NCBI GenBank assembly: GCA_964369165.1
Contig: CAYJFE010000002.1
Span: 6,647-55,277 of the forward strand
Length of the DNA: 48,631 nt
Reading direction: 5' to 3'
From: an uncultured Desulfovibrionaceae bacterium
GTDB taxonomy: Bacteria > Desulfobacterota > Desulfovibrionia > Desulfovibrionales > Desulfovibrionaceae
Below, piece by piece: positions 1 through 48,631 of the stretch; position 1 is the stretch's first letter, and every line of letters starts with the position of its first letter. Both the position numbers and the translations under genes were made by a program. The notes under the pieces are model-generated. The model was given only the letters and a program-made list of their open reading frames with translations, had not been told where the DNA came from and did not search any database.

Positions 1-26
1 GTTAAAAACTCTTTGAGGAGAAAAAA

Positions 27-1094
27 ATGGATAAAGAAAATTGTTGCCAGCATGAACATGAGCATGAAGATCATCACGGACACGGACACGGACACGGACA
101 CGGGCATGGGCACGGACACGGACACGGAAGAAAAAAAGAAACTAAAGTAGGAATATTGCTTGCGATGTTTGGGACTACTGATGAAGAAGCAAGTAAAAAT
201 TATTCTTATATAGAAAAAGAAATCAATAAGCGATTTCCTGATATACCGGTCTTTTTTTCCTATACAGCAGATAAAATTCGTCGTAAGCTCAAAAGGCAAA
301 ATAAAGAAGCTTTTTCCGTAAGCGAAGGCCTTATGCATATGCACGACAATGGATTCACGCATATAGCTGTTCAATCTTTGCACACTGTTCCAGGTGTTGA
401 ATTTCATTGGACAAAACAACAAGCTCTTGCTTTTGAACACCCACGCAAAGGCTTGCAAAAAATAAGCTTAGGCGATCCGCTTATTACGCATCCAACCTTA
501 TTACAAGTGGCTGAACATATTAAAGAATATGTGCCGCAAAATGTAGCAGAAGATGAAGCTATTGTTTTAGTTGGGCATGGTACCTATCATGAAGCGCAAG
601 TTTATTATCATGCTCTTGAAGCACGTATAGCAAAACATCTCACAAATTGCTTTGTAGGCGCTCTTATGGGCGAAAATCTTGGCATTGAACTAGTGATAGA
701 AAGATTGAAAGCAGAAAATTTCAAAAAAGTGCACCTTGTGCCTTTTATGGGCGTTCCAGGGCATCACTATCAGCTTGATTTACTTGGAAAACATAGCACT
801 TCATGGAAATCAATTCTTGTGCACGAAGGTTTTGAATGTTTTGAGCACGCTGTAGGCACAGTTGCGCATAAAGTTTTTACTCCTTTGTGGATGCATAATT
901 TACATATTGCTCTCTCTTCTCTTGGCGAGGAAGTGGCTGCAAAGCTTCCGCAAATTCCTGAAAATGAATTTATTTATAAAAGAAAAGAAATAAATTATGG
1001 GCATGCGCATGACCATTATCACGGGCATAAGCATGAGCACGATCATGATCACTCACACACACATGATTGCAAGTGTGAGCACCATTCGCATTAA
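27..1094 (+). CDS. cbiK: Sirohydrochlorin cobaltochelatase CbiK (anaerobic B12 pathway) with histidine-rich N- and C-terminal tails
   Basis: 355 aa. The core (VGILLAMFGTT..., class II chelatase fold length) matches CbiK and sits first in a cbi/cob gene string. GAGGAG RBS lies 7 nt upstream. N-terminus CCQHEHEHEDHH(GH)9 and C-terminus HAHDHYHGHKHEHDHDHSHTHDCKCEHHSH are metal-binding-like tails. Confidence 0.8.
   Translation: MDKENCCQHEHEHEDHHGHGHGHGHGHGHGHGHGRKKETKVGILLAMFGTTDEEASKNYSYIEKEINKRFPDIPVFFSYTADKIRRKLKRQNKEAFSVSEGLMHMHDNGFTHIAVQSLHTVPGVEFHWTKQQALAFEHPRKGLQKISLGDPLITHPTLLQVAEHIKEYVPQNVAEDEAIVLVGHGTYHEAQVYYHALEARIAKHLTNCFVGALMGENLGIELVIERLKAENFKKVHLVPFMGVPGHHYQLDLLGKHSTSWKSILVHEGFECFEHAVGTVAHKVFTPLWMHNLHIALSSLGEEVAAKLPQIPENEFIYKRKEINYGHAHDHYHGHKHEHDHDHSHTHDCKCEHHSH
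75..128 (+). repeat. In-frame hexanucleotide microsatellite (CACGGA/CACGGG/CATGGG)x9 encoding the (His-Gly)n tract of CbiK
   Basis: Direct read: cacgga cacgga cacgga cacgga cacggg catggg cacgga cacgga cacgga. The 6-nt unit preserves the reading frame. Confidence 0.9.
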
Positions 1095-1146
1095 TAGACG
1101 AGGGAAAGAAATTTCCCTCTAAAGGTTAGGGATTATAAGGTTTGTT

Positions 1147-1704
1147 ATGAGCAAGATTTACTATGTGAGCGGTGGAGCGAAAAGTGGCAAAAGTGCTTTT
1201 GCTGAAAAAATGGTATTTGCCGCTCATAAAAAGAGAATATATATTGCAACTGCGCATATTTATGATGAAGAAATGCAGGAAAAAGTGCGTGTGCATCAAA
1301 AACAGCGTGGTGAAGATTGGATAACTCTTGAAGCCTATAAGGATCTGTCTTTATTACTTAAAGAATATACAGATAAAGAATATATAATCCTTCTCGATTG
1401 TTTGACAAATCTGGTGACGAATTTTATGCTTTCTTCACACGAAGACTGGGAGCATATTTCAAAAGAAGAAATTGCAGAAATTCAGAAAAAAATTGAAGAA
1501 GAAGTGTGCGCTCTCTTAGATTTTATTAAAAATTCTTCACTTGATTTGATTGTGGTTTCAAATGAACTTGGAATGGGGCTTGTGCCTCCTTATGCGCTTG
1601 GCAGGCATTTTCGCGATATTGCGGGCAAAATAAATCAGCTTGTAGCACAAAGAGCTGATAAAGCCTCGTTTATTGTTTCTGGCTTGGAATTAGTATTGAA
1701 ATAG
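1147..1704 (+). CDS. cobU: Bifunctional adenosylcobinamide kinase / adenosylcobinamide-phosphate guanylyltransferase
   Basis: 185 aa. P-loop GGAKSGKS at the N-terminus. Size and position between cbiK and cobS are typical of CobU/CobP. Confidence 0.85.
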   Translation: MSKIYYVSGGAKSGKSAFAEKMVFAAHKKRIYIATAHIYDEEMQEKVRVHQKQRGEDWITLEAYKDLSLLLKEYTDKEYIILLDCLTNLVTNFMLSSHEDWEHISKEEIAEIQKKIEEEVCALLDFIKNSSLDLIVVSNELGMGLVPPYALGRHFRDIAGKINQLVAQRADKASFIVSGLELVLK

Positions 1705-1711
1705 AGGGAAT

Positions 1712-2515
1712 ATGTCAAAAATAATACAAGAAATCAATAATTTTCGCCTCTTGCTTGCTTTTAGTTCAAGACTGCCACTTACATTTCCAAAATACAGTGA
1801 AAAAGAACTTGGCAGAAGCATGATGTACTATCCCTTTGTGGGCTTTGTGATCAGCCTATTGCTTTGCCTTTTGCTTTATTTTATCACAAGCTTAGACATA
1901 ATTTCTCTCTCACCCTCTTTGCTGGCTATTATGGCTCTGATCCTTGAAATTCTCCTTGTTGGAGCAATACATCTTGATGGCTTGGCCGATATGTGCGATG
2001 GGATTTTTTCTTATCAAACAAAAGAGAAAATGCTTGAAATAATGAAAGATTCTTGCCTGGGAACCAATGCTTCCTTGGCTCTTATCTTTTACTTTTTAAC
2101 AAAATTTGCCTTGCTGACAGAAGTGTTCACACACTACACTAGTGGCACAGATTACTGGCTTTTTATAATAATTCCAGCAGTTTTTGCACGTTATTGTGTT
2201 GTTTATTCCTGTGCCTTTTTCCCTTATGCAAAAAATGAAGGCATGGGCAAAACTTTTGTTGATAATATAGGTTTAAAGGAATTTTTCAAGTCAACATTGG
2301 GGCTGTTTCTCTTGGTGTCAATAGTTTCTTTATGGCTAGAATTTTCTTTTTTTACAATTTTGCTCACTTTAGCGATAAATCTTCTTTTTGCATTTTATTT
2401 CAATAGAATAATGCTCAAGAAACTAGGAGGTTCAACAGGAGACACTTTTGGTGCTCTTCTTGAACTTTCTTCATTGCTTGCGCTTTTTATACTTGTTATT
2501 ATTACAAAAAACTAG
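1712..2515 (+). CDS. cobS: Adenosylcobinamide-GDP ribazoletransferase (cobalamin 5'-phosphate synthase)
   Basis: 267 aa polytopic membrane protein carrying the CobS signature HLDGLADMCDG. Separated from the cobU stop by an 8-nt gap. Confidence 0.85.
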   Translation: MSKIIQEINNFRLLLAFSSRLPLTFPKYSEKELGRSMMYYPFVGFVISLLLCLLLYFITSLDIISLSPSLLAIMALILEILLVGAIHLDGLADMCDGIFSYQTKEKMLEIMKDSCLGTNASLALIFYFLTKFALLTEVFTHYTSGTDYWLFIIIPAVFARYCVVYSCAFFPYAKNEGMGKTFVDNIGLKEFFKSTLGLFLLVSIVSLWLEFSFFTILLTLAINLLFAFYFNRIMLKKLGGSTGDTFGALLELSSLLALFILVIITKN

Positions 2516-2523
2516 GAAAATAT

Positions 2524-3102
2524 ATGGGAAAACTTATACTTGTGCGACATGGCGAATCTGTCCTTAACAAAACAAAATGTTATCATGGCTCGCTCAATCC
2601 TGACCTTACAGAAGAGGGTGAGGCGCAATGCAAGCGTGCACGTGAGCGACTTAAAAGACACGATTATGAGCTTGTCTATTCAAGCGATTATATACGAGCA
2701 AAAAGAACAGCTGAAATCGTGAATTATAAAGACATAGAAATTGTTGAAAATACGCTCTTGCGAGAGAAAAATTTTGGCATTTTTGAAGGCTTGACTTATG
2801 AGGAAATTGTTGAAAAATATCCTGCTGAGGCGAAAGAATGGTTTGAAGATGATAAGAATTATAATTTCAAAACAGGAGAATCGACAAATGAATTTTGCCA
2901 AAGAGTGATACAATTTGCAGATGAAGTTTTGGATTTGCAAAAAAACACCCTTCTTGTTGCGCATTGGGGCGTAATAGTTACTCTTTTGAGTTATTATATC
3001 ATAGGCAATAGAAATGGCTTGAGCAGTTTTAATATAAACAATGCAGGGCATGCTGTATTAGAATTTTATGAAAATAAATGTGTGCTGACTGAGTTAAATT
3101 AA
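2524..3102 (+). CDS. cobC: Alpha-ribazole-5'-phosphate phosphatase (histidine phosphatase superfamily)
   Basis: 192 aa. The N-terminal LILVRHGES...HG motif is the phosphoglycerate-mutase-like catalytic RHG. Positioned in the cobU-cobS-cobC operon. Confidence 0.75.
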   Translation: MGKLILVRHGESVLNKTKCYHGSLNPDLTEEGEAQCKRARERLKRHDYELVYSSDYIRAKRTAEIVNYKDIEIVENTLLREKNFGIFEGLTYEEIVEKYPAEAKEWFEDDKNYNFKTGESTNEFCQRVIQFADEVLDLQKNTLLVAHWGVIVTLLSYYIIGNRNGLSSFNINNAGHAVLEFYENKCVLTELN

Positions 3103-3141
3103 TAATAATATTATAAGTAGTTATATAATAAATTTCTATGC

Positions 3142-3168
3142 TTGACAAAGCAGAAAAGCTATTATAAT
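3142..3168 (+). promoter_or_regulatory. Putative sigma70-type internal promoter for cbiL-cbiA (TTGACA-15 nt-TATAAT), followed by a small hairpin (3208-3232)
   Basis: TTGACA at 3142-3147 and TATAAT at 3163-3168 lie in the 141-nt AT-rich gap between cobC and cbiL. The 15-nt spacer is shorter than optimal. Confidence 0.3.
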
Positions 3169-3243
3169 TTCAGCTACTTTGATTAAATACTATAGGCATT
3201 ATAGAGAAGACATCTTTCTTCTGAATGTCTATTCGGAGATTAT

Positions 3244-3954
3244 ATGAAATTAGGCAAATTATACGGTGTTGGCATTGGGCCAGGAGATCCACAATATTTA
3301 ACCTTGCGCGCAGTTGATGTGTTGAAGAGTGTAGATGTAATTTTTACTGTTATTTCAAAGAATTCAGACGATAGCGTGTCTAGTGGAGTTGTGCGAAGCC
3401 TTGAACCCAAAGGACAAATGCAGATGCTTGTTTTTAGTATGTCACGCAATAATGACGAAAGGCAGGCACAAATCAATGCAAACGCACAGCTCATTCTTGA
3501 AACTTTGAAAGAAGGTAAAAATTGTGCTTTTGCAACCTTGGGCGATCCATCTACTTACAGCACTTTTGCCTATGTTGTTGAAAGAATTTTGAAAATCTAC
3601 CCAGAACTTGATTTAGAAATTGTGCCCGGCATCACCTCATTTGCTACTTTAGCTGCCAAAGCGAAGGTTTCTTTAGTGGAAAACCGTGAAATGCTTAGAG
3701 TTGTTCCTTCTTTTAGAAATGATGATGTGGAAAAAATTCAATTCCCTGAAAATAGCACAACCATACTTCTCAAAACCTATCGCACACGCAAAGCTCTTAT
3801 CGAACTCCTAAGAAAAGAAGAAGCAAAAAGTCCTATCAAACAAATAGTTTATGGTGAAGAACTTGGCATGGCAGACGAACGCATTGTCTATTCCTTAGAC
3901 GAAATTGAGAAGTTGCCAGAAGCATATTTATCCATGATAATGGTAAAAAAATAG
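3244..3954 (+). CDS. cbiL: Cobalt-precorrin-2 C20-methyltransferase
   Basis: 236 aa. Tetrapyrrole methylase N-terminus LYGVGIGPGDPQYLTLRA. Position upstream of cbiC/cbiD. Confidence 0.85.
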   Translation: MKLGKLYGVGIGPGDPQYLTLRAVDVLKSVDVIFTVISKNSDDSVSSGVVRSLEPKGQMQMLVFSMSRNNDERQAQINANAQLILETLKEGKNCAFATLGDPSTYSTFAYVVERILKIYPELDLEIVPGITSFATLAAKAKVSLVENREMLRVVPSFRNDDVEKIQFPENSTTILLKTYRTRKALIELLRKEEAKSPIKQIVYGEELGMADERIVYSLDEIEKLPEAYLSMIMVKK

Positions 3955-3955
3955 T

Positions 3956-4663
3956 ATGAATACTGATAGTTATAAAGATAAAACTTGGCAGGAAATAAGT
4001 GAGAATGATCTGCGCTGGAATTTGAGTGGTGCAGAAATTGAAAGCGAGAGTTTTCGCATAATAGAAGCAGAGTTTCCACCTTCACAGCGTGCAAAACTGA
4101 GTGAAAATCAATGGCAAGTAGTGCGCCGTTTAATCCACACCACAGCGGATATGCATATAGCTGAAGGCCTTGTTTTCAATAATGATGCTATTGAAAAAGG
4201 GCAAAAAGCTTTGAAGAATTGCGCACATATTATCTGTGATTCAAAGATGATACGTTCGGGTATCTCGCTAGACAAGTTGAAAAAAATCAATGCAAATTAT
4301 AGCGAAGAAAAACTTATTTGCACAATAAGCGATGCAGATATTATAGAACAAGCTAAAAAAGAAAATAAAACCAGAGCCTTATGTAGTGCTGAAAAAGTGC
4401 GCCCCCTTATGGATAATGCAATTATTCTTGTAGGAAATGCGCCTTTATCTCTAGCGCGTTTTGCTCGTTATATTCTTGAAGAAGGGGCAAGGCCTGCCCT
4501 TGTGATAGGAATGCCTGTTGGCTTTGTGAATGTTGTGGAGTCAAAACAACTGCTTGCAAAAACTTCTTGCCCTCACATAGCACTTATGGGAAGACGTGGC
4601 GGTTCTGCGCTTGCTGTGACCACCTTGCACGCAATTATGGAAGATTTACTGGTAAGTATATGA
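3956..4663 (+). CDS. cbiC: Cobalt-precorrin-8 methylmutase
   Basis: 235 aa. CbiC/CobH family hallmarks (…ALVIGMPVGFVNVVESK…). The start overlaps the cbiL stop (TAGTATG). Confidence 0.85.
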   Translation: MNTDSYKDKTWQEISENDLRWNLSGAEIESESFRIIEAEFPPSQRAKLSENQWQVVRRLIHTTADMHIAEGLVFNNDAIEKGQKALKNCAHIICDSKMIRSGISLDKLKKINANYSEEKLICTISDADIIEQAKKENKTRALCSAEKVRPLMDNAIILVGNAPLSLARFARYILEEGARPALVIGMPVGFVNVVESKQLLAKTSCPHIALMGRRGGSALAVTTLHAIMEDLLVSI

Positions 4664-5844
4664 AAAAAAATAAGAAAGACTTAAAATGGGGCTATTCGAC
4701 AGGGGCTTGTATGTCTGCCTTGGCTCTTGCTGCGTGGCACTATTTTCAGTCAAAAACCTTTGCGCCTGACGTTGAGGTTTATTTCTTAGATTCTCAATTA
4801 AAACAAATTCCACTTTTAGAGCCTGATTTTACTAAAGAAATTCCTGTGTTTTTTGTGCAAAAAGACGGTGGTGATGATCCAGATTGCACTCACAAAGCTA
4901 TTCTCTATGCCTCTTTAGAAGAAATCCATTCTTCAGTAGACGAAGCAAAAAAAGAGGAAGATTATATTCTAACTATAGGAAAAGATACGCTTATTCTCAC
5001 AACAATAGAAGGTATAGGCTTAAGCACTCGCATAGGGCTTGATTGCGACAAAGGCTTATGGGCAATCAATAAAGGGCCACGCGAAATGCTTGTCAAAAAC
5101 CTAGAAAGAGCGGGCTTTGGCAAGGGCAATTGTGCTCGTGTGTGGCTTTTTGCGCTTGGGGTAGAAAAAGGCAAAGAGCTTGCAAAACATACGTTAAATC
5201 CAATACTTGGCGTAGTTGACGGAATTTCTATACTTGGAACAACAGGCCATGTGAAGCCATATAGCAATGCGGCCTATATAGAAACCATAAGGGTTTGTGT
5301 TCGTTCACAATTTTTAGTTTCAGGCTCTCATGTAGTTTTTTCAACTGGCGGACGCACCCAAAAACTTGCAAAAAAAATATATCCTGAATTAAGCGAGCAA
5401 GCTTTTGTTTCTATTGCAGATTTTATTGCTGAAAGTATAAAGATTGCTGATGAATACAAGATGAAAAAAGTCACGGTGGCTTGCATGGGCGGAAAGCTTT
5501 GTAAATATGCGGCAGGCTTAGAATATACCCATGCCCACAAGGTGAAGCAAGATATGCAGCTTCTGAGGGACGAAATCAATCTTGCTCTGCAAAAAGCAAA
5601 GGTTTTTCCAAGAGAAAATTCTTTTGCAAATGAGATAGAGAATGCGCAATCTGTGCGTGAAGCTTTACTTTATTTGCCTGAAAACATAAGAAATCTTGTT
5701 TTAGAGCAATTGGCGCAAAAGGCTTTAGCTTTTTTTCAATCTCTTGCTCCTTCTCTTGACTTTACCCTCCTTCTTTGCGATTTTGAAGGAAATCTTCTTT
5801 TTGATAAAAATCTACAGTCTAGCCATCAGGAATATGAGGCATAA
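4660..5844 (+). CDS. cbiD: Cobalt-precorrin-5B C1-methyltransferase
   Basis: The ATG at 4660 overlaps the cbiC stop (ATGA). It gives 394 aa beginning MKKNKKDLKWGYSTGACMSALA, which is the CbiD GY(S/T)TG motif. The track ORF from 4567 is an alternate-start extension that overlaps cbiC. Confidence 0.85.
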   Translation: MKKNKKDLKWGYSTGACMSALALAAWHYFQSKTFAPDVEVYFLDSQLKQIPLLEPDFTKEIPVFFVQKDGGDDPDCTHKAILYASLEEIHSSVDEAKKEEDYILTIGKDTLILTTIEGIGLSTRIGLDCDKGLWAINKGPREMLVKNLERAGFGKGNCARVWLFALGVEKGKELAKHTLNPILGVVDGISILGTTGHVKPYSNAAYIETIRVCVRSQFLVSGSHVVFSTGGRTQKLAKKIYPELSEQAFVSIADFIAESIKIADEYKMKKVTVACMGGKLCKYAAGLEYTHAHKVKQDMQLLRDEINLALQKAKVFPRENSFANEIENAQSVREALLYLPENIRNLVLEQLAQKALAFFQSLAPSLDFTLLLCDFEGNLLFDKNLQSSHQEYEA

Positions 5845-5847
5845 TTT

Positions 5848-7158
5848 ATGAGTATGAAAAAAATGGGTTTAAAGCAAAAAAGTGAAGAAATGAAATTATT
5901 TGTCTATTCATGCGGTATTGGGCATAATGCTGAAATTGCAAATCTTGACTTTTCTGCCTTTGATATGGTCTATGCTTCAAAAACTCTCTTGAGTGAATAT
6001 CTTGGGAATTTTGCTCAGAGCGAGTCGAATACACCAATTCTTCACTCTATAGGCGCTCACGCAAGGCAAGACGCGAAAAATATACTCAAATTTGTGCAAA
6101 ATGGAAAGAAAATTCTTGTTTTGTGTAGTGGCGATGCTCTCTACCATGCTTTTGGGGGAACACTTTTGGACTGTGCGAAAGAAGAAAATCTCTCAAATTT
6201 TTTGAGTGAGCATAGTGTATTTTATCCAAATATTACAGCTTTTCAGTCGCTTTTTCATCAAATCGGACTTGCGTGGAGCGAGGCCACACTTTTTAGTGCG
6301 CACAATTATTCTTCGCTTCCACTTCGCAAAATTCTTTCAAATCCCATGCCGCTTATCTATGGCGGAACACGTTTTCCTGCCCATATCATTGCGCAAGAAA
6401 TAATAGACTTTAATCCTGATTTCGCCAATCAATGCGCTATAGCGGCTGAATATCTTGGTTCAAACGATAATGAGAAAGCGCAAAGAATTGTTGAAGCAAA
6501 TCTTGAAGATATTGCAAAGGAAAATTTTGCGCCTACTTCTTTACTTCTTTTGCCTTATAATCTTGAAATGATAAAGAAAATACATCTCAGCTTGGGGCTT
6601 GAAGAATCATTTTATCATAAAGAAGAAAATCTCATTACTGCTTCTGATGCTAGAGCAATCATTCTTTCAAGGCTAAAGCTTCCACTTAAAGGCATTTTGT
6701 GGGATTTAGGTGCTGGTTCTGGCTCGATTGGCCTTGAGGCAGCCGCACTTCTTCCCAATTTAGAAGTCTATGCTATTGAAAAAAATGGAAAAAGAATTTT
6801 GGATATAGAAGCAAATAAGAAGAAGATGGGTGTCGATAATTATACAGTGATTCATTCGGCAATACGAGAAAAATTGCAAGAAGATGACTTGCAAAAAGCG
6901 GACAGAATTTTTATTGGCGGAGGCGGCAAGGAAATTGTTGAAATAGTGAAACTTGCCAAGCAAAAACTCAATGAAAATGGAGTGATGGTGATATCGGCTG
7001 TCACGCTTGAAACTTTTTCTGCCTTGCATTCATGGAAGAAAGAAGAAGAAAATGTTCAATGTATAAAACTTGACATAGCAAAAGAGCGAATAATTGCAAA
7101 TGAATATAGCTCTTTTAGTCAAAGCAATACACTTTATATATTTATTTACCAAGCATAA
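5848..7158 (+). CDS. cbiET: Fused cobalt-precorrin-6B C5,C15-methyltransferase / C12-decarboxylase (CbiE-CbiT)
   Basis: 436 aa. The N-terminal half is a tetrapyrrole-methylase-like fold. The C-terminal half has the Rossmann SAM motif ILWDLGAGSGSIGLEAA typical of CbiT. Confidence 0.8.
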   Translation: MSMKKMGLKQKSEEMKLFVYSCGIGHNAEIANLDFSAFDMVYASKTLLSEYLGNFAQSESNTPILHSIGAHARQDAKNILKFVQNGKKILVLCSGDALYHAFGGTLLDCAKEENLSNFLSEHSVFYPNITAFQSLFHQIGLAWSEATLFSAHNYSSLPLRKILSNPMPLIYGGTRFPAHIIAQEIIDFNPDFANQCAIAAEYLGSNDNEKAQRIVEANLEDIAKENFAPTSLLLLPYNLEMIKKIHLSLGLEESFYHKEENLITASDARAIILSRLKLPLKGILWDLGAGSGSIGLEAAALLPNLEVYAIEKNGKRILDIEANKKKMGVDNYTVIHSAIREKLQEDDLQKADRIFIGGGGKEIVEIVKLAKQKLNENGVMVISAVTLETFSALHSWKKEEENVQCIKLDIAKERIIANEYSSFSQSNTLYIFIYQA

Positions 7159-7222
7159 AATATGCAAAAAACTCTGAGCTTCATGCGCAAATGCGCTGAA
7201 TCAAAAGAGATAAGGAAGAAAG

Positions 7223-9847
7223 ATGAAAGAAGAAGTTCAAATTGTTGGTGCAGGCCCAGGTGCGGTTGATTTGATAACAGTGCGTGGCCTAGATGCCCTT
7301 AAAACTGCAGATTTTGTGCTTTATGCTGGCTCTTTGGTGAATCCTGAGCATTTGGCTGTATGCAAAGATGGCTGTATCACAAAAGATAGCGCAAATATGA
7401 GCCTTGAAGAGCAAGTCGAAAGCATGGCGGAGGCAATAGAAAAAGGTAATAAAGTTGTGCGTTTACATACAGGCGATCCAGCTATGTATGGCGCTATCAA
7501 TGAACAAATTTCACTTCTTGCAAAAAAAGGCATAAAGACGAAAATAGTGCCTGGCGTGAGTTCTGTCTTTGGTGCGGCAGCGGCCTTAGGTTGTGAACTT
7601 ACTGCTCCTGAAATCTCGCAAAGCGTTGTTTTAACACGTACAAAAGGGCGTACTCCTATGCCAGAAGGCGAAAGTCCAGCGGCTTTTGCTAAAACAAAGT
7701 CCACGCTTGTTTTCTTCTTGAGCACAGGCAAAATGGAAGAGCTTACAAAAGAACTTTCCACTGAAGGCGAACTTCCCCTTTCTACGCCCGTGGCCGTTGT
7801 CTATCGTGCAACTTGGCCTGAAGAGCGCATTATCAGAGGAACACTTGCCGACATTGCGCAAAAAGTGCAAGAAGCAGGTTTTGGCAGACAAGCGCTTATC
7901 TTTGTTGGTGAAGCTTTAAGGCAAAGCACTGCAATTCTTGAAGAACTTGAAACTCATAGGGCGCAATCAAAACTTTACGATAAAAACTTCTCGCATGGCT
8001 ACAGAAATATGATTAGTCAAGAAATGTTTCATGGAAAATGCGCTCTCTATGCTTTCACAAAAAAGGGCAAAGCTAGAGCCGAAGAAATTGCAAGAGGATT
8101 AAATCTTCCGCATGAAATCTTCACATTTATGCAAGATAGTGAAAATAAAACATCTTTATCAGAAACTTTGCCAAAGAATTGGCATACTTTTGATGCACAC
8201 ATTTTTGTGGGCGCAACAGGAATAGCCGTGCGCTCCATTGCGCCTTTGCTTGAAAATAAGCTTGTAGATCCTGCCGTTATTGCTTGCCCTGAAAGCGGTA
8301 GTCATATCATGAGCTTGACTTCTGGGCATATAGGCGGAGCAAACAGGCTTGCAAGGCGAATTGCAAGAATTACAGGTGGTCAAGCCGTAATTTCAACTGC
8401 AAGCGATGTGAATGCTCTTCTTGCTTTTGATGAAGCTGTTGCCAGAGAACAGGCTCGTATATTAAATCCACAAGAGATTAAATACTTGAATGCGGCCTTG
8501 TTAGAGGGTGAGGAAATCATTTTTTTAGGCAAGAAATCAGTTTTTGAGGCAATGTATAAAAATAGCAATGTGAAATATTATGAAAGTGCTGATAAACTCA
8601 ATATAAAATACGCAATTGTTTGGGATTATTCAGGAAATACTTCGCATATAGCTCATGTTTTAAAGGTGAAATCTCCTTCTTTTGTGCTTGGAATTGGTTG
8701 TAAGAAAGATACTGATTATGACTTGCTAAAATCTTCCCTTCAAGCATTTTTACAGGAAAATTCGCTTGATTATTCGCATATTGCGCAAATTACTTCCTGC
8801 ACATTAAAAAAAGACGAAGACGCGATTTTACGCCTTGCAAAAGAATTTTCTCTTCCTCTTGAATTTTATGATGAAGAAGAATTGAATAAGGTGAAAGTTC
8901 CAAATCCATCACAGAAAGTGCTTGAAAAAACAGAGAAAACAGCTTCTGTAAGTGAAGCCTCTGCACTTTTTGCCCTCAATAGTATTTTTGAAAATAAAAT
9001 AAGAGCAAATTCACTCTACGCGCCAAAAACAGCCTATGCCTCTTCCATTACTTTTGCACTTGCGCGCATAGGGCATGGAAAAGATATAGAGGCGAATAGA
9101 GCAAGAATGCTCGTGGTAGGGCTTGGTTCTGGAAGCAAAAATCAAATAACACCTGAAGTAATCCAAGCGCTTAGAGAATGCGATATAGTTGCAGGCTACA
9201 CGCCTTATGTCGATTTTATCAGAGATATCGTGCAGGATAAAGAAATTATTCAAAACGGCATGATGGGTGAAGTCGATAGATGTACAAAGGCTCTTGAAGC
9301 AGCGGCAAGAAATACTACTGTTTGCATGGTCTGTTCTGGTGATCCTGGCATACTAGCCATGGCTGGCCTTCTTATGGAATTAAAAACGCAGAATAAGGAA
9401 TTTTCTGAGGTTGAAATTAAGGTAATACCTGGAATTACCTCAGCAAATATTGCGGCGGCAAGCCTTGGTGCTCCATTGCAAAATGGCTTCTGCCTTGTCA
9501 GCCTTTCGGATTTGCTTGTTCCACGTGAGGAAGTGCAAAAAAATCTGCAAGCCGTGGCTCAATCCGCTTTGCCTATTGCTCTTTATAATCCAGCTGGAAA
9601 GAAAAGACGTGAACTTATGGCGCAAGCCCTTGAAATTTTTAAAGAAGCAAGAGGTGAGGATATCTATTGCGCTTATGTGAAAAATGCTGGCAGAGTGAAC
9701 GAAACTAAGTGGATAGGCATTTTGAAAGATTTTCCGCAAGAAGAAGTGGATATGTCCACCTTGCTTATTATAGGCTCAAATCGTACAGTTTTTGAAGAGA
9801 ATATGCTGTACGAAAAACGTGGCTATATGGATAAATACGGTAAGTAA
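7223..9847 (+). CDS. cbiFGH: Trifunctional fusion: CbiF (precorrin-4 C11-methyltransferase) - CbiG (cobalt-precorrin-5A hydrolase) - CbiH (precorrin-3B C17-methyltransferase)
   Basis: 874 aa.
- N-terminus: VQIVGAGPGAVDLITVRGLDALKTADFVLYAGSLV matches CbiF.
- Middle: CbiG N-domain with GHIGGANRLARRIA, then the CbiG C-domain.
- C-terminal ~260 aa: MLVVGLGSGSKNQITPEVIQALRECDIVAGYTPYV matches the CbiH start.
- RBS: AAGGAAGAAAG. Confidence 0.8.
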   Translation: MKEEVQIVGAGPGAVDLITVRGLDALKTADFVLYAGSLVNPEHLAVCKDGCITKDSANMSLEEQVESMAEAIEKGNKVVRLHTGDPAMYGAINEQISLLAKKGIKTKIVPGVSSVFGAAAALGCELTAPEISQSVVLTRTKGRTPMPEGESPAAFAKTKSTLVFFLSTGKMEELTKELSTEGELPLSTPVAVVYRATWPEERIIRGTLADIAQKVQEAGFGRQALIFVGEALRQSTAILEELETHRAQSKLYDKNFSHGYRNMISQEMFHGKCALYAFTKKGKARAEEIARGLNLPHEIFTFMQDSENKTSLSETLPKNWHTFDAHIFVGATGIAVRSIAPLLENKLVDPAVIACPESGSHIMSLTSGHIGGANRLARRIARITGGQAVISTASDVNALLAFDEAVAREQARILNPQEIKYLNAALLEGEEIIFLGKKSVFEAMYKNSNVKYYESADKLNIKYAIVWDYSGNTSHIAHVLKVKSPSFVLGIGCKKDTDYDLLKSSLQAFLQENSLDYSHIAQITSCTLKKDEDAILRLAKEFSLPLEFYDEEELNKVKVPNPSQKVLEKTEKTASVSEASALFALNSIFENKIRANSLYAPKTAYASSITFALARIGHGKDIEANRARMLVVGLGSGSKNQITPEVIQALRECDIVAGYTPYVDFIRDIVQDKEIIQNGMMGEVDRCTKALEAAARNTTVCMVCSGDPGILAMAGLLMELKTQNKEFSEVEIKVIPGITSANIAAASLGAPLQNGFCLVSLSDLLVPREEVQKNLQAVAQSALPIALYNPAGKKRRELMAQALEIFKEARGEDIYCAYVKNAGRVNETKWIGILKDFPQEEVDMSTLLIIGSNRTVFEENMLYEKRGYMDKYGK

Positions 9848-9848
9848 T

Positions 9849-11249
9849 ATGGCGAAATTACACGCTTTTACTATAGCTGCAATACGATCAGGGGAAGGCA
9901 AAACCACAGTGAGCCTTGCGCTTATGCGTCTTTTAGCACGCAGATTTAAAACCCAAGCTTTCAAGTGTGGGCCTGATTATATTGATCCTACTTTTCATGA
10001 AATGGTGACTTCAAGAGCTTGCTATAATCTTGATACTTGGATTATGGGAAAAGACGAGGTGAAGCGTGTTTTTGCTGAACGCACTGCCGATGCTGAATGC
10101 TGTGTGTGCGAAGGAGTTATGGGGCTTTTTGACGGGAAGATACACGCCAAAAAAACTTCTTCAGATGAAAATAATGCAGAAGAAAAGAGTATTTTACCTT
10201 CGCTTGAGGGAAGCACGGCGCATATTGCACAAATTCTTGATATTCCAATAGTTTTGATTGTGAATGCTAAGGGAATGGCTTCTTCCATTGCGGCTTTAGT
10301 GGAAGGCTTTGTGCTTCACGCTGAGAAATATGGCCTGAAGATAGCTGGAATTATTGCAAATAATGTAGGTAGTGCAAGGCATGCGGATATTCTCCGTCAA
10401 GCCCTTGAAAACTGGAAATTGCCACCATTAATCGCTTATTTGCCACGAAAAGCAGAATGGAGTGTTGACGATAGGCAGCTTGGCCTTGTGCCCTTGAATG
10501 AAACAAAAAAAGATCTTTATTGGGCAGATGCCATAGCGGACGAATTAGAAAAAAACATTGATCTAGACTTGCTTTTAGAGCAATGCGCAAAGAAAAAAGA
10601 AATTCCGCAAATTGAAGAAAAAGAAGCAAAAAAAACGTTAAATTTCCAGAAAAAAATCCTTGGCATTGCAAAAGATGCGTCTTTTTGCTTTCATTATGAA
10701 GAAAATATCAAGGCACTTGAAAGGTTTGGCTGGAAATTGCAATTTTTCTCGCCCCTCGAAGACAAAAAACTTCCTAAAGTCGACGCTCTCTATTTTGCTG
10801 GTGGTTATCCTGAAATTTTTGCAGAAAGGCTTTCAAAAAATACTTCAATGCGCCACGCAATAAAAGATTTTGCTGAAAATGATGGAGCAATTTTTGCTGA
10901 ATGCGGTGGTTATATGTATCTTACTGAAAAACTTTGTTTGCCAAAGCAAGAGCTTGAATATCCTTTATGCTCAGTGATTGAAGGGAAAGCGATTATGGGA
11001 AATCGTTTGAAATCATTGGGTTATAGAGAAATGGCACTATTGAACGACACGGTTTTTTGCCCCACCAGTGAGAAGAATAAAATTTTTCGTGGGCATGAAT
11101 TTCATTGGAGTGATATAGAATTATTCAAAAACTACAGCCCCTTAGCGAATGTTGATGGCATAGGGCATGGTGTAGTTTATAAAAATGTTTGTGCGAGTTA
11201 TCTTCATTTCTATTGGGGAAACAGAGCCTTAGATAGAATAGAGCAGTAA
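9849..11249 (+). CDS. cbiA: Cobyrinate a,c-diamide synthase
   Basis: The ATG at 9849 is 1 nt after the cbiFGH stop. It gives 466 aa starting MAKLHAFTIAAIRSGEGKTTVSLALM, which is the CbiA/CobB ATP-binding motif. A C-terminal glutamine amidotransferase-like domain carries a conserved Cys (FAECGG). The track start at 9792 is an alternate-start extension into cbiFGH. Confidence 0.85.
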   Translation: MAKLHAFTIAAIRSGEGKTTVSLALMRLLARRFKTQAFKCGPDYIDPTFHEMVTSRACYNLDTWIMGKDEVKRVFAERTADAECCVCEGVMGLFDGKIHAKKTSSDENNAEEKSILPSLEGSTAHIAQILDIPIVLIVNAKGMASSIAALVEGFVLHAEKYGLKIAGIIANNVGSARHADILRQALENWKLPPLIAYLPRKAEWSVDDRQLGLVPLNETKKDLYWADAIADELEKNIDLDLLLEQCAKKKEIPQIEEKEAKKTLNFQKKILGIAKDASFCFHYEENIKALERFGWKLQFFSPLEDKKLPKVDALYFAGGYPEIFAERLSKNTSMRHAIKDFAENDGAIFAECGGYMYLTEKLCLPKQELEYPLCSVIEGKAIMGNRLKSLGYREMALLNDTVFCPTSEKNKIFRGHEFHWSDIELFKNYSPLANVDGIGHGVVYKNVCASYLHFYWGNRALDRIEQ

Positions 11250-12167
11250 AAAGACATAAAGCAAGAAGGCAACCTTTGCATTGATAATACAAGTTTGTAT
11301 GACATCTTTATGTAATAATTCTCGTGGATTATCGCCAATATAGGCTTTTTCTACTTTTTGCCCAAAATAGATATTTGTACCGCCAAGTTGGCAATTTAAA
11401 ATGCCTGCAAGGGCGGCTTCGGGATAGATAGCATTCGGGCTTTTGTGCGCATTCCTAAATCTATAAATGAAGGCAAAGCGATTTTTAAAAGTCACACAGC
11501 ACATCAGTAAAGCGGTTAAACGAGAGGGAAGGAAATTCGCAACATCATCGACTTTTGCTGAGAAAAATCCAAAATCTTTATATTTTTCACTTGTGTAGCC
11601 AATCATAGAATCTAAAGTATTGATCATTTTATAGGCAAACATCAGAGGAATGCCACCTATAAAAAAGAAGAAAATAGGCGCAACAAGGCCATCGCTTAAA
11701 TTTTCTGATAAAGTTTCAAGCACAGCACTTCGTATCTTGTGCGGATTAAGTTCGCTTGTATCACGCCCAACAATCATGCTCAAAGCCTTGCGTGCCTTTG
11801 ATAAATCCTTTGTTTTGCCTTCTTCAAACAAAAGAAGTTCTTTTTCCACTTTAAGCCCTTCTTTGATGAGGCAATGCGCACTTAATCCATAATAAAAGAA
11901 AATGCCATTGAATAGACAAAGAATTAGTGGGAATGCACTAAGACAGAATTGAATGAGGGAGAAGAAAATAAAAGTAAGCAATACTAGGCTTATGCAGACG
12001 AAAGCGCCTTTGATTTTTTTATGCTCTCCATTATTAAATTTAGTATTTGCATAAGAAATAGCATTCCCAAAAAGCCTGATTGGGTGTGGCAAAGAATAAG
12101 GATCGCCAAAAAGAGTGTCTAGACTTATGCCTATAAGAATGCTGATAAAAGTGTAAGATAATTCCAT
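11229..12167 (-). CDS. cbiB: Adenosylcobinamide-phosphate synthase (CbiB/CobD family membrane protein)
   Basis: 312 aa polytopic membrane protein with CbiB-like conserved blocks (…MIVGRDTSELNPHKIRSAVLETLSENLSDG…). Its 3' end overlaps the cbiA 3' end by 21 nt (convergent). Confidence 0.8.
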   Translation of the reverse strand: MELSYTFISILIGISLDTLFGDPYSLPHPIRLFGNAISYANTKFNNGEHKKIKGAFVCISLVLLTFIFFSLIQFCLSAFPLILCLFNGIFFYYGLSAHCLIKEGLKVEKELLLFEEGKTKDLSKARKALSMIVGRDTSELNPHKIRSAVLETLSENLSDGLVAPIFFFFIGGIPLMFAYKMINTLDSMIGYTSEKYKDFGFFSAKVDDVANFLPSRLTALLMCCVTFKNRFAFIYRFRNAHKSPNAIYPEAALAGILNCQLGGTNIYFGQKVEKAYIGDNPRELLHKDVIQTCIINAKVAFLLYVFLLLYSI

Positions 12168-12170
12168 TAT

Positions 12171-13232
12171 TTATTTTATCCACTTTTTCAATGCATCAAG
12201 CAAAATAATATTGTCTTCTCTTTTTTGTGCGGCAAGCCTAAAATATCTTTCATCGAGCGAGCGAAAATTTGAGGCATCACGGATTAAAATACCATGCTCT
12301 TCTCTAAGATATTTTGAAAGATTTTTCACATCTTTATTGTTCTTTTCTGCTTTGTTATGGTGTTCAGATATTTTGCACAAAAAGAAATTGCAGCTTGAAG
12401 CTTCAACTTCAAAAAGAGGAATTTTCTTAATCTCTTCTTGCAAAAAGAGAGATTCTTCAATGAGTTGCTCCTGATTTAAAAGAAGTTTTTCATAATTTTG
12501 CATAATATACTCACCCGCCTTGATGGCCAATGCATTCACAGTCCAGGGGGCACGCATAGTATTTATTTTATTTATAATATTTTCATGGGCGAGAATAAAA
12601 CCAAGCCTTAGTCCAGGTATGCCAAATGACTTAGTTAATGAATGTATACAGATTAAATTTTGTGCTATGCCGTCTTCGTATTCTCTATTGCTTGAAAGCT
12701 CATTATAGGCTCTATCAAGCAAAAAATAGCTAAGAGGATAATCTTGGCACTTTTGTTTGATTTCTTCAGCCTTTACTCTGTATCCATCTGGATTATTAGG
12801 AGAACAAAGCCACACAGAATCAAATGAAGTGTAATCTAGGTGTGAAAAATCCAAGAGATTTTTATATTCTAGTTCGTGTGAAAAGAGTGCGCACGAATCT
12901 TCATATTCAGCAAATGATGGCGTAAAAACTAAGGATTTACACTTTTTTGCTGAAGAAGTTTGTGTTGCTAACCAATGCGCAAGAATATAAAAAGCCTCCG
13001 CCGAACCATTTGTTACAAGTATATTTTCTTCCTTGGCGTGATAATGGGTGGCAATTTGCTGTGTAAGCTTTGTCGCATTTGGGTCAGGATAGTTTTTAAT
13101 GCAATCTAGTTCATTTTTCAGGTATTCTAAAATAAGATCTGACTTATTGTTATAGGCAACATTTGAACTAAAATCTATTTTGATTTTTTTTCTATCGTAT
13201 TGATAAATATTATTTCCGTGCCCATTAATCAT
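12171..13232 (-). CDS. cobD: L-threonine-O-3-phosphate decarboxylase (class I/II aminotransferase fold)
   Basis: 353 aa. PLP-lysine context SLTKSFGIPGLRLGF. HisC-like architecture. Lies between cobT and cbiB, as in the Salmonella-type cob operon. Confidence 0.75.
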   Translation of the reverse strand: MINGHGNNIYQYDRKKIKIDFSSNVAYNNKSDLILEYLKNELDCIKNYPDPNATKLTQQIATHYHAKEENILVTNGSAEAFYILAHWLATQTSSAKKCKSLVFTPSFAEYEDSCALFSHELEYKNLLDFSHLDYTSFDSVWLCSPNNPDGYRVKAEEIKQKCQDYPLSYFLLDRAYNELSSNREYEDGIAQNLICIHSLTKSFGIPGLRLGFILAHENIINKINTMRAPWTVNALAIKAGEYIMQNYEKLLLNQEQLIEESLFLQEEIKKIPLFEVEASSCNFFLCKISEHHNKAEKNNKDVKNLSKYLREEHGILIRDASNFRSLDERYFRLAAQKREDNIILLDALKKWIK

Positions 13233-13256
13233 AATAATTCCAAGAGTTATGATGCC

Positions 13257-14345
13257 TTACGCTTCAATGTCATAAAGAGCGTAGACTTCTTTCATGGTTT
13301 TTATTTGTTTTGGAACTTCAAGCGCAGTTTTTATAATAGGATAGGCAAGCACCGCTCCTGTGCCCTCACCAAGGCGCATATTTAAATCTAAAAATGTTTT
13401 TATTCCAATCTCTTGCAAGATAATTTTCATACCAGGTTCTTCACTGCAGTGTGAGGCAATGAGATAATCTTTTATTTTTGGTTCAAGTCTATACGCCACA
13501 AGTGCTGCGGTTGCTGAGATAAAACCATCTATAATCATAGGTTTTCTTTCAATTGCCGCACCAAGATACAAGCCCACTAAGCAGGCAAGATCAAGGCCTC
13601 CCACGTGTTGCAAAATGACAAGAGGTGACTTGTCTTTTAATTGATATTTATTGAAAGCATCTAAGACTACAGCTTTTTTGCGCTCAAGCCCTTCATCAGA
13701 AAGACCTCCGCCACGCCCAACAACATCATCAAGATTTGCCTCTGTCAGCGCGTAAAGCACAGCCGCACTTGTGCAAGTGTTTCCAATGCCCATTTCACCA
13801 TTTGAAAAGAAATCGGCATCTTTTTTTTCTTTTATAAGCTCAATACCAGTGATAATAGCGTGCAAAGTTTCTTCTTTAGTCATTGCAGCTTCTTCTGCAA
13901 AATTCTTTGTGCCATACGCGATTTTCTTGTTATAGAAATTGGAATAGGTATTGAATTTTTCGGCTAAATCATTCTTTATGCCAATATCTATCACATTGAG
14001 TTCAACCTCATGCAAGCGGCAAAATAAGCCTATAGTGCAGATTTTATCGAGCATTGTTTCTGAAACAAGCTTTGTGAAAAATGGCGGTGAAGAGGAAATA
14101 TTTTCTTCAATGACACCATTATCAGCAGAAGCGACAAAGTGGCAAGGGTTTTGAATAGAATTAGTTGGTTTTCCTGTGATTCCTGCTATTTGTACAGCTA
14201 AATCTTCAAGATAGCCAAGGCTTTGAAAGGGAATGAAGCGTGTGTCAGTCAGTTGTCTGCACATTTTCATGCTTTCTAAATCTACTTTCTCAATTTGCGC
14301 AATATAATTATTTAATGCTTGCTCTAATTCTTGCATTTTACTCAC
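13257..14345 (-). CDS. cobT: Nicotinate-nucleotide--dimethylbenzimidazole phosphoribosyltransferase
   Basis: 362 aa. CobT signature GEMGIGNTCTSAAV and overall length. First gene of the minus-strand cobT-cobD-cbiB operon. Confidence 0.85.
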   Translation of the reverse strand: MSKMQELEQALNNYIAQIEKVDLESMKMCRQLTDTRFIPFQSLGYLEDLAVQIAGITGKPTNSIQNPCHFVASADNGVIEENISSSPPFFTKLVSETMLDKICTIGLFCRLHEVELNVIDIGIKNDLAEKFNTYSNFYNKKIAYGTKNFAEEAAMTKEETLHAIITGIELIKEKKDADFFSNGEMGIGNTCTSAAVLYALTEANLDDVVGRGGGLSDEGLERKKAVVLDAFNKYQLKDKSPLVILQHVGGLDLACLVGLYLGAAIERKPMIIDGFISATAALVAYRLEPKIKDYLIASHCSEEPGMKIILQEIGIKTFLDLNMRLGEGTGAVLAYPIIKTALEVPKQIKTMKEVYALYDIEA

Positions 14346-14387
14346 CGATGTGCTAGAAATTATGTTGAAAAACTAGCTCTAAGTTTA

Positions 14388-14396
14388 TGGTATATT
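14388..14396 (+). promoter_or_regulatory. Extended -10 element (TGgTATATT) in the divergent cobT / orphan-gene intergenic region
   Basis: TGnTATATT read directly, ~85 nt upstream of the GTG start at 14482. A TTGAAA at 14365-14370 is 20 nt away, which is too far for a canonical -35. Confidence 0.25.
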
Positions 14397-14481
14397 ACAA
14401 TTACTGTCAAACTTTAAATCTTAGAGATTCAATATTTACTACATGATTTTATTTGGAAAAATTTTTATAAAGGAATAAAAA

Positions 14482-15228
14482 GTGCTTACTATAGATAAAG
14501 ATTTACTTGTGAAAGATAGCGAACTTATTCTTGCGCTTGGCCATACTTTTTCTGCGGAAGATAAAAAACATATTCAGGAAAAAAATATAAAGATAAAGTT
14601 TAAAGACGAGCAAGGAAAAATGTTTGTGCTTTCTGAAAATGTTGAGGGTGATCTGAGGCCAATACACGCGCTCAAAGCAAAGAGCAACCTACCTATATTT
14701 ACAGAGGAAGATTTTAAAGAATTTCCAAAAGTAAAATTAAATACAGCTTTCAATGCAAAAAGTGAAATCTTTAAAGGTGATATACAGATTAAATTTCGTG
14801 CTGAGCTTGACGAAATTCTTGCCTTTGTGCTTTGCCTCCAAAAAAAATCTCAAAATAAAACAGCGCTTATTTGGCTCAATGCCATACACGCAATTTTGCG
14901 CAATGTTATGTCGGCTTCTTGCAGGCATACTGTATTACAAGCATTTGAAATTGCAGGATTAAGCGCAGATACTATCCATGCCTACTCTCACAATCCTCTC
15001 AAGCATTTAGGCCATGATCATATCATACCTTCCATTGAGCTTTCTGAAGAAACTTTAGGCATAAATATGCTCAGAGCAAAAATTAGAGCGATGGAAGTTA
15101 CAGCCTATGCTATCTATTGCGATACTGAAAGCATGAGCTGTTCAAGGCCTGATTTACTCTATACTCTCAACCGTTTATCGTCAGCTGCCTACGTGCTTAT
15201 GCATATAGTAGAAAAAGAATTAGCTTAA
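14482..15228 (+). CDS. Hypothetical protein (no recognisable family) embedded in the B12 locus
   Basis: 248 aa ORF with a GTG start preceded by AAGGAATAAAAA (SD-like). No TM segments and no P-loop. Its 3' end overlaps the cobQ 3' end by 9 nt (convergent). Confidence 0.5.
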   Translation: MLTIDKDLLVKDSELILALGHTFSAEDKKHIQEKNIKIKFKDEQGKMFVLSENVEGDLRPIHALKAKSNLPIFTEEDFKEFPKVKLNTAFNAKSEIFKGDIQIKFRAELDEILAFVLCLQKKSQNKTALIWLNAIHAILRNVMSASCRHTVLQAFEIAGLSADTIHAYSHNPLKHLGHDHIIPSIELSEETLGINMLRAKIRAMEVTAYAIYCDTESMSCSRPDLLYTLNRLSSAAYVLMHIVEKELA

Positions 15229-16704
15229 GCAATTGTAGATATAGTCCATGTCTACACACTCTCTTGTGCGCTTTGCAAGTAGGGTGTAATTTTCTTCTTT
15301 CATTTGTTCATAATCGTGAACAGAGTGCGGAGAACTTGTCTTTTCACAAGCATTTAATATGCTCTCTATCACGCTTTTATTGTCTAAAATTCCGTGGATA
15401 TAACTGCCCCAGCATTTTTCGGAAATATAGCAGCCATCGTTAGAACCATTGTCTAGCTGACAAAGAGGATTTGCCTTAGAATTAGAGCTAAAGCTTATTC
15501 CAGCATGAATTTCATAGCCCTTGCCTGTGCAATTTTGATTGACAAAACTAAAAGAGCATTGCCTTGTGGTTTTGCCCTCTTCAATCACACTTTGTATAGG
15601 AAGAATGCCAAGCCCTGCCATGCTTTCTACCTCGCCTTCAATGTGTTTAGGGTCGCGCACAATTTCACCCATCATTTGATAGCCACCACAAATGCCGTAA
15701 AGGCTTTTGCCCTTTGCGTGATGAGATAAAATTGCTTTTGCAAGTTTTTTTTCGCGTAAATAGGTTAAATCACCAATAGTATTTTTTGAACCAGGCAGAA
15801 TGAGGATATCCATTTTTTCAATTTCGTCAGCTTCTTGGATATAGACAAGATTGACATTGTCTACCATTTCTAACATATTGAAATCAGTAAAGTTTGAAAT
15901 GCTTTTTAAAAGAATAACACCTATATTGATTTCATTTTCTTTCTCTTTTGAACTTTTTTTGAGCTTCTTTTCAAGAGCAACAGAATCTTCTTGTTCAATA
16001 AAAATATCAGTAAAATAAGGCAGAATTCCCACTACTGGTATTTTTGTTAAATCTTCAATAATTTGCTTACCCTTTTCAAAAAGAGAGATATCTCCGCGAA
16101 ATTTATTGACAATAATGCCCTTTATCAAAGCTCTTTCTTCTTCGGGTAATAAAGCAATAGAGCCGTAAACTGAGGCAAAAAGCCCGCCTTTATCAATGTC
16201 AGCCACCAAAAAAGTGCAGGCATTTGCGTGAAGCGCCATCTTCATATTTACAATGTCTTTATCCCATAAATTCATTTCTGATATACTGCCAGCGCCTTCC
16301 ATAACTACTGGATTGTATTGGCTATTTAATCTATTGAAAGCCATTTTTACTTCTTTGAAAAGCTCCGCTTTATTGTCTTTCAAAAAATAGTCAGCCGCGC
16401 TTTTATTGCCAGCAGGCTTTCCGTGTAGGACTAACTGAGATGTCAAATTATTATTGGGTTTTAGCAAAACTGGGTTCATGTCTGTTGTGCAAGCTATTCC
16501 ACAAGCTTCCGCTTGCACAGCTTGTGCACGCCCTATTTCAAGATTATCACTTGTTGCATAACTATTGAGCGACATATTTTGAGCCTTAAAGGGGGCAGGA
16601 GTGTAGCCATCTTCTTTAAAAATTCGGCAAAATGCGGTGGTTACAATTGATTTGCCTACGTCTGAACCCGTGCCAACAAGCATCATGGCTTTTAATTTTT
16701 TCAT
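15220..16704 (-). CDS. cobQ: Cobyric acid synthase (CobQ/CbiP)
   Basis: The ATG at 16704 gives 494 aa starting MKKLKAMMLVGTGSDVGKSIVTTAFCRIF, which is the CobQ N-terminal dethiobiotin-synthetase-like P-loop. A C-terminal glutamine amidotransferase domain carries GICGGYQMMG. The track start at 16719 is TTG. Confidence 0.85.
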   Translation of the reverse strand: MKKLKAMMLVGTGSDVGKSIVTTAFCRIFKEDGYTPAPFKAQNMSLNSYATSDNLEIGRAQAVQAEACGIACTTDMNPVLLKPNNNLTSQLVLHGKPAGNKSAADYFLKDNKAELFKEVKMAFNRLNSQYNPVVMEGAGSISEMNLWDKDIVNMKMALHANACTFLVADIDKGGLFASVYGSIALLPEEERALIKGIIVNKFRGDISLFEKGKQIIEDLTKIPVVGILPYFTDIFIEQEDSVALEKKLKKSSKEKENEINIGVILLKSISNFTDFNMLEMVDNVNLVYIQEADEIEKMDILILPGSKNTIGDLTYLREKKLAKAILSHHAKGKSLYGICGGYQMMGEIVRDPKHIEGEVESMAGLGILPIQSVIEEGKTTRQCSFSFVNQNCTGKGYEIHAGISFSSNSKANPLCQLDNGSNDGCYISEKCWGSYIHGILDNKSVIESILNACEKTSSPHSVHDYEQMKEENYTLLAKRTRECVDMDYIYNCLS

Positions 16705-16740
16705 AATAATGGCTCTCAAAAAAGTTGAAATTTGTTCTCG

Positions 16741-16769
16741 TTTCTAACATTCTCTACACTGCTTGTCAA
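16741..16769 (-). promoter_or_regulatory. Weak putative cobQ promoter (minus strand TTGACA-17-TAGAAA)
   Basis: On the minus strand, TTGACA is the reverse complement of 16764-16769. A 17-nt spacer follows, then TAGAAA (reverse complement of 16741-16746). Confidence 0.25.
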
Positions 16770-16775
16770 ATAAGC

Positions 16776-16863
16776 GGAGGGTAAGAGGAGGGTAAGAGGA
16801 GGGTAAGATGAGGGTAAGAGGAGGGTAAGAGGAGGGTAAGAGGAGGGTAAGAGGAGGGTAAGA
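16776..16863. repeat. Perfect 8x tandem repeat of an 11-bp unit GGAGGGTAAGA (copy 4 has T for the first G), intergenic
   Basis: Direct read: ggagggtaaga x3, tgagggtaaga, ggagggtaaga x4. Located between the alkylation-repair gene stop (16888) and the cobQ start, beginning 7 nt upstream of the putative cobQ -35. Confidence 0.9.
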
Positions 16864-16887
16864 GAATTTTTTTACTAGCTAAATTTA

Positions 16888-17592
16888 CTAGATATTATTT
16901 TTTCTTCTCATGCTTTTTATAAGTTCTTTTGTAGGAGCTTCAACCCTTAGAGATTGCACTATCTTGCTTAAGGCTTTATTGTATGTGTCATCATCAAGTG
17001 TATTGTTTTTTAGATAATCCATTGTTTTTGCAGGGAATTTCACAAAACAGATAGATATACACCAAGCCACAGCCATTTTTACATAATAGTCTGTGTGCTT
17101 GATTTTGTCGCAAGCTACTAAAATTTCGTCTATATAATTTTCTTCGATAAAATGAAAAAGAAGCAGAACAATAGCAAAGCGAATATCATAGGCATTATTT
17201 GAGCTAGAGTATTTTTGCAAAAATTCCCACACTCTTTCTTTATGCTTCCTGACTATTTTTAATTCTGCGCAAAAGCTGTCACAAAGCGACCAATTTGTGA
17301 TTTTTGGAATATGAAGCTCTACCTCTTTGAGCACAACTTCTATATCTTCTTTTAGATTGCCTATAATAAAAGCTTTTACCATAGTTTCTTCAAAATATAC
17401 TTCTTTTGCTTTGTGTAAGTAGTCGAATGGCTGATCTTTAATAATGGATTTTGCGATATTTCTTAGAAGAGGAATGCGCACACCTAGAAGATTGTCACAG
17501 CCTGGAATAAGTGCGACAGAGAATTTTTGATATTTTTCTTCAGCAAGAGCGAGAAGCTCATTTCTTATTTCAATTTCTTTTGCGTATACCAT
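16888..17592 (-). CDS. DNA alkylation repair enzyme (AlkC/AlkD-like HEAT-repeat glycosylase family)
   Basis: 234 aa all-alpha protein. The pattern …IPGCDNLLGVRIPLLRNIAKSI… and the length match the DNA_alkylation (AlkD-like) family. The family call is from memory of the motif, not a search. Confidence 0.6.
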   Translation of the reverse strand: MVYAKEIEIRNELLALAEEKYQKFSVALIPGCDNLLGVRIPLLRNIAKSIIKDQPFDYLHKAKEVYFEETMVKAFIIGNLKEDIEVVLKEVELHIPKITNWSLCDSFCAELKIVRKHKERVWEFLQKYSSSNNAYDIRFAIVLLLFHFIEENYIDEILVACDKIKHTDYYVKMAVAWCISICFVKFPAKTMDYLKNNTLDDDTYNKALSKIVQSLRVEAPTKELIKSMRRKNNI

Positions 17593-17761
17593 ATATACTC
17601 CTTATTATTCTTCTTCTTTCAGAATATCTTATAAAAATCTCACATTCACAAAATTTTTACAAGCTGATTTTTTTCTCAGAATAAAGCCTATAATATGAAT
17701 AATAATTGTAAATAGATAGTTCTAATGTTTTTTTAAAAGATATTAATAAAGGAGATTGTTT

Positions 17762-19234
17762 ATGTCAGATACTATTAAAAATGAAAGTGTTGGGAAAGAA
17801 AAATCAACTATTTCTGTTTTTACCTTGGCAATGATAAACGTTGCCGCCATTGTGAGTTTACGTGGTTTGCCCTCTGAGGCAGTGTATGGCTTGTCGTCAG
17901 TGTTTTATTATTTATTTGCGGCCTGTTTTTTCTTGATTCCGGTTGCTTTTGTTTCAGCTGAAATGGCGACTTCATGGACGGAAAAAGGCGGCGTTTTCCG
18001 CTGGGTAGGTGAAGCTTTTGGCGGTGCGTGGGGTTTTGTGGCAATTTTTTTACAATGGATTCAAAACACTATTTGGTTTCCAACTGTTTTGACTTTTGCA
18101 GCTGTATCACTCGCATTTATTGGAACAGATGCGGCTTTCGATGCAAAGCTTGCTTCAAATTCGCATTATACATTAGGCGTTGTTTTAGGTGTGTATTGGC
18201 TTGCAACTATACTCAATCTAGGAGGGGCAAAGCTTTCTGGTTCAATCAGTAAATGGGGTGTCATTATTGGCACTCTTATCCCTGGAACATTATTGATAGT
18301 TTTGGGCATAGCCTATGCTTTGAGCGGAAAGCCTATCTATCTTGATATTTCTGCTTCAAAGCTAGTGCCAGACATTGCAAATTTCAATAATCTTTCGCTT
18401 GCAGTAAGTATCTTTCTGTTCTATGCTGGTATGGAAATGAGTTCTGTGCACGTCAAGGACGTGGCAAATCCTCAAAAAGATTATCCCAAAGCTATTTTAA
18501 TTTCCTCTGTCTTGACGGTTTTGCTCTTTATTTTTGGTACCTTGGCTATAGCAGTGATAATTCCACAAAAAGAGATAAATCTTACACAAAGTTTATTAAT
18601 TGCTTATGATAATCTTTTTAAAGCTTTTGGCATTGAATGGCTTGGTTCAGTTGTGGCAGCATTCTTAGCTTTTGGTGTTTTTGGGCAAGTTTCCACATGG
18701 ATTGCAGGGCCAAGCAAAGGTATTTTGACTGTAGGCAAAGCAGGATATCTTCCTGTGTGGCTTCAAAAAACAAATAAAGCAGGTGTGCAGATAAATATTC
18801 TTTTACTTCAAGGCTCTATAGTCACCTTACTTGCGATTATGTTTGTGCTTCTTCCATCTGTGCAAGCGGCGTATCAAATTCTTTCCGCGCTCACAATCAC
18901 GCTTTACCTTATTATGTATATGCTTATGTTTGCAGCCTTTATTAAATTACGTTTGAGTCAACCTAATAGAGCACGTTTTTTTCAAGTGCCTTTTGGTAGT
19001 TTTGGTATTTGGCTTTTCGGTGGCCTAGGTTTTTGCGCTTCTTTGACGGCATTTTTCTTTGGATTTTTCCCACCTTCTCAAATTTCTGTGGGTTCACCAA
19101 AACTTTGGGTAGGCCTTTTAGTTGTTGGCAATGTGGTGGGTATAGCTATTCCATTATGGATTTATAAAATGAGAAAGCCATCGTGGAAGGTTGATAGTGA
19201 AGGTTTTGCGCCTTTTTCTTCAGAAACAAATTAA
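17762..19234 (+). CDS. gadC: Glutamate:GABA antiporter (APC family amino-acid permease)
   Basis: 490 aa from the ATG at 17762, preceded by AAAGGAGA with 6-nt spacing. About 12 TM segments. N-terminal block …[21 protein letters not shown]… is typical of GadC. Immediately upstream of a glutamate decarboxylase gene. Confidence 0.8.
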
Positions 19235-19253
19235 ATATAAAAGGAAAATAGAT

Positions 19254-20603
19254 ATGACAAATGTTTACGATGATGTTTTTGCAAGTGTTGAACTTTCAAA
19301 TCCTCTGCCTAAAAAGGCTTTACCTTCAGAAGAATCTTCTTCTAGAGCCGTTTATCAAGCTTTGCATGACGAACTATTGCTTGACGGCAATGCTAGACAA
19401 AATTTGGCAACTTTCTGTCAAACTTGGCTAGAGCCTGAAATCCATACCCTTATGGACGAATGCATAGATAAAAATATGATAGACAAGGACGAATACCCAC
19501 AAACGGCTGAAATTGAGCAAAGATGCGTGCATATGTTGGCTGATTTATGGCATTCACCAAGCGCAAGCACAACTATAGGTTGTTCAACAACAGGCTCAAG
19601 TGAAGCGGCTATGCTTGGAGGATTAGCATTGAAATGGCGTTGGCGTGAAAAACAAAAAGCTTTAGGTAAAGATTATTCTAAGCCTAATCTTGTTACAGGC
19701 CCCGTGCAGATTTGTTGGCATAAATTCTGTCGTTATTGGGATATAGAACATCGCGAAATTCCTATGGATAAGGGCAGACTTATTATGACAGGTGATGAGG
19801 TTTTGAAATATATTGATGAAAACACTATTGGTGTAGTGCCAACACTTGGTGTTACCTACACAGGGCAGTACGAGCCTGTTGAAGAAGTTGCAAAAGTTTT
19901 AGATGAATACCAAGCAAAGACTGGCATCGATATTCCTATTCATGTCGACGGGGCTTCAGGCGGATTTTTAGCTCCTTTTGTGCACCCTGATTTACTATGG
20001 GATTTTCGCTTGCCACGCGTGAAATCAATAAATGCATCAGGGCATAAATACGGCTTATCTCCTTTAGGTGTGGGTTTTGTAGTGTGGCGTGAAGACGAAG
20101 ATTTGCACAAGGATTTACGTTTTGATGTCAACTATTTAGGTGGAAGTTTGCCCACGATTGCTCTCAATTTTTCTCGCCCTGCTGGCCAAGTCATTGCGCA
20201 ATACTATAATTTCTTGCGTCTTGGCAAAGAAGGCTATAAAAAAGTGCATATGGCGGCTTATAAAGTGGCGGCATATTTAGCAGAAGAAATAAATAAATTG
20301 AATGTCTTTGATATCCTTTACGATGGCAAAGACGGTATTCCAGCTCTATTGTTCACGCTCAAAGAAGAGGATTATAAGTTCAATCTTTATTCACTTTCTG
20401 AATTTATGCGTGCAAGAGGCTGGCTTGTACCTGCGTATTCTATGCCTAATAATTGCACAGATCTTGTTGTCATGCGCATTATGATAAAGCATGGCTTTAG
20501 TATGGATATGGCAAGCCTTATGGTGAAAGATTTAGAAAACGCACTTCTTCTGGTAAGGCATAGCTCAGAGCACTTTAAGGCTGCAAACCATTCAGGAAAG
20601 TAG
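19254..20603 (+). CDS. gadB: Glutamate decarboxylase (PLP-dependent)
   Basis: 449 aa from the ATG at 19254 (RBS AAAGGAAA). PLP-lysine block [22 protein letters not shown] and the overall group-II decarboxylase layout. Confidence 0.85.
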
Positions 20604-20643
20604 TTCATACAAAAAAGTAGTTTTTTGAGCCTAAGACTTGTAG

Positions 20644-20672
20644 TTGACATTTTATGAATAAGTCTATATACT
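20644..20672 (+). promoter_or_regulatory. Near-consensus sigma70 promoter TTGACA-17 nt-TATACT
   Basis: TTGACA at 20644-20649, then a 17-nt spacer, then TATACT at 20667-20672. It is followed by AAGGAG 6 nt before the ATG at 20701. Confidence 0.5.
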
Positions 20673-20700
20673 CACATGAATTTATCTTAAGGAGCTAAAA

Positions 20701-21039
20701 ATGAAAAAAATTCTTTCAATGTCAGTTGTGATGTTTGTATTCTCACTACTTTTGACTGTTCCTGCTATGGCGCGTAATCTTACTGTTGTTAACTCATGCG
20801 GTTTTGATATCTATGTGCTTGGCATTTCAGACACAAATAGCGATTCATACGAAGACATACTTGGCGATGGCATCTTGCCAAATGGCTATTCAATCACTGT
20901 TAACCTTCAAGGTGGCGACAGAGGTTGGGATTTAATCGCTGAAGATGAAGATGGTGGTTCAGTTTTCTTTGAAAACCTTGATTTTGGTGGCGTAAGCACT
21001 GTATATATCTACGGTGACGGCACAATTTCAGGCGAATAA
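20701..21039 (+). CDS. Small secreted acidic Gly/Asp-rich protein of unknown function
   Basis: 112 aa. Signal peptide MKKILSMSVVMFVFSLLLTVPAMA (cleavage probably after AMA). The mature ~88 aa is rich in D/G (GDG, DGG repeats). Strong promoter and RBS upstream and a terminator downstream. Confidence 0.6.
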   Translation: MKKILSMSVVMFVFSLLLTVPAMARNLTVVNSCGFDIYVLGISDTNSDSYEDILGDGILPNGYSITVNLQGGDRGWDLIAEDEDGGSVFFENLDFGGVSTVYIYGDGTISGE

Positions 21040-21062
21040 TCTTCATAATTGTTTGATGAAAG

Positions 21063-21092
21063 AACACAGTCCATTGGGCTGTGTTTTTTTGT
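21063..21092 (+). terminator. Rho-independent terminator
   Basis: Hairpin aacacagtcc-att-gggctgtgtt followed by a T7 run, 24 nt after the stop of the small secreted protein. Confidence 0.6.
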
Positions 21093-21121
21093 TTAAATTT
21101 CCCAAGCAAAAAATAATTGCC

Positions 21122-21150
21122 TTGAAAAAATAAAGGAAAAAGGCTATATT
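21122..21150 (+). promoter_or_regulatory. Putative sigma70 promoter TTGAAA-17-TATATT for the HAD hydrolase gene
   Basis: TTGAAA at 21122-21127, 17-nt spacer, TATATT at 21145-21150. AGGAG RBS precedes the ATG at 21208. Confidence 0.4.
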
Positions 21151-21207
21151 TTTTTATAAACTATTGCTAAGCATTTGCTTCTTGTGTTGATTTTAGGAGA
21201 ATAAGAA

Positions 21208-21864
21208 ATGATAAAGATGGTGGCCTTTGATTTGGACGGAACAATTTCGCACACAATACCCGTTGGATTGCAAGCCTTTACAGAGGCTATTGAACCCTAC
21301 ACCACGAAAGAAATTACTGAGGAAGATGTGGTAAAAACCTATGGTTTGAATGAACAAGGTATGATGCGAATATTGCTAGAAGATCATCACGATAAAGCCT
21401 ACGAAAGCTATTTAGAACTTTATAAAAAATACCATACAGACTTAGTGGAGCCTTATGAAGGTATAAGAGAAATTTTTGCTCTGCTTGCAAAAAAAGATGC
21501 AAAAGTAGCCCTTATCACAGGCAGAGGGCATGAAGCTTGTATGCATACTTTAGAGCAATTAAAAATAAAGGAAATATTTTGCGATATTGGCACAGGCCGT
21601 GAAGATAGGCACTGCAAGTGTGAAATTATCAATGCACTTTTAGGAAAATATAATTTAGAAAAAGAAGAATTTCTTTATATTGGCGATGCCGTTTCAGATG
21701 TGATAGAATGTAATAATGCTGGCGTGAAATGCCTTTCTGTTTGTTATGGACACAATTATTATTTGGAAGAAGTAAAAAAAGTCAATCCTGATAACATGAT
21801 ATACACAATTGAAGAATTATTCGACTATTTAGAAAAGCACACAATAAACAAGTTTTTAAGCTAA
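21208..21864 (+). CDS. HAD-superfamily hydrolase (phosphoglycolate-phosphatase-like subfamily)
   Basis: 218 aa. Motif I MVAFDLDGTI (nucleophile DxD). C-terminal motifs IGDAVSDV. Confidence 0.75.
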   Translation: MIKMVAFDLDGTISHTIPVGLQAFTEAIEPYTTKEITEEDVVKTYGLNEQGMMRILLEDHHDKAYESYLELYKKYHTDLVEPYEGIREIFALLAKKDAKVALITGRGHEACMHTLEQLKIKEIFCDIGTGREDRHCKCEIINALLGKYNLEKEEFLYIGDAVSDVIECNNAGVKCLSVCYGHNYYLEEVKKVNPDNMIYTIEELFDYLEKHTINKFLS

Positions 21865-22676
21865 CTTGTAAGAAAATTGTTAATAATTTCCTTAAAGCTT
21901 TCCTTTTCAATTCTTAGAAAATCTTCTGTATAGAGTTCGAGTAATTCTTCTTCATTAGGAAAGGGAAAAAAAGCGTGTGTTTTTAGATCCTGAGTGAGAT
22001 ATTCAATTTTCTCTTCTTGCATAATTTTTTCTACAAGATTGAAAAAAGCTTGTATACCCAGTTTATAGGCTTCAATTCTATTCCAAATAACGCCTTTTTT
22101 ATAATTGAGGGCAAAAGTTTCGCGTGCAAAAATGTCACCTTGGTCAACCGATATATTTATTTTATGCACAGTGCAGCCTGAATAATCCCAATCATTATGC
22201 ATGGCCCAAAAAGTTGAGTCAGGGCCAGCACATTCAGGTAAAAGGCCCGAGTGCATATTGTAGGCACCAAGCTTAGGCAATGCTATCATTGCTTCTTTTA
22301 AAATATACTCAAAGCGGCAACAAAAAATAATGTCGGGGGCAACTTTTTGAGAATATTCAAGTATAAATTGCTGAGGTTTTTCTCTAGGAATTTCGAGAAT
22401 TTCAATGCCATACTTTTTTTCTAAAGCTTTAAAGCTCAGATATTTTTCCTCGTTTTTGGGATCTTTTCTTGCGTCTAATTGCACAAAAAATTCATCTCTA
22501 ACATAATCTTTTTCTAAATAGAACTTTTCCCTTGCTATAGGATTTGCCCTTTCACCAGGAAACTCATATATAGAGCTCATGACAAAGATTTCATGATTCT
22601 CAGCTAAGCCCTTTAAGAGAAGATTAAGATTTATGCAAGAGCAGATATCTGATGAGGTTAATAAAAGTATACGCAT
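21861..22676 (-). CDS. Formyltransferase-fold protein (PurN/Fmt N-terminal domain family), stand-alone
   Basis: 271 aa. Catalytic-site blocks YNMHSGLLPECAG (N..H, SLLP) and CTVHKINISVDQGDIFA (the vDxGxI block). Its stop codon overlaps the HAD gene stop on the opposite strand. Its start is 4 nt after the MFS-fusion gene stop. Confidence 0.7.
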   Translation of the reverse strand: MRILLLTSSDICSCINLNLLLKGLAENHEIFVMSSIYEFPGERANPIAREKFYLEKDYVRDEFFVQLDARKDPKNEEKYLSFKALEKKYGIEILEIPREKPQQFILEYSQKVAPDIIFCCRFEYILKEAMIALPKLGAYNMHSGLLPECAGPDSTFWAMHNDWDYSGCTVHKINISVDQGDIFARETFALNYKKGVIWNRIEAYKLGIQAFFNLVEKIMQEEKIEYLTQDLKTHAFFPFPNEEELLELYTEDFLRIEKESFKEIINNFLTS

Positions 22677-22680
22677 AGCT

Positions 22681-25197
22681 TTAGTTTAAGCTTTGAGAAT
22701 TTTGCTGATTTATGCTTTTAGCCGCACTAAGACTTTGCAGAAGAATAAAAAGAATTGCTAAGCCCATAATCGCAGCACCAAGTATGTAGAATTGTGCTGA
22801 ATCGCGCACAAGAAGTAAGCTAAAGAGCATAGGGCCAACAATTTGCCCACTGCGTTCACAAGTTCTGCATACGGAGCTTATGATAGATTTATCAACTGTC
22901 TGCATTTTGGGTAAGGCAAGAATATACTCAAGCATAGATGAAGAAAGCAGACATTGCGAAATACCAAAAACTACTACAGCAACAGCAAAGGACGTATAGG
23001 AGGGGTGTAAGTAAGAGATGAGCAAACTTGCGCCATTTGTTAGCCCTGTGAGCATAACAAAGTATTTTTGCGATTTAAATTTACTTGCAAAAGTTGCCAA
23101 GAAGGGGCCGATAAAGATAAAACAGAAGCCATAAAGCATGAATAAACGGCCAATATCCGCTTGACTAATGCCAAGTGCGCTCACGCTTGTAGGAACAGCA
23201 AGATACAAAAAGCCAGTGAGAAGCATTCCAGCAGGGAAGCTAACAAAGAGCACAGGCACAAGGAATGAAAGAGAGAAGAAGGCTTTAAAATTGCTTTGCG
23301 CTTTTTCTTGTATTGTGCTGATGATGCAAAGAGCATCTCTTCTGAGGAAGGAAACAAGGAAGAAAGGTATGAACATCATAATAGCCGTGATAGCGAATAA
23401 GATGTTGAAACTGAATAAGTCATACAACATACCACCACTTGCCGAACCGCAAACAGAACCGGCAAATAATGCGGCAAATACCCCGGATAAGCCACGAAGG
23501 CGCGCATTTTTGTCGTCTTGTGAGCTTTCAATTACGCTGATTTGGCATGCCATTAAAAACATTCCCATACCAAAACCAGAGAAGGCTCTTGCAGCAATAA
23601 AGAGGGCAATATCATAACCTATATAGCTTAAAGTTGCGCCTATCATAGCAGATAAAATGCCAAGATAGAGCAAGTTTTTCCAGCCAAAGCGTTTATTTAA
23701 TACACCTGAAACAACAACTGCAAGTGTTGCTAAAGTTGCTTCTGCTGAAATTGGCAGAGCTTTTAGGACTGATGGCGCAAAAGGTAAGATATTTGAAGGC
23801 AATTGTGCCGTGACTAAAGGCACAAAGGAGATTGCTAAATCATAGGCTGAGAAGAATATAAAGAGTGCAGCTTCAAGGAAGGTTCTTTGCCTTTCATTTT
23901 GTGCTATCTGACTTTCTGAAAGAATATTCAATTCGGCAGTATCAGGGGCGTTTTCTTCTTTCCTTGCTTTTGTGCTGAAAATATTAACAATAGCAAAGGC
24001 TGTCAATCGCCAAAGCAAGATAAATGCAACTATGCTTGAAGTAGCTTGATCTAAGAACATACGCTTAAATGTGGCTTCTAAATAGCCTCTACTTTGGAAA
24101 ATTTCAATGCGCGCTACTTCTGTGCGCGGCACATAAGGGCTTGTCCAATAATCATAGACAGGCACAGTCACAGGATCTGGGCCAAATTCTAAACCGACGG
24201 AAGTGAGAAGCGTATTTTCTGTTTCACCTTCCTCAGAATGGACGCGCACTAATTGCATAGCACCCATACTTGGGCTAGATTCAAGAATTTCTTGCATATG
24301 ATCCGATAAACCAGGGAAATTTTGCACGTGAAGGTTTTTATTTTGCAGAAGTTCTAAATCACTTGCTAGGAAAGAACCTGAAAGCTCAGAGGAAAAATCT
24401 GATGCTAAATCAAGGCTTTTTACAAAGTTTTGCACAGTGAGGATAGCAAATATAATTTGCGCTGTGGCAATAAATCCCAGCACAATACTCGTCACGCGGG
24501 ATTGCATTTTAGGCGAATTTTTTAAAGCTGATTCAGTGTAGGCAAACCAACCTAAAAGACCGACTGAAGTGAAAAAACCAAGGAAGAGAATGAAGAAAAG
24601 CATTTCGTCAAGGTATTGATTATACAATAATTGAATAATATCTTTATCTACAGACAAAACCAAATAGCCTTGAGTCTTTTTAGCATCTTCACTTTGCAGA
24701 GGCAGTATACGGTGGTAGTTGTCAAAGGCATACCATTGTGTGCTACCTTCAATTTTACCATTAGATGCGAGATCTTGAGGTGAATTTTCTTTTGCTTGCT
24801 CGCCGTTGAGGCTCATTACAATTTCTTCAAGAGCGTCACTTTCAATAGTACTATTTTCTGCAAGTGCGTAAATGCTAATATTAGAAATGCCAGGGGCAGT
24901 TGCTTGAACACGCCTTAAATGGTCTTCTAAACCTGCAAAACCAGCAAGAGGTCGGCCAAAAGTAAGCCCTCTATTGATGGTTGTTTGCAATTGCACAGCA
25001 GTATTTTCAAATGCGCCAAGAATAGCTTCAACCGTGTATTTCTGCAGAGTTGTTGAGGAAAGTAGAAGACTAAAGCCCACGCTTACCAAGAACAAAAGCA
25101 CTGAAACAAGTGTAAGCAAAAGGATTTGCTTGATTTGCAGACTTTTTTCTTTGATAGCTACAAGGCTATTCCATACGAGGGCGTGAGGTTTTTTCAT
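22681..25197 (-). CDS. MFS transporter fused to a ~430-aa N-terminal extension (TM - ~150-aa periplasmic domain - TM - soluble segment)
   Basis: The C-terminal ~420 aa has 12 predicted TM helices with MFS-like loops. The N-terminal part has a TM anchor, a hydrophilic ~150-aa domain, then more TMs and a ~130-aa hydrophilic segment. The ATG at 25197 (MKKPHALV…) is preferred over the TTG at 25239. Confidence 0.65.
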   Translation of the reverse strand: MKKPHALVWNSLVAIKEKSLQIKQILLLTLVSVLLFLVSVGFSLLLSSTTLQKYTVEAILGAFENTAVQLQTTINRGLTFGRPLAGFAGLEDHLRRVQATAPGISNISIYALAENSTIESDALEEIVMSLNGEQAKENSPQDLASNGKIEGSTQWYAFDNYHRILPLQSEDAKKTQGYLVLSVDKDIIQLLYNQYLDEMLFFILFLGFFTSVGLLGWFAYTESALKNSPKMQSRVTSIVLGFIATAQIIFAILTVQNFVKSLDLASDFSSELSGSFLASDLELLQNKNLHVQNFPGLSDHMQEILESSPSMGAMQLVRVHSEEGETENTLLTSVGLEFGPDPVTVPVYDYWTSPYVPRTEVARIEIFQSRGYLEATFKRMFLDQATSSIVAFILLWRLTAFAIVNIFSTKARKEENAPDTAELNILSESQIAQNERQRTFLEAALFIFFSAYDLAISFVPLVTAQLPSNILPFAPSVLKALPISAEATLATLAVVVSGVLNKRFGWKNLLYLGILSAMIGATLSYIGYDIALFIAARAFSGFGMGMFLMACQISVIESSQDDKNARLRGLSGVFAALFAGSVCGSASGGMLYDLFSFNILFAITAIMMFIPFFLVSFLRRDALCIISTIQEKAQSNFKAFFSLSFLVPVLFVSFPAGMLLTGFLYLAVPTSVSALGISQADIGRLFMLYGFCFIFIGPFLATFASKFKSQKYFVMLTGLTNGASLLISYLHPSYTSFAVAVVVFGISQCLLSSSMLEYILALPKMQTVDKSIISSVCRTCERSGQIVGPMLFSLLLVRDSAQFYILGAAIMGLAILFILLQSLSAAKSINQQNSQSLN

Positions 25198-26299
25198 AGA
25201 TTTGATCCGCCGAAAGTAGAAGGTTGAAAGGGAAGACAAGACCTAATTTTTCTGCCACTTCTAAATTGAGTGCTATTTGCGGCTCTGCAGTCACTATCAT
25301 GCGAATATCACCAGGCATTTTCCCCATAAAAATATCTTCAACTGCGTTTGCTAGACGTTGCGCAGAGGGGGTGAAGTCCCAAGTGGCAAAGCCCATAAGT
25401 GCGCCACCCTGCACAAAAAGAGAACCATCACGAGCAAAAGTAGGCATTTGATAATCGTGGGCAAGCTCTAAGAGAGGGCTTGGATCTACGCTTGTCCAAT
25501 CAAAGCAGACAAGTGGTGAAATAAAGAAAGCTTCTGCGCCTAATTCACGCAATTTGTCAATGCCTTCTTTACAGGTTTCTGTTCTTTCATCAGGGATAAT
25601 TGCTTCAACTATTTCAAAGTTTTTTTCCTCTGCAACAGCATAAGCGTCGTCTACGGAAGCATAAATCCTGCCCATTTCAGAGGAAGGATACATAATACCA
25701 AGTTTCTTGAAGTTGATAAGATCAAAGAAAACTCGATACATACTGCGCCATCTGCCAGGATATACTTCTGTGGTGAAATTTGGGTGGATAGAAATGCCTT
25801 CTTCGGTGATGAGGCCAGAGGCTACAGGGTCAGCTAAGGCTATTCCTATAATTGGTTTTTGTGGCAAATCTTTTTCATTTTCCATGAGTTCTAGCAAGGT
25901 ATCTACAGCTGAAGTACCCGCTGCAATAATAATATCGGCATCGCTCTTTAATAAAATTCTGCCAGCTTCAAGCGTGTCTTCCTTGCTCGATTCCCAACCA
26001 GGGCTTAAATGTAATTCACTTGGATAATTATATGTGTATACGGGATTTTTTGAAAGTTCGTCTTTTTTTGCTTTTTCACCTGCTAGGCTTTTTTCTATAA
26101 GGGCTTCTTGCAAGGTGCTATAGCTTTTATCGTAAAGCCAAAAAGGGCCTTTTTCAAAATAGGCTATATTTTTTGACTCTTCATTAGCTAAGGCATTTGG
26201 GCAAAAGATAAGAATGAATGATAAAAGGAATAAAGGAGCAAGAAAAGAAAGTCTAGTGGGTAATTTTAGGTAGTGTATTATCATATATACTGTCCACAT
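25166..26299 (-). CDS. PF04392-type ABC-transporter substrate-binding-like periplasmic protein, paralog 1
   Basis: 372-377 aa. The start is uncertain: ATG at 26299 or at 26284, the latter giving a cleaner signal peptide MIIHYLKLPTRLSFLAPLFLLSFILIFC. Periplasmic-binding-fold blocks DIIIAAGTSAVDTLLE. C-terminus GGALMGFATWDF….IALNLEVAEKLGLVFPFNLL matches the family C-terminal signature. Paralogous to the upstream gene (IAYFEKGPFW vs IAYFEGGPYW). Confidence 0.65.
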   Translation of the reverse strand: MWTVYMIIHYLKLPTRLSFLAPLFLLSFILIFCPNALANEESKNIAYFEKGPFWLYDKSYSTLQEALIEKSLAGEKAKKDELSKNPVYTYNYPSELHLSPGWESSKEDTLEAGRILLKSDADIIIAAGTSAVDTLLELMENEKDLPQKPIIGIALADPVASGLITEEGISIHPNFTTEVYPGRWRSMYRVFFDLINFKKLGIMYPSSEMGRIYASVDDAYAVAEEKNFEIVEAIIPDERTETCKEGIDKLRELGAEAFFISPLVCFDWTSVDPSPLLELAHDYQMPTFARDGSLFVQGGALMGFATWDFTPSAQRLANAVEDIFMGKMPGDIRMIVTAEPQIALNLEVAEKLGLVFPFNLLLSADQIYEKTSRPRME

Positions 26300-27401
26300 T
26301 CGTAAGAAGTGTTAAAGGTAGGCGAATGCCTAAAAGTGCTGCCGTGGCAGAATTGATATATATTTTAGGGTTGAAATCTAGTAATATTCTTTTATCATAC
26401 GCTCTATTTCTTGCAAAATGTTGCATAATGAGTTGAGCAAAAGCTGCGCCGATATCTTGATAGTTCAAGGTTGAAATGCCTATAAGCGCGCCTTCCATAA
26501 CAGGCACTCTGCCGTCTTTTGCATAGCTAGTGATGCCTTTTTCATGCATGAACTGGTAAAGAGCTTTTGGATCTCCGCTACTTGGGTCAAAGCAAGTGAG
26601 AGCAGGCACATAGATAGATTCAACCCCTTGCGCTGCTAAAGCTTCAATGCCTTGCATACAAGAAGCCACAGATTCTTCAAGGTCAATTTTATTATAATAG
26701 AAGACCTGAAAACCGCGCTCACGGCCAACTTCTCTTAATTCATTGATATTACAGTATAATGCTCCTTCCTCTGTAGGCGGTGACATTGTACCAATTTTTT
26801 TAATATCCATAAGTGAGTCAAGTAAGGTAATACTTTTGCGCCACTTGTTAGGGATATACTCTACATAAAAATTACTGGCTACAGGTTCAAAAGTATCTGG
26901 ATTGACAAGGCCTGCAAGTATAGGTTCGGCAACATCTATGCTAAAGACTGGTTTTTGTGGATTATTATGCTCTAAAAGTGCGACACTTGCTGCAGTACCC
27001 ATGGCTACTACTAGATCTATTTCAGGGTCAGTCATAATAGCTTGTGCTATTTCGCCCATTTCTTTTTCTGAAGTTGTCCAGCCAGGTGAGAAATATTTAT
27101 CTTCTGGAAGATGCAATTTAAAACTTTCAGGATAGCTTTCAATGTTTTTTTTGATTTCTTCGTAGATTTCAGTGAATTCCCAATAGGGGCCACCTTCAAA
27201 ATAAGCTATAGTATACATTTCTTTGTTCACTAAAGTCATTTTATTTTTTAATATTTGAACCGTAGGAAATTCATTACCTTCAAAAAGGCTTTGCCCCGCA
27301 TTCCGTGCTATCGCAGGAAAAGGCAAGGCTAGAAGACAAAGCAGGATGAAAGAAAATGCTTTATAAAATTTTGAAGAAAAATAGCTATAGGCTTGAAACA
27401 T
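26253..27401 (-). CDS. PF04392-type ABC-transporter substrate-binding-like periplasmic protein, paralog 2
   Basis: 382 aa. Signal peptide MFQAYSYFSSKFYKAFSFILLCLLALPFPAIA. DLVVAMGTAASVALLE. C-terminus EGALIGISTLNYQDIGAAF…IYINSATAALLGIRLPLTLL. RBS AAGAGG. Confidence 0.65.
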   Translation of the reverse strand: MFQAYSYFSSKFYKAFSFILLCLLALPFPAIARNAGQSLFEGNEFPTVQILKNKMTLVNKEMYTIAYFEGGPYWEFTEIYEEIKKNIESYPESFKLHLPEDKYFSPGWTTSEKEMGEIAQAIMTDPEIDLVVAMGTAASVALLEHNNPQKPVFSIDVAEPILAGLVNPDTFEPVASNFYVEYIPNKWRKSITLLDSLMDIKKIGTMSPPTEEGALYCNINELREVGRERGFQVFYYNKIDLEESVASCMQGIEALAAQGVESIYVPALTCFDPSSGDPKALYQFMHEKGITSYAKDGRVPVMEGALIGISTLNYQDIGAAFAQLIMQHFARNRAYDKRILLDFNPKIYINSATAALLGIRLPLTLLTNVDSIYDNTLPKITH

Positions 27402-27453
27402 AAATAAAGCCTCTTTATTTGGGAAGATAGTTTTTAAAGGCTGAGCCTTGAAT

Positions 27454-27624
27454 TTATTGTTTTTGTTTTGGCTTGCAAAAGGTTGCTATAAGCATAAGTA
27501 GGCCTATAAGGGGAGTGAAAAGTAGGCTTGCAAAAAAGAAGCCCCAGAATTGATAACCACGATTTCTACCTATAAATGCCACAACCATGGCAGCTAGAAC
27601 ATAGAGAATAAAAAGTTTGACCAT
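27454..27624 (-). CDS. Small membrane protein (56 aa), translationally coupled downstream of the SPFH gene
   Basis: Not in the ORF track because it is under 60 aa. Hand-translated: MVKLFILYVLAAMVVAFIGRNRGYQFWGFFFASLLFTPLIGLLMLIATFCKPKQKQ. Two hydrophobic helices. Starts 12 nt after the SPFH stop. Confidence 0.4.
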   Translation of the reverse strand: MVKLFILYVLAAMVVAFIGRNRGYQFWGFFFASLLFTPLIGLLMLIATFCKPKQKQ

Positions 27625-27636
27625 AATATGTCCTTA

Positions 27637-28917
27637 TTATTGGTTTTGCTTAGGGGTTATTTGGATAGTGAGCACATCAGATACAGAATTGACAAATTCG
27701 TCCCACTTTTCTTGTACAGGAGTCAAAGGTTCTTTTGCAGCAAGTTCTTGGCCTTCTATAGGCTCTTCTTCAAGCACATAGATCAAATCATGAGCTAATT
27801 GCTTTTCTTCTGCTTGAGCTTTTGCATGGGCTTGTCCTTCTAAGGTGGTTGGATCGTTTGAATAGGAGGAACGAGCAGGGGAATTTGAACCTGTAGGATC
27901 AGGCGTGTTCATATTGCTAGGATTTTCTGGATTAGCTTGATTTACGGGGCCTGCACCTAAGTTAGAAACATCAATATCTCCATCTTCGTCAGGCGCGAAA
28001 GAGCGCATTTGTTCATTTTGCAAATTATCATTGAGTGCATTTTCAAAGTTTTGGCTTGATGTGCTTGAATCACTTTCTGTATTGAGAATGAGAGGGAGGC
28101 CATTGTCACCACCACCAACAACAACAATTTTTGCATTATTTGAAGTGGCTAACTCTTTAGTGGCTTGTATACCTTCATAGTTCAAGAAGTTTTGTGTCAT
28201 GCCTGAATTGACTAATTCTTGGTATTTTTGTATGCCAAGGCCTTCAATAAATTTACGCTTCGCTTCTTCGCCTTCTGAAAGGAGGAGGAATTGATATTCT
28301 CTGAGTTCTTGAGAGGCAACCATTTTCTTCACAATAGCATCAGTGAAACCAATGGGGAATTCGATACTTTTTACTAAGAATTTGTGTATGGTAATGGGAA
28401 GACGCCCTAGGGTTGAAATTGCGCCTATAAGCATATCGTCCTCAAGAGCTTGACGAGCTGTTGAATAAAGCTCTTCAGCTGAATATGTACCTATTACTTG
28501 ACGAACGACAGAAGTTATCATTGGAATAAGAACTTTTTCTCTATAAGATGGGCCCACTTGCTGATGGAAAAGTGGGAGCAAGTCAGGGTCTAGCTGGTAG
28601 ATGCAAGACACTAAAACCTTAATGGGCATACCTTCTTGTGAAGGAATTTCAAGAACTTTTGAATATTCAATATAACGCATATCGTAGACATACATAATAT
28701 CAAAAGGCATCAAGAAGTGCACGCCTTCAGGGTATGGAGCTTCAAGATTTGTTCCTGTGAAGAAACGGCTATATTTTACGCCAAGTTCACCAGAATAAAC
28801 GGTGACTACGATTTGCTTCCAAAAGAAGAGGACACCTAAGGTGAAGCAAAGCCCAAAAGTTAAAAGGTAGGGGCGCATTTTCACATACGCATTGTAGAAA
28901 GTAGTTTTAGCACTCAT
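27637..28917 (-). CDS. SPFH/band-7 (prohibitin/HflC-like) membrane protein with a low-complexity C-terminal tail
   Basis: 426 aa. N-terminal TM, then the SPFH core (…VTVYSGELGVKY…GVHFLMPFDIMYVYDMRYIEY…). The C-terminal ~140 aa is S/N/P/Q-rich and disordered-like. Confidence 0.7.
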   Translation of the reverse strand: MSAKTTFYNAYVKMRPYLLTFGLCFTLGVLFFWKQIVVTVYSGELGVKYSRFFTGTNLEAPYPEGVHFLMPFDIMYVYDMRYIEYSKVLEIPSQEGMPIKVLVSCIYQLDPDLLPLFHQQVGPSYREKVLIPMITSVVRQVIGTYSAEELYSTARQALEDDMLIGAISTLGRLPITIHKFLVKSIEFPIGFTDAIVKKMVASQELREYQFLLLSEGEEAKRKFIEGLGIQKYQELVNSGMTQNFLNYEGIQATKELATSNNAKIVVVGGGDNGLPLILNTESDSSTSSQNFENALNDNLQNEQMRSFAPDEDGDIDVSNLGAGPVNQANPENPSNMNTPDPTGSNSPARSSYSNDPTTLEGQAHAKAQAEEKQLAHDLIYVLEEEPIEGQELAAKEPLTPVQEKWDEFVNSVSDVLTIQITPKQNQ

Positions 28918-28918
28918 A

Positions 28919-29431
28919 TTATTCTATCCCAACTTCAATGTTTTCATAAATTGGTGAACCTCGCCAATGTCTATCAAACATTAGATCTACACATTGTCTT
29001 TCAAAGCGCATACATAGTTCGTTTGACTCAAAGTCGTACACTTCGCTTTGCCCTTTACAGAGATTATGCATTATAGGGCAATTAGAAACGTGTTTTAAAA
29101 AACGCCCTGTTTCTGGCCTACCGCTGATATATTGACGAGCAGTTTTTAACAGGGAATTTCTGTACTCGTTCATGCAAGTATTTACCCTATCTCTGTAGGA
29201 GAAATTTTCTTCAAAGCAGAGTATACGCTCTTCTATGATAGTATATACAGCATCTGCAGCGGTTTGTGCTGGTATTGTCTTATTGACATCAATAAAAAGT
29301 TCAATGATCTCGGGGTCTAGGCCGGAGCTTTCAAAAACATTTGCATGGGCGCAGATATGCATTTGAAGGAAGAATGCAAGAGAAATAAGTTGTAAAACTG
29401 TAAATTTCAAAAGGCAAGCCCAAGTTTTCAT
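28919..29431 (-). CDS. Secreted cysteine-rich protein of unknown function
   Basis: Preferred start is the ATG at 29431 (MKTWACLLKFTVLQLISLAFFLQMHICAHA, a signal peptide; AGGA RBS). The mature part is ~140 aa with 6 Cys. Its stop overlaps the SPFH start (coupled). Confidence 0.5.
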   Translation of the reverse strand: MKTWACLLKFTVLQLISLAFFLQMHICAHANVFESSGLDPEIIELFIDVNKTIPAQTAADAVYTIIEERILCFEENFSYRDRVNTCMNEYRNSLLKTARQYISGRPETGRFLKHVSNCPIMHNLCKGQSEVYDFESNELCMRFERQCVDLMFDRHWRGSPIYENIEVGIE

Positions 29432-29523
29432 AGAAAATCCTATTGTAAAGGTATAGCCATTGTAAAACAGCATTGTTTTAAATTACTTGATATGAGCAAA
29501 AGTGTCAAGGTAAAATGTGATTG

Positions 29524-30285
29524 TTAGAGGATTATTTCAGTGGTTTCAAAATGATAGATATTAGTATCTTTGTAAATGTCATCATCTTGAAAGCAAAAAG
29601 AAAGCGAATAATTTACAAGCTCTTTTCTGTGGCATAAAACAAAGTTTTTTTGCTTGTGTATTGCAAGATGAGAATTGTTTTTTTCTTTTGTGTGTGCAGT
29701 TGCAAAAATACTGCTTTGGTAAAATTCTTTTGCTAAAATAATAGAGGAGGGACTTATGCCAAGACCTGTGCCTAGAGCTTTGAGATAGGCTTCTTTCAAA
29801 GTCCAAATTCTATAAAAAAGCTTTGTTTTTTCTGTGTATGACATATTTATTTGACTTTCAATATATTCTTGCTCTTCTTTATGGAAAAGAAAGTCATAGC
29901 ATTCATTGAAAAGAGAAGTTTTTGTAATTTCTTCAATATCAATGCCGAGCGGATTTCTTTGTGTAATTTCACTTTGTGCTGAGAATATACCACAAGCTCT
30001 ATTGCCTGAATGCGAAAGGTTAAAAGAAAGAGGGAAGTTTGTGCAAAATAATTTGCCTTCTTTGCTTTTTTGTATATTTGCCTTGTGAAGATCAAAGCCG
30101 TAGTCTTCAAAGGCTTTTTGCAAAACTAAGCCAGCACCAAGCGAAAGCTTACGATCTTTAGGGAAAAGATAGCTATCACATTTTTCTTTACGCCATAAGG
30201 GAAGCGCATTATACGAATTTTCATACAATTCTTCATTGTCTAAAGCATCGACGTTAATGATATAAATTTTAGGTAGATGAGGCAT
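29524..30285 (-). CDS. Sfp-type 4'-phosphopantetheinyl transferase
   Basis: 253 aa. PPTase motifs FNLSHSG, GIDIEEI and WTLKEAYLKALGTGL (the W/KEA…K…G block). Confidence 0.85.
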   Translation of the reverse strand: MPHLPKIYIINVDALDNEELYENSYNALPLWRKEKCDSYLFPKDRKLSLGAGLVLQKAFEDYGFDLHKANIQKSKEGKLFCTNFPLSFNLSHSGNRACGIFSAQSEITQRNPLGIDIEEITKTSLFNECYDFLFHKEEQEYIESQINMSYTEKTKLFYRIWTLKEAYLKALGTGLGISPSSIILAKEFYQSSIFATAHTKEKNNSHLAIHKQKNFVLCHRKELVNYSLSFCFQDDDIYKDTNIYHFETTEIIL

Positions 30286-30288
30286 GGC

Positions 30289-31959
30289 TTAGAGTATTTT
30301 GCCCTCTGACATATGTATGATTTTGTCAGCATAAGAATGGTAAGAGTCGTCACGAGAAGCAATAATAATGCTTTTGCCTTGTTTTTTCATATAGGGTATA
30401 ATTTCTAAATAAAAATGCTGGCGAAATTCTTTATCAAAATCAGCTTCAATTTCGTCAAAGAGGTAGATATCTTTATCTTCTAAAAGAGCATACAAAAGGG
30501 CAAGACGCTTTTCTTCACCGCTTGAAAGGGGCATAAATTCAAAATCGTCATTTTCAAGATATTGCACTTTATGCATAAGTTTAACAAGTTTTGCCATTTC
30601 AAGAAAGGAGTGTGAAGAAGCAAGAATATTTGGATGCCTTGAAAAATGCACTTTTGAGGGCACAAAGGCAAAAAGATTTCGCCAATCCTCTAAGGTATAA
30701 GGAGCTTTTTCTGCATCATTATTTTCAAAAATTTTGTAATCGTTGAGAATAAAGCTTCCTTTTTCGGGTAGATAGAGTGTGCTTATAAGATTGAGAAAGG
30801 AACTTTTGCCAGAGCCATTATTGCCATAAAGCATAATAATTTCATTTTTATCTAGTCGAAATTCAGGAATTGAAAGTGAATAGACTTTGTCCTCTTCTTT
30901 ATTTCTGTAGGCAAAATACAAATTTTTTATTAAAAGAGATTTGAAGTTTGTATAGTCTAAATCATCTTTTTCCCATGAGTTTTCCACATATTTTCTTTCA
31001 AATTCTTCAATATCTTTATCAAGTTTTTTATCAAAATTATAAAGAAGGGTGATATTTGTTTCTACCTTAGTAAAGATAGGCACAAGGCTGACAATATTCA
31101 TAAGTGGTGTTATGCAAAATATCACTAAAACAAGTAAATGCGTCAATTCATTTAAAGAAAGTGGCGCTACCCAAGGCACTGCAAAAAGTAAAATACCTAA
31201 GATGGCAAGAGTGTAAGTCGAAAAGAAAGTCATGCCATGCGTGTGCGCGTTTTCTGTTTCTTCACGAAGCAAAGACGATCTTTTAAGGCTTGGGAAAAGC
31301 CAAGTTTGAAAAAGATAGACACTTTGTTTCAGGCTTATTTTTGTATCCATAAAAGCATCTTCAAAGTTTTGAAATTCATTTGAAAAATTTCTTTCTGTTT
31401 CTTTTGACATAAGAGTATAGGCCTTTGCATCTTGCACTATGCGAATATAGATAGTAAAACCTATGCCCATAAGAAGAAAAACTATGCACGCGCCAAGAAG
31501 TGATGTTGCAATCATTTGGGCTATAGCCACAAACATCATAACAGAATTTGAAAAGGCTGAAGTGAGAATACGCGCTACTTCCACCACCATTTCTTGCGAA
31601 TTATGCAAGATAAGCTGGCTGCTTTCTTCTTTTATTTTTGTAAAGTTTTGTAAAGAAAGTCCGCGTAATTTTGAAACAATGCCCATGCGTAATTTCGTGA
31701 CAGCACGTAAAGAGAAAATTGTCATTCTTTGTGTGCAATATTGAAATAAAGCATAGGATAAAAAAAGCGAGATGACAAAAAATAGAAGTACATATAATTC
31801 TATGCCATTGTGCGCTAATTGTTTCAAGCCTAAAAGAATACTTGAAAGAACAGCTCCTTGCGCTAATCCTGAAACAACACAAGCCAAGAGTACGGGCAAT
31901 TTTTGTTTGCCTGCTTCTTCAAAAAGCATAGAAAGAAAATGAGATTGTGGTGTTTTCAT
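30289..31959 (-). CDS. Fused ABC exporter (TMD-NBD), SyrD/PvdE-like cyclic-peptide transporter family
   Basis: 556 aa. N-terminal 6-TM domain. Walker A GNNGSGKSS, signature LSSGEEKRLAL, Walker B IYLFDEIEADFD. The ~550-aa half-transporter architecture is typical of NRPS-associated peptide exporters. Ends 3 nt before the PPTase start. Confidence 0.8.
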   Translation of the reverse strand: MKTPQSHFLSMLFEEAGKQKLPVLLACVVSGLAQGAVLSSILLGLKQLAHNGIELYVLLFFVISLFLSYALFQYCTQRMTIFSLRAVTKLRMGIVSKLRGLSLQNFTKIKEESSQLILHNSQEMVVEVARILTSAFSNSVMMFVAIAQMIATSLLGACIVFLLMGIGFTIYIRIVQDAKAYTLMSKETERNFSNEFQNFEDAFMDTKISLKQSVYLFQTWLFPSLKRSSLLREETENAHTHGMTFFSTYTLAILGILLFAVPWVAPLSLNELTHLLVLVIFCITPLMNIVSLVPIFTKVETNITLLYNFDKKLDKDIEEFERKYVENSWEKDDLDYTNFKSLLIKNLYFAYRNKEEDKVYSLSIPEFRLDKNEIIMLYGNNGSGKSSFLNLISTLYLPEKGSFILNDYKIFENNDAEKAPYTLEDWRNLFAFVPSKVHFSRHPNILASSHSFLEMAKLVKLMHKVQYLENDDFEFMPLSSGEEKRLALLYALLEDKDIYLFDEIEADFDKEFRQHFYLEIIPYMKKQGKSIIIASRDDSYHSYADKIIHMSEGKIL

Positions 31960-32008
31960 ACCGTAGCTTCTAAATCCTCAAAAAAAATCATAATTACAAG
32001 TGTATTGC

Positions 32009-32839
32009 TTATTTGGCTAAAATGTCAACGCAATTTTTTGTGAAATCTGTGATGATACCTTTTACACCAGCTTCTAGCATAGTTTTTGCCTCTGCCATAT
32101 CATTCACTGTCCATACATTTACATAGATGCCTGCTTCTTCTAAGGCTTTTATTTCTTCATGCAAAAGAAGTTCTCTACTCGGGTGGTAGGCAAGAGCCTT
32201 TATTTCTTTACAGAGTGCTAAAGGATTTTGGGGTCTATTGTCTTCTACTAAAACTCCTCTTGGCAAGGTGGGCATGATTTTTTTTGCTTCATAAAGATAG
32301 ATATGCTGAAAGGAAGAAAGCAAGACACGCTCTGCCATTTCGCATTCTTTAATGCAGTCAATCACGTCCTTTGTTACTCGCTCATGCCCTATAAGAGGGA
32401 GATGATCTTTGATTTCTACATTCACAAACCAATTCAATTCCTTAGTAAGAAGTAGAGCTTCTTTGAGTGTGGGCACTTTGAGATTTTGAAAATTCTCCAC
32501 TCTCTCTTTGTCAAGACTTGCAAGTGTTTGGAAAGGATCAGTTTTTACAAACCATGAACCAGCATCTAAGTGGCGAATTTCTTCTAATGTGAAGTCACAA
32601 ACTTTGTAAGACTCTCTATCTGGGAACAAATCTTCAACATTTGTAGTACGACATAATGTGTCATCATGAATAACTACAAGCTCAAAATCTTTAGTGTAGC
32701 AAACATCTAATTCCCACATTTGCGCACCTAAATTATAGGCAAGATCTGCGGCATAAAGTGTGTTTTCAGGCGCGTGCGCTCTTGCGCCTCTGTGGGCTAC
32801 AGTAAGGGGCTTTGAACAAAGTGAGGGAATAAATGACAT
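32009..32839 (-). CDS. Glycerophosphodiester phosphodiesterase family protein
   Basis: 276 aa. The GDPD catalytic N-terminus (LTVAHRGARAHAPENTLYA…ELDVCYTKDFELVVIHDDTL) has the HR…E…D…H pattern. Confidence 0.75.
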   Translation of the reverse strand: MSFIPSLCSKPLTVAHRGARAHAPENTLYAADLAYNLGAQMWELDVCYTKDFELVVIHDDTLCRTTNVEDLFPDRESYKVCDFTLEEIRHLDAGSWFVKTDPFQTLASLDKERVENFQNLKVPTLKEALLLTKELNWFVNVEIKDHLPLIGHERVTKDVIDCIKECEMAERVLLSSFQHIYLYEAKKIMPTLPRGVLVEDNRPQNPLALCKEIKALAYHPSRELLLHEEIKALEEAGIYVNVWTVNDMAEAKTMLEAGVKGIITDFTKNCVDILAK

Positions 32840-32893
32840 ACTTTCTCCTTAGCTGATGTGATTAAGTTAATAAAGAAAATTCAGAGATAGAAA

Positions 32894-35800
32894 CTAGATA
32901 GCATTTAAAGGTTTGTCTGGATAGGTAGACGCAATATCAAGGAATTTTACAAACATAGTCGCAAAGGCTGTGATGGTGTTTCTGTCAATAATTTCAGGAT
33001 TATAGTTGAAATTGAAGTCGTGCAATCCTTCGACAGTTAATGTGAGCGGGCTTCCTGTCATATTTACAGAATATACATTTTCTATATCTTTTGAATCTTC
33101 ATTGAAAGTGGGCAGATTTTCCATAATAAAAAGCACGTCAGACAAGTCATTCTTATAAGGCGTTTGCTCATAAATAGTTGAAGAAGCAATGGCTATATGT
33201 TCTTCTCTTTCATGGTTTTTTTCTTGGAAAAGTTTTGTGCGCTCTTTGAAAGAAAGCTCTGAGGTATATGGAAAACGGCAAGGAATAAGATTTGTAAAAA
33301 ATCCGACGCAAGTTTCAATGCCTTCCACTTCAGCAGGTCTTAATGAATAAATGCTATGGAAGAAAATATCATCATTTCCTGTATATACCTGCAAAATAGT
33401 CGCAAGAGCAGATTGATAAATGGTGCTCATTGTAAGATGGCAATCTTCAGAAAGTTTTTTACAACGCTCAACAATGACATCGTCTATATTGAAATTCTGC
33501 ACTTCTTCAGGATAAGGATCACCTTGATTGTAGGTAAAGTTTCTATTCACGCCATAGATATGCGTTGGCGCATAGACATTTTTAAGCTCATTTTTCCACC
33601 AATCGTGGTGCAAAGGAATGTCTTGTCTTTTGAGCCATTGTGAATAGTCACGCATATCAAAAGTATTTGTGCCAATATCGTCCTTTGAAAGATCGTCGTA
33701 AAAGACTTCTGCGCCCCATCTATCAAAAACAATATGCGTAAAAGTAATAGTCATATCAACTACAGTATCGCTGATTTGATAAAGACCAATATGCAAAAGC
33801 GTATCTTTTGAAATATCCACTATCTTTGCTTTGTGCATAGCTTTTTCATTGTCTATATATTGCCTTTGCTCAACAGTGGCTAAATGGCGTAAGTCTTTGA
33901 CAATAATGGATTCTTTTCTGTCTTTGAGTATAAGAGCGCGGGGCACATTGTCAATAATAGGGCAGACCATGCGCAAATTCTCATGCTTTTGCCACACATT
34001 CTTTGCTCTTGCTAAAAAGGTATCAATATCAAGTTCCTTGAAGCGATAATGCGATTGCTTGATATAGGTCGGCGCAGTGTGCGGATTCATGACTAAATCG
34101 TAATAAGTACGCAATTCTATAGCATTTAACGGACGGATTGATTCTATATCGCCATAAAAATCTAAGGCAGATTCAAGGCTTTTTTGCGAAATGCTTGCAT
34201 CGCCATAGTCTGCGCCAGTTTTTAAAGGCTTTTCAAGTGCAAGGCAATGCTCTAAAAGCTCTTCAATGCTCTTTTTATATTTTTCTAAAAGCTCTTGCTG
34301 CTCCCCATCTGAAAAAATATCAGTATCCATATTGAAGGCGCATTCAAGGCAATTATCTTCGCCAATTATGCAAGTGACAGAAAGTGGCGTTGCCATTGGA
34401 TGATTGTCATCACTGTAGCCATCAAGATCATAAAAAGTATATTGATTCTCGCTGCTTGCTGAATTGACTTGGCCTAAATAATTGAATTCAATATGCGAAG
34501 AAAGAAGGGGTATATTTTGCATTTTCAAATCAGTCAATACACCATAGCCAAGACCTTTATTTGGCACTGAGCGAAGCTTATCTTTCACAGCAAAAAGTGT
34601 TTGACCTATGCTTTCTTGTTTTTCTAAAACAACAGGGAAAAGTGAAGTAAACCAACCCACTGCGCGAGATAAGTCTATATCAAAAAATTCGTCACGCCCG
34701 TGCGATTCAAGATTGATTTGAATTTTATTATGCCCAGAAGGAAGATTACAAATATCAGCATGCACAAGGGCGGCTAGAAGAAAATCTTCCATATTCGCAT
34801 GATAGCTATTGATTCCCTCTAAGAGCATAGAAGAAGTAAGTTTTTGTGAAAACTTGAAACTTTGCGCCTTATAAGTTTTTTTGACTCTTTCTTTTTTTGA
34901 AAAGAACTTGCCTTGCAATTCACTTTCTGGCAAAGTGGCTTGTTGCCAATAGCTTATTTCGGCATCAAAGTTTGTGCTTTCTTGCAATTTTTGCATATAA
35001 TGCCCAAACTGGCTTTCTGGCATAAGATCTTCTTCAGTATTTAAATCGTCTAATAAAATACGCCACGAAATGCCGTCAACAATAAGATGGTGAATTGCTA
35101 GAAGAAGATAACTTTCAGAATTGTCTTTATTTGTGTGATAGCCTGCGATAAAAAGTTTGTTTTCAGCTAAAGAAATTTCGTCAATCAAGCGAGCTTTCAT
35201 TTGCATAATACTTTCATTTTCTTCTGCTGTGTGGAAAATAAAGAGATTATCTTCAGCATCTTGCACTCTTTGTTGCGGTATGCCTTTATTTTCTATGCAA
35301 TTAAAATGCACCCTAAGCATATCGTGTTTTTGCCAAAGTTCATAGCATTTTTCTCTTGCTTCTTCAAAGCTGAGATTTTCTTTTGTAACAATAGCAATTT
35401 GCGCAAATTTTTCAAGCGGACTACTACTGTCATTTATGGCAAGCGCATTATTTTTGAATTGACTCATATGGAAGAAGTGCTTTTGTATGGGGCTTAAAGG
35501 AACATCTTTGAGGGCTTGAGCGTAGAGATTTTTTTCTATAGGTTCTAAAATAAGCGCTAGTGTGGCTATGGTTGCGTATTTAAAGATTTCTTTCACAGTG
35601 CATTTATAGCCTTGCTGTGAAAGGCGAGAAATCGCTCTGATAGCAGTGATAGAATCAGCACCGAGAGCAAAGAGATTGTCGTTCACACTGATATTTTCTT
35701 TGCCCAACAATTGTCCCCAAATTTCAGCAAGAAGTATTTCTTTTTCGCTTGAAGGCGCAACTTTACTTTGATTTATACGCGGCTTTGGAAGGGCAGATAC

Positions 35801-38728
35801 AGAAATTTTTCCATTTAAAGTAATAGGTATAGAGTCAATAGGAGTAAAATGACGAGGAATGCCGTAAGATGGCAGTAAGGTCAAGAGATAATTACGTAAA
35901 TCATTTTCTGAAATACTTGTGCCTTCTTCAAGAATATACCAAGCGGCAAGACATTTATCTTCATTTTCTTGCTCAAAAGGTAGAACAATAGCGTCTTTAA
36001 TGTTAGGATAAGAGATAATAGCGTGAACAACTTCAGATGGTTCAATTCTATTTCCCGAAATCTTCACTTGATCGTCCACTCTGCCGAGGAAGATAAGCTT
36101 ACCGTCTTCATTCCATTTTGCTTTATCGCCAGTCTTGTAGCAATGACCATAGACTGGGTGTTTTATAAAGGCTTTAGCACTTTGTTCGGCGTCAAGGTAA
36201 CCCTGACTTACGCCCATGCCACCAATCCAAATTTCGCCCTCAGTGCCAAAAGGTAGCAGTTGACCTTTAGGGCCTAAAAGAGCTGTGATAACATTATGAA
36301 TAGGTCTACCTACGGGTACATTGCGATTTTCGTGCTCACTCATAAGATACATTGTCGCGCATACAGCAGTTTCAGATGGTCCATAGCCATTATATACCTG
36401 AACGCCATTTCTTATGCAAGGCAAGAGATATTCTAATGAGGCAGCTTCACCAGCTGAAACTAAATAATCAAGATTATAAAGGCTTGGGATAAGATTTTCT
36501 CTACCAAGCAAACGAAGATAGGCAGGCGGCAATATGGCAATTTTTGCATCTGCTTCTTGCAACCATGCGGCAAATCTGTGTACATCATTAATAATATCTT
36601 TGCTGAGAAGCACGGATTTTGCGCAAGCATACCAAGGAGTTAAAACATTCAATACCGCGGCATCAAAGGAAAAGCCAGCAAATTGCAAATAAGCTTTTCC
36701 TTTATGAATTTCAAAGCGCTTGCCATAGTCAACTACAGTATTAAGCATTGCTCTTTGCGTGGTGAAAGAGGCTTTTGGAGTGCCTGTTGAGCCAGAGGTA
36801 AACAGAATATAGGCATTATTATCAATGTCATAGCTTTCTGGTGGCAAAATATCTAGTAAATTAAAGTCTAGGCTTTGCTTTACATAATCTGAAGGGAAAA
36901 TATCTTTCATTTCAAGGCATGGAAAGTTAATGCCTTCAATTTTCTCTTCATTTTCTTCATAATCTATTATAACACAAGCAGGTTTTACACTTTCTAACAT
37001 AGAAATAATGCGCTTATGTGGCAAATCTTTGTCGATGGGAGCATAGATAGCATTCAAGCTTAAAATAGCCGGTAAAGTGAGTGTGCTTTCTTTTGTTCTA
37101 CTTCCAATAACTGCAATAATATCAGATTTTTGTATATTTTTTTCTTGGATTTTTAATGCCATATGCTGAGTAATAAAAGCAAATTCTCTCCAGTTGAGAT
37201 TTTGGACTTTATCATTGCTGTCAGGGTAGACAATAGTGGGTGCATTGGGTTCTTCTTTCGCCATTTTCTGTACAAATAGAGGCAAAGGTAAAAGTCCTTG
37301 ATGGTCAACTTCTCCGCCATGGGCAAAACTTTCAAGGATTTTCTTTTCTTGTTGCCCTATAAGCATAAGATCTTCGAGTGGAATATGCGTGGAAACAGCT
37401 AGAGATTTACACAGTTTCATAAATTCTTCAGCTATACATTCCATACGCGTGGTGGAAAATAAGTCTGTGTTATAATTGAAGTCTATAGTAAAAGCTTCAG
37501 GTGTGTCGATAATTTGAAAAACCATATCATAGCGTGAAACGGATAAATCATTAGAATCTTCAATATATTCAAGATCTAAGCCTTGCATTCTTGCCTCTAT
37601 TTCAATATGAGAAATATAGGTAAAAAGGCAATCAAAAAGAGGTGAGCGAGACATATCTCTTTCAACATCAAGTTCTTTTAAAATGCTCTCAAGAGGAACA
37701 GATTGATGTTTTAAAGCATTTTTTACAGAATTTCCAACACTTGTTATATAAGAAGACAGAGTGGACTTTGGCTTAAGAATATCGCGTATAGGCAACATAT
37801 TGATAAAACAGCCGATAACATTATCTTGCACAGATAGATTTCCAAAAGAGGAGTCCTTAGTTGTAATATTTCTACCCTGTACTGGCGTGCCAACTATAAT
37901 ATCAGTATTGTTAGTTTGCTTGTATAAAATGAGCTTTATAAGCGCCATTAAAAGAGAAAAAGGAGTGACTCCATGCTCGTCAGCCACTTCATACAATGTG
38001 TCAACTGTGTCCGCATCAAGCTCTTTTTTTATGCAATTGCCTTTAAAAGTTTGAGTAATAGGACGCGGATAATCAGTAGGCAAATCAAGAGAGACGAGAG
38101 GGCGTTTGAGATATTCTTTCCACCAGCTAAGTTCTTGTATAAACTCATCACTTTCGCGCCACTTTGCGTAATTGTCAGCAAAAAGGCCAAAGGAGTTATC
38201 ACTTGTTTTTTCAATAACTTGGTCTATCTTTCCATAAGTGTTGAAAATTTCAGCAATAAGAAAAGAGAGTGAAGTGGCATCGCTAATGATATGATGAATA
38301 TTGAAGAGCACAAGCCAATTTTCGCAAGCTTTATCTTTTGTGTCTTCATAAGGCAAGACAGCAACCCGCATCAAGGGGCCTTTTGAAAAATCAAAGTGGA
38401 AAAATTGATTTTCTTTGATATACCGAGCAGTTAGCTCGTCTACATCCTCATTTTCTTGACAAGAAGGTAAAATTTCGACAGAAAAATCCATTGAATCTAA
38501 CACACATTGCTTAGGATTGTCATTTTGAACAACAAAAACTGTGCGCAAAGCATCGTTTTGGGCTATGATAGTTCGAATGGCTATTTCTAGTCCATTGATG
38601 TCTAGACATCCCTTTACTCGGTAAGCGCAAGGTAGATTATAGACTTCGTGGCTGAGTTCCATCTGATCCAAAACCCACATTTTATGCTGAACTGGTGTAA
38701 GCTCGTAGAATTTTTTTCCTGTTTCCAT
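32894..38728 (-). CDS. Non-ribosomal peptide synthetase, terminal module: C - A - T - E - C(terminal)
   Basis: 1944 aa. Approximate domain spans (nt, minus strand):
- C 38728-37410: HHIISDATS.
- A 37350-35760: TSGSTGTPKAS, NGYGPSETAV, YKTGD, GRVDDQVKISGNRIEPSEV, NGKIS.
- T 35730-35520: LGADSI, with Ser present.
- E 35490-34140: PIQKHFF, HHLIVDGISWRIL, ESHGRDEF, FNYLGQV.
- Terminal C-like 34110-32894: active-site region TFTHIVFDRWG. Confidence 0.85.
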   Translation of the reverse strand: METGKKFYELTPVQHKMWVLDQMELSHEVYNLPCAYRVKGCLDINGLEIAIRTIIAQNDALRTVFVVQNDNPKQCVLDSMDFSVEILPSCQENEDVDELTARYIKENQFFHFDFSKGPLMRVAVLPYEDTKDKACENWLVLFNIHHIISDATSLSFLIAEIFNTYGKIDQVIEKTSDNSFGLFADNYAKWRESDEFIQELSWWKEYLKRPLVSLDLPTDYPRPITQTFKGNCIKKELDADTVDTLYEVADEHGVTPFSLLMALIKLILYKQTNNTDIIVGTPVQGRNITTKDSSFGNLSVQDNVIGCFINMLPIRDILKPKSTLSSYITSVGNSVKNALKHQSVPLESILKELDVERDMSRSPLFDCLFTYISHIEIEARMQGLDLEYIEDSNDLSVSRYDMVFQIIDTPEAFTIDFNYNTDLFSTTRMECIAEEFMKLCKSLAVSTHIPLEDLMLIGQQEKKILESFAHGGEVDHQGLLPLPLFVQKMAKEEPNAPTIVYPDSNDKVQNLNWREFAFITQHMALKIQEKNIQKSDIIAVIGSRTKESTLTLPAILSLNAIYAPIDKDLPHKRIISMLESVKPACVIIDYEENEEKIEGINFPCLEMKDIFPSDYVKQSLDFNLLDILPPESYDIDNNAYILFTSGSTGTPKASFTTQRAMLNTVVDYGKRFEIHKGKAYLQFAGFSFDAAVLNVLTPWYACAKSVLLSKDIINDVHRFAAWLQEADAKIAILPPAYLRLLGRENLIPSLYNLDYLVSAGEAASLEYLLPCIRNGVQVYNGYGPSETAVCATMYLMSEHENRNVPVGRPIHNVITALLGPKGQLLPFGTEGEIWIGGMGVSQGYLDAEQSAKAFIKHPVYGHCYKTGDKAKWNEDGKLIFLGRVDDQVKISGNRIEPSEVVHAIISYPNIKDAIVLPFEQENEDKCLAAWYILEEGTSISENDLRNYLLTLLPSYGIPRHFTPIDSIPITLNGKISVSALPKPRINQSKVAPSSEKEILLAEIWGQLLGKENISVNDNLFALGADSITAIRAISRLSQQGYKCTVKEIFKYATIATLALILEPIEKNLYAQALKDVPLSPIQKHFFHMSQFKNNALAINDSSSPLEKFAQIAIVTKENLSFEEAREKCYELWQKHDMLRVHFNCIENKGIPQQRVQDAEDNLFIFHTAEENESIMQMKARLIDEISLAENKLFIAGYHTNKDNSESYLLLAIHHLIVDGISWRILLDDLNTEEDLMPESQFGHYMQKLQESTNFDAEISYWQQATLPESELQGKFFSKKERVKKTYKAQSFKFSQKLTSSMLLEGINSYHANMEDFLLAALVHADICNLPSGHNKIQINLESHGRDEFFDIDLSRAVGWFTSLFPVVLEKQESIGQTLFAVKDKLRSVPNKGLGYGVLTDLKMQNIPLLSSHIEFNYLGQVNSASSENQYTFYDLDGYSDDNHPMATPLSVTCIIGEDNCLECAFNMDTDIFSDGEQQELLEKYKKSIEELLEHCLALEKPLKTGADYGDASISQKSLESALDFYGDIESIRPLNAIELRTYYDLVMNPHTAPTYIKQSHYRFKELDIDTFLARAKNVWQKHENLRMVCPIIDNVPRALILKDRKESIIVKDLRHLATVEQRQYIDNEKAMHKAKIVDISKDTLLHIGLYQISDTVVDMTITFTHIVFDRWGAEVFYDDLSKDDIGTNTFDMRDYSQWLKRQDIPLHHDWWKNELKNVYAPTHIYGVNRNFTYNQGDPYPEEVQNFNIDDVIVERCKKLSEDCHLTMSTIYQSALATILQVYTGNDDIFFHSIYSLRPAEVEGIETCVGFFTNLIPCRFPYTSELSFKERTKLFQEKNHEREEHIAIASSTIYEQTPYKNDLSDVLFIMENLPTFNEDSKDIENVYSVNMTGSPLTLTVEGLHDFNFNYNPEIIDRNTITAFATMFVKFLDIASTYPDKPLNAI

Positions 38729-38734
38729 TTGTGT

Positions 38735-40567
38735 TTAGCTCCTGTCAATATATTCGGCAAGCTCTTGAATTGTATTTTGCTCAAAAAAGTGTTGTAAGGG
38801 GATATTTATTCCAAAAGCATTATAGATAAGCGAGAGAGCCTTTATGCTTCTTAGGCTATCGCCTCCAAAAGAAGTGAAGGAAATTGAAGTGCTTATCTTC
38901 TCACGTCCAAAAAGTTCTTGCCAGATAAGGCAAAGTTTTTCTTCTGTTTCTGACTTTGGTTCTGTGTAGGCAAGGTTAGCATAGAACATAGCATCAGGTT
39001 TTGGCAAAAGACGCTTATTCACCTTGCCACTTGTGGTGTAAGGGATTTTTTCAATAGGGAAAATCATTGAAGGCACGAAAGCAATTGGAAGTAATTTTAG
39101 CAAAATACTTCTTATTTTTTCATTCGCATCTTCACTTGTAACATTGCAATTTTCTTTTAAAACTACATAGGCGATGAGCATTTTTTGCTTATCATTATTT
39201 TCTTCATTACTTGCATTCACTTCAAAGGCGGTAACACTTGCATCTTGAATAAATTCAATATCTTTAATAGCAAATTCAATTTCACCAAATTCAATGCGAA
39301 CGCCATGAATTTTAACTTGATTGTCACGCCTGCCGAGGCATTCAACTGTGCCATTTTCAAGGTAACGACCCATGTCACCAGTTTTATAGACTATGTCATT
39401 TTCTTCATTCGTGAGAGGATTTATAATAAAAGATTTTTTATTTTCTTCTTCGTTGCTAATATAACCATTTGTTTTGTAAGGTGTTCTGATATAGATTTCA
39501 CCAATTTCTAAAGTGTCGCAAAGTCTGTTTTCATCAAGAATAAGTAAAGACGTGTTAGAGATTGGTTTACCAATTGGCAAGAGAGTATTTTCCTCTTCGT
39601 CTAAGTTTTCTGGAACAGAATAAAAAGCTTTAGCCAAAGTTGTTTCAGTAGGGCCATAGATATTCACACACTCAAGCTTTAGAGCTTTTGCGTATTTTCT
39701 AAAATTGAGAATATCTCTTGAATAGAGGGGTTCGCCAGCGATAAGAATATATTCTAATTCAGGCAAAGTGATAGTATTATCGCGTAAAGAATTGGTAAGT
39801 AAGCGCAAAACAGTAGGAATACAGTGCACTAAATTCACACGCATTTTAACCAACCATTCAGCCAAAAGATGAGGAATAGTGCGCTCTTCCTCGCTTGGAA
39901 TGCACAAAGTTCCGCCTATTAACAAAGGCAATAGTGTGTCACGCAAAGAAACGTCAAAAGTGATTGGGGCGAGCCAAGAAGTTCTTATTGAATTTGACAG
40001 TGAAAATTCTTCAACTTCCCAACGCAAGAAATGTGCAAGGCCTTTATGATTGCCTAATACAGCCTTTGGTTTTCCTGATGAGCCAGAAGTGAACATGACA
40101 TAGGCTGGATCGTTTGGACCAACTTGAATGTCAGGTGTGTTTTCAGCTCTTTCATCGTCTATAAATATGCATGATATTGAATAATTTTCAAGCTCAGCAA
40201 GAAGTTCATTCAATCTTTCTTCAGGAGCTTTTTTTGAAATTAGAACTGTCGTACAATTTGTAAGTGTCAGATATTCTTTGATTCTTTTAGCTGGAAACTG
40301 CACATCAAGAGGCAAGAAAGCATTTCCTGATTTTGCTATACCTAAAAGCCCAAGAATATATATTTCATCTGCAAAGCTGTAAATACCTATGATTTCAGAT
40401 TTTTTATCGACCAGTTTTTGTGCTAAAGCATTAGATCTTTCATGCATTTCTTTATAACTCAGAGCTAAGCCCTTTGAATTTTCCATTGCCTTTACGTCAG
40501 GATTTTTTAAGGCACACTCAGAAATATGCTCAAAAAAAGCTTTCTTCTTATCTAAAATTATATTCAT
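38735..40567 (-). CDS. Stand-alone NRPS adenylation-thiolation (A-T) didomain protein
   Basis: 610 aa. A-domain cores FTSGSSGKPKAV, YGPTETT, YKTGDMGRY, GRRDNQVKIHGVRIEFGEIE, SGKVN. C-terminal carrier FGGDSLRSIKAL. RBS AAGAGGA. There is a 6-nt gap to the downstream NRPS. Confidence 0.85.
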   Translation of the reverse strand: MNIILDKKKAFFEHISECALKNPDVKAMENSKGLALSYKEMHERSNALAQKLVDKKSEIIGIYSFADEIYILGLLGIAKSGNAFLPLDVQFPAKRIKEYLTLTNCTTVLISKKAPEERLNELLAELENYSISCIFIDDERAENTPDIQVGPNDPAYVMFTSGSSGKPKAVLGNHKGLAHFLRWEVEEFSLSNSIRTSWLAPITFDVSLRDTLLPLLIGGTLCIPSEEERTIPHLLAEWLVKMRVNLVHCIPTVLRLLTNSLRDNTITLPELEYILIAGEPLYSRDILNFRKYAKALKLECVNIYGPTETTLAKAFYSVPENLDEEENTLLPIGKPISNTSLLILDENRLCDTLEIGEIYIRTPYKTNGYISNEEENKKSFIINPLTNEENDIVYKTGDMGRYLENGTVECLGRRDNQVKIHGVRIEFGEIEFAIKDIEFIQDASVTAFEVNASNEENNDKQKMLIAYVVLKENCNVTSEDANEKIRSILLKLLPIAFVPSMIFPIEKIPYTTSGKVNKRLLPKPDAMFYANLAYTEPKSETEEKLCLIWQELFGREKISTSISFTSFGGDSLRSIKALSLIYNAFGINIPLQHFFEQNTIQELAEYIDRS

Positions 40568-40601
40568 ACTATCCTCTTATCATAGACTTTTTTAATATTT
40601 C

Positions 40602-43600
40602 CTACCAACCATCGCCGTCATCATCGCTTTGCATAAGCAAATCTTCACGAGTAAGATTGATAATAATTTCTTCTTGCTTAAATGATTCAATAATCTCAGA
40701 AAGTTGCACTTGATTATTTTCCAAAACTTTTGAAGTGAGTTTAACGAAGTCTAACATGAGTTGACTGATAAAATCTTCATCAAAAATTTCAGTGTCGTAC
40801 TCCATAGTAAAGAGTATGTCTTGTTCATCATCAAATTGATATTTCAAATCATAGCGAGCACTTATACTTCTGTCACTCAATACTTGACTTTCAATGTCTG
40901 GCAAATCAAGTGCTAAAGCTTCGTTGTTTTGAAAAATAAGTATAGCATCAAAAAGAGGTTGGCGCCCTTTTTCTACCGCTAGCGCTAAATCAGACACAAT
41001 GCATTCAAAAGGATAGCTTTGATGGGCAAAAGCATCAAGAATATGCTCTTTCACTCCTGCCATATAATTCATAAAGCTCACATTTGAAGCTATTTGCGTG
41101 CGAATTGGCAGCATATTGAGCATAAAACCTAAGGTATTTTCAATTTCTTCAAAATCTCTGCCTGCAACAGGACTTCCTAGTACAATATCCTTTGATTTTG
41201 TCAAGATGTGCATTTGTAAACTAGCAAGCGCGTGGAAAAGCATAAAGGGGCTTGCGTTGAGCTTCTTTGCTAAGTTTCTGATATCTTTTGAAAGTTTTAA
41301 GCCTAAAGCTTGTGAGATTAATGCGCCTTTGCCACTTCTTTGTGAAGGACGTTTTATTCCAATATATTCAAGAGCTTTTGGTAATTCTTCATAGATATTC
41401 ATCCAATATTGCTTCGAGGCATCAAGCTCGTGCATATGCTCTCTTTGCCATTTGGCATATTGCCCATAACTCATAATTTCAATTTCATCTTCATCAACAT
41501 CAAAGCCTTTGATTTTTCTATAGTTATTTTCAATATCTTTCATAAGAATATGAGCAGACCACCCGTCGCCAAGTATGTGATGCAGATTGAAAATTAGATA
41601 ATATTCCTTTGTTTTTTCATGTGCAAAAAGACGAATGTGATAGAGCTCTTGACTAGATAAGTCGAAGATATAGTTCATTTCTTCTTCATATATCTTTTCT
41701 ATAAAATCATCATTGATATAACTTTCTTTAATAAGTGTAAAGATTTTTTGGCTTTCCACTTTTTGTACGGGATGTCCGCCTTGCATATCAAAAGAAGTTC
41801 TGAGGCTTTCATGTTTTAGTATGCTGAGATTTATTGCTTTTTCTAGAGAATCACAATCAAGTTCTCCTATGAGTTTGAAGCCTCCCACCATATTATAAGC
41901 CGCAGAATGTGGATTTTTTTGCTGCCAAATCCACATACTTTCTTGAGCAAAGGATAGTGGATAAGTCTGAGTATTCGAGAGCTTATCCTGTGTATTCTCA
42001 TTTTCTATTTTTGAAATAGCTTCTTTTGAGTTTGCGCTTGAAGCTTGCATTTCTATGAGATGGCTAGCTAGCAAGATTGGCGAAGGTGCAGCAAAGAAAT
42101 CTTTCAAGCTAAGCGGATAATTTAATTTATTTTTAATACGCACAACAACTTGGTTTGCTTTAAGGCTATGGCCGCCTATATGGAAGAAATTATCGTGTTT
42201 TTCAATTGTTTCAATTTGTAAAACTTCTTTCCAGATTTCTATAATTCTATCACTAAGGTCTTGTTCTTCTTCGCTTATTTCTTGTGTTGGAGTATAGTCG
42301 TCTACAAGCTGTTCCCATGTTTGAGAAAGCAATTTCTTTTTATCGGCTTTACCATTTTTAGTAAGTGGAATTGCAGGCACAATTTCAATTTTGCCAGGAA
42401 TCATATAATCTGGTAAGGCTTGCGTCAAATATCTTTGCAAACTTTGCGCAGAAATTTCTTCATTCAGCACTATATAAGCTGCTAATAATTCACCCATATG
42501 CTTGTCTTCGCCACTACCTAAAATTGGCATAGCGACAGCATCCTTAATGCTTGGATGCGAGATAAGCGCATGCTCAACTTCGCCAAGCTCAATTCTAAAA
42601 CCACGAATTTTTACTTGATCGTCCATTCTGCCAAGATACTCTATCATGCCATTTTGGCAAACTTTGCCTAAGTCGCCAGATTTATAGAGTTTGTGTCCTT
42701 CGATTTGTACAAACTTTTTGGCAGTTTCAAGCGGATTATTGAGATAACCTCGGCTCACACCTCCGCCATAAACGCAGATTTCACCAACTTCTCCGCGTGG
42801 AGAAATTTTTCCTTCTTTATCCATAATTATAATGCCCCAAGAAGGTAAAGGACGGCCAATAATGCTTTGACCTTTTTTGATTTCTTCTGAAGCAATTTTT
42901 GCCCAGGTGACGTGCACAGTGGTTTCAGTAATGCCATACATATTGATTATTTCAACATGGCCAAAGCTTTTATGCCATTCAGCTAAGCGCGCAGGACGCA
43001 ATGCTTCACCACCAAAAACAAGATAGCGAAGGCAATTGAAGTCTAAGGATGAGTTTACCATGTAGTCTGATAATTCGTAAAATGCTGTCGGGGTGAGATT
43101 TAATACGCTCACTTTTTCTTCTTCGAGCATTTGTGTGAAAACATCAGGTGCGGCGGCCACATCTTTTGATATAATCAGCAATTTACCACCAAAGAGCAAT
43201 GCTCCATACATTTCCCAAACAGAAAAATCGAAGCAAGGCGAGTGGAACATCGTCCATACATCTTGCGCATCAAATGTGAAGATGAGATTTTGCTGGAAGA
43301 GAAGATTATATACATTTTGATGCTCGATGACCACACCGCGCGGAGTGCCTGTCGAACCTGAAGTATAGATGACATAAGCTGCTGATTCTGCTGTGTTTTT
43401 TATAGAAAGAGCTTTTTTGTTATCGTCTAAATCTTCCATAAGAATAATGCAGAAATCCTCTCTTTTAAGGTCAGCGTTGAGAAGAATTTTATAGAGAAAT
43501 TTTGAATGTGCTTCGTCTGTAATAATTATCTTTGCTTCACTATTTTTAAGAATGTATAAAATTCTATCATCAGGATAGCTTGGATCAATTGGAATATAAG

Positions 43601-46600
43601 CCTTGCCAGCTTTTAGCACACCCATAAAGGAAGCAGGAATATGCCATGAACGATCAAGAAAGGTTGCAACCCATTGATTATCATTATTAATTAGTGTTGA
43701 AGCTTTTGCTACAATAGTATTTGCTATACGATTTGATTCTTGATCAAGCTCTTTATAAGTGATTTCTCGATTTGCATCCTTAATAGCTATATTTTTAGGG
43801 AATTTTTTTGCAATTTGAGCAAATTTTTCATCTAAAGTCATGGGGATAAGAGGCAAATGCTTAGATGATTGCGCCATGATGCTAGATATATCAAGTTTTT
43901 CGTTTTCTAAAAGCACATCAAGAGAGAAAATTTTTGTGCTTTGCTCTTGTTTAGAGGCAAGATAATTAAGAATTATTTCAAAGCGTTGAACAAATTCTTC
44001 AGCTGTCTTGTCGTCAAACAGAGTTTTATTCCATGAAAGCGCAATAGTGCCATCTTCCCTTGCCATACAAACAAGATCGTATTTACCAAAACCTAAGGCC
44101 GTGAGAGGAGTGTTGAGTGTATCAAACTTTGATTTTGTCGTGTCTTCAACAAAAAGTACGTCAAAGAGGGCAGTACGGCTCATGTCATTTTGCGGTTTTA
44201 CGGCAATAACTAGCTGATCAAAAGGTATATTTGCGTGCGAAATTGCTTCAAGTCTTTGCTTTTGTAGATTTAATTCTAATTCACTTAAGCTTGAATCTTG
44301 TGAAATTATACTACGCAGAGGAATAAGCTGTAGCATAGGTCCTAAGGGCAATTTTGCTGTATCGCAGTCAAAACTATCACTTTCTTTATGCTCGATAACT
44401 TCGCCTATAACAATATCATCTTGTAAGGAAAGTCTATGTAAAAAGGCGGCATAGCCAGTGCGAATTTTATCTATACTTAGAGGCGCAATTTTGAAAGAGG
44501 CATAGCCTTGTTCATAGATATGCACAGCTTGTCTGGGATTGTCATAAGGCAGGGTAAGTTTGTCAATTCCTTCAAGTTTTTCCTTCCAATAATGTGCATT
44601 CTCTGTGTTTAGCCAATCTTTTTTCCTTTCTTCTTCGGCTTTTGTGGCAAAGTTTTCAAAGTCAGTGTAGGGAAGAAGCTTGTAGGATTTTTTTGTTTCA
44701 TAATCAATTAACTCTTCGGAATTAATGATTAAATCAAGCAGCTCGTCGCACAAGATATTCAAGGTGCGATAATCTGCTATGCTATGGTGCATACTTAGTG
44801 CTAAGTTTTTCCCGTCTTTTGTAAGTATCACACGCGCAAGAGGGGCTTTATCTAAATCAAAGGGGGCTTGCGCTTTTTTGATAATTTCTTCTCTAGAATT
44901 AACCATAATTATAGGTAACTGCGGAATATTTCCTTTGATCATTGAAGGCATTGCATTATCTGTTTGGCTTGCCTCCATAGAGAGTGAGAAGAGCGGATGG
45001 CGCTGTGCTAAAATATCTATAGCCTTATGAATTTTATTACTTTCTATGGCAAAATCAAGCTCTTTAATAATAGGCATAGTATAATAAGTAGGCGCGTGAC
45101 TATAAAGAACATTTTTTTCAAATCTATCGACAAACCACAAGCGTTCCTGATGGAAGTTTGGCACAAAGATTTCTTCTTGCCTTGGCAAAGAGCCATCAGC
45201 CTGATTGAAAGCTGCAATAAGTTCATTAAACCAAATTTTTACAGTGCTTTCCATGTATAATTCATCGTCATACGCAAGCTTGAGAGCGATATTTTCGCCA
45301 TCTTCACTGACATTAAGCAAGAAATCATATTGCGCGGAAGGTGTGTCGATTTCCTTTGCATCCCAAGCAACTTCGCGGAGTGGAGGCAAAATATCGTTGC
45401 GGCTGTCTTGTACAAGAACAACATCGACCAAACCTCCTCTTTGCACGAGAGGAGAATTCTCTTTGGCAATTGCATTCATAAGCGTATGTGAAGGCACAAG
45501 TTTTTGTGAAGATTCCAATATTGTTTTTTGTGTGTTGCGCACATTTTCAATAAAAGTTTCAATGGCTTGAGCTTCAGCGCTTTCAGAGTCTAGCGTCGTG
45601 TCTGTAAGCTGGAGGCAAAGAGGGAGCACTTCAACAAAAAAGCCCATAAGATTTCCTGTAAGTGGGTGTGTTCTACCCGCATGAGCAAGGCCAAAGCAAA
45701 TGTTTTTATTCGCTATTTTTTCGCTGAGCCACTGTGCCCAAATAGTGCTGATTACAGCAAAAATTGTTGAATTTGCTTTTTCTGCTATGAGGGCTAACTT
45801 TTTTATACCTTCTTGTGAAAGGCTAGCGTGAAGATTTTTTCCTGTAAATTTGGCTTGACTTGGTCTTTCAAAATCAAGCGGAAGTGTGCATCTTTGCGCT
45901 TGCTTTAATCTTTGGATTGTCCAGTCTATATGGTCAGTATTACTTACATTTTCTAAGGACCAAGCGGCATAATCTCTAAAGCGTATACGTGGTGCAGGTG
46001 AGAGAGCTTTGTCGTGGTATATCGCAATAAGTTCTTGAATTAATATGCCAAATGACCAAACATCGCACACTGAATGGTGTATAGAAATAATCAGCCAATC
46101 TTTTGCATTTTCTTCACCATTATTTCTAAAGATTTTTGCTCTCAAAAGTGGAGCTTTTGATAAATCAAAGGCTTGAGCAACAAAAATTTCTGCATCGCGC
46201 TCAGGATTATCGCTCATGACTCTTTCAAGTGAAAGAGGAGGATTTTCTTCAATATATTGACGAGCTTGCCCATCTTCATCAACAAAGGCTGTGCGCAAAA
46301 CATCATGTCTTTGCATAATAACTTTCAATGCATAGAGAAGTTTTTTCTCGTCAAAATTTTCTGCAATAAAGGCGAGGCCAATATTATATACGCATAAACC
46401 AGGTTGGATTTGATCATGCAACCAAAGCCTTGTTTGCGGTGAACTTGCGGCGTAATTTTTTGCTTCTGCTAGAAGTGGAATGGCAAAGGCACTTGCCTTC
46501 GTTTGTGAGGCACTATAAGACTTTTTTCCAGTGCTTCCTCCATTCGCATCATTCATTGGAGGCGTTGGATCTTTATCAAACCAGCCATCATCAGCCATGG

Positions 46601-48631
46601 CTTTCACACCTTTTTCAATAGCAGAGATGATTTTTTCAATATCATTATCTGTGTGCTCAGTTGACAAGAAGCAGTTACGCCCTTCCCAAACAAAGATACC
46701 GGCTTTGAGTAGGTGGAAGTTCAAAATTTCAGAATTTTCCCTGAAATCAAAACGGAAGAGTGAGGAAAAATATTCAGTTTTAATAGGTGCTTTATAGCGT
46801 GCAAAAATTTCATCTAAGCGCTGACACATTTTCTTCGTTTTTTCAGCAAGCTCTTTTTGCAAAGCGCCATTATCATCAATAATACGCTTCAAAACAGCTT
46901 CTGCGGCAATCATTGATAGAGGGTGCTGGCTAAAAGTTCCTGCTACAAAGGCTGTGTGCGCAGTAGGGAGTGAAGTGTCGTCATAATTCCATTTGCCGCC
47001 ATCAACAGCATCCATAAATCTATTTTTGCCTGCAACCGCACCTACAGGAATGCACGCGCCTAAAACCTTGCCATAAGTGACAATATCCGCTTCTATTCCC
47101 CATAATTCTTGCATTCCTCCAGGGCTCATGCGAAGACCTGTGATCATTTCGTCAAATATAAGAGCAATATCGGTAGACTTTGTAATATCACGTAATTCTT
47201 TGACAAATTTATAAGGTTGTAAGGCAGGATTTCTACTTTGTATAGGTTCTACTAAGACTGCGGCAAGTGAATCTGCATTATTTTTGATAAATTCCAAAGC
47301 CTTAGGATCACCGTAGCGAAGTACGATAGTGTCTTCGACCATGCCTTGTGTTGTGCCATCAGTTATTGGAAGTGTGGTGTAGCCTTGATTATCAGCATTT
47401 GCCCAGCCGCTTGCAAGAACAGCATCAAAAGAACCGTGGAAAGAATTTGCAAAGACGACAATCTTTTGCTTTTTCAACACAGAACGTGCAAGGCGAACCG
47501 CTACCATAACGGCTTCAGTTCCTGAAGAGAAGAAGGCTACCCTATCAGTTTTTGTGAGCGAGCAAAACATTTCTGCCACTCTACCATTTACTTCGTGGTG
47601 AGGTCCAAGTCCAAAGCCGTCATTCAATTCTTTTTTAATGGCATCGCTTACAAAAGCAGGGGCATGGCCAAAAAGACCTGCGCCAAAAGAGCCTGTAATA
47701 TCGACATATTCTCTGCCGTCAATATCCCAAACGTGCGCGCCTTGTGATTTGGTGACAACCAATGGATAGATAAGATTTTTCCATTCAGGTTTAAATCCAA
47801 TCATAGAGCGTGGACCAGCTAAATGCTTGCGATCACGAATGGCTAATTTCTTTGAATTAGGGCTAAGAGCAGTCCATTCCTTTGTAAGCTTTTCGATATG
47901 CGCGAATTGCTTTTGTGTGAAGTTGCTTCTTGAGGTTAAATCTTTAAATAAGCCTTTAACCTCAGTTTTCGCAACTTTTGTTTCTTGAATAGGAGTTTTT
48001 TGAGCTATTGCTATGCTATCAGTTTTTTTTTTTACTTCGCCTTCTTGCAAAGGTTGCGCATTTTGTGAAAGCATAGAAAGCTGTTGAGCAAAAATGTTTT
48101 GCATGGCTTCTACTTGTTTGATAAGAACATTTTCAACAGCAGAACTTGCTACTGCTTGGCTTGCAGGTTGAGTTTGTGTTTCATATGCATATACAGGAGC
48201 TTGCGCACTTTCTACAGGCGCACTGACAACTTGTTCTGTCACTACTTCTTCTGTAATATAGGCTTCATCGCCAAGGCTTTGCTCTGCCATAAAAGTAGCA
48301 AGTTTTCTTGGAGTATCAAGTGGTTGGAAGAAATCATTCACTTCTGGCGCAAAACCAAATTCAAGATTTAATCCTTGTGTTACTTGCACTAATACAAGAG
48401 AATCAAGTCCGAGTTTGAACCAAGAATCGTCTTGTAACTCATTTTGCACATCTGCGCCTATAATCTGAGTCAAGAGAGAAAGCACACTTGCTTCAAGTTC
48501 TTGTTTTTTTGGATTTTCTTTTCTTACAGTAGAAACAATTTTTTGCGTATTTTGCGCTACTGGAGCTTGCATTACAGGCTCTTGAATTGTATGTGCCACT
48601 GTGTTTTGTGTTTGTGTGCTCACATTTGTTT
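40602..48631 (-). CDS. Hybrid NRPS megasynthase, 5'-partial (runs off the window): …ACP - class-III aminotransferase (AMT) - C - C - A - T - C
   Basis: More than 2673 aa. The frame is open to the window edge; the track start at 48623 is only an in-frame GTG. Approximate domain spans (nt):
- ACP 48500-48300: LGLDSL.
- AMT 47880-46580: GSA-aminomutase-like, PLP-lysine TYGKVLG.
- C 46480-45175: HHSVCDVWS.
- Second C-like 45175-43855: MHHSIADYR.
- A 43825-42325: [53 protein letters not shown].
- T 42280-42070: GGHSL.
- C 41980-40602: HHILGDGWS.
The protein ends …DDDGDGW. Confidence 0.85.
   Translation of the reverse strand, partial: [2675 protein letters not shown]

Follow-up and report, generated by a model that had tools for sequence, protein, structure and literature searches.

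The window, by which we mean the whole stretch of 48,631 nt of DNA that was analysed, contains a 27 kb block of co-directional genes (21.8-48.6 kb) on the minus strand. At the edge of the window this block begins with a gene for a 2656-aa synthetase (P0132, MQAPVAQNTQK...) whose overall domain order is ACP-AMT-C-C*-A-T-C. The acyl carrier protein domain (ACP) lies at 48291..48485 on the minus strand, residues 30-94 counted from the ATG at 48572, and matches PF00550 (38.6 bits, cut-off 20.8); its phosphopantetheine serine is Ser58 (48399-48401), in the motif GLDSL. It is followed by a linker (47940..48290, minus strand) with a conserved helical motif, AMQNIFAQQL (48078-48107), which is kept in the metagenome locus L005 and in other homologues, and then by a MycA-type class-III, PLP-dependent aminotransferase domain (AMT) at 46590..47939 on the same strand, with its Pfam core at 46785-47765. 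The rest of the gene (40602..46502, minus strand) encodes a C domain (45207-46502), a second, divergent C-like domain, C* (43815-45188), an A domain (42348-43820), a T domain (42057-42251) and a further C domain (40665-41972), and the protein closes with an acidic tail, the end of which is DDDGDGW.

The next gene (38735..40567, minus strand) encodes a stand-alone A-T protein of 610 aa (P0133), whose best non-self homologue is just 43% identical and which probably finishes the module that starts with the terminal C domain of the 2656-aa protein. Beyond it lies a gene for a C-A-T-E-C protein of 1944 aa (32894..38728, minus strand); the E domain matches TIGR01720, and the terminal C domain reads THIVFD where HHxxxD is expected. 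An ABC transporter (30289-31959, PF00005) and an Sfp-type phosphopantetheinyl transferase (29524-30285, PF01648 and PF22624), both on the minus strand, are co-directional with the synthetase genes. There are three A domains in the window, and the assembly line ends in a C domain. The specificity codes of the A domains were derived against a GrsA reference and are approximate only. We found no KS, AT or FAAL in the co-directional block, and neither a thioesterase (PF00975) nor a malonyl-CoA transacylase (PF00698) within the window. Rfam gave no match anywhere in the window.

The aminotransferase matches PF00202 (E value 1.5e-48; 165.9 bits, the cut-off being 30.5) and has the motif GSFGAG at 47676-47693. 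Its alignment with the AMT of MycA (PDB 6KFM/6KFR/6KFU) runs from residue 8 to residue 457 of a 460-residue query, with an E value of 1.8e-121 and 409 bits, and its Schiff-base lysine, Lys502 in TYGKVLG (47067-47069), is aligned with the lysine of MycA TYGKIIG. The next-best solved relative, glutamate-1-semialdehyde 2,1-aminomutase (HemL), shares the class-III PLP fold (E about 1e-49 to 1e-43) but reaches 170 bits as against 409 for the MycA AMT, and it is a free-standing enzyme without carrier protein or condensation domain. The AMT of the window, in contrast, is flanked directly on its N-terminal side by the PF00550 carrier (GLDSL) and directly on its C-terminal side by a PF00668 condensation domain (HHSVCD). 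Judged by sequence, the domain is over its full length closer to the MycA AMT than to the housekeeping class-III enzymes, and its predicted activity is the transamination of a beta-ketoacyl-S-ACP. The original prediction had recognized an ACP from LGLDSL, a class-III aminotransferase with its PLP-binding lysine in YGKVLG, and in the two together a pair of the iturin type; all of this is borne out by the comparisons above.

Where does the gene begin? The same prediction had noted that the frame runs open up to the window's final base and that the visible N-terminus is rich in Q, T, A and P, and it had concluded that the open reading frame is truncated and that this is not a natural protein start. 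The two observations hold. In the translation of the window, the minus-strand frame from 48629 is free of stops down to the TAA/TGA stop at 40602, and Q, T, A and P make up 43% of the 46 residues that precede the first ACP helix, as compared with 22% of the whole protein. The conclusion, however, is not supported. An exact-sequence look-up found the 2656-aa product that starts at the in-frame ATG (48570..48572, minus strand), 19 codons inside the window, recorded exactly, on the 63,392-bp NCBI source contig. The stretch before this start (48573..48631, minus strand) translates in frame as TNVSTQTQNTVAHTIQEPV and contains two in-frame GTG codons, one at 48599 and one at 48623-48621, and the look-up gave no record of a product beginning at either of them. 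Just two codons (ACA AAT) separate the GTG at 48623 from the edge, and the codon straddling the edge reads NAA, which could be TAA with a T one base beyond. An AAGAG (48579..48583, minus strand), a weak match to a Shine-Dalgarno (SD) site, lies 6 nt 5' of the ATG; the other genes of the window have GGAG, AGGAG or GAGG at similar spacing, and AAGAG resembles their weaker SD sites. The ATG thus comes close to a bona fide start with a ribosome-binding site, which would speak against truncation, although the recorded start is a gene call rather than an experimentally mapped N-terminus.

The composition of the DNA upstream of the ATG is unusual for the locus. On the coding strand, A and C make up 72% of the 47 nt at 48573-48619, as compared with 52 +/- 7.5% in the three NRPS genes, and just 0.26% of equal-sized segments are as rich. 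The codon-usage log-odds of the 19 codons before the ATG are 1.97, with a gene mean of 1.96 +/- 2.02, a score that does not discriminate. In the final 1 kb of the window, a scan of the coding strand found neither promoter-like nor terminator-like sites, which fits co-transcription with an upstream gene. Among 48 homologues, the aligned ACP serine stands 30-62 residues from the protein start in 34, and here it is residue 58. The recorded start and the SD-like site, together with what is usual in the family, indicate that the gene most likely begins inside the window, about 60 nt from its edge, at the ATG at 48572, or possibly at the GTG at 48623. More generally, an ORF that is open at a window edge need not be truncated.

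Could the window nevertheless have cut one continuous MycA-like ORF (FAAL-ACP-KS-AT-ACP-AMT-NRPS), the recorded ATG being an artefact, for example of a contig end at 48631? The open frame would agree with this, and so would the low-complexity leader, which at about 44 residues before ACP helix 1 is as long as the AT-to-ACP linker of the relatives. Megasynthase genes are often broken by the contig ends of MAGs (the gene of the relative P0392 is 38 nt from one), and a gene caller could choose an internal ATG if the contig ended at 48631, a point that counts against a start inside the window, as does the weakness of the SD-like site. However, the recorded product has an exact Met start and is neither a partial product nor the longest one with a GTG start, and 14,761 bp of the source contig lie outside the window. 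The window also has called starts 26 and 59 nt inside its two ends, which suggests, weakly, that it was cut according to gene calls and not at a contig end. We therefore regard a continuous ORF as unlikely.

A different doubt is raised by the other frame at the edge, which reads AAA CAA ATG TGA, with an out-of-frame TGA at 48622-48620. Perhaps an ancestrally fused gene was broken here by a frameshift or nonsense change, either a real mutation (a pseudogene or a recent split) or an assembly error. The sequence AAA CAA ATG TGA AGC..., together with the second open frame, is the pattern expected of a 1-nt indel in a linker; one base added after the ATG would join ...KQM to STQTQNT..., and the stretch CACACAAACACAAAACACA is of low complexity, A/C-rich and error-prone. 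By our own estimate, a TGA would occur by chance in about one in 5-7 such three-codon stretches, and alone it is weak evidence. This explanation also assumes that the upstream gene runs in that frame. Against decay, the downstream 8 kb ORF and the two NRPS genes after it are intact and retain every catalytic motif. Splits at the same and at adjacent domain boundaries are, moreover, common in the family and evidently tolerated. We consider such a break quite improbable.

The relatives bear on both of these alternatives. No synthetase protein more than 57% identical to those of the locus was found among about 15 billion sequences; the best non-self relatives are 41-57% identical, and each of the synthetase proteins that were looked up forms a singleton at 90% identity. 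In the eight closest relatives the N-terminus is longer by 1,310-1,590 residues, a part the size of FAAL-ACP-KS-AT in the same polypeptide, and this fusion counts against our reading and in favour of a continuous or a broken gene. The closest of them, P0376 (51% identity, 2267 aa), is FAAL-ACP-KS-AT-ACP-AMT and is the only one of the eight that was domain-scanned. P0379-P0384 (43-50% identity, 4,350-4,863 aa) have about 1,300-1,570 extra N-terminal and about 2,400-2,650 extra C-terminal residues and look fully fused, P0380-P0384 being placed from length and match position only. A relative from Aliigemmobacter aestuarii, 36% identical, is likewise a single ORF of 3,386 aa, as a continuous gene would be; it was the sole match in two genome-contig scans, which found no copy of the locus.

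The point of fission nevertheless varies among the close relatives, falling after the AMT in P0376 and L005 and before the AMT in P0385 and P0386. The window gene differs in its boundaries from P0376, L005 and P0379-P0384, with the break ahead of the ACP and the AMT joined to the NRPS. L005 (OBXA01000669.1), the best relative of the metagenome scan, is 57% identical to the ACP-AMT part; its contig ends 88 nt before the match, and its NRPS is a separate gene of 1969 aa after the AMT, with which the rest of the window gene is collinear at 37% identity. The C-C*-A-T-C continuation of the window gene recurs in L005 and P0379, where, as in the window gene, the A domain has the motif FDFS(V/T)WE and the acidic C-terminal tail closes with Trp. 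In the wider family, 39 of the 149 best representatives (26%) begin at ACP-AMT or AMT, as we propose here and against a cut through a continuous gene, and these include NRPS-fused proteins of 2,200-3,800 aa. A word-index homologue search returned nothing above 1,222 aa, recovering shorter proteins of the window itself but not the 2656-aa one; its sample over-represents split proteins, a bias that was corrected by a search without the word index. Taken by their sequences, these proteins appear to illustrate a family that is freely cut into subunits at domain linkers, and such variable cuts matter when the order of an assembly line is predicted from gene order.

If the gene begins inside the window, where does its substrate come from? 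An ACP-AMT pair needs a beta-ketoacyl thioester and, since the co-directional block has no KS, AT or FAAL, no gene of the window supplies one. It may be that there is no dedicated upstream PKS and that the synthetase, with ACP-AMT first, starts the line itself, its beta-ketoacyl chain being made in primary fatty-acid synthesis or by enzymes encoded elsewhere. The lack of these domains over 27 kb would suit this idea. P0392 (ACP-AMT-NRPS), whose gene is 38 nt from a contig end, would also suit it, those 38 nt being a hairpin and not coding sequence. On the other hand, a KS gene is found upstream in all four loci in which the AMT protein starts at or just before the ACP and the upstream DNA could be retrieved. 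In L001, L002 and L008 the gene that precedes the AMT gene, at a distance of 68-110 nt, encodes a KS, the AMT protein of L001 having an AT at its start; in L007 the KS gene is three genes upstream. In addition, N-terminal extensions the size of KS-AT or FAAL-ACP-KS-AT occur in 83 of the 149 representatives, and no promoter-like site precedes the gene. A line without its own PKS thus seems very improbable.

We consider it likely that the locus encodes a complete 2656-aa ACP-AMT-C-C*-A-T-C subunit, starting inside the window, which is the second subunit of a MycA/iturin-type line for a beta-amino-fatty-acid lipopeptide. The FAAL/KS part most likely sits in a separate gene just beyond 48631, a separate loading and ketosynthase gene being an ordinary arrangement for the MycA-type synthetase family. 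The original prediction had placed the missing FAAL and KS domains beyond the edge in the same ORF; the extensions of the relatives and their upstream KS genes speak for the domains, but the expectation that they lie in frame was not upheld. We hypothesize that the upstream subunit, most likely FAAL-ACP-KS with or without AT, would activate a fatty acid and condense it with malonate on the ACP at 48291-48485. The PLP aminotransferase, through Lys502, would then convert the resulting beta-ketoacyl-S-ACP to beta-aminoacyl-S-ACP. The C domain after the AMT would hand the beta-aminoacyl chain to the first amino acid, probably a Thr-like one, the stand-alone A-T and the C-A-T-E-C proteins would add two further residues, and the terminal C domain may release the product.

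Two known systems are instructive here. MycA and ItuA, the A subunits of the mycosubtilin and iturin synthetases of Bacillus, have, like the window gene, a carrier, a class-III aminotransferase and C, A and T domains, and the conversion of beta-ketoacyl-S-ACP to beta-aminoacyl-S-ACP, which is then condensed with the first amino acid, is the one proposed here. The mechanism of iturin synthetase involves AL, ACP, KS, a second ACP and transamination (PMC11751314). However, in MycA/ItuA the acyl ligase, first ACP and KS are in the same polypeptide, whereas the recorded window protein starts 29 residues before its ACP; it also has the second divergent C-like domain between the first C and the A. 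Iturins contain seven amino acids, in contrast to the three A domains here, and neither the terminal thioesterase nor the adjacent malonyl-CoA transacylase gene of the iturin type was found in the window. The puwainaphycin synthetase of Cylindrospermum (PuwC/PuwD/PuwB/PuwE) is likewise a beta-amino fatty acid line with an embedded aminotransferase followed by NRPS modules. In this pathway FAAL, ACP and PKS are separate ORFs (PMC4219810), and the loading part thus need not be fused. PuwE, unlike the product of the window gene, is a single protein with KS-AT-ACP-AMT and also an oxygenase; neither an oxygenase nor a methylating PKS module was seen in the window, and the puwainaphycin line has a far longer peptide part and TE release.

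The locus is a new, orphan case of a known hybrid PKS-NRPS kind. Tentatively, the window may contain the greater part of an orphan pathway by which an uncultured low-GC bacterium, probably an anaerobe, would make a short lipopeptide, a beta-amino fatty acid joined to three amino acids. Three features would be unusual in such a pathway. The assembly line would be interrupted between AT and ACP, the aminotransferase is followed at once by a tandem C-C* didomain, which is conserved but unexplained, and a terminal C domain, not a thioesterase, would release the product. If this is true, the product would be a new lipopeptide chemotype, and once isolated probably a new small lipopeptide, from a lineage in which iturin-like chemistry is not known, and MycA-type beta-amino fatty acid chemistry would be extended to an uncultured low-GC bacterium. 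MycA and ItuA, by comparison, are from Bacillus, and those relatives whose DNA or protein sequence was read (L005, P0376, P0378 and P0379) look high-GC. A search for a syntenic cluster with the 610-aa A-T protein gave nothing above 43% identity, and its best locus, L009 from a Colwellia MAG, is not syntenic; sister genomes (for example GCA_964371865.1) yielded no close homologue of this protein. Cobalamin genes of the cbi type are present in the window as well; the CobQ encoded there is nearest to that of Rikenellaceae MAGs, at 62-66% identity, with the sister genomes at 82-84%.

On the minus strand the frame of the long synthetase gene runs from 48629 downwards for 2,675 codons without a stop and ends at the stop at 40602. 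The original prediction had described this frame as open to the last base of the window, and so it is, but the openness says little, because only two codons precede an in-frame GTG at 48623. At the very edge, where the minus strand reads AAACAAATGTGAGCACAC..., the long frame is ACA AAT GTG AGC, and the codon which straddles the edge, the next one upstream, is NAA. In another frame the edge reads AAA CAA ATG TGA, with a stop (48622-48620) that overlaps the GTG as GTGA. Two further in-frame start codons, GTG 48599 and ATG 48572, lie downstream. Pfam matches in the long product comprise PP-binding, Aminotran_3 (PF00202, E 1.5e-48), three Condensation stretches, AMP-binding and a second PP-binding. 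When the first 130 residues from ATG 48572 were scanned alone, PF00550 scored 38.6 bits over residues 30-94, with the ACP serine in GLDSL (48399-48401). Among all PDB sequences, the aminotransferase region matched best the aminotransferase (AMT) domain of the mycosubtilin synthase MycA (6KFM/6KFR/6KFU; E 1.8e-121, 409 bits, residues 8-457 of the 460 submitted), followed by glutamate-1-semialdehyde aminomutases at about 170 bits, and in the MycA alignment the TYGKVLG lysine (47067-47069) falls opposite the TYGKIIG lysine. The leader ahead of the ACP is 43% Q/T/A/P, versus 22% overall. The predicted ACP, the class-III aminotransferase with its conserved PLP-binding lysine and the Q/T/A/P-rich leader were thus all borne out.

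By exact-sequence look-up, proteins of the window belong to a single NCBI contig (63,392 bp), for which the 2656-aa product from ATG 48572 (MQAPVAQNTQK...) is on record; products from GTG 48623 and GTG 48599 are not recorded. The recorded start is itself a gene call. Several observations fit a start at this ATG. It has AAGAG 6 nt upstream, and the organism uses Shine-Dalgarno-type sites, most of them stronger. Between the out-of-frame TGA and the ATG, A+C makes up 72% of the 47 nt, a value reached in only 0.26% of same-length windows in the three NRPS genes, and therefore part of the T/Q/N-rich, "linker-like" translation may be translated spacer. Counted from this ATG, the ACP serine is residue 58; the distance from the protein start to the aligned serine is 30-62 residues in 34 of 48 homologues. 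Neither a promoter-like nor a terminator-like site was found on the coding strand of the last kilobase, an absence that would also suit co-transcription with something upstream. Codon usage, tested on the 19 codons at the edge, did not discriminate. Could the contig itself end at 48631, with the gene caller still picking ATG 48572? This might be so, and the gene of one relative, the ACP-AMT-NRPS protein P0392, is only 38 nt from the end of its contig. The two ends of the window, however, each lie a little way upstream of a called start (26 and 59 nt), a spacing which hints, by inference only, that gene calls rather than a contig end set its limits.

The matches of a word-indexed homologue search were all of ≤1,222 aa, and it missed the 2656-aa protein itself while finding the shorter self proteins; its many ACP-AMT-first matches are therefore a biased sample. 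The bias was corrected by an exhaustive search of 1.84 billion representatives, in which the self protein ranked first. The eight non-self representatives nearest to it (43-51% identity) are polypeptides extended at the N-terminus by 1,310-1,590 residues; the nearest of all, P0376 (51%), is FAAL-ACP-KS-AT-ACP-AMT, where FAAL is a fatty-acyl-AMP ligase and KS and AT are PKS domains. Extensions of KS-AT or FAAL-ACP-KS-AT size occur in 83 of the 149 best representatives, and 39 of the 149 start at ACP-AMT or AMT, including NRPS-fused proteins of 2,200-3,800 aa resembling ours. The position of the cut varies among close relatives: it comes after the AMT in P0376, P0378 and the 57%-identical metagenome locus L005 (OBXA01000669.1), whose NRPS is a separate gene of 1969 aa, and between ACP and AMT in P0385 and P0386, while P0379-P0384, with about 2,400-2,650 residues also past the AMT, are apparently uncut; the Aliigemmobacter aestuarii relative is a single ORF of 3,386 aa. 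Relatives whose proteins start at the ACP or shortly before it, and whose upstream DNA is readable, are each preceded by a KS gene: FAAL-ACP-KS-AT, a 68-nt gap and ACP-AMT-C in L002; FAAL-ACP-KS and then AT-ACP-AMT in L001; ACP-KS-AT and then ACP-AMT in L008; KS, AT, a 436-aa protein and then ACP-AMT in L007. The 27-kb co-directional block inside the window holds no KS, AT or FAAL. The relatives' architecture gives good support, and this absence further support, to the inference that acyl-loading and ketosynthase functions precede the ACP-AMT. The claim that they continue one ORF cut by the window was not upheld, given the recorded start inside the window and a split at the linker that is common in the family; the apparent truncation largely reflects the point at which the window happens to end. 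A formerly fused gene broken by a recent frameshift, nonsense change or assembly error would look identical. Fused relatives have a low-complexity linker of 35-45 residues from AT to ACP, matching in length the 44 residues before ACP helix 1 here, which would place the boundary of an AT domain just at the edge of the window.

The 2656-aa protein has the order ACP-AMT-C-C*-A-T-C, with the C-domain motifs HHSVCD, HHSIAD and HHILGD. The C and the divergent, C-like C* (HHSIAD) form a condensation-type tandem between the aminotransferase and the first A domain (43815-46502, minus strand), with no A-T pair between them, and the tandem is kept in P0379 and in the 37%-identical L005 NRPS (L005 1762-~4300). 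A 610-aa A-T protein follows, then one of 1944 aa with the order C-A-T-E-C; its E domain matches TIGR01720, and its last C domain (32897-34261, minus strand) has THIVFD instead of HHxxxD. Further on the same strand are a GDPD-family gene, an ABC transporter, an Sfp-type PPTase and more transport genes. Steps up to a beta-aminoacyl-S-ACP would follow the iturin synthetase scheme (PMC11751314), and a collinear reading would give a beta-amino fatty acyl tripeptide with residue 3 epimerised. The first A domain has the approximate specificity code DFWTVGMVHK, derived against a GrsA reference, which is Thr-like. No thioesterase was found in the window, so release of the tripeptide may be catalysed by the terminal C domain. 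For loading enzymes encoded apart, as in the split proposed here, the puwainaphycin pathway offers a precedent (PMC4219810). At 90% identity the synthetase proteins are singletons, and their best non-self relatives are 41-57% identical; the synthetase is an orphan, a new member of the already known hybrid PKS-NRPS kind. The C-ending subunit has a short acidic tail with a terminal Trp (DDDGDGW, 40602-40640, minus strand), possibly a motif for docking to the subunit that follows; the corresponding tails are ADDDEW in L005 (7549-7671), FADDGW in P0379 and DPEGW in P0386. An asparagine-synthase-like gene (PF00733) occurs together with AMT-containing synthetases in three unrelated relatives (L001 13154-15070; L005 7731-9650; the Colwellia MAG locus L009 8103-9965); it is missing from the window, which has the stand-alone A-T gene at the corresponding position.

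The window also holds cbi-type (cobalt-early, anaerobic-type) cobalamin biosynthesis genes at 27-16719: cbiK, cobU, cobS, cobC, cbiL, cbiC, cbiD, cbiET, a fused cbiF-G-H, cobB, cbiB, cobD, cobT, a eutT-like gene and cobQ. Across the whole window, in which only 26 nt upstream of cbiK are visible, neither a cobalamin riboswitch nor another Rfam family reached its gathering score. The CobQ is 82-84% identical to that of NCBI MAGs, 84% in the sister genome GCA_964371865.1, and 62-66% to that of MAGs labelled Rikenellaceae. For the 610-aa A-T protein, the sister genomes gave no close homologue. The GDPD gene beside the synthetase block (32009-32839, minus strand) is 65% identical to one in the sister genome (L004 2296-3138) which directly adjoins cbiK there; either the two genes are paralogues or the genomes differ in gene order. 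After the cobalamin genes and before the synthetase block comes an acid-resistance pair (17756-20603, plus strand), a gadC-type glutamine/GABA antiporter (TIGR03813, 741 bits) and the glutamate decarboxylase gadB (TIGR01788, 632 bits). An 852-aa product (22681-25239, minus strand) has no Pfam family match in its first ~490 residues and an MFS transporter as its C-terminal half (PF07690, residues 493-776); its gene is followed, on the strand of the synthetase genes, by those for two ABC_sub_bind proteins and a formyltransferase-like protein.
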